A stretch of 42,559 nt of DNA from Acidobacteriota bacterium (GTDB taxonomy: Bacteria > Acidobacteriota > Polarisedimenticolia > Gp22-AA2): positions 18,827 to 61,385 of the forward strand of contig QHXZ01000026.1 of NCBI GenBank assembly GCA_003223165.1, in the 5' to 3' direction. The notes beneath the pieces are model-generated. The model saw only the letters and a program-made list of their open reading frames with translations. It made no database searches and had not been told where the DNA came from. Shown here in pieces: positions 1 through 42,559 of this stretch. Positions within the stretch are counted from its first letter, which is position 1. Every line of letters starts with the position of its first letter. A program made the translations under genes and the position numbers.

Positions 1-1501
1 TCCTGGGATCGGTCAGGGGCCGGTTGTCGGCGGTGCGGAAACCGTGGTCGGAGCAGACGATCACCGCCGTGCCGGGACCCGCCGCGGCGACCAGCCGTCC
101 GACCATGTCGTCGGCGTGCCGGTAGTAATCGTCCACGGAGCGTCCGAACCTCTGGGCCTCCTCGCGATCGACGCCCGCGAGCGGGGGCGGGGCATAGCGC
201 ATGAAGAGGTGCGCGACGGTGTCCGTCCCTTCCAGGTAGAACGCCTGGAAATCCGGCTTGAACCGCTCGCCGAGGGTCAGGCTGACACGGGCGTAGGTGT
301 CGCCGGCGGCGAGCAGCGTCTTGAAGTCGTCGATCAGCTTGTTCTGCTCGGCCGGCAGCGCGAGCGGGTCGGCCGGCATCCGGATGTAGCGCGACACCTC
401 GTCGATGCCGATCGTCTCGGGCGCGATGATCAGGGACACGACCTGCGCGTCCAGATCCGGCGGATAGACCTTCCCCTCCCGCGGCTGCTCGCTCGCCGCC
501 TGGGCCGCGAAGAGCTGGTAGGCGACACGGTCGGAGACGACGAACCCCTTGACGCGTTCCGCGGGGTAGGTGGCCCACCACCCGACCACCCCGACGGAGA
601 CCTGGCGCTCGCTGAGGATGTTCCAGATCGCCTTCACCTTCCGCAGGCTCGAGGTGACCGGGACGCGCTCCCCTTCGCGCCCGGTGCTGGCCAGGAAGTC
701 GATGATGCCATGGCGGCTCGGCTGCACGCCGGTCGCGATGCTGGTCCAGATGACCGGAGAGAGCATCGGGGTGATGGTGCGCAGGCGGGCGCGCACTCCC
801 TCGTGCGCCAGGCGGCCGAGGTTCGGCAGGCGGCCGGCCTGGATGAGGGGGTCGAGGATGTTCCAATCGGCTCCATCGAGCCCGATCAGCAGCACTCTCA
901 TCCCCCGGATCGGCCCGCCGGCGGCCGTGGCGGCGGCAGCGGCGTCGCTCCGGATGTGCAGGTCGCTCACATCGCAGGACAGGAGCACGAGCCCGGAGCT
1001 GCGGAAGCGCTCCCCCAGCGACGCGCCCAGCGCCTGGCTGAGCTCCTCGCTCCGCGCCCCCGACACCTCGCTGTAGCTCGAGGCCCCCAGGACGGCCCTC
1101 AAGTCCTCGAGCACCCAGCGGCGGATCGCCTTCCGTTCGAAGCGGGGCCCCAGGGTGCGATGCACGTCAAGGACCCGGTCGGGATCGACCCGGTAATGGA
1201 GCGTGCCGCGGGCCTGGACCTGGATCCCCTCCCGCGAAGCGAGCGCGCCGCCGTCGTGCCCCGCCTCGAAGGCGTAGGTGGCGGAGGTGACCGGATAGGA
1301 GGTGAGGCGGAGGAGGCCCGGCGGCGCCAGGTGCCACCCGGGGCCGACCAGGCGCGGGGCCAGCAGGCCCGTGGGAGCGTCGAGGACGGCCACTCCCCCG
1401 CCGGGATCGATGCGGCGCAGGCCGAGGAGGAGCCAGAGCGCGACGACGAGCACGCCGAGGGCGATCGGGACCCTGCGCCGCCGGATCGTGTCGAGGGTCA
1501 T
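1..1501 (-). CDS. Membrane-anchored SPFH/band-7 domain fused to an alkaline-phosphatase-superfamily (type I phosphodiesterase/nucleotide pyrophosphatase-like) domain. Partial: the C-terminus lies beyond the left window edge.
   Basis: Absent from the ORF track because it has no in-window stop. My translation of the minus strand from ATG (1501..1499) gives a TM anchor (MTLDTIRRRRVPIALGVLVVALWLLLGL), an SPFH-like part (REGIQVQARGTLHYRVDPDRVLDVHRTLGPRFERKAIRRW) and an AlkP/Phosphodiest-like part (MRVLLIGLDGADWNILDPLIQAGRLPNLGRLAHEGV...MLSPVIWTSIATGVQPSRHGIIDF...VIVCSDHGF). The frame is open to position 1 and third codon positions are almost all G/C. The plus-strand 511-aa ORF 44..1579 is its R/G/D/P-rich antisense shadow. 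Confidence 0.75.
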   Translation of the reverse strand, partial: MTLDTIRRRRVPIALGVLVVALWLLLGLRRIDPGGGVAVLDAPTGLLAPRLVGPGWHLAPPGLLRLTSYPVTSATYAFEAGHDGGALASREGIQVQARGTLHYRVDPDRVLDVHRTLGPRFERKAIRRWVLEDLRAVLGASSYSEVSGARSEELSQALGASLGERFRSSGLVLLSCDVSDLHIRSDAAAAATAAGGPIRGMRVLLIGLDGADWNILDPLIQAGRLPNLGRLAHEGVRARLRTITPMLSPVIWTSIATGVQPSRHGIIDFLASTGREGERVPVTSSLRKVKAIWNILSERQVSVGVVGWWATYPAERVKGFVVSDRVAYQLFAAQAASEQPREGKVYPPDLDAQVVSLIIAPETIGIDEVSRYIRMPADPLALPAEQNKLIDDFKTLLAAGDTYARVSLTLGERFKPDFQAFYLEGTDTVAHLFMRYAPPPLAGVDREEAQRFGRSVDDYYRHADDMVGRLVAAAGPGTAVIVCSDHGFRTADNRPLTDPR

Positions 1502-1529
1502 GGATCGGGGCGCCGCCCAGAAGGGGCGA

Positions 1530-3976
<2,447 letters not shown>

Positions 3977-4070
3977 CGGCGAGGCTCCTCCGGGATCCTT
4001 TGTGCGAGCGCAGGTGCAAGGCGATCGCGCAGGTCGAAACAGGTAGGTTAAAAGACCTTTCGGGTCGAAG

Positions 4071-9120
<5,050 letters not shown>

Positions 9121-9124
<4 letters not shown>

Positions 9125-10146
9125 GCCGTCCTCGCGACGCGCCTGCCGTAGCGGTGGATGAGCCGCTCGAAGGCATGGGCCGGGTCCTTGGCCCCGAAGC
9201 CCTTCAGCTCGCGGTCCGCCAGGAGGCAGAGCCGGAGCGCCCCCCGCAGGGCCTCGACGCTCGCCCGTCCGACCTCCCTCTCGAACCTGTCGACGCGGCC
9301 CGGATCGGTGCCGTAGAGCGAGCCCATCTCGCGAGGCGGGATGCGCCGCACCGCCGCGGCGCGCGCTTTGAGGGCGTTGCGGATGTACCAGGCGAGCGCG
9401 CCGAGCATCTGCACCGGCTCCTCCCCCGCGCGCAAAAGCGCCCGCACCGCCGCCACCGCCTCGCCCCGTTCGCCGCGCACCAGGTGCACCGCCAGGCGGA
9501 AGGCGTCCTCGACCCGCGGCACCCCGGCCAGGATGGCCAGGTCGGCGGGGTCCACCGGCCGCGGGGCGCCGATGGCGCTCATCAGCTTGAGGACCTCCGC
9601 CTCGATCCGCCCAAGCCCCGCCCCTCCGAGCCCCGAGGCGATCGCCTCCGCCAGGTCGGGGCTGAGGCCGTACCCTTCCTGGCGCAGGCGCTCGCGGACC
9701 CAGAGGGCCGTCTGCGCTTCGTCGAGCGGCGCGCAGTCGACCCGCGCCGCCCCTCCCAGCAGGGCCCGGTAGAGGAGCCGCCGCCTGTCGAAGCGCGTAT
9801 CGCTGAGCACCAGACAGGCCTTGGGGTTGGGGCGTGCGAGGTACCGCTCGAGCGGCCCCGCCTCCTCGGCGCGCAAGGCGTCCGCCCCGCGCACCACGAT
9901 GAGGCGGCGCGCGCCGGCCATCGGGTAGGTGGAGGCGAGGTCCAGGACCCGCGCCAGGGTGGTTTCGGCGCCCAGGGTCGATTCGCGATCGACGGAGGCG
10001 CTCCCGTCCGTCAGCACCGCGCGCTCCAGGAGCCTGATGGCCTCGTCGTGGAAGTACTGCTCCTCCCCCTCGAGCAGATAGACCGGCTCGATGGCGCCGC
10101 GCAGGAGGGCCTGCCGGAACTGCGCGAACCTGAGCGGCGGCGCCAT
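9121..10146 (-). CDS. holA: DNA polymerase III delta subunit
   Basis: 341-aa ORF with the delta-like N-terminus PVYLLEGEEQYF. It sits in the conserved leuS-lptE-holA order and overlaps the guaA start by 4 nt. Confidence 0.85.
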
Positions 10147-10152
10147 CGCGAA

Positions 10153-10734
10153 TCAGAACCCCTCGAGGATGGACGTGACCACGCTGCGCGCGAAGTCGGT
10201 GGCCACGTCGTCGATCGCCACGATCTCCTGGTCGGTGAAGGCCTGCGCGGTCGCCGGCACGTCGTACTGCCGCTTGAACATGAAATGGTCGTCCTCCCAG
10301 AGGACGCGGTCGGTCGTCGTCTCGCTGAGCGCCACGTGCGCGGTGATCAGGATCTCGTAGCGCGTGGCCCGCCCGAGCTGGCTGATCACCACGGGCGTGA
10401 CCGTGTAGCTCAGGATGGTCCCCTTGAGGACCGCGTTCGCCCCCTCCTCGCCAGGCAGGATCCGCACCCGGCCTCGCGTCGTGAACTCGTCGATCACGTG
10501 CTCGGTCACGCGCTGCTCCAGCTCGGGCCGGCTGGTGCGGTTGACGAAGGTCGGGATGCCGACGGAGTGGATGCCGGGAGGCAGCGTCGAGGAGCGGCCC
10601 GCCAGGTGGTAGCCGCAGGCGAGGGAACCGAGCGCGAAGGCCAGCGCCGGCGCCAGCCGCGCGGGGCCGCGCCGCGACGGTCTCGCGAGCGGGGCCGGCT
10701 GCCGGTTGCGGGTTCGCGGGGCCATCGCGGCCAT
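10153..10734 (-). CDS. lptE: LPS-assembly lipoprotein LptE
   Basis: 193 aa. The lipobox LGSLAC is followed directly by GYHLAG, matching the mature LptE N-terminus pattern CG(F/Y)HL(R/A)G. It occupies the conserved position between leuS and holA. Confidence 0.75.
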   Translation of the reverse strand: MAAMAPRTRNRQPAPLARPSRRGPARLAPALAFALGSLACGYHLAGRSSTLPPGIHSVGIPTFVNRTSRPELEQRVTEHVIDEFTTRGRVRILPGEEGANAVLKGTILSYTVTPVVISQLGRATRYEILITAHVALSETTTDRVLWEDDHFMFKRQYDVPATAQAFTDQEIVAIDDVATDFARSVVTSILEGF

Positions 10735-10767
10735 TATATCAGCAGGGCGCGCGCGTCCGGCGTTCCC

Positions 10768-13341
10768 TCACTCCAGCACGATGTTCAAGAGCTTGCCGGG
10801 AAGGTAGATCGTCTTGCGCACGGGTCGGCCGGCCAGCAGGGCGCCCAGGCGCGCGTCCCCCCGCGCCCGCTCCAGGACTTCCGCCTCGGGGAGGGAGGCC
10901 GGCACGACCAGGCGGCCGCGCAGGCGGCCGTTCACCTGCACCACGACCTCCGCCTGCTCCTCCTTGAGCCAGCCGGCGTCGGCTCCGGGCCAGGGTTGCT
11001 CGGCGACGCTCCCCTGCCCTCCCAGGGCGGACCAGAGGGCCTCGGAGATGTGCGGCGCGAAGGGATGCAGCAGCAGGGCCATGGTGACGCAGGCCTCCTT
11101 GAGATAGGGGCCGTCCTTCGGGGTCGCGGAGCGTTCGAACTCCTGGGTCGCGTTGAGCAGCTCCATGATCGCCGCCACCGGAGTGTTGAGGTGCAGGCGC
11201 TTCTGGACGTCCACGCTGACGCGCTCGATCGTCTGGTGCACCTTGCGACGCAGGGCGGCGAGGCGTGGCTCCTCGGCGCCATCCCGAGGGGCGGGCAGCG
11301 CCATGGCGGCCAGGGTCGACGCGCGCGGCATAACCAGCCGCCAGATCTTTTCCAGGAACCGGAAGCACCCCTCCACCCCCTTCTCGTTCCATTCCAGGTC
11401 CTTCTCGGGCGGCGCCGCGAAGAGCGTGAACAGGCGGGTGGTGTCGGCGCCGTAGCGCCGCACCATGTCGTCCGGGTCGACGATGTTCCCCTTCGACTTC
11501 GACATCGCGGTGCCGCCCTTGAGGACCATCCCCTGGCAGAGCAGGTTGCGGATCGGCTCGCCGCGCTCGAGCAACCCGATGTCGCGCAGCACCTTGGCGA
11601 AGAAGCGGCAGTAGATCAGATGCATGGTGGCGTGCGTGATGCCGCCGACGTACAGATCGATCGGCAGCCAGCCCCCCACGATCGCGGGATCGAAGGCGGC
11701 CTTGTCGTTGCGCGGGTCGCAGTAGCGGTAGAAATACCAGGACGAGTCGAAGAAGGTGTCCATGGTGTCGGTCTCGCGCCGGGCCGGGCGGCGGCAGCGC
11801 GGGCACGGGGCGTTCACGAACGAGGCCACCTGCGCCAGCGGCGATCCGCCTTCCCCCGTCAGAGGCGCGTCCTCGGGCAGCACGACCGGCAGATCCGCCT
11901 CCGGGACCGGCACCACGCCGCAGCCATCGCAGTAGAGCACGGGGATCGGTGTCCCCCAGTAGCGCTGCCTCGAAATTCCCCAATCCAGGATCCGGTAGCG
12001 CACCGTTCCGGTGGCGAAGCCTCCCTCTTCCCCCCGGCGCAGCAGGATGAGGCGCGCCTCGGCGGAGGTGCGGCCGGACGCCTCCCCCGAATCGACCAGG
12101 ACGCCGTCCTCGACCATGGCGGGCTGCGGCGCGGCGGCCGCCTGCCCGGATCCCGGCGGGACCACGACGGTGCGGATCGGCAGGGCGTACTTGCGGGCGA
12201 ACTCGTGGTCGCGCTCGTCGTGCGCCGGCACCGCCATGATCGCCCCGGTGCCGTACTCCATCAGCACGAAGTTGGCGACCCAGATCGGCACCCGCTCGCG
12301 GCTGAAGGGGTTCTGCGCCCTGAGGCCCGTGTCCACCCCCTCCTTCTCTTCGGGCTCCGCCCCCGCCCGGGACACGTCCCGGCGCGCCGCGCGCTCCTCG
12401 AACGCGCGCACGCGCGCCTTCTCCGGGCTTCCGTCCGGGAGGCTCGCGAGGATCGGGTGGCCGGGGGCGACGACGCAGAAGGTCGCGCCGAAGATCGTGT
12501 CGAGCCGCGTGGTGAAGACCTCGAGCGCTCCCGCACGGGCCTGCCCCGGCCCGTCGAGGATGGGAAAGCGCACCAGGGCTCCCTGGCTCTTGCCGATCCA
12601 GTTGCGCTGCATCGCCCGCACGCGTTCCGGCCAGCCGGGGAGGCGGTCGAGCTCGGCGTCCAGCTCCTCGGCGTAGCGCGTGATGCGCAGGAACCACTGC
12701 TCGAGCTCTTTGCGCCCCACGAGCGAATCGCAGCGCCAGCAGCGCCCCGCTTCCACCTGCTCGTTCGCCAGGACGGTCCGGCACGAGCTGCACCAGTTGA
12801 CCCAGCGTCGGCTGCGGTAGGCCAGGTCGCGCTCCAGCATCTTCAGGAAGAACCATTGGTTCCAGCGGTAGTACTCGGGACGGTGCGCGGCGATCTCACG
12901 CTCCCAATCGTAGGAGAGGCCCAGGCGCCGCAGCTGGGCCGCCATGGCGGCGATGTTCTCGTTGGTCCAGCGGGCGGGATGAATGCCGTGCTTGATGGCG
13001 GCGTTCTCCGCCGGCAGTCCGAAGGAGTCCCAGCCCATGGGGTGCAGGACCTGGAAGCCTCGCATGCGATTGAAGCGGGCCACGGCGTCTCCGATCGCGT
13101 AGTTGCGCACGTGGCCCATGTGCAGCCGGCCGGAGGGGTACGGCAGCATCTCCAGGCAGTAGAACTTGCGCCCCTGGGGCCGGACCGGGGCGGCGGAGGC
13201 GCGCGCCCGCTCCCAGCGCTCCTGGCAGGCGCGCTCGAGGGCGTCGAACTCCTCCCTGTACTCCACCGGCATGGCGATGCTCCCGGACATGCGGACCTGC
13301 GCCGGCAGCGGGTGCGGCGCGCCCCGCGGAGGGGGCGTCAT
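10768..13341 (-). CDS. leuS: Leucyl-tRNA synthetase
   Basis: 857-aa ORF with the class I HIGH motif (RLHMGHVRNY), a KMSKS-type motif (AMSKSKGN), and CP1 editing and Zn-like Cys motifs. The true start is probably internal: ATG at 13272 gives MPVEYREEF preceded by GGGAG, or ATG at 13290. The first ~23 aa of the longest ORF are Pro-rich and look non-native. Confidence 0.96.
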   Translation of the reverse strand: MTPPPRGAPHPLPAQVRMSGSIAMPVEYREEFDALERACQERWERARASAAPVRPQGRKFYCLEMLPYPSGRLHMGHVRNYAIGDAVARFNRMRGFQVLHPMGWDSFGLPAENAAIKHGIHPARWTNENIAAMAAQLRRLGLSYDWEREIAAHRPEYYRWNQWFFLKMLERDLAYRSRRWVNWCSSCRTVLANEQVEAGRCWRCDSLVGRKELEQWFLRITRYAEELDAELDRLPGWPERVRAMQRNWIGKSQGALVRFPILDGPGQARAGALEVFTTRLDTIFGATFCVVAPGHPILASLPDGSPEKARVRAFEERAARRDVSRAGAEPEEKEGVDTGLRAQNPFSRERVPIWVANFVLMEYGTGAIMAVPAHDERDHEFARKYALPIRTVVVPPGSGQAAAAPQPAMVEDGVLVDSGEASGRTSAEARLILLRRGEEGGFATGTVRYRILDWGISRQRYWGTPIPVLYCDGCGVVPVPEADLPVVLPEDAPLTGEGGSPLAQVASFVNAPCPRCRRPARRETDTMDTFFDSSWYFYRYCDPRNDKAAFDPAIVGGWLPIDLYVGGITHATMHLIYCRFFAKVLRDIGLLERGEPIRNLLCQGMVLKGGTAMSKSKGNIVDPDDMVRRYGADTTRLFTLFAAPPEKDLEWNEKGVEGCFRFLEKIWRLVMPRASTLAAMALPAPRDGAEEPRLAALRRKVHQTIERVSVDVQKRLHLNTPVAAIMELLNATQEFERSATPKDGPYLKEACVTMALLLHPFAPHISEALWSALGGQGSVAEQPWPGADAGWLKEEQAEVVVQVNGRLRGRLVVPASLPEAEVLERARGDARLGALLAGRPVRKTIYLPGKLLNIVLE

Positions 13342-13425
13342 TGTAGCAGGGATCGCGCCGCCGTCCTCCGCGGCACCGGCTGGATTTCAGGATCGTAACC
13401 GGGGAAGCGATGCCGGGCCGCGAAC

Positions 13426-13453
13426 TTGCGGGATCGCATGCGAAACCTATATT
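13426..13453 (+). promoter_or_regulatory. Putative sigma70-like promoter for the long plus-strand array (TTGCGG - 16 nt - TATATT)
   Basis: This is the only clearly AT-richer patch in the leuS/plus-array divergent region. TTGCGG lies at 13426..13431 and TATATT at 13448..13453. It is a pattern match by eye only. Confidence 0.3.
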
Positions 13454-13491
13454 CGCTTCGCCTGCACAGAGGGCGGAGCGGAGAGCGAGCG

Positions 13492-14649
13492 GTGCGGCAC
13501 CCGGCAACGGCCATCGAGGCGCGCGCGAGGTTCGGCGCGGCGGCGCGGAGGAGCGGGCTCCTCGCCCTGCTGGCCGCGCCCCCCGGCTCCACCTGCCGCG
13601 ATGAGGCCCTGCGCGCGGCGCTGCTGGCGCTGCCGCCAGGCGCCATTCCGTCGCTGCTCGAGCGCATCGCCTTCCACCGCATCGACGGCCTGGCCTGCCG
13701 CGCTCTCGATCGGCTGCCCCAGGAAGGCCTCGACCCCTGGCTGCGCTCCTCCCTGAGGCGGCGCCATCAGCGCTTCGCCGCCGCCACCCTGGCCCAAGGC
13801 ATGGCCCTCGCGGAGCTGCTGGACGATCTGCACCGCCGTGGCGTGCCTGTCGTGGTCATGCGCGGCCTGCGCAGCGTGGAATCGATCTACGGCGACGTCG
13901 GATCGCGGCCCTTCGAGGACCACGACCTCCTGGTCCTCCCCCGCGACCTGGGCGCCACGCGCGACAGCCTTCTTGGGCGGGGCTTCGTCGAGCAGGCGCC
14001 CGGCCTGCTGCGCCGCGGCGGCATGATCGTCGACCTGCACGTCGACCCCCTGGGGGCGCGGCGCCGACCCACGCGCGAGGCGGTCTACCCGATCGCCACG
14101 GCGCCGCTCTTCGAGCGCGCCGAGAGCGTGCGCGTGGCGGGGGCGCCGGCCCTGGCGCTCGGCCTCGAGGACGACCTGCTCTTGCTGGCCATCCACCTGG
14201 TCAAGCATTCCTTCGACCGTCTGATCCGCACCGCCGACCTGGCGCACCTGCTGGCCTCGCGGCGCGACCTCCTCGTCTGGGAGGCGCTCCTGGAGCGCGC
14301 GGCCTCGTCCAACACCCGGCGGCTCCTGGGTTGGGCCCTGGAGGCGGCGGTGGCCCTCGGCGCGCCGGTGCCCGCGGCGCTCCTGCCGCTCGTCGCGCCC
14401 GACAGCCTGGAAGCGGTCCTGATGCACCGGGTCCTCGATCAGCGGCCGGTCCCCTACACGGGAGAGATCCTGATGGTCCTGGCCGCGCCGACCCTCGGCG
14501 CCCGCCTGCGTTTCCTGTGGGACGCGCTGTTTCCCGCCGGCGAATCGGCGGCCGGGCCATGGGAACGGGCCGCCGCGCTCCCTCGCCGGAGCGCCGAACT
14601 GGCCCTGCAGGCGGCTCGTCAGGCCGCCGAGAGGAGGAAGGCACGATGA
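13492..14649 (+). CDS. Uncharacterised nucleotidyltransferase family protein (PF14907/NTP_transf_5-like)
   Basis: The ORF is open from ATG 13426. I prefer the in-frame GTG 13492 because 13436..13460 is AT-richer promoter-like DNA and GGAGAG precedes 13492. Family-like features are HRIDGLACRAL, VVVMRGL...YGDVGSRPFEDHDLLV (D-x-D type NTase core), IVDLHVDP and a helical C-terminal half. The stop overlaps the next start (ATGA). Confidence 0.7.
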   Translation: MRHPATAIEARARFGAAARRSGLLALLAAPPGSTCRDEALRAALLALPPGAIPSLLERIAFHRIDGLACRALDRLPQEGLDPWLRSSLRRRHQRFAAATLAQGMALAELLDDLHRRGVPVVVMRGLRSVESIYGDVGSRPFEDHDLLVLPRDLGATRDSLLGRGFVEQAPGLLRRGGMIVDLHVDPLGARRRPTREAVYPIATAPLFERAESVRVAGAPALALGLEDDLLLLAIHLVKHSFDRLIRTADLAHLLASRRDLLVWEALLERAASSNTRRLLGWALEAAVALGAPVPAALLPLVAPDSLEAVLMHRVLDQRPVPYTGEILMVLAAPTLGARLRFLWDALFPAGESAAGPWERAAALPRRSAELALQAARQAAERRKAR

Positions 14650-14960
14650 CTCCGCCACGCCCCGCGTCGCCCCCGATGCGGCCGTCCCCCGACGTCGTCT
14701 CGCGACGCATCGCCGGCGAGTATCTCCTGGTGCCGGTGTGCAACGGCGCGGCCCAGATGGACTTCATCTTCACCGCCAACGAGGTCGGCAGCGTCGTCTA
14801 CCGCCTGCTGGACGGGCGGCGCGATGCCGCCGAGATCGCCCGGCTCGTCAGCCAGGAGTTCGAGGTGCCGGAGGAGCGCGTCCGGGAAGACGTGGAGGGG
14901 TTCCTCGCGACCCTGCAGGAGGCCGGCCTGGTGCGCCCCGCGGAGCCGGAGCCAAGGTGA
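14646..14960 (+). CDS. PqqD-family protein (RiPP recognition element / peptide chaperone)
   Basis: 104 aa, taken from the tail of track ORF 14331..14960. PqqD pattern: GEYLLVPV...MDFIFTANEVGSVVYRLLDGRRDAAEIARLVSQEFEVPEERVREDVEGFLATLQEAGLV. ATGA overlap upstream and GTGA overlap downstream. Confidence 0.8.
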   Translation: MTPPRPASPPMRPSPDVVSRRIAGEYLLVPVCNGAAQMDFIFTANEVGSVVYRLLDGRRDAAEIARLVSQEFEVPEERVREDVEGFLATLQEAGLVRPAEPEPR

Positions 14961-16270
14961 GCGCCTGCCAGGATGTGTCATACGGCGAGTTCGGCTCCCT
15001 CCTGATGCGCGCCGCCGGCGGGGCGCGGGTTCCGTTGTCGGGATCGATCGAGCTCACCTTCCGCTGCAACCTGCGCTGCGTGCACTGCTACATCCCCGAT
15101 TACTCGGGGCGAGGCGAGATGTCCACCGCCGAGATCACCCGCATCCTCGACGAGATCGCGGACGAGGGGTGCCTGTGGCTGCTCCTCACCGGCGGCGAGG
15201 TCTTCCTGCGCGCCGATTTCCCCGAGATCTACCGGCACGCCAAGCGGCGCGGCTTCCTGATCACGATCTTCAGCAACGGGACGCTCGTCGACGAGCGGCT
15301 CGCCGACCTGCTCGCGGAGTATCCGCCGTTCGGCATCGAGTTCACGCTCTACGGCCTGTCGGACGAGACCTACCTGCGCACCACCGGGTTCCCGGGCCGC
15401 TTCAGCCGCGTGCGCCGGGGCATCGACCTCCTGCTGTCGCGGCGCCTGCCGCTCTCGCTGAAGGCGGTCGCGATGGAGCCGCTGGCGGGCGAGATCGAGG
15501 CGATGCAGGAGTTCTGCGCCGCGCTCGGCGTCCGCTTCCGCTACGACGCCATGGTGCATGGCCGCCTGGATGGATCGCTTGCGCCCACGACGGCGCGCTC
15601 CACCCCCGAGTCGGTCGTGGCCTATGACGCGCGCGACCCCGAGCGTCTCGGCGAATGGCTCAAGTTCTACCGCCAATACGTGGCGCCGACCCGGCCCACC
15701 CCCTACTTGATGTCCTGCGGCGCGGGGGTCAACAGCTTCCACATCGATCCGAAGGGGACCCTCCTGACCTGCGAGGCGCTGCCGCTCAACGGCTACGATC
15801 TGCGGCGCGGCACCTTCCGCGAGGGGTGGTACGGCGTCGCCGCAGCGCTGCGCGAGCGGCTGGCGGGCCCCGAGAACGTCTGCGCTCCGTGCGAGCTGAA
15901 GGCGCTGTGCGACCGCTGCCCGGCGACCGCCACCCTCGAGACCGGCAGCCCGGACGGCTGGATCCCCTACTACTGCGAGGTCACGCATCGCCGCGCCGCC
16001 CTGCTCGAGGAGGCCCTGGATCGCCCCGAGACCGCGGCGCGCTACCGCGCGCACGCAGAGCGCGTGGCCCAAGGCTGGACGCCTCCGGGCGCCATCCTGC
16101 CGCGGGCCAGCGCGCTGCAGGCATCCCCCGCCGTCGCCTGCGGCAGCGGCGGTGGCGCCTGCGCCGGAGGCGGCTGCGGGGCCGGCTCGGGCCGCACCAC
16201 GAATCCGAAACCGATCGCCATTGAGGGTCCCGGCGCGCGTCCGGAGACCGGGAAGGAGGTTGTCCCATGA
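14957..16270 (+). CDS. Radical SAM enzyme with a SPASM-type auxiliary-cluster domain (peptide-modifying maturase candidate)
   Basis: In-frame part of track ORF 14738..16270. The GTG start at 14957 overlaps the PqqD stop; ATG at ~15006 is an alternative. Motifs: CX3CX2C (CNLRCVHC), LLLTGGEVFL (SAM-binding GGE), a SPASM-like region (CGAGVNSFHIDPKGTLLTC ... CAPCELKALCDRC ... YYCEV), and a Gly/Cys-rich tail. Confidence 0.9.
   Translation: MSACQDVSYGEFGSLLMRAAGGARVPLSGSIELTFRCNLRCVHCYIPDYSGRGEMSTAEITRILDEIADEGCLWLLLTGGEVFLRADFPEIYRHAKRRGFLITIFSNGTLVDERLADLLAEYPPFGIEFTLYGLSDETYLRTTGFPGRFSRVRRGIDLLLSRRLPLSLKAVAMEPLAGEIEAMQEFCAALGVRFRYDAMVHGRLDGSLAPTTARSTPESVVAYDARDPERLGEWLKFYRQYVAPTRPTPYLMSCGAGVNSFHIDPKGTLLTCEALPLNGYDLRRGTFREGWYGVAAALRERLAGPENVCAPCELKALCDRCPATATLETGSPDGWIPYYCEVTHRRAALLEEALDRPETAARYRAHAERVAQGWTPPGAILPRASALQASPAVACGSGGGACAGGGCGAGSGRTTNPKPIAIEGPGARPETGKEVVP
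16254..16259 (+). promoter_or_regulatory. Shine-Dalgarno (AGGAGG) for the 63-aa peptide ORF
   Basis: AGGAGG lies at 16254..16259, with a 7-nt spacer before ATG 16267. Confidence 0.6.
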
Positions 16271-16458
16271 AGCGCGACAATCGAGGGGCGGGCGGTGCAT
16301 CCCGCCGGCCATACGAGCCGCCGCTCCTGCGGCGCGTGCGGCTGGTGCCCGACGAGGCGGTCCTGGCGTCGTGCAAGAACAACGCGACGGCAGGCCCGGC
16401 CGGCCCGATCCAGAAGTGCGCCACGAACCCGGCGATCTGCTCGCACAGCGCCTCCTGA
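16267..16458 (+). CDS. Candidate RiPP precursor peptide (63 aa)
   Basis: Sequence: MKRDNRGAGGASRRPYEPPLLRRVRLVPDEAVLASCKNNATAGPAGPIQKCATNPAICSHSAS. It has a consensus SD, its ATG overlaps the rSAM stop (ATGA), and the kinase ATG starts 1 nt after its stop. By my hand count about 57 of 63 codons end in G/C, as in real genes here. The leader has Y16-x-x-P19-x-L21; the C-terminal part has Cys36, Cys51 and Cys58 and ends in Ser. Confidence 0.6.
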   Translation: MKRDNRGAGGASRRPYEPPLLRRVRLVPDEAVLASCKNNATAGPAGPIQKCATNPAICSHSAS

Positions 16459-16459
16459 C

Positions 16460-17407
16460 ATGGCCGCCTCGCTGATCCTCGAGGTCGCCCGCATCGGGCT
16501 GCGCATCGCGGCGCCCGACCCCGCCATCCGGCTGGTGGCCGAGCCGGCGCACAAGCCGTTCCTGGCGCACGACGCCGTGGGGGACTGCGCCTCCGTCCTG
16601 ATCGGGCCGGCCTCCGGGCGCACGGCGCGCCGCGCCCCGGGCAAGACGCTGTTCGAGACCGGATCGGTCTGGCGTCTGGAGGAGCTGGGCGAGAACCATC
16701 TCCTGACCTTCCGCTCGCCGATCTTCGGCAAGGAGCCGTACCTGTCGGTCGAGTTCGACCGCGACTACAGCCGCGGCCAGGGAGAGACCCTCGATGGGGG
16801 GCCGATTCTCGCCGCGGGCGAGCTGCATCCTTTCGTCTACCCGTTCGACGAGGTGGTCTTCCTGGCGCGCCTGTCGCGCGGCCGCGGCGTCCTGGTGCAC
16901 GCCTGCGGCGTGTCCTTCGAGGGGCGCGGCCTGCTCTTCCTCGGGACGTCCGGCGCCGGCAAGAGCACCATGGCGCGCCTGTGGAAGGAGCGGCAGGGGG
17001 TGACGATCCTCTCGGACGATCGGATCGTCATCCGCGCCGACGGGGGCGGCTACCGGATCTTCGGCACCCCGTGGCACGGCGAAGCCGGATGGGAAGCGCC
17101 CGCCTCGGCGCCCCTGGCGGGGGCCTTCATCCTCGACCAGGCGCCGCGCAACGCGGTCGTCGACCTGTCCCCCTCCGCGGCGGTGGCCCAGATGATGGTG
17201 CGTGCCTTCCCTTCGATGTGGGACCAGGAAGGGCTCGAGTTCGCGGTCCGTTTCCTCGCCGACCTGGCGGATCGCGTCCCCGTGCGTCTGCTGAAGTTCC
17301 TCCCGGAACCCACCGCGATCGATCGCGCCCTGGCGGCGCTTCCCCATCGCGGCGGGAGCGTCGGCCCGGATGAATCCGCATACGACGGCACGGAGGAACC
17401 GCGATGA
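16460..17407 (+). CDS. HPr-kinase-related P-loop kinase (HprK C-terminal-domain-like)
   Basis: In-frame part of track ORF 16295..17407, starting MAASLILEVARIG. The core VLVHACGVSFEGRGLLFLGTSGAGKSTMARLW...ILSDDRIVI...IFGTPWHGE resembles the HprK/P catalytic domain and the stand-alone HprK-related kinases of RiPP clusters. Confidence 0.8.
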   Translation: MAASLILEVARIGLRIAAPDPAIRLVAEPAHKPFLAHDAVGDCASVLIGPASGRTARRAPGKTLFETGSVWRLEELGENHLLTFRSPIFGKEPYLSVEFDRDYSRGQGETLDGGPILAAGELHPFVYPFDEVVFLARLSRGRGVLVHACGVSFEGRGLLFLGTSGAGKSTMARLWKERQGVTILSDDRIVIRADGGGYRIFGTPWHGEAGWEAPASAPLAGAFILDQAPRNAVVDLSPSAAVAQMMVRAFPSMWDQEGLEFAVRFLADLADRVPVRLLKFLPEPTAIDRALAALPHRGGSVGPDESAYDGTEEPR

Positions 17408-17841
17408 CTCAAATCCTGGTCGTGGACGACGAGCTGCCGATCCGCGAGGTGCTGATCGAGTTCCTGTCCGATCATGGCTACACGGCCCAGGGGGCCGAGG
17501 ACGGCCCGCAGGCGATCGCCCTGGTCCGCTCCCTCAAACCCCAAGTGATTCTGCTGGACATCGCCATGCCCGGCATGAACGGCATCGAGACGCTCAAGCG
17601 CCTGCGCGAGCAGGCGCCGGGCTCCGCCGTCATCATGATCAGCGGCCACGCCGACCACGAGATGGCCCTCCAGGCGCTCGACCTCGGAGCCTACGACTTC
17701 ATCCAGAAGCCGCTCGATCTCAAGTACCTCGAGCGCACCCTGCTCGCCAAGATCGTGACCCTGGAGCCGGCCGCGGGGCGCGATGCCCAGGAGGAGAGCC
17801 GCAATGCGTCCCACGGCAGCACAGGCCGGCGCGCCCGGTAG
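17404..17841 (+). CDS. Single-domain response regulator (CheY-like receiver)
   Basis: 145 aa with ILVVDDE, LLDIAMPGMNG (phospho-acceptor Asp), ISGHAD and FIQKP (conserved Lys). ATGA overlap with the kinase gene. Confidence 0.9.
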   Translation: MTQILVVDDELPIREVLIEFLSDHGYTAQGAEDGPQAIALVRSLKPQVILLDIAMPGMNGIETLKRLREQAPGSAVIMISGHADHEMALQALDLGAYDFIQKPLDLKYLERTLLAKIVTLEPAAGRDAQEESRNASHGSTGRRAR

Positions 17842-20155
17842 CCAGGCCGCCGCGCCGGCCCTGCCGGCCCTCCTGGCCGACCGCCAGGGCGTGGTCTTCG
17901 TCGCCACCGCCCGCGGCGTGGAGAGCCTGCGGGTGCCGCGGCGCTACTGGGGCACGCAGGTCGGCGTCGTGCCAATCCCCGCGAGCGACGAGGAGATCCG
18001 GGCGGCCGAGCTGGGGCCGCCCCCGGACGCCGGCACCTGGCCCCAGGTCGTGTCCCGCCCCGACCTGCTGGCGCCGGCCCTGTCGCGCCTGGTCTCCGGC
18101 GAGCACGTCGAGCTGAGCCTGCAGCCCGGACGCGACGGGCTCAAGGCCTCGCTCCTGACGGCCCACGGTGACGAGCAGCCTTTCCCGATCGCCCCCAAGG
18201 ACGCGCTGGGCTTCCTGGCGGCGGTCTTCCAGCACGCGCCGCGCGGCGTGGTGACCACCGGCCTCCAGAAGCCGCCGCGCGTGCTGCTGAGCGTGCGCCC
18301 CGCCGTGCGTCGCCACGAGTACCGCCTGCGGCTGGCCGGGGTGGTGGCCGTCGGGCCGCCCTCGACCCTCTCCGACATCGGGCTCTCCCCCGCCGTGCTG
18401 GAGATGGCCCTGGAAAGCCTCGATCGCCTTGCCGGCATCATGCTGGTGTCCGGCGCACCGACATCGGGGCGCAGCACCACGCTCGAGCTGATGGCGGCGG
18501 CCCTCGTGGCGCGCGGGCGCAGGGGCGGGCGGATCGGCGCCCGGCGCCCTGCCTCGAAGGTGGACCTGACGTGGCTGGCCGACGCGGTCCCCGACTGGCC
18601 GTTCCCCGAGAGCCTGCGCGCGGCGGGATCCGACTTCGTGCTGATCGAGACCCTGGAGGGACCTGGCGATCTCGTCCTTGCGGCGCGCCTTGCCGCCAGC
18701 GGCTGCCTGGTCCTGGCCGGGGCGCCGGCGGCGGAGCCCGAGGCGCTGGCCCGCACCGTGGAGCGCGATCTCGAGGCCGGATCGGCGCCGGCCGTCCCGG
18801 TCGTGGTCCTCAGCCAGGCCCTGGTGCGCACCGTCTGCCGCGGCTGCCTGACCTGGCGCACCATCCCCGCCGAAGAGGCGCGCCGCCACCGCTTCCACCG
18901 GCGGGACGTCGAGGAGATGGAGCGGCGCGGCGGCCTGGCCGTGCCGGTCGGAGGGGGTTGCGGCGACTGCGCCGGCACCGGGGCGCTCGGCCTCACCGGC
19001 GTCTTCGAGCAGGTCGGCCCCGACGCCGGCGCCGGCACCCTGCCGCGCCTGCGCGAGGACGGATGGCGCAAGGCATTGCAGGGGATCGCCTGCCTCGACG
19101 ACGTCGCGACCCTGCCTGGAGCGCAGCGGAGCCTGCGCACTCTGCGCGAGATCATGGTGCACGCCGGCCTTGGCCCGGCGGGGATCGAGCTCCCCTCCCT
19201 GGACGAGCGGCGCCGCGCGCCGGCCACAGGGCCGGCGGCGCCGCCCGCCACCCGCGCCTCCCCGCCCGCCGCGCGACGCGAGACCCCGGCCGCCACGCCC
19301 GCCGCCCCGGAAGCCGACCTGCTGGCGCGCCTGCTGCGCGAGGCGGGCGCAGGGACGAAGGTCGACCCACAGGCCCTGCCGCGGCTGGCCGCGACCCTGG
19401 CGGAGCGCGGCGCCGGCCAGGCGTCGCTGCAAGGATCCCTGGCCATCGCCAGGGGGTTCCGCCTCGCCGCGCATGCCGTCAATTCCGCCCTGATCGCGGC
19501 ACGCATCGCATCCTGCCTCGGCTCGGACGTCGATGCTGCGGGGATCGCCCTGCTGGCGCTGGTTCACGACGCGGGGCTCCTCGACGCCGGCGTCGACCCC
19601 GACGCCGACCTCCCCGCGGTCCTTTCGGAGGAGGTCCTCGACCCGAAGGAGGCGCGCCTGGCCCCTTCCGCCGCCCTGCGCCGCCTGGGTCTCGTCGACA
19701 CGGGGCTCGACGGTCTCGTCGGACAGGTGCACGCGCTCCTGCGCTTCGATCCACCCGCGGCCGCCGAACGGGCGCGCGCCGACCTGCGGGCGCAGGTCGT
19801 GGCGCTGGCCAGCCTGGTGGACCTGCACTTCCAGGCCCAGGCGGTCATGGAGCAGCACGGCCGCCGCTTCAACCCTTCGCTGTTCCGCGCCCTGCTGCGT
19901 GCCATTCCGATCTTCCCGATCGGGGCTCTGGTCGAGCTGAGCAGCGGCGATCTGGCGCGCATCGTCTCGCTCAACGAGGACAACCACTTCCGGCCGCGGG
20001 TCGAGATCGCGGCCGCGACCGGCGCCGAGGGGCTGGCGGAGCGGCGCGTTGTGGATCTGGCCCGCGCCCCCTTCCTGCACATCCGCCAGCGCGTCAGCGG
20101 GCTGGTCCCCGGGGCGGTCCCCGCCGCCGCGCCGGCACGGGGAGGCGCGCGGTGA
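17804..20155 (+). CDS. GspE/PilB-family (T2SS/T4P ATPase-like) protein with degenerate catalytic motifs, Pro/Ala-rich linker and a C-terminal degenerate HD-GYP-like domain
   Basis: Track ORF 17783..20155. The start is uncertain: ATG 17783, ATG 17804 or GTG 17891. GspE-like segments: GIMLVSGAPTSGRSTTLELM (Walker A with K replaced by R), SDFVLIETLEGPGD (in place of PDxIxVGEIRD), SGCLVLAGAPA (in place of TGHLVxSTLHT), and the retained tetracysteine VCRGC...CGDCAGTG. The C-terminus has HAVNSA...LALVHDAGLL and the typical tail IFPIGALVELSSGDLARIV, but no HHExxDGxGYP. Confidence 0.75.
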   Translation: MRPTAAQAGAPGSQAAAPALPALLADRQGVVFVATARGVESLRVPRRYWGTQVGVVPIPASDEEIRAAELGPPPDAGTWPQVVSRPDLLAPALSRLVSGEHVELSLQPGRDGLKASLLTAHGDEQPFPIAPKDALGFLAAVFQHAPRGVVTTGLQKPPRVLLSVRPAVRRHEYRLRLAGVVAVGPPSTLSDIGLSPAVLEMALESLDRLAGIMLVSGAPTSGRSTTLELMAAALVARGRRGGRIGARRPASKVDLTWLADAVPDWPFPESLRAAGSDFVLIETLEGPGDLVLAARLAASGCLVLAGAPAAEPEALARTVERDLEAGSAPAVPVVVLSQALVRTVCRGCLTWRTIPAEEARRHRFHRRDVEEMERRGGLAVPVGGGCGDCAGTGALGLTGVFEQVGPDAGAGTLPRLREDGWRKALQGIACLDDVATLPGAQRSLRTLREIMVHAGLGPAGIELPSLDERRRAPATGPAAPPATRASPPAARRETPAATPAAPEADLLARLLREAGAGTKVDPQALPRLAATLAERGAGQASLQGSLAIARGFRLAAHAVNSALIAARIASCLGSDVDAAGIALLALVHDAGLLDAGVDPDADLPAVLSEEVLDPKEARLAPSAALRRLGLVDTGLDGLVGQVHALLRFDPPAAAERARADLRAQVVALASLVDLHFQAQAVMEQHGRRFNPSLFRALLRAIPIFPIGALVELSSGDLARIVSLNEDNHFRPRVEIAAATGAEGLAERRVVDLARAPFLHIRQRVSGLVPGAVPAAAPARGGAR

Positions 20156-20803
20156 GCGCCGCGCGGGTCGCGGCCGACGAGACGATCGAGCGTGAGGCCG
20201 CCCCGGTGCTCGAGGCGCTGCTCGAGGAGGGGCACCTCGCCTCCGTCCCGGTGCGCGGCGCGAGCATGCGGCCGGCGCTCCTGGACGGGGACCTGGCGCT
20301 GGTCTCCCCCTTCCTGGGGCTGCCCGTCCCCGGACAGATCGTCCTGGCGCGGCAGGCGGGGAAGCTGGTGGCGCACCGCCTGGTCGGCGTCGAGATGCGC
20401 GCGGGCCGGCGCCTCTATCGCCTCCAGGGCGACGCCGAGCCGGCGCCCGATCCCGGCCTGCTGCGCGAAGATCTCCTCGGGCGCGTCGGCGCGGTCATCC
20501 GCCAGGGCCGCCGCCTGCCGCTCGAGGACGGCCCTGTCACCCTCGTCCGGCTGCGCCTGCTTCGCGCGCTCCGGAGGCGCGGCGCGCTCCTGCTCGCGGC
20601 GGCCCTGCTGCTGGCGGCGGCGCTCGGCTTCGCGCGCTTCGCGGCGGCCGACCAGGAGGCGACCGTGGCGCCCTCCCTCGATTACCGCTTCGCGGCGGGC
20701 GACGTGCTCAGCCTGCGCATCTGGAACGGCGAGCGGATCGACGAGCAGAAGCTGACGGTGCAGAGCGACGGCGAGGCCTTCCTGCCGATCATGGGGATCG
20801 GCG
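20152..20803 (+). CDS. S24/S26-family Ser-His type peptidase domain, followed in frame by a signal-peptide/TM-like segment and the N-terminal part of a Poly_export (Wza/OPX) domain
   Basis: Tail of track ORF 18571..21069, with a GTG start overlapping the previous stop (GTGA). Peptidase motifs: VPVRGASMRPALLDGDLALV (GxSMxP), KLVAHRLVG (His where P-type SPases have Lys, as in SipW/Sec11-type) and LQGDAEPAPD. Then comes RRRGALLLAAALLLAAALGFARFAAA, then Poly_export-like LDYRFAAGDVLSLRIWNGE...VQSDGEAFLPIMGIG. Beyond ~20803 this frame turns into G/A/P/R-rich nonsense up to its stop at 21069. Confidence 0.6.
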
Positions 20804-21523
20804 CTCGTCGAGGTCAAGCAGGCGCTGGAGCAGAAGCTCAAGGGTATCTACAAGGAGACCCACGTGGAGCTCCTGGTGACCAAGTTCGGCGGCCACCTGG
20901 TGCACCTCATGGGGGAGGTGCGCACCACCGCGCGCACCGACAGCGGCCCCGGCGAGTGGGCCCTGCGCGGCCCCACGCGCCTGGTGGGCTTCCTGTCGGA
21001 CCACGGCGGGCCGGGAACGGACGCCGACCTGATGCGCATCCTGCTGGTCCGGCCGGGCCAGAGGCGTGAGGTGAACCTGTTCCGGGCCGTCTTCCAGGGC
21101 GCGGAGGAGGACGATCCCTGGCTGGAGTCGGGCGATCTCGTCTTCGTCCCGTCGCAATCGATGGGCAACCGCAAGGTCTTCGTGCTCGGCGAGGTCAATA
21201 CGCCCGGAGTCATCAACATCCTCGACAAGATGGGGCTCGTGGAGGCGATCGCGCGCGCCGGCGGCTTCACGCAAAGGGGTTACATGAAGGGCGTCGTGGT
21301 GCTCAAGCGCGGCGTGGACGGCCAGGCCGAGATGCGGGTGGCCAACTTCAAGCAGATGGTCAAGGAGGGGGACCTGAGCGCCGACGTCCCGCTGCAGCCG
21401 GGCGACATCGTCTTCGTGCCGCGCCGCGCCATCGCCACCCTGCAGGAGCTCTTCTCCATCATCAACCCGGCCCTCGGGATCATCGAGTCGATCTACATCA
21501 TCGACAATTTCAGAAAGCAGTGA
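20804..21523 (+). pseudogene. Remainder of the Wza-like outer-membrane polysaccharide export (OPX) protein, in the +1 frame relative to its N-terminal part (frameshifted gene or sequence error)
   Basis: Track ORF 20864..21523 begins at a GTG, but this frame already reads LVEVKQALEQKLKGIYKETHVELLVTKFGGHLVHLMGEV from ~20804. That is the expected continuation of Poly_export. SLBB-like segments follow: VFVLGEVNTPGVINI, LVEAIARAGGFT, GDIVFVP. This frame has a TGA at 20753..20755. Confidence 0.75.
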
Positions 21524-21524
21524 G

Positions 21525-23705
21525 ATGAGCGCCCAATACGACCTGAACCTCCAGGATTACTTGAGGATCCTGCGACGCCGCTGGAAGGTGGTGGCGGGCT
21601 GCTGCCTGGCCCTCGGCACCCTGACCCTGCTCCTGACGCCGCGTGCGCGGCCGCTCTACGAGGCGAGCGCCCGGGTCAAATGGACGCGTACCGACAGCAT
21701 CACCGGCCTGTTCCTCGAGGCCTTCAGCTGGAGCCCCGGCGACGACCTGGCGACGCAGGCGCAGATCATCACCAGCAAGCCGGTCGCCCTGAAGGCCGCG
21801 CAGAAGCTGGGGCGCATCCCGGCCACGGCCACGGTCGATTCGGTCCTCGAGGACAAGGCGCTGTCGGCCGCGCTGGACGCGTTCCTGGCCGGCTACGGCG
21901 CCAAGCCGATCGAGAACACCAGCCTGATCGAGATCCGCAGCGCCTGCCCTTCAGCCGACGAGGCGGTGCAGGTCGCCAACGCCGTCATGGAGGAATACAT
22001 CCTACGCCATACCTTCGAGCGCAACCGGCAGGCGATCGAGGCGCGCGAGTTCGTGCAGTCGCAGGTCGGCGCGGTGGCCGACCGCCTGCGCTCGTCCGAG
22101 GAGCGCCTGACGCGCTTCAAGGAGGCGAACGTCGGCGCCAGCATGCCGGACGCCAAGGAGGTCCAGTACTTCCAGGACGAGGCGGGCCGGACCGAGGCGC
22201 GCGTCGTGGCGCTCCAGGGCCTGGCGGCGCTGCTCGAGCAGCCCGGCGACCCCGGCTCCTCCCCCGAGCTGCTGCTGGTCGACCTCCCCGAGGAAGGCCT
22301 CGCCGGCGCCCGCGCCGAGCTCGCCAAGCTGGAGGACCACAAGCGCCAGCTGCTCGCCTTCCAGAAGGACGATGCCCCCGAGGTGCGCTCGGCGCAGGAG
22401 CAGATCGACCGCCTCACCGAGCGGCTGCGGCGCGAGACGCGCACGGCGCTGGGCCTGTCGCTCGAGCGCAAGAAGGAGCTCGACGCCAAGCTGGCCCGCT
22501 TCCCGCGCGCCGAGCAGACGCTCCTGCAGCTGCAGCGCGAGGTGCAGGTGAACGCCGAGGCGTACGAGATGCTGATGCGCAAGCACCAGGAGGCCCTCAT
22601 CAAGGAGGCCGACAAGGTGCAGGAGCTGTCCGTCGTGGAGAGCGCCACCCGGGCCACTCCCCGCCACGCGCCGGGCCGCCTGCTGCGCTCCCTGATCGGC
22701 CTCATGGTCGGGCTGCTGCTCGGGCTGGTCGCGGCCTTCGTGGTCGAGAGCCTCGACACCTCGATCGGCAGCATCGAGGATGTCGAGGAGTACCTGGGCC
22801 TCTCGGTGATCGGCGTCGTGCCCCACATCGACTTCGAGGCTACCCGGCGCGACATCATGAAGGTCAACCCGGCGCTGGCCAACGACCCCACCCTCGAGGG
22901 CTTCGCCTCCCTGGTGACGCAGTTCGCGCCGCAGTCTCCGGTGGCCGAGGCCTTCCGCGCCCTGCGCACCAACCTCGAGTTCTCGCGCATCGGCAAGGCG
23001 GGCCGGACTTTCCTGTTCACCTCGGCGTCGCCCAGCGAAGGGAAGTCGACGACCGTGGCCAACCTCGGCGTGGCCATGGCGCAGATGGGCAAGAAGACCC
23101 TGATCTGGGACTGCGACCTGCGCTCCCCGGCCGTCAATCGTCTTTTCGGCGTGCCGCGCGAGCCCGGCTTCACGCACGTGGCGCTCGGCATGGCGCGCCT
23201 GGACGACGTCCTGCACCGTTTCTCGGACGTCTTCCTGGGGCGCATCGACATGCGCTCGATGCTGTCGTCGGCGGGGCTCGAGAACCTGCACATCCTGACG
23301 GCGGGCGCCCTGCCCCCCAACCCGTCCGAGCTGCTGGGGTCTCCGCTGCTCAACGACTTCATCGTCGAGGTCGCCTCGCGCTTCGACGTCATCCTGATCG
23401 ACGCGCCGCCGGTCCTGCCGGTCACCGACGCCGTCATCCTCTCGACGCGCGTGGACGGCGTGGTGCTGGTCTACCAGACCGGCCGCATCGGCCGCGCCGT
23501 CCTCAAGCGCGCCAAGTCGCACCTGGACAACGTGCGCGCCGCCATCCGCGGCATCGTGCTGAACGACATCAAGGCCGAGGTCAGCACGACCCCCGAGATG
23601 CAGTACATCTACGAGCGCTACGCGCCGAAGGTCCGCGAACAGAGGGACCCGGGGGACGAGGCGCCGGCCTCGGGGCCGACGATCGCTGCCGCCGGCAAGC
23701 GCTAG
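21525..23705 (+). CDS. Polysaccharide co-polymerase / BY-kinase (Wzc-like chain-length determinant fused to a tyrosine autokinase)
   Basis: 726 aa. It has a Wzz-like N-terminus with TM, a long coiled-coil periplasmic region, a second TM (LIGLMVGLLLGLVAAFVV), a CpsD/CapB-type P-loop (FTSASPSEGKSTTVANLG), Walker A' (VILIDAPPVLPVTDA), and the Tyr cluster QYIYERY near the C-terminus. Confidence 0.9.
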   Translation: MSAQYDLNLQDYLRILRRRWKVVAGCCLALGTLTLLLTPRARPLYEASARVKWTRTDSITGLFLEAFSWSPGDDLATQAQIITSKPVALKAAQKLGRIPATATVDSVLEDKALSAALDAFLAGYGAKPIENTSLIEIRSACPSADEAVQVANAVMEEYILRHTFERNRQAIEAREFVQSQVGAVADRLRSSEERLTRFKEANVGASMPDAKEVQYFQDEAGRTEARVVALQGLAALLEQPGDPGSSPELLLVDLPEEGLAGARAELAKLEDHKRQLLAFQKDDAPEVRSAQEQIDRLTERLRRETRTALGLSLERKKELDAKLARFPRAEQTLLQLQREVQVNAEAYEMLMRKHQEALIKEADKVQELSVVESATRATPRHAPGRLLRSLIGLMVGLLLGLVAAFVVESLDTSIGSIEDVEEYLGLSVIGVVPHIDFEATRRDIMKVNPALANDPTLEGFASLVTQFAPQSPVAEAFRALRTNLEFSRIGKAGRTFLFTSASPSEGKSTTVANLGVAMAQMGKKTLIWDCDLRSPAVNRLFGVPREPGFTHVALGMARLDDVLHRFSDVFLGRIDMRSMLSSAGLENLHILTAGALPPNPSELLGSPLLNDFIVEVASRFDVILIDAPPVLPVTDAVILSTRVDGVVLVYQTGRIGRAVLKRAKSHLDNVRAAIRGIVLNDIKAEVSTTPEMQYIYERYAPKVREQRDPGDEAPASGPTIAAAGKR

Positions 23706-23717
23706 GGGGCCGGGGCC

Positions 23718-25085
23718 ATGCCCGATTCCACCCCCTCCCTCCCGCTCCGGAAGGCGACCCTGGCCGCCGCCCTCGGAGCGCTCCTCCTCCCTCTCTCCCT
23801 CTGGATCGCCGAGGCGCCCCCCCAGGCGCCGCTGCTCGCCACCCTGGCCGCCATCCTGTTCCTGGCCACGCTCCTGCACGCCGAGGCCGGGCTGGTCATC
23901 CTGATCGTCTCGATGCTCTTCTCGCCGGAGATCGGTCTGGGCGGAGGGGGCGGGACGAGCCTCGAAGCGAGCCGCTCCTTGACGCTGCGCACCGAGGACC
24001 TGGTGCTCCTCCTGGTCGGGTTGGCCTGGATGGCGCGCATGGCGATTCACAAGGACCTCGGAGCGGTGCGCCGCACCCGGTTGAACGCGCTCATCTTCGC
24101 CTATTGCGCCTGCTGTCTCTTCTCCACGCTCCTGGGCATCGAGGCCGGACGCGTCGCGCCGCTCGTGGGTCTCTGCTTCGTGGCGAAATACGTGGAGTAC
24201 TTCATCATCTTCTTCATCACGGTCAACTACGTCGGCAGCCAGACGCAGCTGCGCCGCCTCCTGGTGGCGGTGCTGATCACCGGCGCCCTGATCACCGCCT
24301 ACGCCTACTGGCAGATCCCGCAGGGGATCCGTCCCTCGGCCCCGTTCGAGGGAAGCGAGGGGGAGCCGAACACGCTGGGCGGCTACCTGGTCCTGATCTT
24401 CAGCCTCAGCAGCGGCCTGGCGCTGACCATCCCCGAGCGGATCTGGAAGCGCTCCTGCGCCGTCCTGGCGGCGGCCACCGTCCCGCCGTTGCTCGCCACC
24501 CTGTCCCGCAGCTCGTGGATCGCCCTCGTCGTGTCGCTGGGCGCGCTCCTGACGCTGAGCGCGGCGCGGCGCCGGCTGGCCGCCGCCGCCATCGTGGCCG
24601 CCGCCCTGCTCTTCTTCCTCCAGCCGCAGAAAGTGGAGGACCGCCTGCTGTACACCTTTCAGGGCGAGGAGCACGGCACCCTCTCCGTCGGCCACGTGCG
24701 GCTCGACTCTTCCGCTTCGGCGCGCATCTCCTCGTGGGGCGGCGCCCTGGTCGGGTTCGTGCGGCACCCGATCGCCGGCTGGGGGGTCACCGGTTACGGG
24801 TTCCTCGACGCCCAGTACTTCCGCGTCCTGGTCGAGCTGGGCCTCCTCGGCTTCAGCGACTTCGCCCTGCTGCTGGGCACCGCCGGGACCGCCTTCTACC
24901 GGGCCTTCCGCCTCCTCAAGGACCCGCTGCATCGTGGCCTGGGCCTGGGGATGACGGCGGCGCTGGCGGGCCTTCTGGCGCATGCCATCGGCACCAACAC
25001 CTTCATGCTCATCCGCATCATGGAGCCGTTCTGGCTGCTCGCCGGGCTGTGCGTCGCCGCGCCTTCGCTGGAGGAGCCGGCATGA
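23718..25085 (+). CDS. O-antigen ligase / Wzy-like polysaccharide polymerase family membrane protein
   Basis: 455 aa and polytopic, with a Wzy_C-like core (LATLSRSSWIALVVSLGALL ... RISSWGGALVGFVRHPIAGWGVTGYG). Confidence 0.75.
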   Translation: MPDSTPSLPLRKATLAAALGALLLPLSLWIAEAPPQAPLLATLAAILFLATLLHAEAGLVILIVSMLFSPEIGLGGGGGTSLEASRSLTLRTEDLVLLLVGLAWMARMAIHKDLGAVRRTRLNALIFAYCACCLFSTLLGIEAGRVAPLVGLCFVAKYVEYFIIFFITVNYVGSQTQLRRLLVAVLITGALITAYAYWQIPQGIRPSAPFEGSEGEPNTLGGYLVLIFSLSSGLALTIPERIWKRSCAVLAAATVPPLLATLSRSSWIALVVSLGALLTLSAARRRLAAAAIVAAALLFFLQPQKVEDRLLYTFQGEEHGTLSVGHVRLDSSASARISSWGGALVGFVRHPIAGWGVTGYGFLDAQYFRVLVELGLLGFSDFALLLGTAGTAFYRAFRLLKDPLHRGLGLGMTAALAGLLAHAIGTNTFMLIRIMEPFWLLAGLCVAAPSLEEPA

Positions 25086-26662
25086 GCCGCTCCCCGGGCG
25101 CGGCACCGGAGCGTCAGGCGCCCGCCGCCGGCGAGCGGCGCAGCGCCGTGCGCGGCGTCGCCTGGACCGGCGTGGAGTCGGCCGCGGGGGCCCTGGTCGG
25201 ATTCCTCCTGACGCCGCTCGTGGTGCGCGTGGCGGGGATCGAGGGGCTGGGGCTGTGGGGCGCCTGCTGGTCGCTGGCCCACGCCGCCGGGGTCCTCGAC
25301 CTCGGCATCGGCCCCTCCTACGCCCGCTTCACTTCGCGGGCCATCGCCACGGGGGATGCCGAGGGCCTGAACGGCACCGTGGCCGCCGGGACCGGATTTC
25401 ATCTCGGGCTGGCGTGCCTGGTGGCGGGCGCCGCCCTACTGGCCGGCCCGCGCGGGCTGCACTTCCTGGTGCCGCCAGGCCCGCTGTCGTCCCAGGCCCC
25501 GCGTTTGCTCGCCTGCACGCTCGCCACCGTCCTCCTGCGCATGATCCTCTCGGCCTACCGGGGCGTCATCGCGGGCGCGCAGCGGATCGATCTTCTGGGG
25601 CGCATCGGCGCCGGCGCGTCGCTGCTCGAAGGGGGCCTCTCCGCCGCCTGCCTTTTCGCCGGGTGGGGATTGCCGGGCATGGCCATGAGCTCGCTCTTCT
25701 GCGCCGCGCTCGCCTCGGCGGCCGAAGGGGTCACGGCGCACCGCCTCTGTCCCCGGCTGCGGGTGAGGCCGTTCCTGGCGCGCCGCCAGGACTGGAAGGA
25801 GATGCTGTCTTTCGGCCTCCGCCTGCAGGCGACCCGCGCCGCGGAGATCCTCGCGGCGCGCGCCCCCAACGTCGCCCTGGCGCTCGGCCCGGGGCTGGCC
25901 GTCGCCGGCGCGTACGACCTCGGCGCGCGCGTGGCCGGCGCGCTGCAGATCGTCGGCACCCTGCCGCTCCCGGTGGTGCAGCCGCTCGCCGGCCGGCTCG
26001 AGGCGCTGGGCGACCGCGACCGCCTGCGCCTGCTGGCGGATCGCGCCACTCGCTACGTGGCGCTCATGGTGCTGCCGTGCGCGGCGCTCGTCCTGGTCGA
26101 CGCTCCGGCGCTCCTGGTGGCCTGGGCGGGCCGGGCGGCGCCGGCCGGAGCGTCCGCGAGCGCCCGCCTGCTCGCCCTCGCGCTGGCCGTGTCCCTGCTG
26201 GTCTCCCCCACCCGCCTCCTGCTGCGCGGCGTAGGCCGCCCCGGGATCGAGACCACCGCCTCGTGCCTCGGCTCGCTCCTGCATCTGTCGCTGGCCATCG
26301 CGCTGGCGCCGTTCCTCGGCGCGGCGGGGGTCGCCGGCGCGGCGCTCGCAGCGGCCATTCTGGCGGCCGGGATCGTGGCGGCCGGGGCGCTGCGTTGGGA
26401 GCGGGACCTCTTCGGCGGCCTTCTGCGGCGTTCCCTGGCCGGCCCTCTCATCGCGGGGGCGGCGGGGCTGATCGCGGGCCTGGCTCCCCGCCTCTTCGCC
26501 ACGGCGCCCGCGGCCGTCCTGAGCGGCCGCGCCGAGGCGCTGGTCCGCCTGCTGCCCGAGGCGTCGGCGCTCCTGGCCTTCACCACGCTCGTCGCCTTCC
26601 TGGCGGGCGGCGTCCGCTGGGACGACCTCGCGGCGCTGCGCCCCAGCGGAGGGGCGCCGTGA
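25082..26662 (+). CDS. Wzx-like flippase (MOP/polysaccharide biosynthesis protein family)
   Basis: Last 526 aa of the artefactual 1660-aa track ORF 21680..26662. The ATG overlaps the previous stop (ATGA). Many predicted TM helices. N-terminus AVRGVAWTGVESAAGALVGFLLTPLVVRVAGIEGLGLW is typical of Wzx/RfbX-type proteins. Confidence 0.75.
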   Translation: MSRSPGAAPERQAPAAGERRSAVRGVAWTGVESAAGALVGFLLTPLVVRVAGIEGLGLWGACWSLAHAAGVLDLGIGPSYARFTSRAIATGDAEGLNGTVAAGTGFHLGLACLVAGAALLAGPRGLHFLVPPGPLSSQAPRLLACTLATVLLRMILSAYRGVIAGAQRIDLLGRIGAGASLLEGGLSAACLFAGWGLPGMAMSSLFCAALASAAEGVTAHRLCPRLRVRPFLARRQDWKEMLSFGLRLQATRAAEILAARAPNVALALGPGLAVAGAYDLGARVAGALQIVGTLPLPVVQPLAGRLEALGDRDRLRLLADRATRYVALMVLPCAALVLVDAPALLVAWAGRAAPAGASASARLLALALAVSLLVSPTRLLLRGVGRPGIETTASCLGSLLHLSLAIALAPFLGAAGVAGAALAAAILAAGIVAAGALRWERDLFGGLLRRSLAGPLIAGAAGLIAGLAPRLFATAPAAVLSGRAEALVRLLPEASALLAFTTLVAFLAGGVRWDDLAALRPSGGAP

Positions 26663-27732
26663 GGATCCTGCTCTCCGGAGCCTTCAACCCGGCCTTCGAG
26701 GCGCTTCCCGAATACCTCGCGGCGGCCCTGCTCCGCCTGGGTCACGAGGTGCACCGGTTCGATCACCGGGGCTTCCTGCTTCCGGGACGCCTCCGCGCCC
26801 GCTCCTCCCGGCTGGCGCGCTGGGACCGCGGGCGGCTCAACGAGCGCTTCCTGCGGCAGGTGCGGTGTTTTGGGATCGAGCTCGCGCTGGTCAACCAGGG
26901 AATGGCGCTGGGGCCCGACACCATCGAGCGCGCCCGCCGGGAGGGAGCGCGCTGCGTCAACTGGTTCTCCGACTTCCCGGCCGAGTTCGAGGCCGGGCTC
27001 CGGGCCGCGCCCGCCTACGACGCCTTCTACCTCGGGTCGTCCTACGCGGCCGCCAGGCACCGCGAGGCGGGCCACGGCCACGCCGGCTGGCTGCCGTTCG
27101 CCTGCGACCCCGAGTCGCACCATCCCGGCGCCCCCCGGCGGAGCGAGGCGGGCGCGCCCGCGGTGGTCTTCGTCGGCTCGCACTATCCCGAACGGCAGGT
27201 CCTCCTGCGCTTCCTGCGCGGACTGCCGGTCGGCGTCTGGGGGCCGGGCTGGGAACGGGCGCGCGACGACGCCTTTGTGGCCCCCATGGTCCGCGGCGCG
27301 GCGCTGCGGCCCGCCCAGTGGCGCCTTCTCTACGCCGGGAGCCGCGTGGCGCTGAACATCCATTACGGCGCGTTCGGCCCGCCCGAGGTCTCCGGTGACC
27401 TGGCCAACACGCGGGCGTTCGAGATCCTCGCCTGCGGCGCCTACCAGGTCGCGAACCGCCAGGGCGACCTCCTGCGCCTGTTCCGCGACGGCGAGCACCT
27501 CGCGACCTTCTCGGGCGGCGAGGAGCTGCGGGCGCGGGTCGAGGAGGCGCTGCGCGACGAGGACCGTCGCCGGGCGATCGCGGAGCGGGGCCGCGCCGCC
27601 GTGCTGGCATCGCACACCTACCTGCATCGCGCGCGGGCCCTGCTCGACCCCGCCTTCCGCGGCATGGCCCTTCCCTCCCGGGCCGGCGCCGTCTCCACGC
27701 AGCCCCGCGCCGCCGGCGGGAGCGGCCGATGA
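26659..27732 (+). CDS. CgeB-family / DUF3880-type glycosyltransferase-like protein
   Basis: In-frame tail of track ORF 24982..27732 with a GTGA overlap start. Segments VRILLSGAFNPAFEALPEYLAAALLRLGHEV, VVFVGSHYPERQVLL, RVALNIHYG..NTRAFEILACGAYQV and ASHTYLHRA resemble CgeB-like spore-maturation/GT1_2 proteins. Confidence 0.6.
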   Translation: MRILLSGAFNPAFEALPEYLAAALLRLGHEVHRFDHRGFLLPGRLRARSSRLARWDRGRLNERFLRQVRCFGIELALVNQGMALGPDTIERARREGARCVNWFSDFPAEFEAGLRAAPAYDAFYLGSSYAAARHREAGHGHAGWLPFACDPESHHPGAPRRSEAGAPAVVFVGSHYPERQVLLRFLRGLPVGVWGPGWERARDDAFVAPMVRGAALRPAQWRLLYAGSRVALNIHYGAFGPPEVSGDLANTRAFEILACGAYQVANRQGDLLRLFRDGEHLATFSGGEELRARVEEALRDEDRRRAIAERGRAAVLASHTYLHRARALLDPAFRGMALPSRAGAVSTQPRAAGGSGR

Positions 27733-28841
27733 GCCAGGTGCGCGTGGTGCACCTGGTGGAAGACCTGGGCCTGGGCGGGCTCGAGCGCGTGGTCCAGGCC
27801 CTGGCCAGGAACGCGGAGCGGGCGCGCTACGGCCTGGAGATCGTCTGCGCCGTGCGCGGCGGCCCGATGGCGGCGGAGATCGAGTCAGAAGGGACCCCGG
27901 TGCGCGTGCTGGGCCTGCGGAGCTACTACGCCGGGGACGTGCTGCGCGCCGCGCGCGCCCTCAAGGCGGCGCGGGCCGACGTGGTCCACTCCCACGGACA
28001 CTTCGCCGGCGTGCTGGCGCGCGCCGCCGCCTGGTGGTCGGGAATCCCCGCCGTGGTGCATCACCTGCACACCGCCGACGGCAGGCTCGCCGCGCGCCAC
28101 CGCCGCCTGGAACGCCTCCTGGCCCGGGTCACGGACCGCGTCCTCTGCTGCTCGCGGGCCGTGGAACGCCACGCCCACGAGGACCTGGGGCTCTCCCGCG
28201 AGCTGACGCTCACCGTCCTGAACGGCATCGAGCCGCCTCCCCAGGTGACGCGCCCGGAGGCGCTGCGGCTCCTGGGCGCCGACCTTGCGCCTCCCCTGGT
28301 CGCTTGCGTCGGGGGGCTGGCGCCGCACAAGGGGCAGGAGCACCTGCTGCGCGCCGGCGCGCTCCTCGGAGATTCCTTCGCGGGAACGCTGGTCCTGGTC
28401 GGAGACGGTCCCGAGCGGCCCCGACTCGAGGCCCTGGCGGCCGCGTGCGGGATGGCGTCGCGCGTGGTCTTCCTCGGGGCGCGCCCGGACGTGCGCCGGC
28501 TCCTGCCCGCCTTCGACCTGGTGGTCGTCCCGTCGGTCGAGCGCGAGGGGCTCGGGCTCGCGGCCCTGGAGGCGATGGACGCGGGGCGCCCCGTGGTGGC
28601 GACGCGCGTCGGAGGGCTGCCCGAGGCGATCGAGGACGGCCGCACCGGACTGCTCGTGCCGCCTCGCGATGCGGCCGCCCTGGGCGGCGCGATCCGCAGC
28701 GTGCTCGACCGCCCCGACGCCGGCCGATCCTTCGGGGAAGCCGGGCGCCTCCGGATCGCGGCCCTGTTCCGCGCCCGCGAGATGGCCCGGCGCGTCGAAT
28801 CGGTCTACGAGGAGGCCCTCGGTGAGCGCCGTGCCGCGTGA
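27729..28841 (+). CDS. Glycosyltransferase family 4 (GT-B, GT1-like)
   Basis: 370 aa, starting VRVVHLVEDLGLGGLERVV. It carries the EX7E-type region PSVEREGLGLAALEAMDAGRPVVATRVGGLPEAIEDGRTGLLVPP. ATGA overlap. Confidence 0.88.
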   Translation: MSQVRVVHLVEDLGLGGLERVVQALARNAERARYGLEIVCAVRGGPMAAEIESEGTPVRVLGLRSYYAGDVLRAARALKAARADVVHSHGHFAGVLARAAAWWSGIPAVVHHLHTADGRLAARHRRLERLLARVTDRVLCCSRAVERHAHEDLGLSRELTLTVLNGIEPPPQVTRPEALRLLGADLAPPLVACVGGLAPHKGQEHLLRAGALLGDSFAGTLVLVGDGPERPRLEALAAACGMASRVVFLGARPDVRRLLPAFDLVVVPSVEREGLGLAALEAMDAGRPVVATRVGGLPEAIEDGRTGLLVPPRDAAALGGAIRSVLDRPDAGRSFGEAGRLRIAALFRAREMARRVESVYEEALGERRAA

Positions 28842-29985
28842 CCCGCGCGTCGCCCTCGTGAGCGAACGCTCCGACTTCTTCGGCGGCGGACAGCGCAGCC
28901 TGCTCGATCTGGCGGTGGCGCTGCGGGGCGGCGCCTTCGAGCCGCTCGCCGTGCTGCCCGGACCGGGCCCTCTGGCCACCGCACTGCAGCAGGGGGGCGT
29001 CGCCTGGGTGTCCCTGCCGCTCCCCCCGCTGCGCGGCGCCCGGTTCATCCAGGCGGCCCGCGCGCTGCGCGGCCTGGTGCGCCTGGTGCGCGGGCGCTCG
29101 ATCGCCCTGCTGCACAGCGACTCTCCCCGCGCGGCCCTCTACGCGGGACTGGCTTCCCGTATCGCCCGCTGCCGCCACGTCTGGCACGTTCGGGCCTCGC
29201 GCCCTTCGTCCGCCCTGGCCGACCGCGCGCTTCTGCTGCTGAGCGACGCGGCCCTCGCCGTGTCGCGGGCCGCCGCCCGCCGCAGCGCCGCGCTGCGCGC
29301 TTCCCGCAAGGTGCGCGTGGTGCACACGGGGCTTCCCCCGATCCCCTTCCTCGAGCGGGCGGCGGCGCGGCTGTCGCTCGACCTGCCCCCCGACCGATTC
29401 GTCGCCGGCGTGGTGGGGCGCGTGGAGCGGGACAAGGGATGCGACGACGCCCTGGCGGCGCTCCCGGCCCTGCGCCGGGCGGCGCCCGGCGCGCTGCTCG
29501 CCTTCCTGGGCCCGGAGGACCCCGCCGCCCCGCCGTCGCTCAACGGACGGCTGCGCGCCGCCTCCATGGGGCTATCCGGGGCGGTCCTCTTCCTGGGAGA
29601 CAGACCCGAGGCGGCGCGTCTGCTGCGGGCCTTCGACGTGATCCTGCACCCTTCGCATCACGAGGCCCTGCCGCGCGTGCTGATCGAGGCGCTGCTGGCG
29701 GGCGTCCCGGTGGTGGCGGCGGCGGTGGGGGGCGTCCCCGAGGTGATCGAGTCGGGCGTGAGCGGCCTGCTGGTCCCGCCGCACGACCCGGCCGCCCTGG
29801 GCGCCGCGGCGGCGCGGGTCGCGCGCGACGCCGACCTCCGGCTGCGCCTGGCCGGGGCCGGCTTCAAGCAGGCGGTGACGCTGTTCGCCCTGGAGGCCAT
29901 GGTGCGCCGGGTGACGGCGGTGTACGGCGAGCTGCTGCGCGGCCCGGGAGAGGCGGTCCGGGCGCCCCGGGAGACGGCGCGATGA
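28822..29985 (+). CDS. Glycosyltransferase family 4
   Basis: In-frame tail of track ORF 28285..29985. The start is GTG 28822 or GTG 28831, overlapping the previous gene. Signature: HPSHHEALPRVLIEALLAGVPVVAAAVGGVPEVIESGVSGLLVPP. Confidence 0.85.
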   Translation: MSAVPRDPRVALVSERSDFFGGGQRSLLDLAVALRGGAFEPLAVLPGPGPLATALQQGGVAWVSLPLPPLRGARFIQAARALRGLVRLVRGRSIALLHSDSPRAALYAGLASRIARCRHVWHVRASRPSSALADRALLLLSDAALAVSRAAARRSAALRASRKVRVVHTGLPPIPFLERAAARLSLDLPPDRFVAGVVGRVERDKGCDDALAALPALRRAAPGALLAFLGPEDPAAPPSLNGRLRAASMGLSGAVLFLGDRPEAARLLRAFDVILHPSHHEALPRVLIEALLAGVPVVAAAVGGVPEVIESGVSGLLVPPHDPAALGAAAARVARDADLRLRLAGAGFKQAVTLFALEAMVRRVTAVYGELLRGPGEAVRAPRETAR

Positions 29986-30854
29986 GGGGGTCCCCCGGCC
30001 GGCGCGGCTCGCCTCTTCCGCCCACCCGCCCCTGCCCGGCCTGCGGCGTGCGCCTGTTCACCGGCGGCGCGGCCGCCGGCCGGGCCGGTCCGCTCCGGCC
30101 GCGTCCGGTCCGCTGCACCGCCTGCGATCTGGTCTTCATCGACCCGCTCCCCGGCGCCGCACTCTCCCCTTCGGCCTACGGTCCGGAGTACTACGAGCCC
30201 TGGCAGGCGCGCGAGGAGGTCCCTCGCACGGCGCTCTGGAGGCGCCGCCTGCGGCAGATCGCGCTGAGGGCCCCGATCGGCTCCCTGCTCGACGTCGGGT
30301 GCGGCGATGGGCTGTTCCTGTCGATCGCGCGTCAGGCCGGGTGGGCGGCGGAGGGGATCGAGTTCTCCCCCGAGGGGGCGCGGCGCGCTTCCTTGCGGCT
30401 GGGGCGCCCGGTGGCCGTCGGCGACCTGTCCCGCGAGCGCGTGCTGCGCGGGCCCTTCGACGTCATCACGCTCTGGCACGTGCTCGAGCACCTCGCCGGG
30501 CCCGGCGCCATGCTCGAAGCGGTCCGCCGGCGACTGGCGCCCGGCGGGCTCCTGGTCGCGGCGGTGCCGAACCTGGACAACCTGCCGATGCGCGCCGCCT
30601 ACCGCGTGGTGCGGCGCCGCCCGCTGCCGCTCTACGAGGACGGGGCGCGTGAACCGCACCTCAGCCATTTCAGCCCGGTGACCCTGACCCGGGCGCTGGA
30701 GCGCCACGGTTTCCTGGCCGTGCGGGTCGAGGCCGACCGCTGCGCCCTGGCGCCGGCCAAGAGGGCTCTCGACGCCGTCGCCGCGCTGCTGTCGCGCCTC
30801 TGCGGCCGCATCCTGACCGATGCCATCGTCGCCTTCGCGAGGGCCCCGCGATGA
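29982..30854 (+). CDS. Class I SAM-dependent methyltransferase with an N-terminal Cys4 zinc-ribbon
   Basis: In-frame tail of track ORF 29439..30854 with an ATGA overlap. Features: CPACG...CTACDLVF, SAM motif I LLDVGCGDGLF, and ITLWHVLEHL. Confidence 0.85.
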   Translation: MRGSPGRRGSPLPPTRPCPACGVRLFTGGAAAGRAGPLRPRPVRCTACDLVFIDPLPGAALSPSAYGPEYYEPWQAREEVPRTALWRRRLRQIALRAPIGSLLDVGCGDGLFLSIARQAGWAAEGIEFSPEGARRASLRLGRPVAVGDLSRERVLRGPFDVITLWHVLEHLAGPGAMLEAVRRRLAPGGLLVAAVPNLDNLPMRAAYRVVRRRPLPLYEDGAREPHLSHFSPVTLTRALERHGFLAVRVEADRCALAPAKRALDAVAALLSRLCGRILTDAIVAFARAPR

Positions 30855-32020
30855 GCGCGCTCCACGGCGCCCGCGTGCGCTTCGAGATCCGCCTGCCGCG
30901 CGACCGGATGATCCCCGACCGGCTGCGGCGTCTGGTGCGGCGCGCGCTCCTCTCCGCCCGCGCCCCGGCCCTCTTCACCCTCGGCCTCTTGCGATGGCGC
31001 CGGAGCGCGCCGCCGTCGCCTTCGCGCGTGGGGCGCATCCTGGTGGTCCGCACCGACAGGCTGGGCGACATGGCGCTCACCGCAGCCTCCCTCCTGGATC
31101 TGCGCCGTCACTTCAAGAACGCCGAGATCACCGTCCTGGCGCCGCCCGCGCCGCTGGCGCTTCTCGAGGCCCATCCCGGCGTGGATCGCCGCGTGCCGCT
31201 GGGAGCCGCAGGCCTGCCGCGCGACCTCGTCGGCCGCTTCGACCTGGCGATCGACTTCACGCCCGACGCCGCGCTGCGCGGCGCCCTGCTGGTGAACCGC
31301 TCGCGGGCCCGCTACCGCATCGGCTTCGGCGCCGCCGGCCGCCAAGCCTGCTTCAACCTCAAGGGGCCATGGGCCGACCCGGCCCGCCACGTGGTGGACC
31401 TGAACCGCGACCTGATCGCCGCCCTGGGCGCGACCCCGGTCGCGGCCTGTCCTTCGCTCTACGTCACCGCTCAGGAGAAGGGCGAGGCCCAGAGCCGCCT
31501 CGCCGGCCTGGGGGCGGCGTCGCCGCGGGTCGCCCTCCACCCGGGCGGTCACTACCCCTCCCAGCGCTGGGGCCCCGAACGGTTCGCGGATCTGATCTCC
31601 GAGCTGACCGGACGGACCGGCGCCGCCTGCATCGTGATGGCGGGGCCGGGCGAGGACGACCTGGTGCGCCGCATCTGCGCCGCCACCCCCGACGCCCTCG
31701 CGCTCGGGGCGCTGCCGGTGCGCGGCCTGATGGCCTGCCTGGCCTCGTGCGACCTCTTCATCGGCAACAACTCGGGCCCGCTGCACGTGGCGACGGCGCT
31801 CGGCCTGCCCACCGTGTCGTTGATGGGTCCGACCGACCCGGCGCGTTTCTCGCCGCGCGGCCCCGCCGATCGTGTCCTGCGGCGCGACCTCCCCTGCTCT
31901 CCCTGCGATCGAGGGCGGTGCTGGCACCACACCTGCCTGCGCGCCATCGAGCCCGAGGAGGTCCTGCGTGAAGCGGAGGCCGCCCTCGCCTCGCGTCTCG
32001 TCCTGCCGGAGGCCCGATGA
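30851..32020 (+). CDS. Glycosyltransferase family 9 (heptosyltransferase-like)
   Basis: 389 aa with ILVVRTDRLGDMALT, HPGGHYPSQRW and LFIGNNSGPLHVATALGLPTVSLMGPTDP. About 65 aa of basic N-terminal extension precede the GT9 core. Confidence 0.85.
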   Translation: MSALHGARVRFEIRLPRDRMIPDRLRRLVRRALLSARAPALFTLGLLRWRRSAPPSPSRVGRILVVRTDRLGDMALTAASLLDLRRHFKNAEITVLAPPAPLALLEAHPGVDRRVPLGAAGLPRDLVGRFDLAIDFTPDAALRGALLVNRSRARYRIGFGAAGRQACFNLKGPWADPARHVVDLNRDLIAALGATPVAACPSLYVTAQEKGEAQSRLAGLGAASPRVALHPGGHYPSQRWGPERFADLISELTGRTGAACIVMAGPGEDDLVRRICAATPDALALGALPVRGLMACLASCDLFIGNNSGPLHVATALGLPTVSLMGPTDPARFSPRGPADRVLRRDLPCSPCDRGRCWHHTCLRAIEPEEVLREAEAALASRLVLPEAR

Positions 32021-33291
32021 CCGCCACGGCCGCGCTGCGCCACCCGGGCGGCCACCGGCCGCCGGAGCCGTCGGGCGTGCCCCGCGCGCGCCCGCTCTCC
32101 GTGGTGCACCTGATCACCCGCCTGGAGCGCGGCGGCTCATCCGACTGCACGCTCCTGCAGGCGCTGGGCGCCGCGCGCCGCGGCCACCGCGTCACCGTCG
32201 CCAGCGGGCCGAGCCGGGAGCCCAGCCTGCTTCTCGAGGCGGCCCGAAGGCAACCGCGCCTGCGGCTGGTGGAGATCCCCACGCTGGCGCGCCGGCCGTG
32301 CCCGATCGACGACGCCAGGGCCCTGGTGGCGATCGTCCGCCTCCTGCGGGCCGAGCCGTGCGACGTCCTCCACACGCACACCTCGAAGGCCGGCGCGCTG
32401 GGGCGGCTGGCGGCGGCGCTTCTCGGCCGGCGCCGCACCGTGGTGCACCAGCCGCATGGCCATCTCTTCTACGGCTACTACGGCCGGCTGGGGAGCGCCC
32501 TGGTGGTGCTCGCCGAGCGGCTGCTCGCGCCTCTGGCGCGCCTGCAAATCGCGCTCTCCTGGCGGGGCGCCGAGGAGCACCTCGGCCGCGGCATCGGAAG
32601 GCCGGGCGGCTTCCGGGTGGTGCGCTCGGGGATCGACCTGCGTCCCTGCCGCCGGGCGCGGCAGGGGCGCGACGCCTGCCGCGCGCGGCTCGGCTACCGG
32701 GCGGATGACTTCGTGGTCGGCAGCCTGGGCCGTCTCGAGGCGATCAAGGGAGCCGGGGACCTGCTGCGGGGCTTCCTCCTGGCGGCCGCGCGGCGGCCGC
32801 GCCTGCGTCTCTTCCTGGGGGGCGACGGCCCGCTGCGCGCCTCCCTGGGGGAGCTGGCGCGGGCCTCGGGCCTTCGCGACAGGGTGACGATCGGCGGCGC
32901 CTGGGTGGCGCCGGGATCGGTGCTGCCCGCCTTCGATCTCTTCGTCCTCGCCTCGCGCAACGAGGGGATGGGCCGGGCGCTGGTCGAGGCGATGGCGACC
33001 GGCCTGCCGGTCGTGGCCTCCGCCGTGGGCGGGGTGCCGGAGGTCCTCGAGGAAGGAGGCTGCGGGCTGCTGATCCCTCCGGGCGACCCGGAGGCGATCG
33101 CGCTGGCGATCGGACGCCTGGCGGACGATGAGGCGCTGGCCGCCGCTCTCGCGCGGCGCGCCCGGGGCCGCGCGCTCGCCTTCGGCGCCGGGCGCATGGT
33201 GCGGACGCTGCTCGAGGTCTACCGCGAGGTCTTCTCGCCTGCCTCCTGCTGGCCGCCCCTCCGGCCCTCGCCCAGGATGAAACGGGGCTGA
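32017..33291 (+). CDS. Glycosyltransferase family 4
   Basis: 424 aa with VVHLITRLERGGSS and ASRNEGMGRALVEAMATGLPVVASAVGGVPEVLEEGGCGLLIPP. The last ~18 aa (SPASCWPPLRPSPRMKRG) look like read-through past the conserved end. Confidence 0.88.
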   Translation: MTATAALRHPGGHRPPEPSGVPRARPLSVVHLITRLERGGSSDCTLLQALGAARRGHRVTVASGPSREPSLLLEAARRQPRLRLVEIPTLARRPCPIDDARALVAIVRLLRAEPCDVLHTHTSKAGALGRLAAALLGRRRTVVHQPHGHLFYGYYGRLGSALVVLAERLLAPLARLQIALSWRGAEEHLGRGIGRPGGFRVVRSGIDLRPCRRARQGRDACRARLGYRADDFVVGSLGRLEAIKGAGDLLRGFLLAAARRPRLRLFLGGDGPLRASLGELARASGLRDRVTIGGAWVAPGSVLPAFDLFVLASRNEGMGRALVEAMATGLPVVASAVGGVPEVLEEGGCGLLIPPGDPEAIALAIGRLADDEALAAALARRARGRALAFGAGRMVRTLLEVYREVFSPASCWPPLRPSPRMKRG

Positions 33292-33305
33292 CCGACCTGG
33301 TCGCG

Positions 33306-34673
33306 GTGATCCATCTGCACTCGACCTTCTCCGACGGGGCCGCCTCGCCCGCCGTGATGGCCCGCGCCGCGCGCGCCGCCGGAGTCGACGCCATCGTGCT
33401 GACGGACCACCTCCTGCAACGGGTTCGCTACGCGCCGTGGCCGCTGGGCAACGTGATGGGGGTGGCGGTGTCGCGCCCGTCGGTGCTCTCTCACGGCGTC
33501 GCCCGGTACCTCACGGCCCTGGCGCGCGCCGAGGGCGAGGCGCCCGGAACGCTGGTGCTGCCCGGCGTGGAGACCAGCCCCTATTCGCGCTTCGGCGGCT
33601 CGCCGCTCGCAGGGAGCCTGGAGCTCCAGGGGTGGCACCGGCACCTGCTCGTCCTGGGGATCGACGACTCGGCCGGACTCGCGCTCCTGCCGGCCGCCGG
33701 CAATCGCGCCGCCTGGATCTACGGACCCTGGTCGCTGCTCTACCTGCTGCCCGCCGCGGCGCTGGCCTGGTCGGCGCGCCGCCTGGCGCGCCCAGGATAC
33801 GAGGAGGCGCGCCTGGGCGCCTTCCGGCTGCGCCAGCGAAGGCGTCACCTGGGAGCGATCCTGATCGGGATCGCCGCCCTGGCGGCCCTTGTCGCCGGCT
33901 TCCCGTTCCGGATCGAACGTTACAGCCCGGTCGGCCCCGATCCGGGCGCGGCCCCGTTCCAGGCCATGATCGATGCGGTGCGCGCCCGCGGGGGGATCAC
34001 CGTCTGGGCCCATCCCGAGGCGCGCGCGGAGGACACCCTGCAGGGCGTCCACCTGTTCACCGCCCCTTACCCGGCCCTGGTGCGCGAGACGGACGCCGAC
34101 GGCTTCGCGGCCCTCCCCGAAGGGGTGAAAGAGCTCCTGCCGCCCGGCGGAATCTGGGACCAGGCGCTGTCGGACTTCGTGGCCGGCCGCCGCGCCCATC
34201 CGCCCCGGGCCATCGCGGAGCTGGACGAGCACCACGCGCCACCGGCCGTCGACTTCGGGATCCTGCAGACCGTCTTCCAGGTGCGGCAAAGCACCCATGC
34301 CGGGATCCTCGAGGCCCTGCGGGCCGGACGCCTCTATGCCCGCTGGACGCCTTCGGGCGCGCCGCCTCTGCGGCTTCTCTCCTTCAGCCTCGCCGCCCGG
34401 GGGCGGAGCGCGGGCGCCGGCGGCGCGCTGCCTTTGCCATCAGGGCCGCTGTCGGTGCGCTTCGCGGTCGGCGGGGGCGGCGGCGCCGTCACCGCGCGGC
34501 TGGTGCGCGGGGGCGCGGTGATCTGGACCCGGCGGGTGGTGCCCCCCTTCAGCGCCGAAGTGGAGGATGACCCGGGAGGCGCGACGTTCTACCGTCTCGA
34601 TCTCGAGGGGGCCTACCCGTACCGGCTGATCGCCAACCCGATCTTCGTGGCAGCGCGCCAGGAGGCGGCATGA
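33306..34673 (+). CDS. PHP-domain (polymerase/histidinol-phosphatase family) metal-dependent phosphoesterase with two internal TM-like segments
   Basis: 455 aa. It starts at GTG with VIHLHSTFSDGAASP...AIVLTDH (PHP H-x-H motif and downstream His). Later motifs are ITVWAHPE and ELDEHH. Hydrophobic stretches: WSLLYLLPAAALAWSA and LGAILIGIAALAALVAGFPF. Confidence 0.65.
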   Translation: MIHLHSTFSDGAASPAVMARAARAAGVDAIVLTDHLLQRVRYAPWPLGNVMGVAVSRPSVLSHGVARYLTALARAEGEAPGTLVLPGVETSPYSRFGGSPLAGSLELQGWHRHLLVLGIDDSAGLALLPAAGNRAAWIYGPWSLLYLLPAAALAWSARRLARPGYEEARLGAFRLRQRRRHLGAILIGIAALAALVAGFPFRIERYSPVGPDPGAAPFQAMIDAVRARGGITVWAHPEARAEDTLQGVHLFTAPYPALVRETDADGFAALPEGVKELLPPGGIWDQALSDFVAGRRAHPPRAIAELDEHHAPPAVDFGILQTVFQVRQSTHAGILEALRAGRLYARWTPSGAPPLRLLSFSLAARGRSAGAGGALPLPSGPLSVRFAVGGGGGAVTARLVRGGAVIWTRRVVPPFSAEVEDDPGGATFYRLDLEGAYPYRLIANPIFVAARQEAA

Positions 34674-35371
34674 GGCTCGCGGCGCATCAGCCCCAGTACC
34701 TGCCCTGGCTCGGCTACTTCGACAAGATGGACCGGGTGGACCGCTTCGTGCTGCTCGACACGGTGCAGTTCAAGAAGAACGAGTGGCAGAACCGCAACCG
34801 CATCCGCACCTCCCAGGGATGGCAGTGGCTGACCGTCCCGGTGCACCACCGCTTCCCGATGGCCCTCGACGAGGTGACCATCGACGAGCGCTCCTCCTGG
34901 CGGCGCAAGCATCGCGAAGGCTTACGCCAGCAGTACGCCCGCGCCCCTTTCCGCGACACCGTCCTGCCTGCGCTCGAGGCCCTGCTCGAGGAGTCGTTCC
35001 CGAACCTGGCGGCCCTCAACATACGCACCGTGACGGTCCTGGCGGGCCTGCTGGGCGTGCGCACGCCGATCCTCCTCGCCTCCACCCTCGCGGACCTTCC
35101 CGCCGATCCCGGGGCGAATGAGCGCCTGATCGCGCTGTGCGGCCGCCTCGGCTGCTCGACGTACCTGGCGGGCGACGGCGGCGAGGCGTACATGGACCTG
35201 GAGGCCTATCGCCGCGCGGGCATCCGGGTGGAGTTCCAGGGCTTCCGCCATCCCACCTATCGCCAGGTGCACGACGGTTTCGAGCCGAACCTCTCCGCGG
35301 TCGACATCCTGATGAACCTGGGGCGCGGGGCGATCCGCCGCCTGCGGGAGAGCCGGGAGGTGGCGGTATGA
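34670..35371 (+). CDS. WbqC-family protein
   Basis: 233 aa. MRLAAHQPQYLPWLGYFDKMDRVDRFVLLDTVQFKKNEWQNRNRIRT..GWQWLTVPV is the characteristic WbqC N-terminus. ATGA overlap. Confidence 0.82.
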   Translation: MRLAAHQPQYLPWLGYFDKMDRVDRFVLLDTVQFKKNEWQNRNRIRTSQGWQWLTVPVHHRFPMALDEVTIDERSSWRRKHREGLRQQYARAPFRDTVLPALEALLEESFPNLAALNIRTVTVLAGLLGVRTPILLASTLADLPADPGANERLIALCGRLGCSTYLAGDGGEAYMDLEAYRRAGIRVEFQGFRHPTYRQVHDGFEPNLSAVDILMNLGRGAIRRLRESREVAV

Positions 35372-36039
35372 ACATCCTGGCGATCGGCGCCCATCCGGAC
35401 GACGTGGAGTTCGGCTGCGGCGGGACGCTCATCAAGTACGCCGCCAAGGGAGCCCGCATCGACCTCCTGGTGATGACCGACGGCGCGCGCGGCGGGCGCG
35501 CCCGCACGCGGCGGCGGGAGCAGATCGAGGCGGCGCGCGTCCTGGGCGCGCGCCGGGTGCACTGGGGCGGGTACCGCGACACCCTCCTGCCTTCGGTGCG
35601 GCGGCTCATCGATCGGATGGAGAGGGTGATGCACACGCTCGATCCCGACTTCATCTTCGTCAATTTCCCCGAGGACACGCATCAGGACCACCGCGAGGTG
35701 GCGCGGGCCGCCATCTCCGCCACGCGCTACACGCGCAACGTCCTGTTCTACGAGGGGCCGACGACGGTGAACTTCACCCCGACGGTGTTCATCGACATCG
35801 GCGGCGAGATCGAGCGCAAGATCGAGTCGCTGCGCCGGCACCGGAGCCAGGTGTCGCGCACCCGCATCGAGTCCACTCCGATCTGCGAGATCGCCCAGGC
35901 CTCGGCCCACTTCCGCGGCGTCCAGGGGCGCGTGCGCTGGGCGGAGGGGTTCGCCCCCCTGCGCCTGTTCATCAACATCACCGACGGCGGCATAGGACCC
36001 GGGAGGGCCGGCACGACACGCAAGGGGGAGCGCCGGTGA
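35368..36039 (+). CDS. PIG-L/LmbE-family N-acetylglucosaminyl deacetylase
   Basis: In-frame tail of track ORF 35137..36039. MNILAIGAHPDDVEFGCGGTLIKY (AHPDDxExGxGG) and HQDH are present. ATGA overlap upstream and GTGA downstream. Confidence 0.87.
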   Translation: MNILAIGAHPDDVEFGCGGTLIKYAAKGARIDLLVMTDGARGGRARTRRREQIEAARVLGARRVHWGGYRDTLLPSVRRLIDRMERVMHTLDPDFIFVNFPEDTHQDHREVARAAISATRYTRNVLFYEGPTTVNFTPTVFIDIGGEIERKIESLRRHRSQVSRTRIESTPICEIAQASAHFRGVQGRVRWAEGFAPLRLFINITDGGIGPGRAGTTRKGERR

Positions 36040-37124
36040 CCGCCTCCTCCGCCCGCGCGCTCACCTCCGGCCGCGGCCTGGTGCCGCACTCCCGTCCCTG
36101 CCTCGGCGGCGAGGAGGAAGAGGCCGCCCTGCGGGTCCTGCGCGCCGCCCGCCTCGCTCCCGGCGCCGAGGCCGCCCGCTGCGAGGCGCTGGTCGCGAGG
36201 CTTTCCGACGCGGCCGACGCGGTGGCCCTGTCCTCGGGCACGCTGGCCCTCGCCCTCGCCCTGCGCGTCCTGGGCCTGACGCCCCGCGACCGCGTCGCCC
36301 TGCCCAGCTACGCCTGCGCCGCCCTGCTGCACGCCGTGCGCGCCGCGGGGGCCGAGCCCCTGGTGTGCGACATCGACCCCGCCACCCTCGCCCTCGATGC
36401 CGACGACGTGGCGCGGCGCGCGGGCTCCCATCCCCCGAGGGCCGCGATCCTGGTTCATCCCTTCGGTCTGCCGGCTCGCGTCGAGCCGTTCCGCGCGCGC
36501 GGCTGGCTCGTCGTGGAGGACTGCGCGCAGGCGCTGGGCGCGATCTCGGTCGATCGGCCCGTGGGGGCGCGCGGGGACGCCGGTGTCTTCTCGTTCGGCC
36601 CCACCAAGATGGTCACCTGCGGCGGGCCGGGCGGGGCCCTCGCCTCGTCCCAGGCGTCGCTCGTGCGGGCCGCCCGCGACCTGGCCGGGCACGACGAAAA
36701 GGAACGGGACGCGGCGCGGGTGAACGGGCTCATGGGCGACCTGCACGCCGCCATCGCCTGCGCGCAGCTGGGCCGCCTGCGCGAGTTCGTGGCGCGCCGC
36801 GCCGCCATCGCCGCGTCGTACGACCAGGCCTTCGCGCCGCTCGGCCTGCGGCGCCCGGCGGCCCCCGACGGCGCGCGCCCCGTGCCCTACCGCTACCTGG
36901 TGCGCGTGCCGGAGGCGGAGGCGTTCATCGCGCGGCTCAACCGGCGGGGCGTCGCGGCCCGCCACCCCGTCTTCCTCCCGCTGCACCGGCTGGCCTCATC
37001 GCCCGGGTCCTTCCCCGCCACGGAAGGCGCCCGGAAGGAGCTGGTCTCCCTGCCGCTCTACCCCGCCCTCACCGAGGCCGAGGTGGCGCGGGTGATCCGC
37101 GAGGTGACGCAATGCCGGCCCTAG
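36036..37124 (+). CDS. DegT/DnrJ/EryC1/StrS-family PLP-dependent sugar aminotransferase
   Basis: 362 aa with VALSSGTLALALAL, VVEDCAQALGA and FSFGPTKMVTCG (PLP lysine). Confidence 0.9.
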   Translation: MTASSARALTSGRGLVPHSRPCLGGEEEEAALRVLRAARLAPGAEAARCEALVARLSDAADAVALSSGTLALALALRVLGLTPRDRVALPSYACAALLHAVRAAGAEPLVCDIDPATLALDADDVARRAGSHPPRAAILVHPFGLPARVEPFRARGWLVVEDCAQALGAISVDRPVGARGDAGVFSFGPTKMVTCGGPGGALASSQASLVRAARDLAGHDEKERDAARVNGLMGDLHAAIACAQLGRLREFVARRAAIAASYDQAFAPLGLRRPAAPDGARPVPYRYLVRVPEAEAFIARLNRRGVAARHPVFLPLHRLASSPGSFPATEGARKELVSLPLYPALTEAEVARVIREVTQCRP

Positions 37125-38224
37125 CGCTCGTCGCGGTGGCCATCTGGCTCATGGGGCACCGGCCGGCCCCGGGGATCCCCGAGTCGGGAGCGGTCGCCTT
37201 CCTGGTCGCCTTCGGCCTGACCCCCTTCGTCCGCCTTCTGGCCGAGCGCACCGGCGCGCTCGACCGCCCGGACGAGCGCAAGCAGCACGGCGCGGCCACC
37301 CCGAAGCTGGGCGGGGTGGCGGTGATCGCCGGCTTCGTCCTGGCGCTCGGCCAGCGGCCCCTGGTCGATCACGAGCTGCTGGCGATCGCCGTGGCGGCGC
37401 TCCTGCTCATGCTCGCGGGCGCGGTGGACGACACCCGCGGCCTGTCGGCGCCCGTGCGCCTGGGCCTCCAGGTCCTCTGCGCCGTCGCGGTGATCGCCGC
37501 GGGGGTGCGCCTCGACCTGCTCCCCGGACCGGCGGGCGCGACGGTCAACGTGGCGCTCTCGGTGCTCTGGATCGTCGGCATCACCAACGCCTACAACTTC
37601 ATCGACGGCATCGACGGCCTGGCGGTCTCCCTGGGCGGCCTCATCGCCCTGCTCCTCGCCTTGGTGGGGCGCGGCAGCGGCCAGACGGGGCTGGTGCAGG
37701 TCTGCGCCGCCCTGGTCGGGGCGCTGCTCGGCTTCCTGCCCCATAACCTGAGGGTCGGCCGCCCCGCTTCGATCTTCCTCGGCGACTCCGGCAGCGCCAG
37801 CATCGGGTTCCTTCTGGCGGCCCTGGCGATCAAGGAGGACTGGGCCGAGGGGGACCCGCTCGTCGCCCTGGCCGCGCCGGTCCTGATCTTCAGCGTCCTG
37901 ATCTACGACATGGTGCGGACCACCGTGTCGCGCGTCGCCTCGGGCAAGGTGCGCGGCTTCCGCCAGTGGATCGACTACGTGGGCCGCGACCACATCCACC
38001 ATCGTTTCACCGACCTGCTCGGAAGCCCGCGCCGCGCGCTGGTGCTGATCCTCGCCCTGGCTCTCGGAGTCGGCCTGTCGGCCCTGGGTCTGCGCCACGG
38101 CAAGAGCGGCGAGGCGGTGCTCTTCCTGGTGCACGGCGCCCTCGTCCTTCTGGTCGTGGCCGTCCTCGAGACGGCGGCGATCCGGGCGCGCCCCGGCCCT
38201 CCGGGCCGCCCACCCGAGGCATGA
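37112..38224 (+). CDS. Polyprenyl-phosphate N-acetylhexosamine-1-phosphate transferase (MraY/WecA family), the initiating transferase
   Basis: In-frame tail of track ORF 36365..38224. Motifs: RKQHGAATPKLGG, AGAVDDTRGL, ITNAYNFIDGIDGLA, FLGDSGS. Polytopic membrane protein. Confidence 0.9.
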   Translation: MPALALVAVAIWLMGHRPAPGIPESGAVAFLVAFGLTPFVRLLAERTGALDRPDERKQHGAATPKLGGVAVIAGFVLALGQRPLVDHELLAIAVAALLLMLAGAVDDTRGLSAPVRLGLQVLCAVAVIAAGVRLDLLPGPAGATVNVALSVLWIVGITNAYNFIDGIDGLAVSLGGLIALLLALVGRGSGQTGLVQVCAALVGALLGFLPHNLRVGRPASIFLGDSGSASIGFLLAALAIKEDWAEGDPLVALAAPVLIFSVLIYDMVRTTVSRVASGKVRGFRQWIDYVGRDHIHHRFTDLLGSPRRALVLILALALGVGLSALGLRHGKSGEAVLFLVHGALVLLVVAVLETAAIRARPGPPGRPPEA

Positions 38225-39372
38225 GCGCCGTCGTCCTTCTGGCGGTCAACGACTTCCCACCGCTGCTCGGAGGGGAGGCCACCCTGTACCACGCACTGGC
38301 CCGCCACCTGCGGCCCGAGGAGGCGCTGGTGCTGGCCCCCCGCGCGCCGGGCGACGCCGCCGTGGACGGGCGGCTGGCGGTGCCGGTGGTCCGGCGCTGG
38401 CTGCCGGAGCATGGCGGCGTGCCGCGCCGCCTGGCGCGCAGCCTCCTCGCCGGCGCCCATATCGCCGCCTTGCTCGCCAGGCGCCGCGTGCGCTACATCG
38501 TCTGCGGGCAGCTCCTGTCGCTCGGCGCGCCGATCCGGCTCCTCGCCGGGCTGGCGGGGATCCCCTACGCCGTCATCGTCCATGGCGCGGACGTGGCCGA
38601 TTACCACGATCGGCCGCTCTGGGGACGGATGGCCCGCTGGGTCGTGTCGGGGGCCGAGGTGGTGCTGGCCAACAGCGGTTTCACCCTCGGCCTGCTCGAG
38701 CGCCTGCTGCCCGGCGCCGCCCGGCGCGCCGTCGTCCTGCCGCTCGGGGTCGACCCGGCGCGGCCCGTCGAGGAGGCGCGGCTCGCGGGGCTGCGCGAGC
38801 GTTACCGGATCGAAGAGGGCCCGGTCCTGCTCACGGTGGCGCGCCTGGTGCCGATGAAGGGGCAGGACACCGTGATCCGCGGCCTGCCCCGCCTGCTGGA
38901 GCGCTTTCCAGCCCTCACTTACCTGGTGGTGGGACGGGGGGAGCACCGGGAAAGCCTCGAGCGCCTGGCCCGCGAGACCGGCGTGGCGTCGCGGGTGGTG
39001 TTCGCGGGCGGCGTCCCGGCCGAGGAGCTTCCCGCCCACTACGCGCTGGCCACGCTCTTTGTGCAGCTCAGCCGCGCCACCGGGGGGTACGACGGGCTGG
39101 AGGGGTTCGGCCTGTCGTTCCTCGAAGCGGCGAGCCATGGGCTGCCCTGCATCGCCGGGAAGTCGGGGGGCGTTCCCGAGGCGGTCGAAGACGGGCAGAG
39201 CGGCCTGCTCATCCCCCCCGAGGACCCGGAGGCCTTCGTGCGGGCCGCCGCGGGCCTGCTCGCCGATCCGGACGAGCGCTCGCGGATGAGCCGGGCGGCG
39301 CGGCGCTGGGCCGCCGCCCATCCCTGGGAGCGCTCGGCGGCCTGCCTGCGATCGCTTCTCGGAGCGGCGTGA
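38221..39372 (+). CDS. Glycosyltransferase family 4
   Basis: In-frame tail of track ORF 37966..39372 with an ATGA overlap. Signature: EGFGLSFLEAASHGLPCIAGKSGGVPEAVEDGQSGLLIPP. Confidence 0.88.
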   Translation: MSAVVLLAVNDFPPLLGGEATLYHALARHLRPEEALVLAPRAPGDAAVDGRLAVPVVRRWLPEHGGVPRRLARSLLAGAHIAALLARRRVRYIVCGQLLSLGAPIRLLAGLAGIPYAVIVHGADVADYHDRPLWGRMARWVVSGAEVVLANSGFTLGLLERLLPGAARRAVVLPLGVDPARPVEEARLAGLRERYRIEEGPVLLTVARLVPMKGQDTVIRGLPRLLERFPALTYLVVGRGEHRESLERLARETGVASRVVFAGGVPAEELPAHYALATLFVQLSRATGGYDGLEGFGLSFLEAASHGLPCIAGKSGGVPEAVEDGQSGLLIPPEDPEAFVRAAAGLLADPDERSRMSRAARRWAAAHPWERSAACLRSLLGAA

Positions 39373-39375
39373 CGC

Positions 39376-41337
39376 ATGTGCGGCCTCGCCGGCGCCCTCT
39401 CCCTGGATGGCCGCTCCGTGCACCGGGAGGATGTCCGCGCCATGACGGACGCCCTGGCGCACCGCGGCCCGGACGAGGGCGCGGTCGTGATGGTCGGAGC
39501 GGAGGGGCCGGCCACGCGTGGCCTGCCGCTCCTGGGCCTGGGGCACCGCCGCCTCAGGGTGATCGACCTGACCCCCGCCGCCGCCCAGCCGATGCGCGAC
39601 GCCCTTGGCCGCGGCTGGCTGGTCTACAACGGGGAGCTCTACAACGCCGCCGACCTGCGCCGCGATCTCGAGGGACGCGGGGCGCGCTTCCGCTCGCGCT
39701 CGGACACCGAGGTGGTCCTGCAGGCGCTCCTCGCCTGGGGACCGGAAGCGCTGGCGCGCTTCAACGGCATGTTCGCCCTGGCGTTCTGGTCGGAGGCGGA
39801 TGGGAGCCTCCTCCTGGCCCGTGACAGGTTCGGAGAGAAGCCTCTCTACTACGCGCTGGCCGGGGGCCTGCTGGTCTTCGCCTCGGAGCTGGGGGCGCTG
39901 GCGCGCCATGGCGGAGTGCCGCTGGAGATCGACCCCGAGGCGGTCGAGCTGTACTTGACCTTCGGGTTCATCCCGGCGCCCTGGACCATCTACCGCGCGG
40001 CGCGCAAGCTGCCGCACGCCTCATTCCTCCTGGCCCGCCGCGGCCGGGATCCCGAGATCGGCCGCTACTATCGGCTCGAGGAGCGGCTGGAGCGACCCGC
40101 CCCGGCGCGCCCCGCCGAGGAGGTGCGTCAGGCCCTCGAAGCGGCCGTGCGCCGCCGCCTGGAGTCCGATGTGCCTCTCGGCGCCTTCCTCTCGGGCGGG
40201 GTCGATTCGGCGGCGGTCGTCGCCTTCATGCGCCGCGGCGGCGAGGAGCCGCCGCGCACCTACTCGATGGGCATCCAAGGGATCGGCTACTTCGACGAGT
40301 CGGAGCGCGCCCGCCGCACGGCGCGGCACCTCGGCACCCGCCACCACGAGACCCTCGTGGACGCCGCCTGCCTGCAGGCGGAGATCCCCTCCGTGCTGGA
40401 CGGCCTCGACGAGCCGTTCGCGGACTCCTCCGCCCTGGCCTCGTCGCTCATCGCGCGCCAGGCGCGCCGCGACCTGACGGTGGCGCTCTCCGGAGATGGA
40501 GGCGACGAGGTGTTCGGAGGCTACCGCGTCTACCGGGCGCTGGCGGCCCACGGCGCCCTCGCCCGGCTGCCCGCGCGCCTGCGCGCGGCGCTCGCGGCCC
40601 TGCTCGCGCCCCTTCCGGCGAGGCATGGCGGAGGGCCGGCGGGGATGGTGCGGCGGCTGCGCCGGCTGGTCGACGGCCTGGGCGACGACCTGGCCGGGGC
40701 GCACGCCGCCTGGATGTCGATCGCCCCCTCCGTCGTGCGCCGCGCGCTCCGCCCCGGAACCCCCGATCGCGGCCTGGGGCGCGCCCTGGTCGCCGATCGT
40801 TACCGCCGCTTCGCCGCCGGCGGCCGGCGGGGCCCGATCGAGCGCATCCTGCCGGTCGAGATCGACCTGCCGCTCCCGGACGACATGCTCGCCAAGGTGG
40901 ATCGCACCAGCATGCGGCACGCGCTCGAAGTGCGCGCGCCGTTTCTCGACCCCGACCTGGTCGAGATGGCCCTGTCGCTGCCTGCGGCGGCGCACTTCTC
41001 CGCCTCCTCCGGCAAGCGCCTGCTGCGGCGCGCCCTGCGCGGCGTGCTGCCTTCCGCGGTGCTGCGCGGCCCGAAGCGCGGCTTCGAGGTTCCGGTCGGA
41101 CACTGGATCGCGGGACCGCTGCGCGGGCTGTACGAGGAGGTCGTCTCCGCCGCCGCGCTCGCCGACCTTCCCGGGATCGATCCCCGGGAGGCGGCGCGTC
41201 TCTTCGCCGAGCACCGCGAGCGCCGCGCCGACCACGGATCTCTCCTGTGGTCCCTGTTCGCCTTCTGCTGGTGGAGCCGCGGGCCGCGCCACGCGCAGGC
41301 GCAGGTCAGCCGCGCGCTGGCTCGAGGAGGGAGGTGA
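39376..41337 (+). CDS. asnB: Asparagine synthase (glutamine-hydrolysing) family amidotransferase
   Basis: 653 aa with the N-terminal nucleophile MCGLAG, the Ntn-GATase region (YNGELYN, SDTEV) and the PP-loop LSGGVDSAAV. It is the last gene of the plus-strand array. Confidence 0.92.
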   Translation: MCGLAGALSLDGRSVHREDVRAMTDALAHRGPDEGAVVMVGAEGPATRGLPLLGLGHRRLRVIDLTPAAAQPMRDALGRGWLVYNGELYNAADLRRDLEGRGARFRSRSDTEVVLQALLAWGPEALARFNGMFALAFWSEADGSLLLARDRFGEKPLYYALAGGLLVFASELGALARHGGVPLEIDPEAVELYLTFGFIPAPWTIYRAARKLPHASFLLARRGRDPEIGRYYRLEERLERPAPARPAEEVRQALEAAVRRRLESDVPLGAFLSGGVDSAAVVAFMRRGGEEPPRTYSMGIQGIGYFDESERARRTARHLGTRHHETLVDAACLQAEIPSVLDGLDEPFADSSALASSLIARQARRDLTVALSGDGGDEVFGGYRVYRALAAHGALARLPARLRAALAALLAPLPARHGGGPAGMVRRLRRLVDGLGDDLAGAHAAWMSIAPSVVRRALRPGTPDRGLGRALVADRYRRFAAGGRRGPIERILPVEIDLPLPDDMLAKVDRTSMRHALEVRAPFLDPDLVEMALSLPAAAHFSASSGKRLLRRALRGVLPSAVLRGPKRGFEVPVGHWIAGPLRGLYEEVVSAAALADLPGIDPREAARLFAEHRERRADHGSLLWSLFAFCWWSRGPRHAQAQVSRALARGGR

Positions 41338-41689
41338 CGGTCTTGAGCAGGGCGGAGGGCTGGATCGGCTTCGGGATGTAGGCGTTGGCCCCCAGCGCCA
41401 GCCCGCGTTTGCGGTCCTCGTCGGCGCCTTCCGTGGTGACGATCACGATCGGCATCGCCTTGGTGCGCGCGTTGCCGCGGATGAGCGAGACCAGCTTGAG
41501 GCCGTCCATCATCGGCATGTTGATGTCGGTGATGACCAGGTCGACGCGATCGGTCGTCAGCTTCTTCAGGGCGTCGACGCCGTCCACCGCCTCGAGGATG
41601 CGGCAACCCTGAAGGCGCCGCAGGGTGAAGGCGATCAGCTGGCGCATCGTCGGCGAGTCTTCAACGACCAGGAGTGTGGGGGCGCTCAT
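41306..41689 (-). CDS. Single-domain response regulator (CheY-like)
   Basis: 127 aa with LLVVEDS, VITDINMPMMDG, VTTEG and YIPKP. Its 3' end overlaps the asnB 3' end by 32 bp (convergent). Confidence 0.9.
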   Translation of the reverse strand: MSAPTLLVVEDSPTMRQLIAFTLRRLQGCRILEAVDGVDALKKLTTDRVDLVITDINMPMMDGLKLVSLIRGNARTKAMPIVIVTTEGADEDRKRGLALGANAYIPKPIQPSALLKTVTSLLEPARG

Positions 41690-41707
41690 GACCTCTCCGT
41701 GCCGGGC

Positions 41708-42490
41708 TCAGGGCGAGGGTGCCGTGAGCATGTCGAGAAAGCCCTGCAGGTTGCTGAGTTTCTGCTCCGATCGCTGGTACAGCTTGGAGCTGAACAGGGC
41801 GGTCGCCGCGTGGCCCGCCAGGAGCGTGAACATCTCGAAATCCAGCGGCGTGAAGCGCTCCTTCTGCTGCAGCAGCCGGTAGATGGCGATCACGCCGATG
41901 ACGCCCGGCCCGATCTTGAGCGGGATGCAGGCGATCGGGCGGGCGGGATCGACGCGCGGGTCCTCCGGGAGCGGATCGGCGTAATACGATTCTCCCTCCC
42001 GGGCGGCGCGCGCCAGCGGCCCCGATCCGGCCCGCACGCTGGACGGGAGCGCGTCCCCCATCCCCTGGCTGGCCTCGGTCTTCAGATGGCCGGCTTTCTC
42101 GTCCACCCAGTAGAGGGCGAACGCTTCGGCCCCCACCAGGTTGATCAGGATCTCGCGCACCGTGTCCACCACCTCCGCGAAGTTGAGCGTCGCATGCAGC
42201 TGGTAGGAAGCCACGTAGAGGTTCGCCAGCTGGTTGTTCTGCGACTCGATCTCGTCGTAGCGCGAGGCGAAGCTGCGGTTGATCTCCTCCACCTGGCGAA
42301 AGCGGCGCAGCAGGTCGTCGCGCTCCTTTTCGAGCTCACGCACGCGCGCCTCGAGCGCCTGCGAGCCGTCCCCGGATCCCCCCGGCGTGCCGTGCTGCTC
42401 CAGCTCGCGGCCCAGCCCGGCGACCCGGAAGCGCAGCCTTTCGTTTTCGCGCAGCAGCTCCTCGGTGAAGGCGCGGGCCTGGCTGAACAT
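41708..42490 (-). CDS. Coiled-coil plus GAF-domain protein. The N-terminus may extend beyond the right window edge.
   Basis: 260 aa from the first in-window ATG. The N-terminal half is heptad-like (LRENERLRFRVAGLGRELE...RVRELEKERDDLLRRFRQVEEINRSF). The C-terminal part is GAF-like (VVDTVREILINLVGAEAFALYWVDE...IACIPLKIGPGVIGVIAIYRLL). The frame stays open upstream to position 42559. Confidence 0.72.
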   Translation of the reverse strand: MFSQARAFTEELLRENERLRFRVAGLGRELEQHGTPGGSGDGSQALEARVRELEKERDDLLRRFRQVEEINRSFASRYDEIESQNNQLANLYVASYQLHATLNFAEVVDTVREILINLVGAEAFALYWVDEKAGHLKTEASQGMGDALPSSVRAGSGPLARAAREGESYYADPLPEDPRVDPARPIACIPLKIGPGVIGVIAIYRLLQQKERFTPLDFEMFTLLAGHAATALFSSKLYQRSEQKLSNLQGFLDMLTAPSP

Positions 42491-42559
42491 GGCGCGCAGC
42501 GCCTCGCCGCGCGCGGCGAGGTCGTCGACATCCCCCGGGGGGAGCGCCTCGTCCTGCTG

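Follow-up and report, generated by a model that had tools for sequence, protein, structure and literature searches.

A candidate RiPP-type cassette combining a radical SAM/SPASM enzyme with an HPr-kinase-like peptide kinase in an Acidobacteriota bacterium

The stretch of DNA analysed (42,559 nt of contig QHXZ01000026.1, hereafter the window) carries at 13492-17407 five open reading frames, all present at the coordinates given for them in a preliminary description made from the sequence alone (Table 1). The tight packing it had reported was verified, with overlaps at three junctions (ATGA at 14646, GTGA at 14957 and ATGA at 16267) and a 1-nt gap at 16459. Its family assignments (PF14907, PF05402 and PF04055) were all matched in a profile search. 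The nucleotidyltransferase has an alternative TTG start at 13426 and a visible G-S...D-H-D motif, and a GGAGG sequence lies 8 nt upstream of the ATG of the precursor gene.

Table 1. Genes, domains and motifs of the cassette and of the downstream region in the window
Feature	Position (nt)	Strand	Evidence or remarks
PF14907 nucleotidyltransferase	13492..14649	+	PF14907 E 6.9e-35, 121 bits vs cut-off 31; accessory cassette member
PqqD-family RiPP recognition element (RRE), 104 aa	14646..14960	+	PF05402 E 1.1e-15
Radical SAM/SPASM peptide maturase, 437 aa	14957..16270	+	PF04055 E 4e-23
CxxxCxxC of radical SAM enzyme	15065-15088		CNLRCVHC, residues 37-44
CxxCx5CxxC cluster of radical SAM enzyme	15881-15919		
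Precursor peptide, 63 aa	16267..16458	+	Homologous small ORFs in 79/83 loci
Precursor leader motif	16312-16329		Y16-x-x-P19-x-L21
Precursor invariant Cys-Lys	16372-16377		C36-K37, then C51 and C58
Precursor C-terminal residue	16453-16455		S63
HPr-kinase-like P-loop peptide kinase, 315 aa	16460..17407	+	Pfam PF27840 'ScmC' family; GTSGAGKST
Kinase G162-T170	16943-16969		
Response regulator receiver protein	17404..17841	+	PF00072 E 4e-32; kinase stop overlaps its start (ATGA at 17404)
790-aa protein, weak T2SSE/GspE-like ATPase region	17783..20155	+	PF00437 4e-6, TIGR02533 1.6e-7, far under cut-offs
Sec11/SipW-type S24/S26 peptidase-Poly_export/SLBB fusion	20152..21523	+	PF00717 2e-7 and PF02563; TIGR02228 7.9e-8
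S24/S26 domain of fusion	~20152-20650		Ser38 and His75
Frameshift in fusion gene	near 20795-20805		tblastn
Asn-synthase homologue	39376-41337		

Relatives of the radical SAM (rSAM) enzyme are encoded in at least 582 species-representative genomes. The comparison set comprised 83 non-redundant loci from many phyla, 61 of them with full flanks, and all loci found were MAG-derived. Among the 61 full loci, the peptide and the kinase each occurred in 58 and always together, PqqD in 57, an S24 peptidase in 54 and a nucleotidyltransferase homologue, variable in position, in 24; the commonest gene order was PqqD-rSAM-peptide-kinase-S24. Because dozens of genomes show the same genes, the small ORF included, in the same order, the five-gene arrangement lies far beyond chance. 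The refuting condition set beforehand, a small ORF that is not conserved beside the rSAM/PqqD pair, is decisively contradicted by these counts. The conserved core consists of PqqD, the rSAM enzyme, a peptide of about 60 aa, the kinase (PF27840 'ScmC') and a Sec11/SipW-type S24/S26 peptidase. The earlier notion of a RiPP-like module stands as regards the RRE, the rSAM-SPASM enzyme, the conserved Cys-containing precursor and the HprK-like kinase, but not as regards the five genes as a unit, since the nucleotidyltransferase is accessory and the peptidase is core instead.

The precursor is conserved at both ends. Leader residues Y(-20), P(-17) and L/V/I(-15) keep a constant spacing from the invariant CK in 72 of 73 precursors, and a conserved V-L-(G/A/S/T) directly precedes x-C-K. 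Three Cys are present in 71/73, the last exactly five residues from the C-terminus in 63/73 (a C-x4-Ser end), and 68 of the 73 peptides end in Ser and 4 in Thr. Between the Cys residues the sequence varies, with Gly, Ser and Thr abundant. The family extends to 1,344 database clusters; the best 120 of these end in Ser (115) or Thr (5), have three Cys without exception, carry no Pfam domain and are all either unnamed or called 'hypothetical protein'.

In addition to the CNLRCVHC motif, seven Cys of the rSAM enzyme (C254, C272, C309, C312, C318, C321 and C340) were invariant in 15 homologues (alignment A1), an arrangement that, judged from the alignment, matches the SPASM-type pattern. A profile search of the PDB found SkfB, PqqE, CteB, SuiB and anSME, and Foldseek matched an AF2 model (pLDDT 78) to the same five proteins; the nearest solved relatives are therefore peptide-modifying SPASM/twitch enzymes. 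None of the curated NCBIfam maturase models was reached above its cut-off, and since the enzyme belongs to no curated maturase family by this measure, a thioether product is a guess from the three conserved Cys. With sactipeptide and ranthipeptide systems (AlbA, SkfB, CteB/SCIFF, PapB), whose enzymes are among these nearest structures, the locus shares an rSAM enzyme with SPASM-type Cys, RRE-dependent leader recognition and a Cys-containing core. However, the model scores lie well under the cut-offs (AlbA 51 vs 850, PapB 48 vs 340, StsB 65 vs 625), the RRE is a separate protein here, and those pathways have no kinase, nucleotidyltransferase or S26 peptidase.

The PqqD plus rSAM/SPASM architecture is also that of PqqD/E and MftB/C, and the best full-length matches in NCBIfam and the PDB include MftC and PqqE. 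On this analogy the peptide might give rise to a cofactor or a metal-binding prosthetic molecule, as in the case of PQQ or mycofactocin, rather than to a secreted RiPP. A precursor gene that is usually single at each locus, strongly conserved termini, three invariant Cys and a very broad taxonomy would suit such a role. We consider it quite improbable, as the scores stay far under the equivalog cut-offs (MftC 78 vs 265, PqqE 59 vs 381), the sequence that separates the Cys residues varies, cofactor-using enzymes such as a dehydrogenase do not accompany the cassette, and known cofactor pathways lack a kinase and a peptidase.

NCBIfam matches of the kinase were weak and all of HprK type (TIGR04355 1.5e-10, ScmC 2.4e-8, HprK 8e-4), the lasso kinase model TIGR04352 (E 9e-4) indicated remote kinship only, and orthologues carry precomputed PF27840. 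The best PDB matches of its profile were HPrK/P, aligned across the His, P-loop and DD region. Among its key residues (H147, G162-T170, D186-D187), H147, G162, G165, G167, K168, S169, D186 and D187 are the equivalents of H148-G163-G166-G168-K169-S170-D186-D187, the validated motif of the lasso kinase BsfK. HprK-type kinases of lasso clusters phosphorylate the precursor while its leader is still attached, in most cases on a conserved Ser at the C-terminus, and are stimulated by the RRE. BsfK, however, targets core Ser3 and not the C-terminus, and because the cores here are also Ser/Thr-rich, the phosphorylation site is uncertain. In the pseudomycoidin cluster, attachment of a hexose to the phosphate of phospho-Ser depends on PsmN, whose annotation reads uncharacterised NTP transferase.

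As the preliminary description had pointed out, the nucleotidyltransferase, PqqD and HprK-like kinase are the family types of lasso clusters with K and N genes. When set beside phosphorylated lasso clusters (paeninodin PadeK, ThcoK/SyanK, pseudomycoidin PsmK/PsmN, Bradymonas BsfK/BsfN), the cassette has in common a discrete PqqD-type RRE, a YxxPxL leader (the motif through which lasso leaders interact with the RRE protein B1; PMC10368454), a conserved C-terminal Ser, an optional NTP-transferase gene and an HprK-family kinase with the same H/G/G/G/K/S/D/D motif. It differs in that an rSAM/SPASM enzyme and an S26-type peptidase replace the Asn-synthetase-like cyclase and transglutaminase-like B2 protease, in the remoteness of the kinase, and in a three-Cys core that is not macrolactam-forming. 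The lasso-type accessory flavour noted earlier thus has some basis in the leader, the kinase motif and PqqD, whose best NCBIfam match is lasso_PqqD_Strm (35 bits, under the cut-off of 70).

These likenesses could mark the remains of a phosphorylated lasso cluster, in which the trio lost its cyclase and protease and gained an rSAM enzyme by chance, without coherent function. We give this almost no credence: a chance remnant is excluded because this arrangement persists across many phyla with the precursor intact. Called genes of five related loci included no cyclase or transglutaminase-type protease, and the core lacks the lasso-type N-terminal Gly followed by Asp/Glu at positions 7-9. The sole Asn-synthase homologue in the window, 22 kb off, was rejected as a lasso cyclase (lasso cyclase model 203 vs 525); it passes the glutamine-hydrolysing AsnB model and is an enzyme of EPS type.

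A further comparison is with SynChlorMet (SCM), a bioinformatically defined, uncharacterised cassette of ScmC (HprK-like), ScmD (PqqD-like) and two rSAM/SPASM proteins, ScmE and ScmF (NCBIfam TIGR04248-04251, PF27840). The same three protein types are combined in both, ScmC, ScmD and ScmE are among the matches of the window, and PF27840 is found on the kinase orthologues. In contrast, window scores fall far below the equivalog cut-offs (33.7 vs 125, 22.1 vs 100 and 69.6 vs 400), there is one rSAM enzyme here rather than two, and the present loci have a precursor that can be clearly identified, together with an S24/S26 peptidase and, optionally, a nucleotidyltransferase. To our knowledge, the TIGRFAMs text identified no precursor for SynChlorMet. 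Because curated cut-offs are not reached, the locus is neither Haft's SynChlorMet cassette nor a lasso cluster. A literature search found no published description of this gene combination, in agreement with the earlier failure to recognise a described RiPP class; the idea of an unprecedented hybrid survives in that respect, but the SynChlorMet models (ScmC/D/E/F) already unite an HprK-like protein, PqqD and rSAM/SPASM enzymes.

Contrary to the original delimitation, coupling continues past 17407: the start codon of a response regulator gene overlaps the stop codon of the kinase gene, and no terminator-like site was found up to 21700. The response regulator follows the kinase only in the closest relatives (loci L005, L006 and L008), and the 790-aa protein is likewise clade-specific, lying beside the cassette only in Polarisedimenticolia-type loci (L001, L003-L010). 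These two genes separate the kinase from the S24 domain, which, 2.7 kb downstream, apparently belongs to the same operon. It is followed by a signal-peptide-like helix and an outer-membrane polysaccharide export protein; the fusion, frameshifted in the window, is called as a single gene of 470-486 aa in L001 and L003. In L017 the S24 gene lies inside the cassette, between kinase and rSAM gene. The statement that no protease is adjacent is wrong for the family, because the Sec11/SipW-type peptidase is a core member, and it arguably does not hold for the window either. The window contains neither an exporter nor an immunity gene.

The best model for the window S24 domain, TIGR02228 (archaeal-type signal peptidase I), scored 32 vs a cut-off of 52, which some family members exceed; the NiSOD protease model was also weakly matched. 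The GxSMxP Ser, HR and GD are invariant in 61 S24 homologues. Sec11/SipW-type (S26B) signal peptidases and the S26-family NiSOD maturation protease share the GxSMxP Ser nucleophile and the His (not Lys) in the 'HR' box, but the domain here has no N-terminal membrane anchor, its hydrophobic helix being C-terminal, and is often fused to the N-terminus of a secreted protein. The NiSOD maturation protease illustrates that an S26-family peptidase can trim a propeptide.

Since S24 domains are often fused to or followed by secreted proteins (a polysaccharide exporter here, giant C25-peptidase/DUF11 surface proteins in most lineages), they may process these neighbours and not the peptide. The cassette would then be an accessory of envelope biogenesis and not a stand-alone natural-product pathway, its modified peptide acting with the secreted machinery as a regulator or inhibitor, as a C25 substrate (cleaved or transpeptidated after the invariant Lys) or as a phospho-glycosyl primer or anchor. 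A Peptidase_C25 and/or DUF11 (CLIPPER) giant protein comes right after the cassette in 38/85 loci from several phyla, 26 of 66 S24 domains share a stop-to-stop ORF with at least 250 further residues, and a signal-peptide-like helix follows the domain in the examples inspected. In the clade of the window an operon for exopolysaccharide export and biosynthesis starts with the cassette; moreover, the Lys beside Cys1 is invariant and the peptide termini are unusually conserved compared with an antibiotic-type RiPP. Nevertheless, the partner varies by lineage (exporter, C25, DUF11, GNAT or none), which is also consistent with genes that are simply neighbours in an operon, roughly half of the loci have no such partner within their flanks, and an ABC exporter occurs in 14 loci, as in ordinary RiPP clusters. 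We therefore regard an envelope role as rather unlikely.

For a RiPP-type pathway, the gene content suggests the following order of events. PqqD would bind the Y-x-x-P-x-L leader and present the precursor to the rSAM/SPASM enzyme and the kinase; the former would crosslink or otherwise modify the three-Cys core C36-K37...C51...C58, most likely through thioether (sacti- or ranthipeptide-type) bonds, although this is a guess. The kinase would phosphorylate a Ser/Thr hydroxyl in a leader-dependent manner, most likely that of the near-invariant C-terminal Ser, and the nucleotidyltransferase, where present as here, may decorate the phosphate by analogy with PsmN. A cytoplasmic, C-terminally anchored S26-type peptidase could finally cut off the leader, which is plausible because the V-L-(G/A/S/T) ahead of x-C-K agrees with the -3/-1 rule for signal peptidases.

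Collectively, we favour, with a probability of about 0.6, the reading that this genome carries here one copy of a widespread, apparently previously undescribed RiPP-type cassette with an RRE, an rSAM/SPASM enzyme, a precursor, a kinase and an S26-type peptidase, the nucleotidyltransferase being optional. From its chemistry and function as inferred here, the cassette probably makes a crosslinked, phosphorylated small peptide.

The preliminary description had claimed a five-gene hybrid of lasso-type accessory genes and a radical SAM enzyme at 13492-17407 of the window (G+C ~72%). All five of its ORFs were present there, with the protein families and the junctions that it had described (in order, ATGA, GTGA, ATGA and a 1-nt gap), lying between a divergent leuS gene and a long plus-strand operon. 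None of the five proteins scored above the cut-off of any NCBIfam family, and the peptide matched no family in that collection. No terminator-like site was seen from 13200 to 21700, and an Rfam scan of the window returned no match.

Features of the cassette and its surroundings in the window
Feature	Coordinates	Strand	Remarks
leuS	10768-13341	minus	divergent neighbour 5' of the five-gene set
PF14907 nucleotidyltransferase	13492-14649	plus	PF14907, E 6.9e-35
PqqD protein, 104 aa	14646-14960	plus	PF05402, E 1.1e-15
Radical SAM enzyme, 437 aa	14957-16270	plus	PF04055, E 4e-23
C-terminal extension of radical SAM enzyme	16007-16270		residues ~351-437
Small ORF (precursor), 63 aa	16267-16458	plus	GGAGG 8 nt 5' of ATG
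P-loop protein (kinase), 315 aa	16460-17407	plus	HprK-type family matches
Response regulator	17404-17841	plus	ATGA-coupled to kinase; window's clade only
790-aa protein	17783-20155	plus	weak GspE/T2SSE-like ATPase region; window's clade only
S24/S26B-like domain + Poly_export/SLBB protein	20152-21523	plus	GTGA overlap at 20152
Exopolysaccharide or O-antigen-type locus	21525-38000, to 41.3 kb with the Asn-synthase homologue	plus	3' of cassette
Asn-synthase homologue	39376-41337	plus	ends the exopolysaccharide locus; glutamine amidotransferase domain intact

A protein search recovered 1,615 homologues of the radical SAM enzyme (E <= 1e-5), the closest of them in MAGs of Candidatus Polarisedimenticolia and other Acidobacteriota, and at least 582 loci with a relative of this enzyme were seen when each GTDB species was represented by one genome. 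Eighty of these species-representative loci, all from MAGs and all with the cassette confirmed, were kept. The loci belonged to Acidobacteriota, Chloroflexota, Myxococcota, Nitrospirota, Omnitrophota, Aminicenantes, Desulfobacterota, Planctomycetota, a Bathyarchaeia bin and others. Components were searched for in the six-frame ORFs of all loci using the window proteins as queries and then HMMs built from the matches, and were counted in the 61 non-redundant loci whose flanks reach at least 1.5 kb upstream and at least 3 kb downstream of the radical SAM gene. The small peptide was found in 58/61 loci and the kinase likewise in 58/61, neither ever occurring without the other; PqqD was present in 57 loci, the S24/S26 peptidase domain in 54 and the PF14907 nucleotidyltransferase in only 24. 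Recurrence of the small ORF beside the radical SAM gene was thus borne out. The five genes originally proposed are not the conserved unit, however, because the nucleotidyltransferase is accessory and the peptidase belongs to the core.

The commonest gene order was PqqD-radical SAM-peptide-kinase-S24 (28 loci, with a further 16 carrying the nucleotidyltransferase before or after it), and one locus (L017) had the S24 gene between kinase and radical SAM gene. Another (L086) encoded PqqD fused to the radical SAM enzyme (539 aa). According to gene calls, full synteny with the window extended to three unrelated contigs, on which LeuS was followed by nucleotidyltransferase-PqqD-radical SAM-62-aa ORF-'ScmC' (PF27840)-T2SSE-like-Poly_export-Wzz-Wzy. 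On an Anaerolineales contig the calls were PqqD-radical SAM-unannotated gap-ScmC-145-aa protein, and the gap codes for a homologous peptide. Grouping the six-frame ORFs near the cassette by single linkage was noisy, since antisense and fused frames merge, and was used solely to spot ABC exporters and giant proteins.

Identity with the SynChlorMet cassette was rejected. Scores against the ScmC, ScmD and ScmE equivalog models (TIGR04249, TIGR04248 and TIGR04250) were 33.7, 22.1 and 69.6, versus cut-offs of 125, 100 and 400, respectively, and SynChlorMet has two radical SAM enzymes (the second being ScmF), whereas there is a single radical SAM gene here. At locus L022 (3-2861 of that locus), a second, divergent cassette in the order S24-kinase-PqqD-radical SAM adjoins the main one; it was also rejected as a true SynChlorMet, with scores again below the cut-offs, and its presence suggests that such cassettes form a wider superfamily. 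In the searchable literature, mostly non-subscription journals, no work on SynChlorMet was found, and 'ScmC' appeared solely as unrelated acronyms.

Alignment of 73 non-redundant peptides gave the N-terminal consensus (K/R)(K/R)-P-Y-x-K-P-x-L-x-x-V-x-L-R-P-E-E-A-V-L-G-x-C-K. Between it and the ending C-x5-C-x3-G-S-stop lie ~11-13 variable residues with much Gly, Ser and Thr and frequently a G-P. The distance from the Y..P motif to the invariant Cys-Lys was exactly 20 residues in 72/73 peptides, three cysteines counted from Cys-Lys were present in 71/73, and the last Cys stood five residues before the C-terminus in 63 (six residues in 9 more). The C-terminal residue was Ser in 68 peptides and Thr in 4. 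The window peptide matched this pattern with Y16, P19, L21, C36-K37, C51, C58 and S63. A peptide profile returned 1,344 clusters from a collection of 5.8 billion proteins; among the best 120 matches, 115 ended in Ser and 5 in Thr, all 120 had three cysteines and 118 had the spacing of five, while named matches within these 120 were all 'hypothetical protein' and none carried a Pfam domain. Neither NCBIfam (June 2026) nor Pfam holds a model for the peptide. Locus L013 displayed three tandem ORFs with identical leader at 8035-8920, two of them with aberrant or truncated cores, which are either multiple precursors or MAG frameshifts.

The top NCBIfam match of the PqqD protein was a lasso PqqD model (35 versus a cut-off of 70), and another lasso PqqD model scored 22 versus 80. 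The leader of the cassette peptides carries YxxPxL, the motif that lasso leaders conserve at positions -17 to -12 and that was mutated in work on the lasso RRE protein BsfB1 (PMC10368454). The position differs, YxxPxL being at -17 from a Thr(-2) junction in lasso leaders and 20 residues before Cys-Lys in the present family.

Three cysteines of the CNLRCVHC motif in the radical SAM enzyme (C37, C41 and C44) are invariant, as are seven further ones in 15 homologues (C254, C272, C309, C312, C318, C321 and C340), which is a SPASM-type pattern. Radical SAM-SPASM maturases of the sacti- and ranthipeptide type likewise combine CxxxCxxC with a C-terminal seven-Cys SPASM pattern, and JGI labels the homologues 'radical SAM protein with 4Fe4S-binding SPASM domain'. 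In a PDB profile search the nearest solved sequences were SkfB, PqqE, BlsE, CteB, SuiB and anSME, the anSME alignment covering residues 37-341. An AF2 model (pLDDT 78, pTM 0.75, residues 385-437, the C-terminal ~50, predicted disordered) had PqqE, SuiB, SkfB, anSME and CteB as Foldseek neighbours at TM 0.5-0.65, a generic SPASM/twitch resemblance. No curated sacti- or ranthipeptide maturase family was matched and no curated maturase model was approached (MftC 78/265, PqqE 59/381, AlbA 51/850, PapB 48/340). This is a peptide-type SPASM enzyme, whose chemistry is not readable from its SPASM/twitch neighbours. In the window's clade the enzyme bears a ~90-aa C-terminal extension, absent from shorter homologues (~365 aa); a GWTPPGAILPRA stretch is conserved in it, and its tail (CGSGGGACAGGGCG) is rich in Cys and Gly.

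The kinase matched solely HprK-type models in NCBIfam (HprK-related kinase B, 1.5e-10; ScmC, 2.4e-8; HprK, 8e-4; HprK-related kinase A, 9e-4), all below their curated cut-offs; ScmC (PF27840) was not matched in the Pfam scan of the window kinase and was seen solely in precomputed annotations. Across 75 homologues, H147, G162-x-S-G-x-G-K-S/T170, D186-D187-R188 and G-T-P-W-H-G 202-207 were invariant or nearly so. HPrK/P ranked first in a profile search of PDB sequences (1jb1, 2qmh and 1ko7), with a marginal E of 2e-3 and an alignment spanning exactly the His, P-loop and DD stretch. This motif matches, almost residue by residue, the one confirmed by mutagenesis in the lasso kinase BsfK (H148-G163-G166-G168-K169-S170-D186-D187); PsmK D158A/D159A is inactive. 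The cassette kinase has all the elements conserved in HprK-family RiPP precursor kinases, namely the His, the GxxGxGKS P-loop and the Asp-Asp pair. Characterised lasso kinases phosphorylate the full precursor before leader removal, the target being the side chain of the conserved C-terminal Ser for PadeK, ThcoK, SyanK and PsmK, and Ser3 for BsfK, which is strongly stimulated by the RRE. The conserved, mostly C-terminal Ser target of such kinases has a putative counterpart in the cassette peptides, 72/73 of which end in Ser or Thr and which strictly co-occur with the kinase. The nucleotidyltransferase scored 121.2 bits against PF14907 (NTP_transf_5; gathering score 31.2), a family to which PsmN presumably also belongs. 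PsmN, annotated as an uncharacterised NTP transferase, was needed to add one or two hexoses onto the phosphate.

Identity with a lasso cluster was rejected for want of a cyclase and a B2 protease among the genes covered. Neither the module nor the gene calls of five related loci included an Asn-synthetase-like macrolactam cyclase, and no transglutaminase-like leader protease (B or B2) was found among the subset of window ORFs put through Pfam or in the precomputed Pfam annotations of neighbours at six related loci (L001-L004, L085 and L086). The sole Asn-synthase homologue of the window was considered as the missing cyclase and rejected: it scored 411 versus 267 for TIGR01536 (AsnB) and 203 versus 525 for the lasso cyclase model NF033535, and its best model was the XrtA/PEP-CTERM-system amidotransferase. 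The other genes of that exopolysaccharide locus encode a Wzz/GNVR tyrosine-kinase-like protein, Wzy_C, several GT4 enzymes and one GT9, a methyltransferase, WbqC, a DegT aminotransferase and a PIG-L deacetylase, beside the AsnB-type amidotransferase itself.

In the S24 domain, G-x-S-M-x-P, H-R and G-D were invariant in 61 copies. The predicted catalytic arrangement is Ser/His as in Sec11 or SipW, not Ser/Lys as in LepB or LexA of bacteria. TIGR02228 (archaeal-type signal peptidase I, S26B) was the best model; against it the window copy scored 32.3 (cut-off 51.85) and copies from other loci 56 and 61 bits, above the cut-off. The domain lacks an N-terminal anchor and is followed C-terminally by a hydrophobic or amphipathic helix. 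Solely in the Polarisedimenticolia-type clade, the response regulator and the 790-aa protein split the kinase from the S24 domain. The window ORF starting at 20152 comprises ~165 S24 residues, then RRRGALLLAAALLLAAALGFARFAA-ADQ, which resembles a signal peptide, and then the Poly_export domain. The same fusion is called as a single 470-486-aa protein at L001 and L003, two Polarisedimenticolia-type loci; the window copy has a frame shift near 20795-20805, which reflects either a sequencing error or a pseudogene.

In 26/66 cases the S24 domain shared its stop-to-stop ORF with at least 250 further residues, belonging to the exporter, a giant protein, a nucleotidyltransferase or GNAT, and in the examples inspected a signal-peptide-like helix lay between S24 and its partner. 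Fusion to a GNAT acetyltransferase-like C-terminal domain was seen at L013, L034 and L036, and to the PF14907 nucleotidyltransferase at L023 and L032. An ABC exporter was present in 14 loci. Outside the window's clade a giant secreted protein very often lies 3' of the cassette: Peptidase_C25 (gingipain family) was found in 18 loci and DUF11/CLIPPER repeats in 24, with one or the other in 38/85 across several phyla (directly 3' of the cassette in the related loci L002, L018-L020, L022, L026, L029-L031, L040, L042-L046, L049, L052, L058-L059, L061-L065, L067, L069-L072, L075-L078, L080, L082 and L084-L086). The recurrent C25/DUF11 giants and the S24 fusions are the grounds for a second-ranked explanation, in which the cassette would be an accessory of envelope biogenesis tied to neighbouring secreted machinery.

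The observations establish the gene set, its conservation, the motifs and the unfailing pairing of peptide and kinase. The preferred explanation is that the cassette would work like an RRE-dependent radical SAM RiPP pathway in which a kinase and a nucleotidyltransferase of the lasso type tailor the product. The PqqD protein would bind the YxxPxL leader, and the radical SAM/SPASM enzyme would modify the three-Cys core, for which analogy to sacti- and ranthipeptides makes a thioether the likeliest outcome. The kinase would phosphorylate a Ser/Thr hydroxyl in dependence on leader and RRE, and the C-terminal Ser is the foremost candidate, given its near invariance and its constant spacing from the last Cys; where present, the nucleotidyltransferase would decorate the phosphate. 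The S26-type peptidase would take off the leader: V(-4)-L(-3)-[G/A/S/T](-2), numbered from Cys, fits the -3/-1 small-residue rule, and this fit predicts a core x-C-K...G-S, 29 residues long in the window. That the Cys-x4-Ser spacing instead serves phosphorylation, elimination and then Cys addition, by lanthionine logic, is pure speculation. We also consider unlikely a more far-reaching reading, a new RiPP class of crosslinked three-Cys peptides with a C-terminal Ser that is phosphorylated and sometimes glycosylated, the product being not a free antibiotic but coupled to cell-surface assembly, for example by cleavage or transfer after the invariant Lys by the gingipain-like C25 neighbour, or through a role as phospho-linked primer or regulator of the exopolysaccharide machinery encoded behind it in this genome.

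No combination of an HprK-type kinase with a radical SAM enzyme and PqqD or precursor was found among the matches listed from the searchable literature, most subscription journals aside; HprK-type kinases in RiPPs appear there in lasso papers only, the large subscription radical SAM-RiPP atlases being outside this scope. If the proposed scheme is true, the cassettes would represent a large, taxonomically broad, uncharacterised family of ribosomal peptides from uncultured organisms, in which radical-SAM crosslinking is joined with HprK-type phosphorylation, so far known only from lasso peptides, and a Sec11/SipW-type peptidase is introduced as a RiPP leader protease. With the precursor motif (K-K-P-Y-x-K-P-x-L ... 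E-E-A-V-L-G-x-C-K ... C-x3-G-S), family members can be mined easily and the hypotheses put to a direct test. For RiPP specialists the family is of interest because it is broad, has an unusual set of enzymes and lies in envelope-linked surroundings, with chemistry and function as predictions. The links to C25/DUF11 proteins and to exopolysaccharide export hint that the physiological role lies in the cell envelope and not in antibiosis.

Follow-up and report, generated by a model that had tools for sequence, protein, structure and literature searches.

A degenerate PilB/GspE-type ATPase core joined to an HD-GYP-lineage domain heads a polysaccharide-export operon in uncultured Acidobacteriota

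The 42,559-nucleotide stretch of DNA analyzed here (the window) carries, at the head of a polysaccharide-export operon of an uncultured Acidobacteriota, a gene whose product descends from a zinc-containing ATPase core of the PilB/GspE type joined to an HD-GYP domain and a small β-barrel. A search of the literature found no description of such a pseudo-ATPase/HD-GYP fusion. Its degeneracy is common to ~87 protein clusters, nearly all from one family-level Acidobacteriota clade, and more than 20 intact ORFs of the fusion occur in species-representative genomes. With moderate confidence, we regard the fusion as a double pseudo-enzyme that would act as a cytoplasmic signalling adaptor or regulator of the downstream Wzx/Wzy-type exopolysaccharide (EPS) machinery, the role of regulator or scaffold being suggested by its anatomy and gene order.

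The fusion ORF covers positions 17783..20155 of the forward strand (790 aa from the ATG at 17783), and its GC3 of 0.92 in frame indicates that it is coding. The structure models have pLDDT values of 87-88, the mean being 88.4 for the full-length AF2 model. The true start is likely the ATG at 17804 (Met8), giving 783 aa: this codon is preceded by a Shine-Dalgarno sequence, AGGAGGAGA, and is also where P0003, a database protein of 783 aa, begins. Upstream lies a gene for a single-domain CheY-like receiver of 145 aa (17404..17841, forward strand; Pfam Response_reg E 4e-32), the translation of which has its acidic pocket D8/D9, phospho-acceptor D52, S80 and K102 all intact. As the initial annotation had anticipated, the two ORFs overlap, by 38 nt from the start at 17804, an arrangement matched in one homologous locus. 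The receiver start in turn overlaps the stop of an upstream ScmC/HprK-like kinase gene by 4 nt (ATGA at 17404), and another 4-nt overlap (GTGA at 20152) joins the fusion gene to the gene downstream. Translational coupling ties the fusion gene into the operon.

The core comprises an N2E-like domain (aa 90-190; 18050..18352, forward strand), delineated by Foldseek and profile A1, and a C-terminal ATPase-like domain with degenerate motifs (aa 195-445; 18365..19117, forward strand). Both are homologous in fold and sequence to the N2 and C-terminal domains of the PilB/PilF/GspE ATPases (Pfam T2SSE, PF00437; PDB 5oiu, 5it5, 4pht, 5tsh), which confirms the relationship first proposed by eye. The Pfam T2SSE match of the window protein is barely above the cut-off (26.2 bits), phmmer reports Thermus PilF at E 1e-10, and searching the family profile against the PDB returns PilF (3e-26), GspE (5e-21) and PilB (1e-14). 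Foldseek superimposes the full model on PilF 5oiu with an E of 3.6e-19, ~390 columns falling on the N2 and C-terminal domain cores of PilF/PilB/GspE, while the matches of profile A1 to the PDB begin at profile positions 158-183. In the HMMER alignment with Thermus PilF, the motifs fall exactly where the initial annotation had put them: GPTGSGKS of PilF corresponds to GAPTSGRS in the window protein (Walker A, G224 to S231; nt 18452-18475, forward strand), DPDIIMVGEIRD to GSDFVLIETLEG, TGHLVIATLHTN to SGCLVLAGAPAA, which is the window His box, and GTGYKGR to GTGALGL, and the Walker B region reads FVLIE289-T. Judged by sequence, every hydrolytic residue of the ATPase is lost, namely the Walker A Lys, the Asp box (EDPVE), the catalytic Glu and both His-box histidines, a degeneracy that a proper profile alignment upholds family-wide.

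The Walker A motif was initially described as having Arg for Lys and a broken Gly pattern. The substitution stands, but the generic loop GxxxxG[R][ST] is intact (G224-APTS-G229-R-S), only the Lys and the extra T2SSE-specific glycines being altered; R230 is found in 62 of 65 family members, G224 in 60 and G229 in 64. An acidic residue, E/D289, closes its strand in 65/65 members, one position ahead of the lost catalytic Glu. The tetracysteine zinc motif (C352-x2-C355 ... C393-x2-C396; 18836..18970, forward strand) is equally invariant (65/65); both CxxC pairs line up with those of PilF, and this signature of the extension/secretion subtype marks, on sequence grounds, descent from the extension-type PilB/GspE subfamily. 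Unlike the motor ATPases, the fusion has no annotated N-domain of the MshEN/N1E type, has no pilin, PilC/GspF or secretin genes nearby, and is attached to an HD-GYP-derived module inside a Wzx/Wzy EPS operon. The suggestion that its N-terminus might sense c-di-GMP as GspE N-domains do is not borne out, as no T2SSE_N/MshEN domain was found in the window protein by Pfam search. What precedes the core is a small domain (aa 28-85; 17864..18037, forward strand) that has no Pfam match at E<=1 and is β-rich in the secondary structure of the AF2 model, which rules out a four-helix MshEN/T2SSE_N domain. It is specific to the focal clade, that of the window protein.

After the core, a poorly conserved Pro/Ala-rich linker (aa 446-507; 19118..19303, forward strand; mean column identity 0.41), predicted to be disordered at aa 482-500, leads, as already recognized in the initial annotation, to a domain that belongs to the HD-GYP lineage (aa 508-707; 19304..19903, forward strand). 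Its top Foldseek matches are exclusively HD-GYP structures (Bd1817, DvhD, PmGH and SadB), and it shares the helical HD fold and H...HD with the HD-GYP phosphodiesterases (Pfam HD_5, PF13487; RpfG, PmGH 4mcw, PA4781 4r8z, V-cGAP3 5z7c); Bd1817 (3tm8), PA2572 and SadB (9qzk) provide degenerate members for comparison. Unlike the enzymes, it is attached to a pseudo-ATPase and, with H564 and H595-D596 kept, has lost the third His, HHE, GYP and the last Asp. Foldseek, profile matches and ligand alignment thus agree with the earlier reading of an HD-GYP-like domain that keeps H...HD and lacks HHExxDGxGYP. Multiple alignment reports the loss of 5 of the 8 HD-GYP metal ligands across the whole focal clade, only H...HD remaining, so that canonical dinucleotide binding is doubtful there. 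All relatives have, after aa ~683, 13-14 residues that are missing from the window copy, which stays below the threshold of every Pfam HD model. Of all the folded parts of the fusion, this one shows the lowest conservation.

The best conserved part is the five-stranded small β-barrel, or tail, that follows (aa 712-772; 19916..20098, forward strand), with a mean column identity of 0.80 and 74-79% identity where the remaining protein reaches only 33-51%. It corresponds to the characteristic C-terminal segment singled out earlier together with LALVHDAGLL; both are present, the tail reading IFPIGALVELSSGDLARIV. No solved structure or Pfam model found by Foldseek or profile searches against PDB and Pfam covers it, and it lies outside the best-matching stretch of every solved HD-GYP structure found. 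Many canonical HD-GYP (HD_5) domains are likewise followed by this tail, and the HD domain of the fusion aligns collinearly with a large HD_5 subfamily bearing it: profile positions 444-775 match proteins of 330-650 aa at 1e-21 to 1e-26, the ten of these that were scanned all contain Pfam HD_5, and those aligned carry the tail. P0138, one of the proteins with this tail, has matches at 1e-25 to 1e-17 to three active enzymes, V-cGAP3, PmGH and PA4781. In another canonical relative, P0134, a receiver (REC) is fused straight to the HD_5-plus-tail module; a receiver is also the associated input of RpfG-type regulators, as here, where it is encoded by a separate gene. The fold, the zinc site, the GxxxxGR[S/T] phosphate loop and above all the C-terminal barrel are strongly constrained.

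Distant fusions, ~26% identical and also from Acidobacteriota, begin at the N2 domain and lack the β-rich N-terminal one. They score Pfam T2SSE at 1e-23 plus HD_5 at 3e-25, and their HD-GYP domain is nearly intact, most ligands being retained (QVHERxSGxGFP); the Walker A Lys-to-Arg change is present in all five. Directly downstream of the window fusion follow S24::Wza, Wzc, Wzy, Wzx and glycosyltransferases, in a Wzx/Wzy-type arrangement. The order REC-fusion-Wza-Wzc-Wzy-Wzx is common to clades with only ~26% identity in the fusion protein, a synteny that bears out the proposed link to polysaccharide export. It indicates linkage to the export locus, not which target the fusion acts on. The S24::Wza gene is frame-broken in the window assembly, so the locus may be non-functional in this genome, or the assembly may be in error. 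Of 20 focal loci, 12 have an orthologous receiver immediately before the fusion, as do 3 of 4 distant ones. The receiver is ancestral and was lost several times; being absent from 8 of the 20 focal loci, with ~4-5 losses on the tree, it is not essential to the mechanism, and is a non-obligatory partner of the fusion.

The closest functional parallel is Myxococcus xanthus PilB, which regulates EPS independently of ATP hydrolysis, its nucleotide-free form being the active signalling state (Black et al. 2017, PMC5544727; see also Dye & Yang 2020, PMC6957770). There too, a PilB-family protein controls EPS in a pathway connected to receiver-domain signalling. However, the M. xanthus protein drives pili as a fully functional motor, has c-di-GMP sites of the MshEN type and acts through the Dif pathway, whereas the fusion is a dedicated, permanently hydrolysis-dead paralogue within the EPS operon, with a putative regulatory role. 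The receiver itself recalls EpsW, a single-domain response regulator that activates the Wzx/Wzy pathway post-translationally in the EpsW-EpsZ system (Schwabe et al. 2025, PMC12802240): it, too, stands alone and has its gene in a Wzx/Wzy EPS locus, where control at the protein level would be expected. Unlike EpsW, it is paired, through overlapping genes, with the fusion and not with a phosphoglycosyl transferase, and it is dispensable in several lineages. Following the EpsW precedent, it might target another protein, such as the initiating phosphoglycosyl transferase, its adjacency to the fusion reflecting operon packaging only. Its repeated loss while the fusion stayed fits this reading, which nevertheless seems unlikely: the overlapping adjacency occurs in both deep branches and in 3 of 4 distant loci, even in differing contexts; and REC is fused directly to the HD_5-plus-tail module in canonical relatives such as P0134.

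The fusion might instead be a nucleotide or cyclic-dinucleotide receptor (ATP/ADP, c-di-GMP, 3'3'-cGAMP or pGpG), the ligand being held by the GxxxxGR[S/T] loop, the HD-GYP remnant or the barrel and its occupancy switching EPS export. P-loops with Arg for Lys classically keep binding and lose hydrolysis, and the near-uniform replacement, extending to the distant fusions, does not look like drift; E/D289 is fully conserved, HD-GYP relatives bind c-di-GMP or cGAMP, the sister fusions keep most ligands, and five canonical HD_5 domains in the genome imply that cyclic-di-GMP turnover exists in the cell. This would refine the adaptor reading without contradicting it, but is tentative at best, given that the Asp box, which holds Mg2+, is gone, that H...HD alone is left of the eight HD-GYP ligands in the least conserved folded domain, that MshEN returns no match and that the Pfam families listed for the C-terminal module at E<=1 do not include PilZ. 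That the protein is still an enzyme is very improbable. The conserved Walker A shape and strand-end acidic residue, the retained H...HD and the strong purifying constraint on the core would suit a one-metal HD phosphohydrolase, or a slow or atypical NTPase powering some step in the export of polymer or peptide, but the hydrolytic residues are lost jointly and family-wide, the missing HD-GYP ligands include the Asp that ends the minimal HD motif, and the scanned operon genes include no platform partner of the PilC/GspF type. In the focal clade, the fusion gene is linked just as tightly to an upstream RiPP-like cassette, coming after the ScmC-like kinase in every focal locus, either immediately or with the receiver in between, and one distant locus has NTP_transf_5, PqqD and rSAM genes after the fusion. 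The protein could accordingly scaffold or regulate the rSAM, PqqD, ScmC-like kinase and nucleotidyltransferase enzymes of a RiPP-like pathway instead of polysaccharide export, or its HD remnant could act on a phosphorylated peptide, HD domains being phosphohydrolases. We consider this rather improbable: at three loci (L042, L019 and L021) the fusion adjoins Wza-Wzc-Wzy-Wzx with no cassette gene detected within 8 kb on both sides, 2 kb upstream and 0.9 kb upstream, respectively, two others (L006 and L039) carry REC and fusion without a cassette upstream, and the HD remnant lacks its last Asp along with other metal ligands.

Of the initial proposal of a non-enzymatic regulator or scaffold, the degeneracy and the operon link hold, the c-di-GMP hint from the GspE N-domain falls, and the role itself is putative. 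In the adaptor model, the PilB-like core would be a non-hydrolysing scaffold, possibly still nucleotide-binding and ring-forming, locked in one signalling state. The phosphorylated CheY-like receiver, where present, would dock on this core, mirroring the REC-HD-GYP response regulators in which both parts are fused, and the HD-GYP remnant and barrel would form an output or partner-binding module facing the export machinery. Sensing or hydrolysis of a cyclic dinucleotide is probably retained by the HD-GYP part of the sister fusions, which are less degenerate, and would have been abandoned as an input in the clade of the window protein.

The fusion gene occupies an ORF of 790 residues (17783-20155, forward strand) that overlaps the gene of a single-domain receiver of 145 residues (17404-17841, forward strand; Pfam Response_reg PF00072, E 4.3e-32). 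The in-frame GC3 of this ORF is 0.92, indicating that it is coding. An identical database protein begins at Met8 of the fusion (783 residues), AGGAGGAGA stands before the ATG at 17804, and with this start the fusion overlaps the receiver gene by 38 nt, exactly as in a 65%-identical homologous locus. Upstream, the receiver ATG shares an ATGA with the stop of the HprK/ScmC-like kinase gene, and downstream the fusion stop shares a GTGA with the GTG of the following gene, so that the fusion is tightly packed in its operon. Translation of the receiver gene yields a complete phospho-acceptor pocket (D-D-D-S/T-K; D8, D9, D52, S80, and K102). The initial annotation, which had described an intact CheY-like receiver followed by a probably overlapping fusion gene, is therefore borne out.

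Pfam analysis of the window protein reports a marginal T2SSE hit (26.2 bits for a cut-off of 24.9), the GspE/PilB equivalogs of NCBIfam score far under their cut-offs (1e-7 to 1e-5), and a phmmer search against PDB chains returns Thermus PilF at 1e-10. A profile built from 65 family members reaches PilF (3e-26), GspE (5e-21), and PilB (1e-14) in the PDB, and the AlphaFold model of the full-length fusion (mean pLDDT 88.4) superposes on the N2 domain and C-terminal core of PilF, PilB, and GspE (Foldseek best E 3.6e-19, 5oiu). Judging from profile and model, the fusion core is homologous to the N2 and C-terminal RecA-like core of the T2SSE ATPases. The alignment to secretion and pilus ATPases that had been made by eye is reproduced motif for motif by the PilF phmmer alignment. 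The Walker A motif reads GAPTSGRS in the window, without Lys, and (S/A)GGxxSGR(S/T)TT across the family, with Arg in 62 of the 65 members according to column counts; the same Lys-to-Arg replacement is found in all distant fusions of the sister clade. The proposed loss of the Lys thus stands, but the glycine pattern is not broken as had been claimed, since the GxxxxG spacing is kept, the GxxxxG-[R]-[ST] loop being complete and conserved, as one would expect for a loop holding phosphate without supporting hydrolysis. The Asp box, EDPVE in PilF, is G-ARRP in the window and G-x-R across the family, and the Walker B GEIRD is replaced by ETLEG, in a region that the column counts define as PDFVLV(E/D)-R/T/H-LEG. 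The position of the catalytic Glu is acidic in no family member, the residue just before it being Glu or Asp in every case. The His box, TGHLVIATLHTN in PilF versus SGCLVLAGAPAA in the window, is devoid of either histidine across the family, and GYxGR reads GxxGL. In contrast with these losses, the tetracysteine zinc motif of the PilB/GspE subtype (C352, C355, C393, and C396) is invariant in 65/65 members. Alignment and column counts thereby agree with what had been read for the Walker B/Asp-box region, the His box, the final GYxGR, and the cysteines. Because the same motif losses run throughout the family columns, the degeneracy is a family trait and not a private decay of the window copy. 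The reading as a pseudogene in decay was rejected, since over 20 orthologues are intact, the model is of high confidence, and the family has invariant columns; among fusion relatives, synonymous sites are saturated at ≤65% amino-acid identity.

Ahead of this core, the AlphaFold model exhibits a small β-rich domain of no assigned kind (residues 28-85) and an N2-like domain (residues 90-190). Pfam reports no match of the window protein to MshEN/T2SSE_N (PF05157) at E≤1, and no RLG of an RLGxx(L/V/I)(L/V/I)xxG-type motif is seen in the window translation. With a β-rich modelled N-terminus in addition, the suggested link to c-di-GMP through a GspE N-domain is not retained. Of note, a relative at locus L030 (G016:C188) has a 967-residue open frame in which fusion residues ~90-255 (N2 and P-loop region) are present twice, which reflects internal tandem duplication or else mis-assembly.

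For the HD region of the window protein, no Pfam HD model matched, NCBIfam and Pfam giving only the marginal T2SSE/GspE hits; Pfam HD is matched by 17 of 19 family members (best 1e-7). Pfam HDOD (PF08668) is matched weakly by 14 of the 19 (best 8.6e-5), and bona fide HD_5 proteins yield equally weak HDOD cross-matches at their H...LLHD segment. These hits were judged to be probable cross-matches, and collinearity and the common tail favor HD-GYP over an HDOD identity. A separate model of residues 530-790 (pLDDT 87) returns only HD-GYP structures at the top of the Foldseek hits (Bd1817, DvhD, PmGH; prob 0.8-1.0, E 0.02-0.4), with SadB lower (E 0.02-0.7 in all, statistics that are weak taken alone). 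The C-terminal profile (A2) finds nothing among PDB sequences at E≤10, so that solved HD-GYP proteins are not reached by sequence from the focal clade. Its hhalign comparison with ten canonical HD-GYP domains that have no tail, taken from the window's genome and related ones, is collinear, with E 0.012 and 3.5% probability. Since the match to tail-less domains is weak, the link to HD-GYP is made through tail-bearing HD_5 intermediates. Outside the family, an exhaustive profile search reports many proteins of 330-650 residues matching positions ~444-775 at 1e-21 to 1e-26; all ten of those scanned possess Pfam HD_5, some with DUF3391 or a fused receiver. One of them, the tail-bearing HD_5 protein P0138, finds V-cGAP3, PmGH, and PA4781, all active enzymes, with E-values of 1e-25 to 1e-17. 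As had been proposed, the C-terminal domain thus belongs, by profiles and model, to the HD-GYP lineage.

The multiple alignment also agrees that this domain keeps H...HD and is without HHExxDGxGYP. Only H564 and H595-D596 align with metal ligands of the full set (E/H, HD, H, HH(E), D), the remaining ligand positions being L/A, Q/V-H-A (variable), and S. The last HD Asp is Ser, Cys, or Ala in the focal family of window-type fusions, and the segment aligned to HHExxDGxGYP (QVHALLRFDPPAA in the window) is variable across it. A graded series emerges from this alignment, from the canonical HD-GYP domains (H, HD, H, HHE..DGxGYP, D) to the tail-bearing ones (QEHERxDGSGYP), then to the distant fusions (QVHERxSGxGFP, other ligands retained), and finally to the focal family, with H564 and H595-D596 only. 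Of the folded parts of the focal fusions, the HD domain shows the lowest conservation (mean column identity 0.56). The window copy is itself devoid of 13-14 residues after residue ~683 (window ~19830) that are present in all 64 aligned relatives; their consensus, ...H-GPGxRPADLHDVTS..., includes a nearly invariant Asp, and the AF2 model folds confidently at this deletion.

The C-terminal β-barrel (61 residues) is the most conserved part of the focal fusion (mean column identity 0.80), and keeps 74-79% identity even where the other domains of a member have fallen to 33-51%; such extreme conservation points to a fixed partner or ligand. The aligned HD_5 relatives of 330-650 residues have the same barrel, and the alignments of P0138 to V-cGAP3, PmGH, and PA4781 end where it begins. 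The "characteristic" tail of the initial annotation is therefore real, and is the hallmark of a large subfamily of HD-GYP proteins. It is absent from the twelve canonical HD-GYP genes that matched best in this genome and related ones, and is thus a trait of the subfamily and not a universal one. The barrel follows HD_5 in many proteins (P0128-P0151 and many others), with a ~60-residue consensus FPVGS.V.L..G..A.V....N..RP.V.......G........DL...P.(L/I)YI. Neither a Pfam model nor any of the solved structures matched covers it. PilZ (PF07238; RxxxR, (D/N)xSxxG) is not among the Pfam families reported at E≤1 for 19 C-terminal modules, and a PilZ-like barrel (RALLR ... ELSSG) was rejected for its lack of Pfam support and because RALLR is not conserved in the tail-bearing relatives.

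A word-indexed search returned fusion homologues in 87 clusters at 41-66% identity, which, where named, are nearly all from Acidobacteriota/Polarisedimenticolia MAGs and mostly annotated as "hypothetical protein". The gene is present in 24 of 119 species genomes of the class, 23 of them in the family-level clade of the window (29 genomes), and in single copy in the window's genome. All focal loci with enough sequence share one gene order: NTP_transf_5, PqqD, radical SAM/SPASM, a 63-residue Cys-rich peptide, an ScmC/HprK-like kinase, the receiver where present, and the fusion, followed by S24::Poly_export/SLBB, a Wzc-type kinase, Wzy_C, a flippase, and glycosyltransferases. Among the operon genes scanned, no platform protein (GspF/PilC), pilin, or secretin accompanies the fusion, its neighbors being the rSAM/PqqD/ScmC-like cassette, the receiver, and exopolysaccharide (EPS) genes. 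In the window, the RiPP-like cassette lies directly upstream (13399-17407) and comprises NTP_transf_5, PqqD (14646-14960), radical SAM/SPASM, the conserved three-Cys peptide with a Ser at its end (16267-16458), and the HprK/ScmC-like P-loop kinase; it is kept with the fusion in all focal loci, but in distant loci it stands elsewhere or was not detected. The S24-peptidase::Wza gene (20152-21523), a single ORF of 467-469 residues in relatives, is frame-broken here into two pieces (20179-20805, frame +1; 20795-21511, frame +2) with ~4 residues missing at the junction, reflecting either a true frameshift or an assembly error. Of the 20 species loci in which its presence could be determined, 12 have the receiver. 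Mapped on a maximum-likelihood tree of the fusion, it is present in each of the two deep branches as well as the outgroup; the tree requires ~5 changes, of which well-supported branches impose at least two. The receiver is therefore ancestral and was lost repeatedly.

Five distant proteins (670-750 residues, ~26% identical) are the same fusion (T2SSE 1e-23, HD_5 3e-25), and two of them were placed in uncultured Acidobacteriota genomes. Their loci read REC-fusion-(FG-GAP)Wza-Wzc-Wzy-Wzx-GTs, fusion-170 aa-Wza-Wzc-Wzy-Wzx in another, and REC-fusion-NTP_transf_5-PqqD-rSAM in yet another. When the distant loci L042, L019, and L021 are compared with window positions 17783-25082, Wza, Wzc, and Wzy are 41-47% identical and the fusion only ~26%, meaning that the fusion evolves faster (roughly twice) and keeps its place. 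The window's genome (G000) also encodes five canonical HD_5 domains, on contigs C195, C88, C14 (two), and C138, so that cyclic-di-GMP turnover is present in the organism. At least the C195 protein (locus L008) has a full HHERWDGSGYP and a long C-terminal extension, which in a relative of this architecture from genome G026 ends in a GGDEF-type domain.

By its sequence, the fusion lacks the catalytic signatures of both parent families, yet clearly descends from both. Every hydrolytic ATPase element and most HD-GYP metal ligands have been removed from a conserved, folded protein, and residual catalysis is accordingly given lower odds, even with H564 and H595-D596 in place. The gene is translationally coupled and heads a Wzx/Wzy EPS operon even in deeply diverged loci. 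We lean towards a non-catalytic regulator or adaptor of the EPS machinery, a reading for which the Myxococcus xanthus PilB offers a working precedent: it controls EPS independently of ATP hydrolysis, the active signal being its nucleotide-free form (PMC5544727). Acting instead in the peptide cassette, its constant upstream neighbor in the focal loci, is a less probable role for the fusion; this cassette was not detected beside the REC-fusion-(FG-GAP)Wza loci, over 8 kb on either side for L042 and <1 kb of upstream sequence for L021.

As a non-hydrolysing adaptor, the fusion may have kept nucleotide binding without turnover, as the conservation of the Arg P-loop and of the strand-end acidic residue suggests. 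Continued sensing of a nucleotide or dinucleotide by the fusion is a tentative refinement, which we consider less probable. The pairing of a separate receiver with the fusion would copy the REC-HD-GYP regulators, in which receiver and HD-GYP are fused in one protein (e.g., P0134), and EpsW is a precedent for a lone receiver with a direct effect on EPS enzymes (PMC12802240). Action of the receiver on an unrelated target has lower odds. More speculatively still, and improbable as a whole, PilB-derived pseudo-ATPase/HD-GYP fusions might be an unrecognized class of cytoplasmic gatekeepers of Wzx/Wzy export. A ring-forming dead motor relic would dock on Wzc/Wza and hold the complex on or off, its state being set by phospho-CheY and, ancestrally, by a cyclic dinucleotide via HD-GYP, with the barrel as the coupling element. 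If this were true, the graded series would record the stepwise conversion of an enzyme pair into a pure adaptor.

The full-text literature searched holds no description of a GspE/T2SSE-HD-GYP fusion, returning only MshEN and general c-di-GMP papers. The fusion is conserved and undescribed, but lineage-restricted and carried by uncultured organisms. Acidobacteriota are important slime producers in soil, for which hardly any genetics exists, and, to our knowledge, protein-level switching of Wzx/Wzy EPS export is documented for few model systems only. The β-barrel that follows HD-GYP, conserved and without Pfam model or solved structure among those matched, deserves study in its own right. The progressively inactivated relatives could reveal which PilB-type and HD-GYP features carry signaling as opposed to catalysis. 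A conserved double pseudo-enzyme encoded within the operon suggests a new mode of regulation, with a relic of a pilus motor reused as a signaling scaffold.
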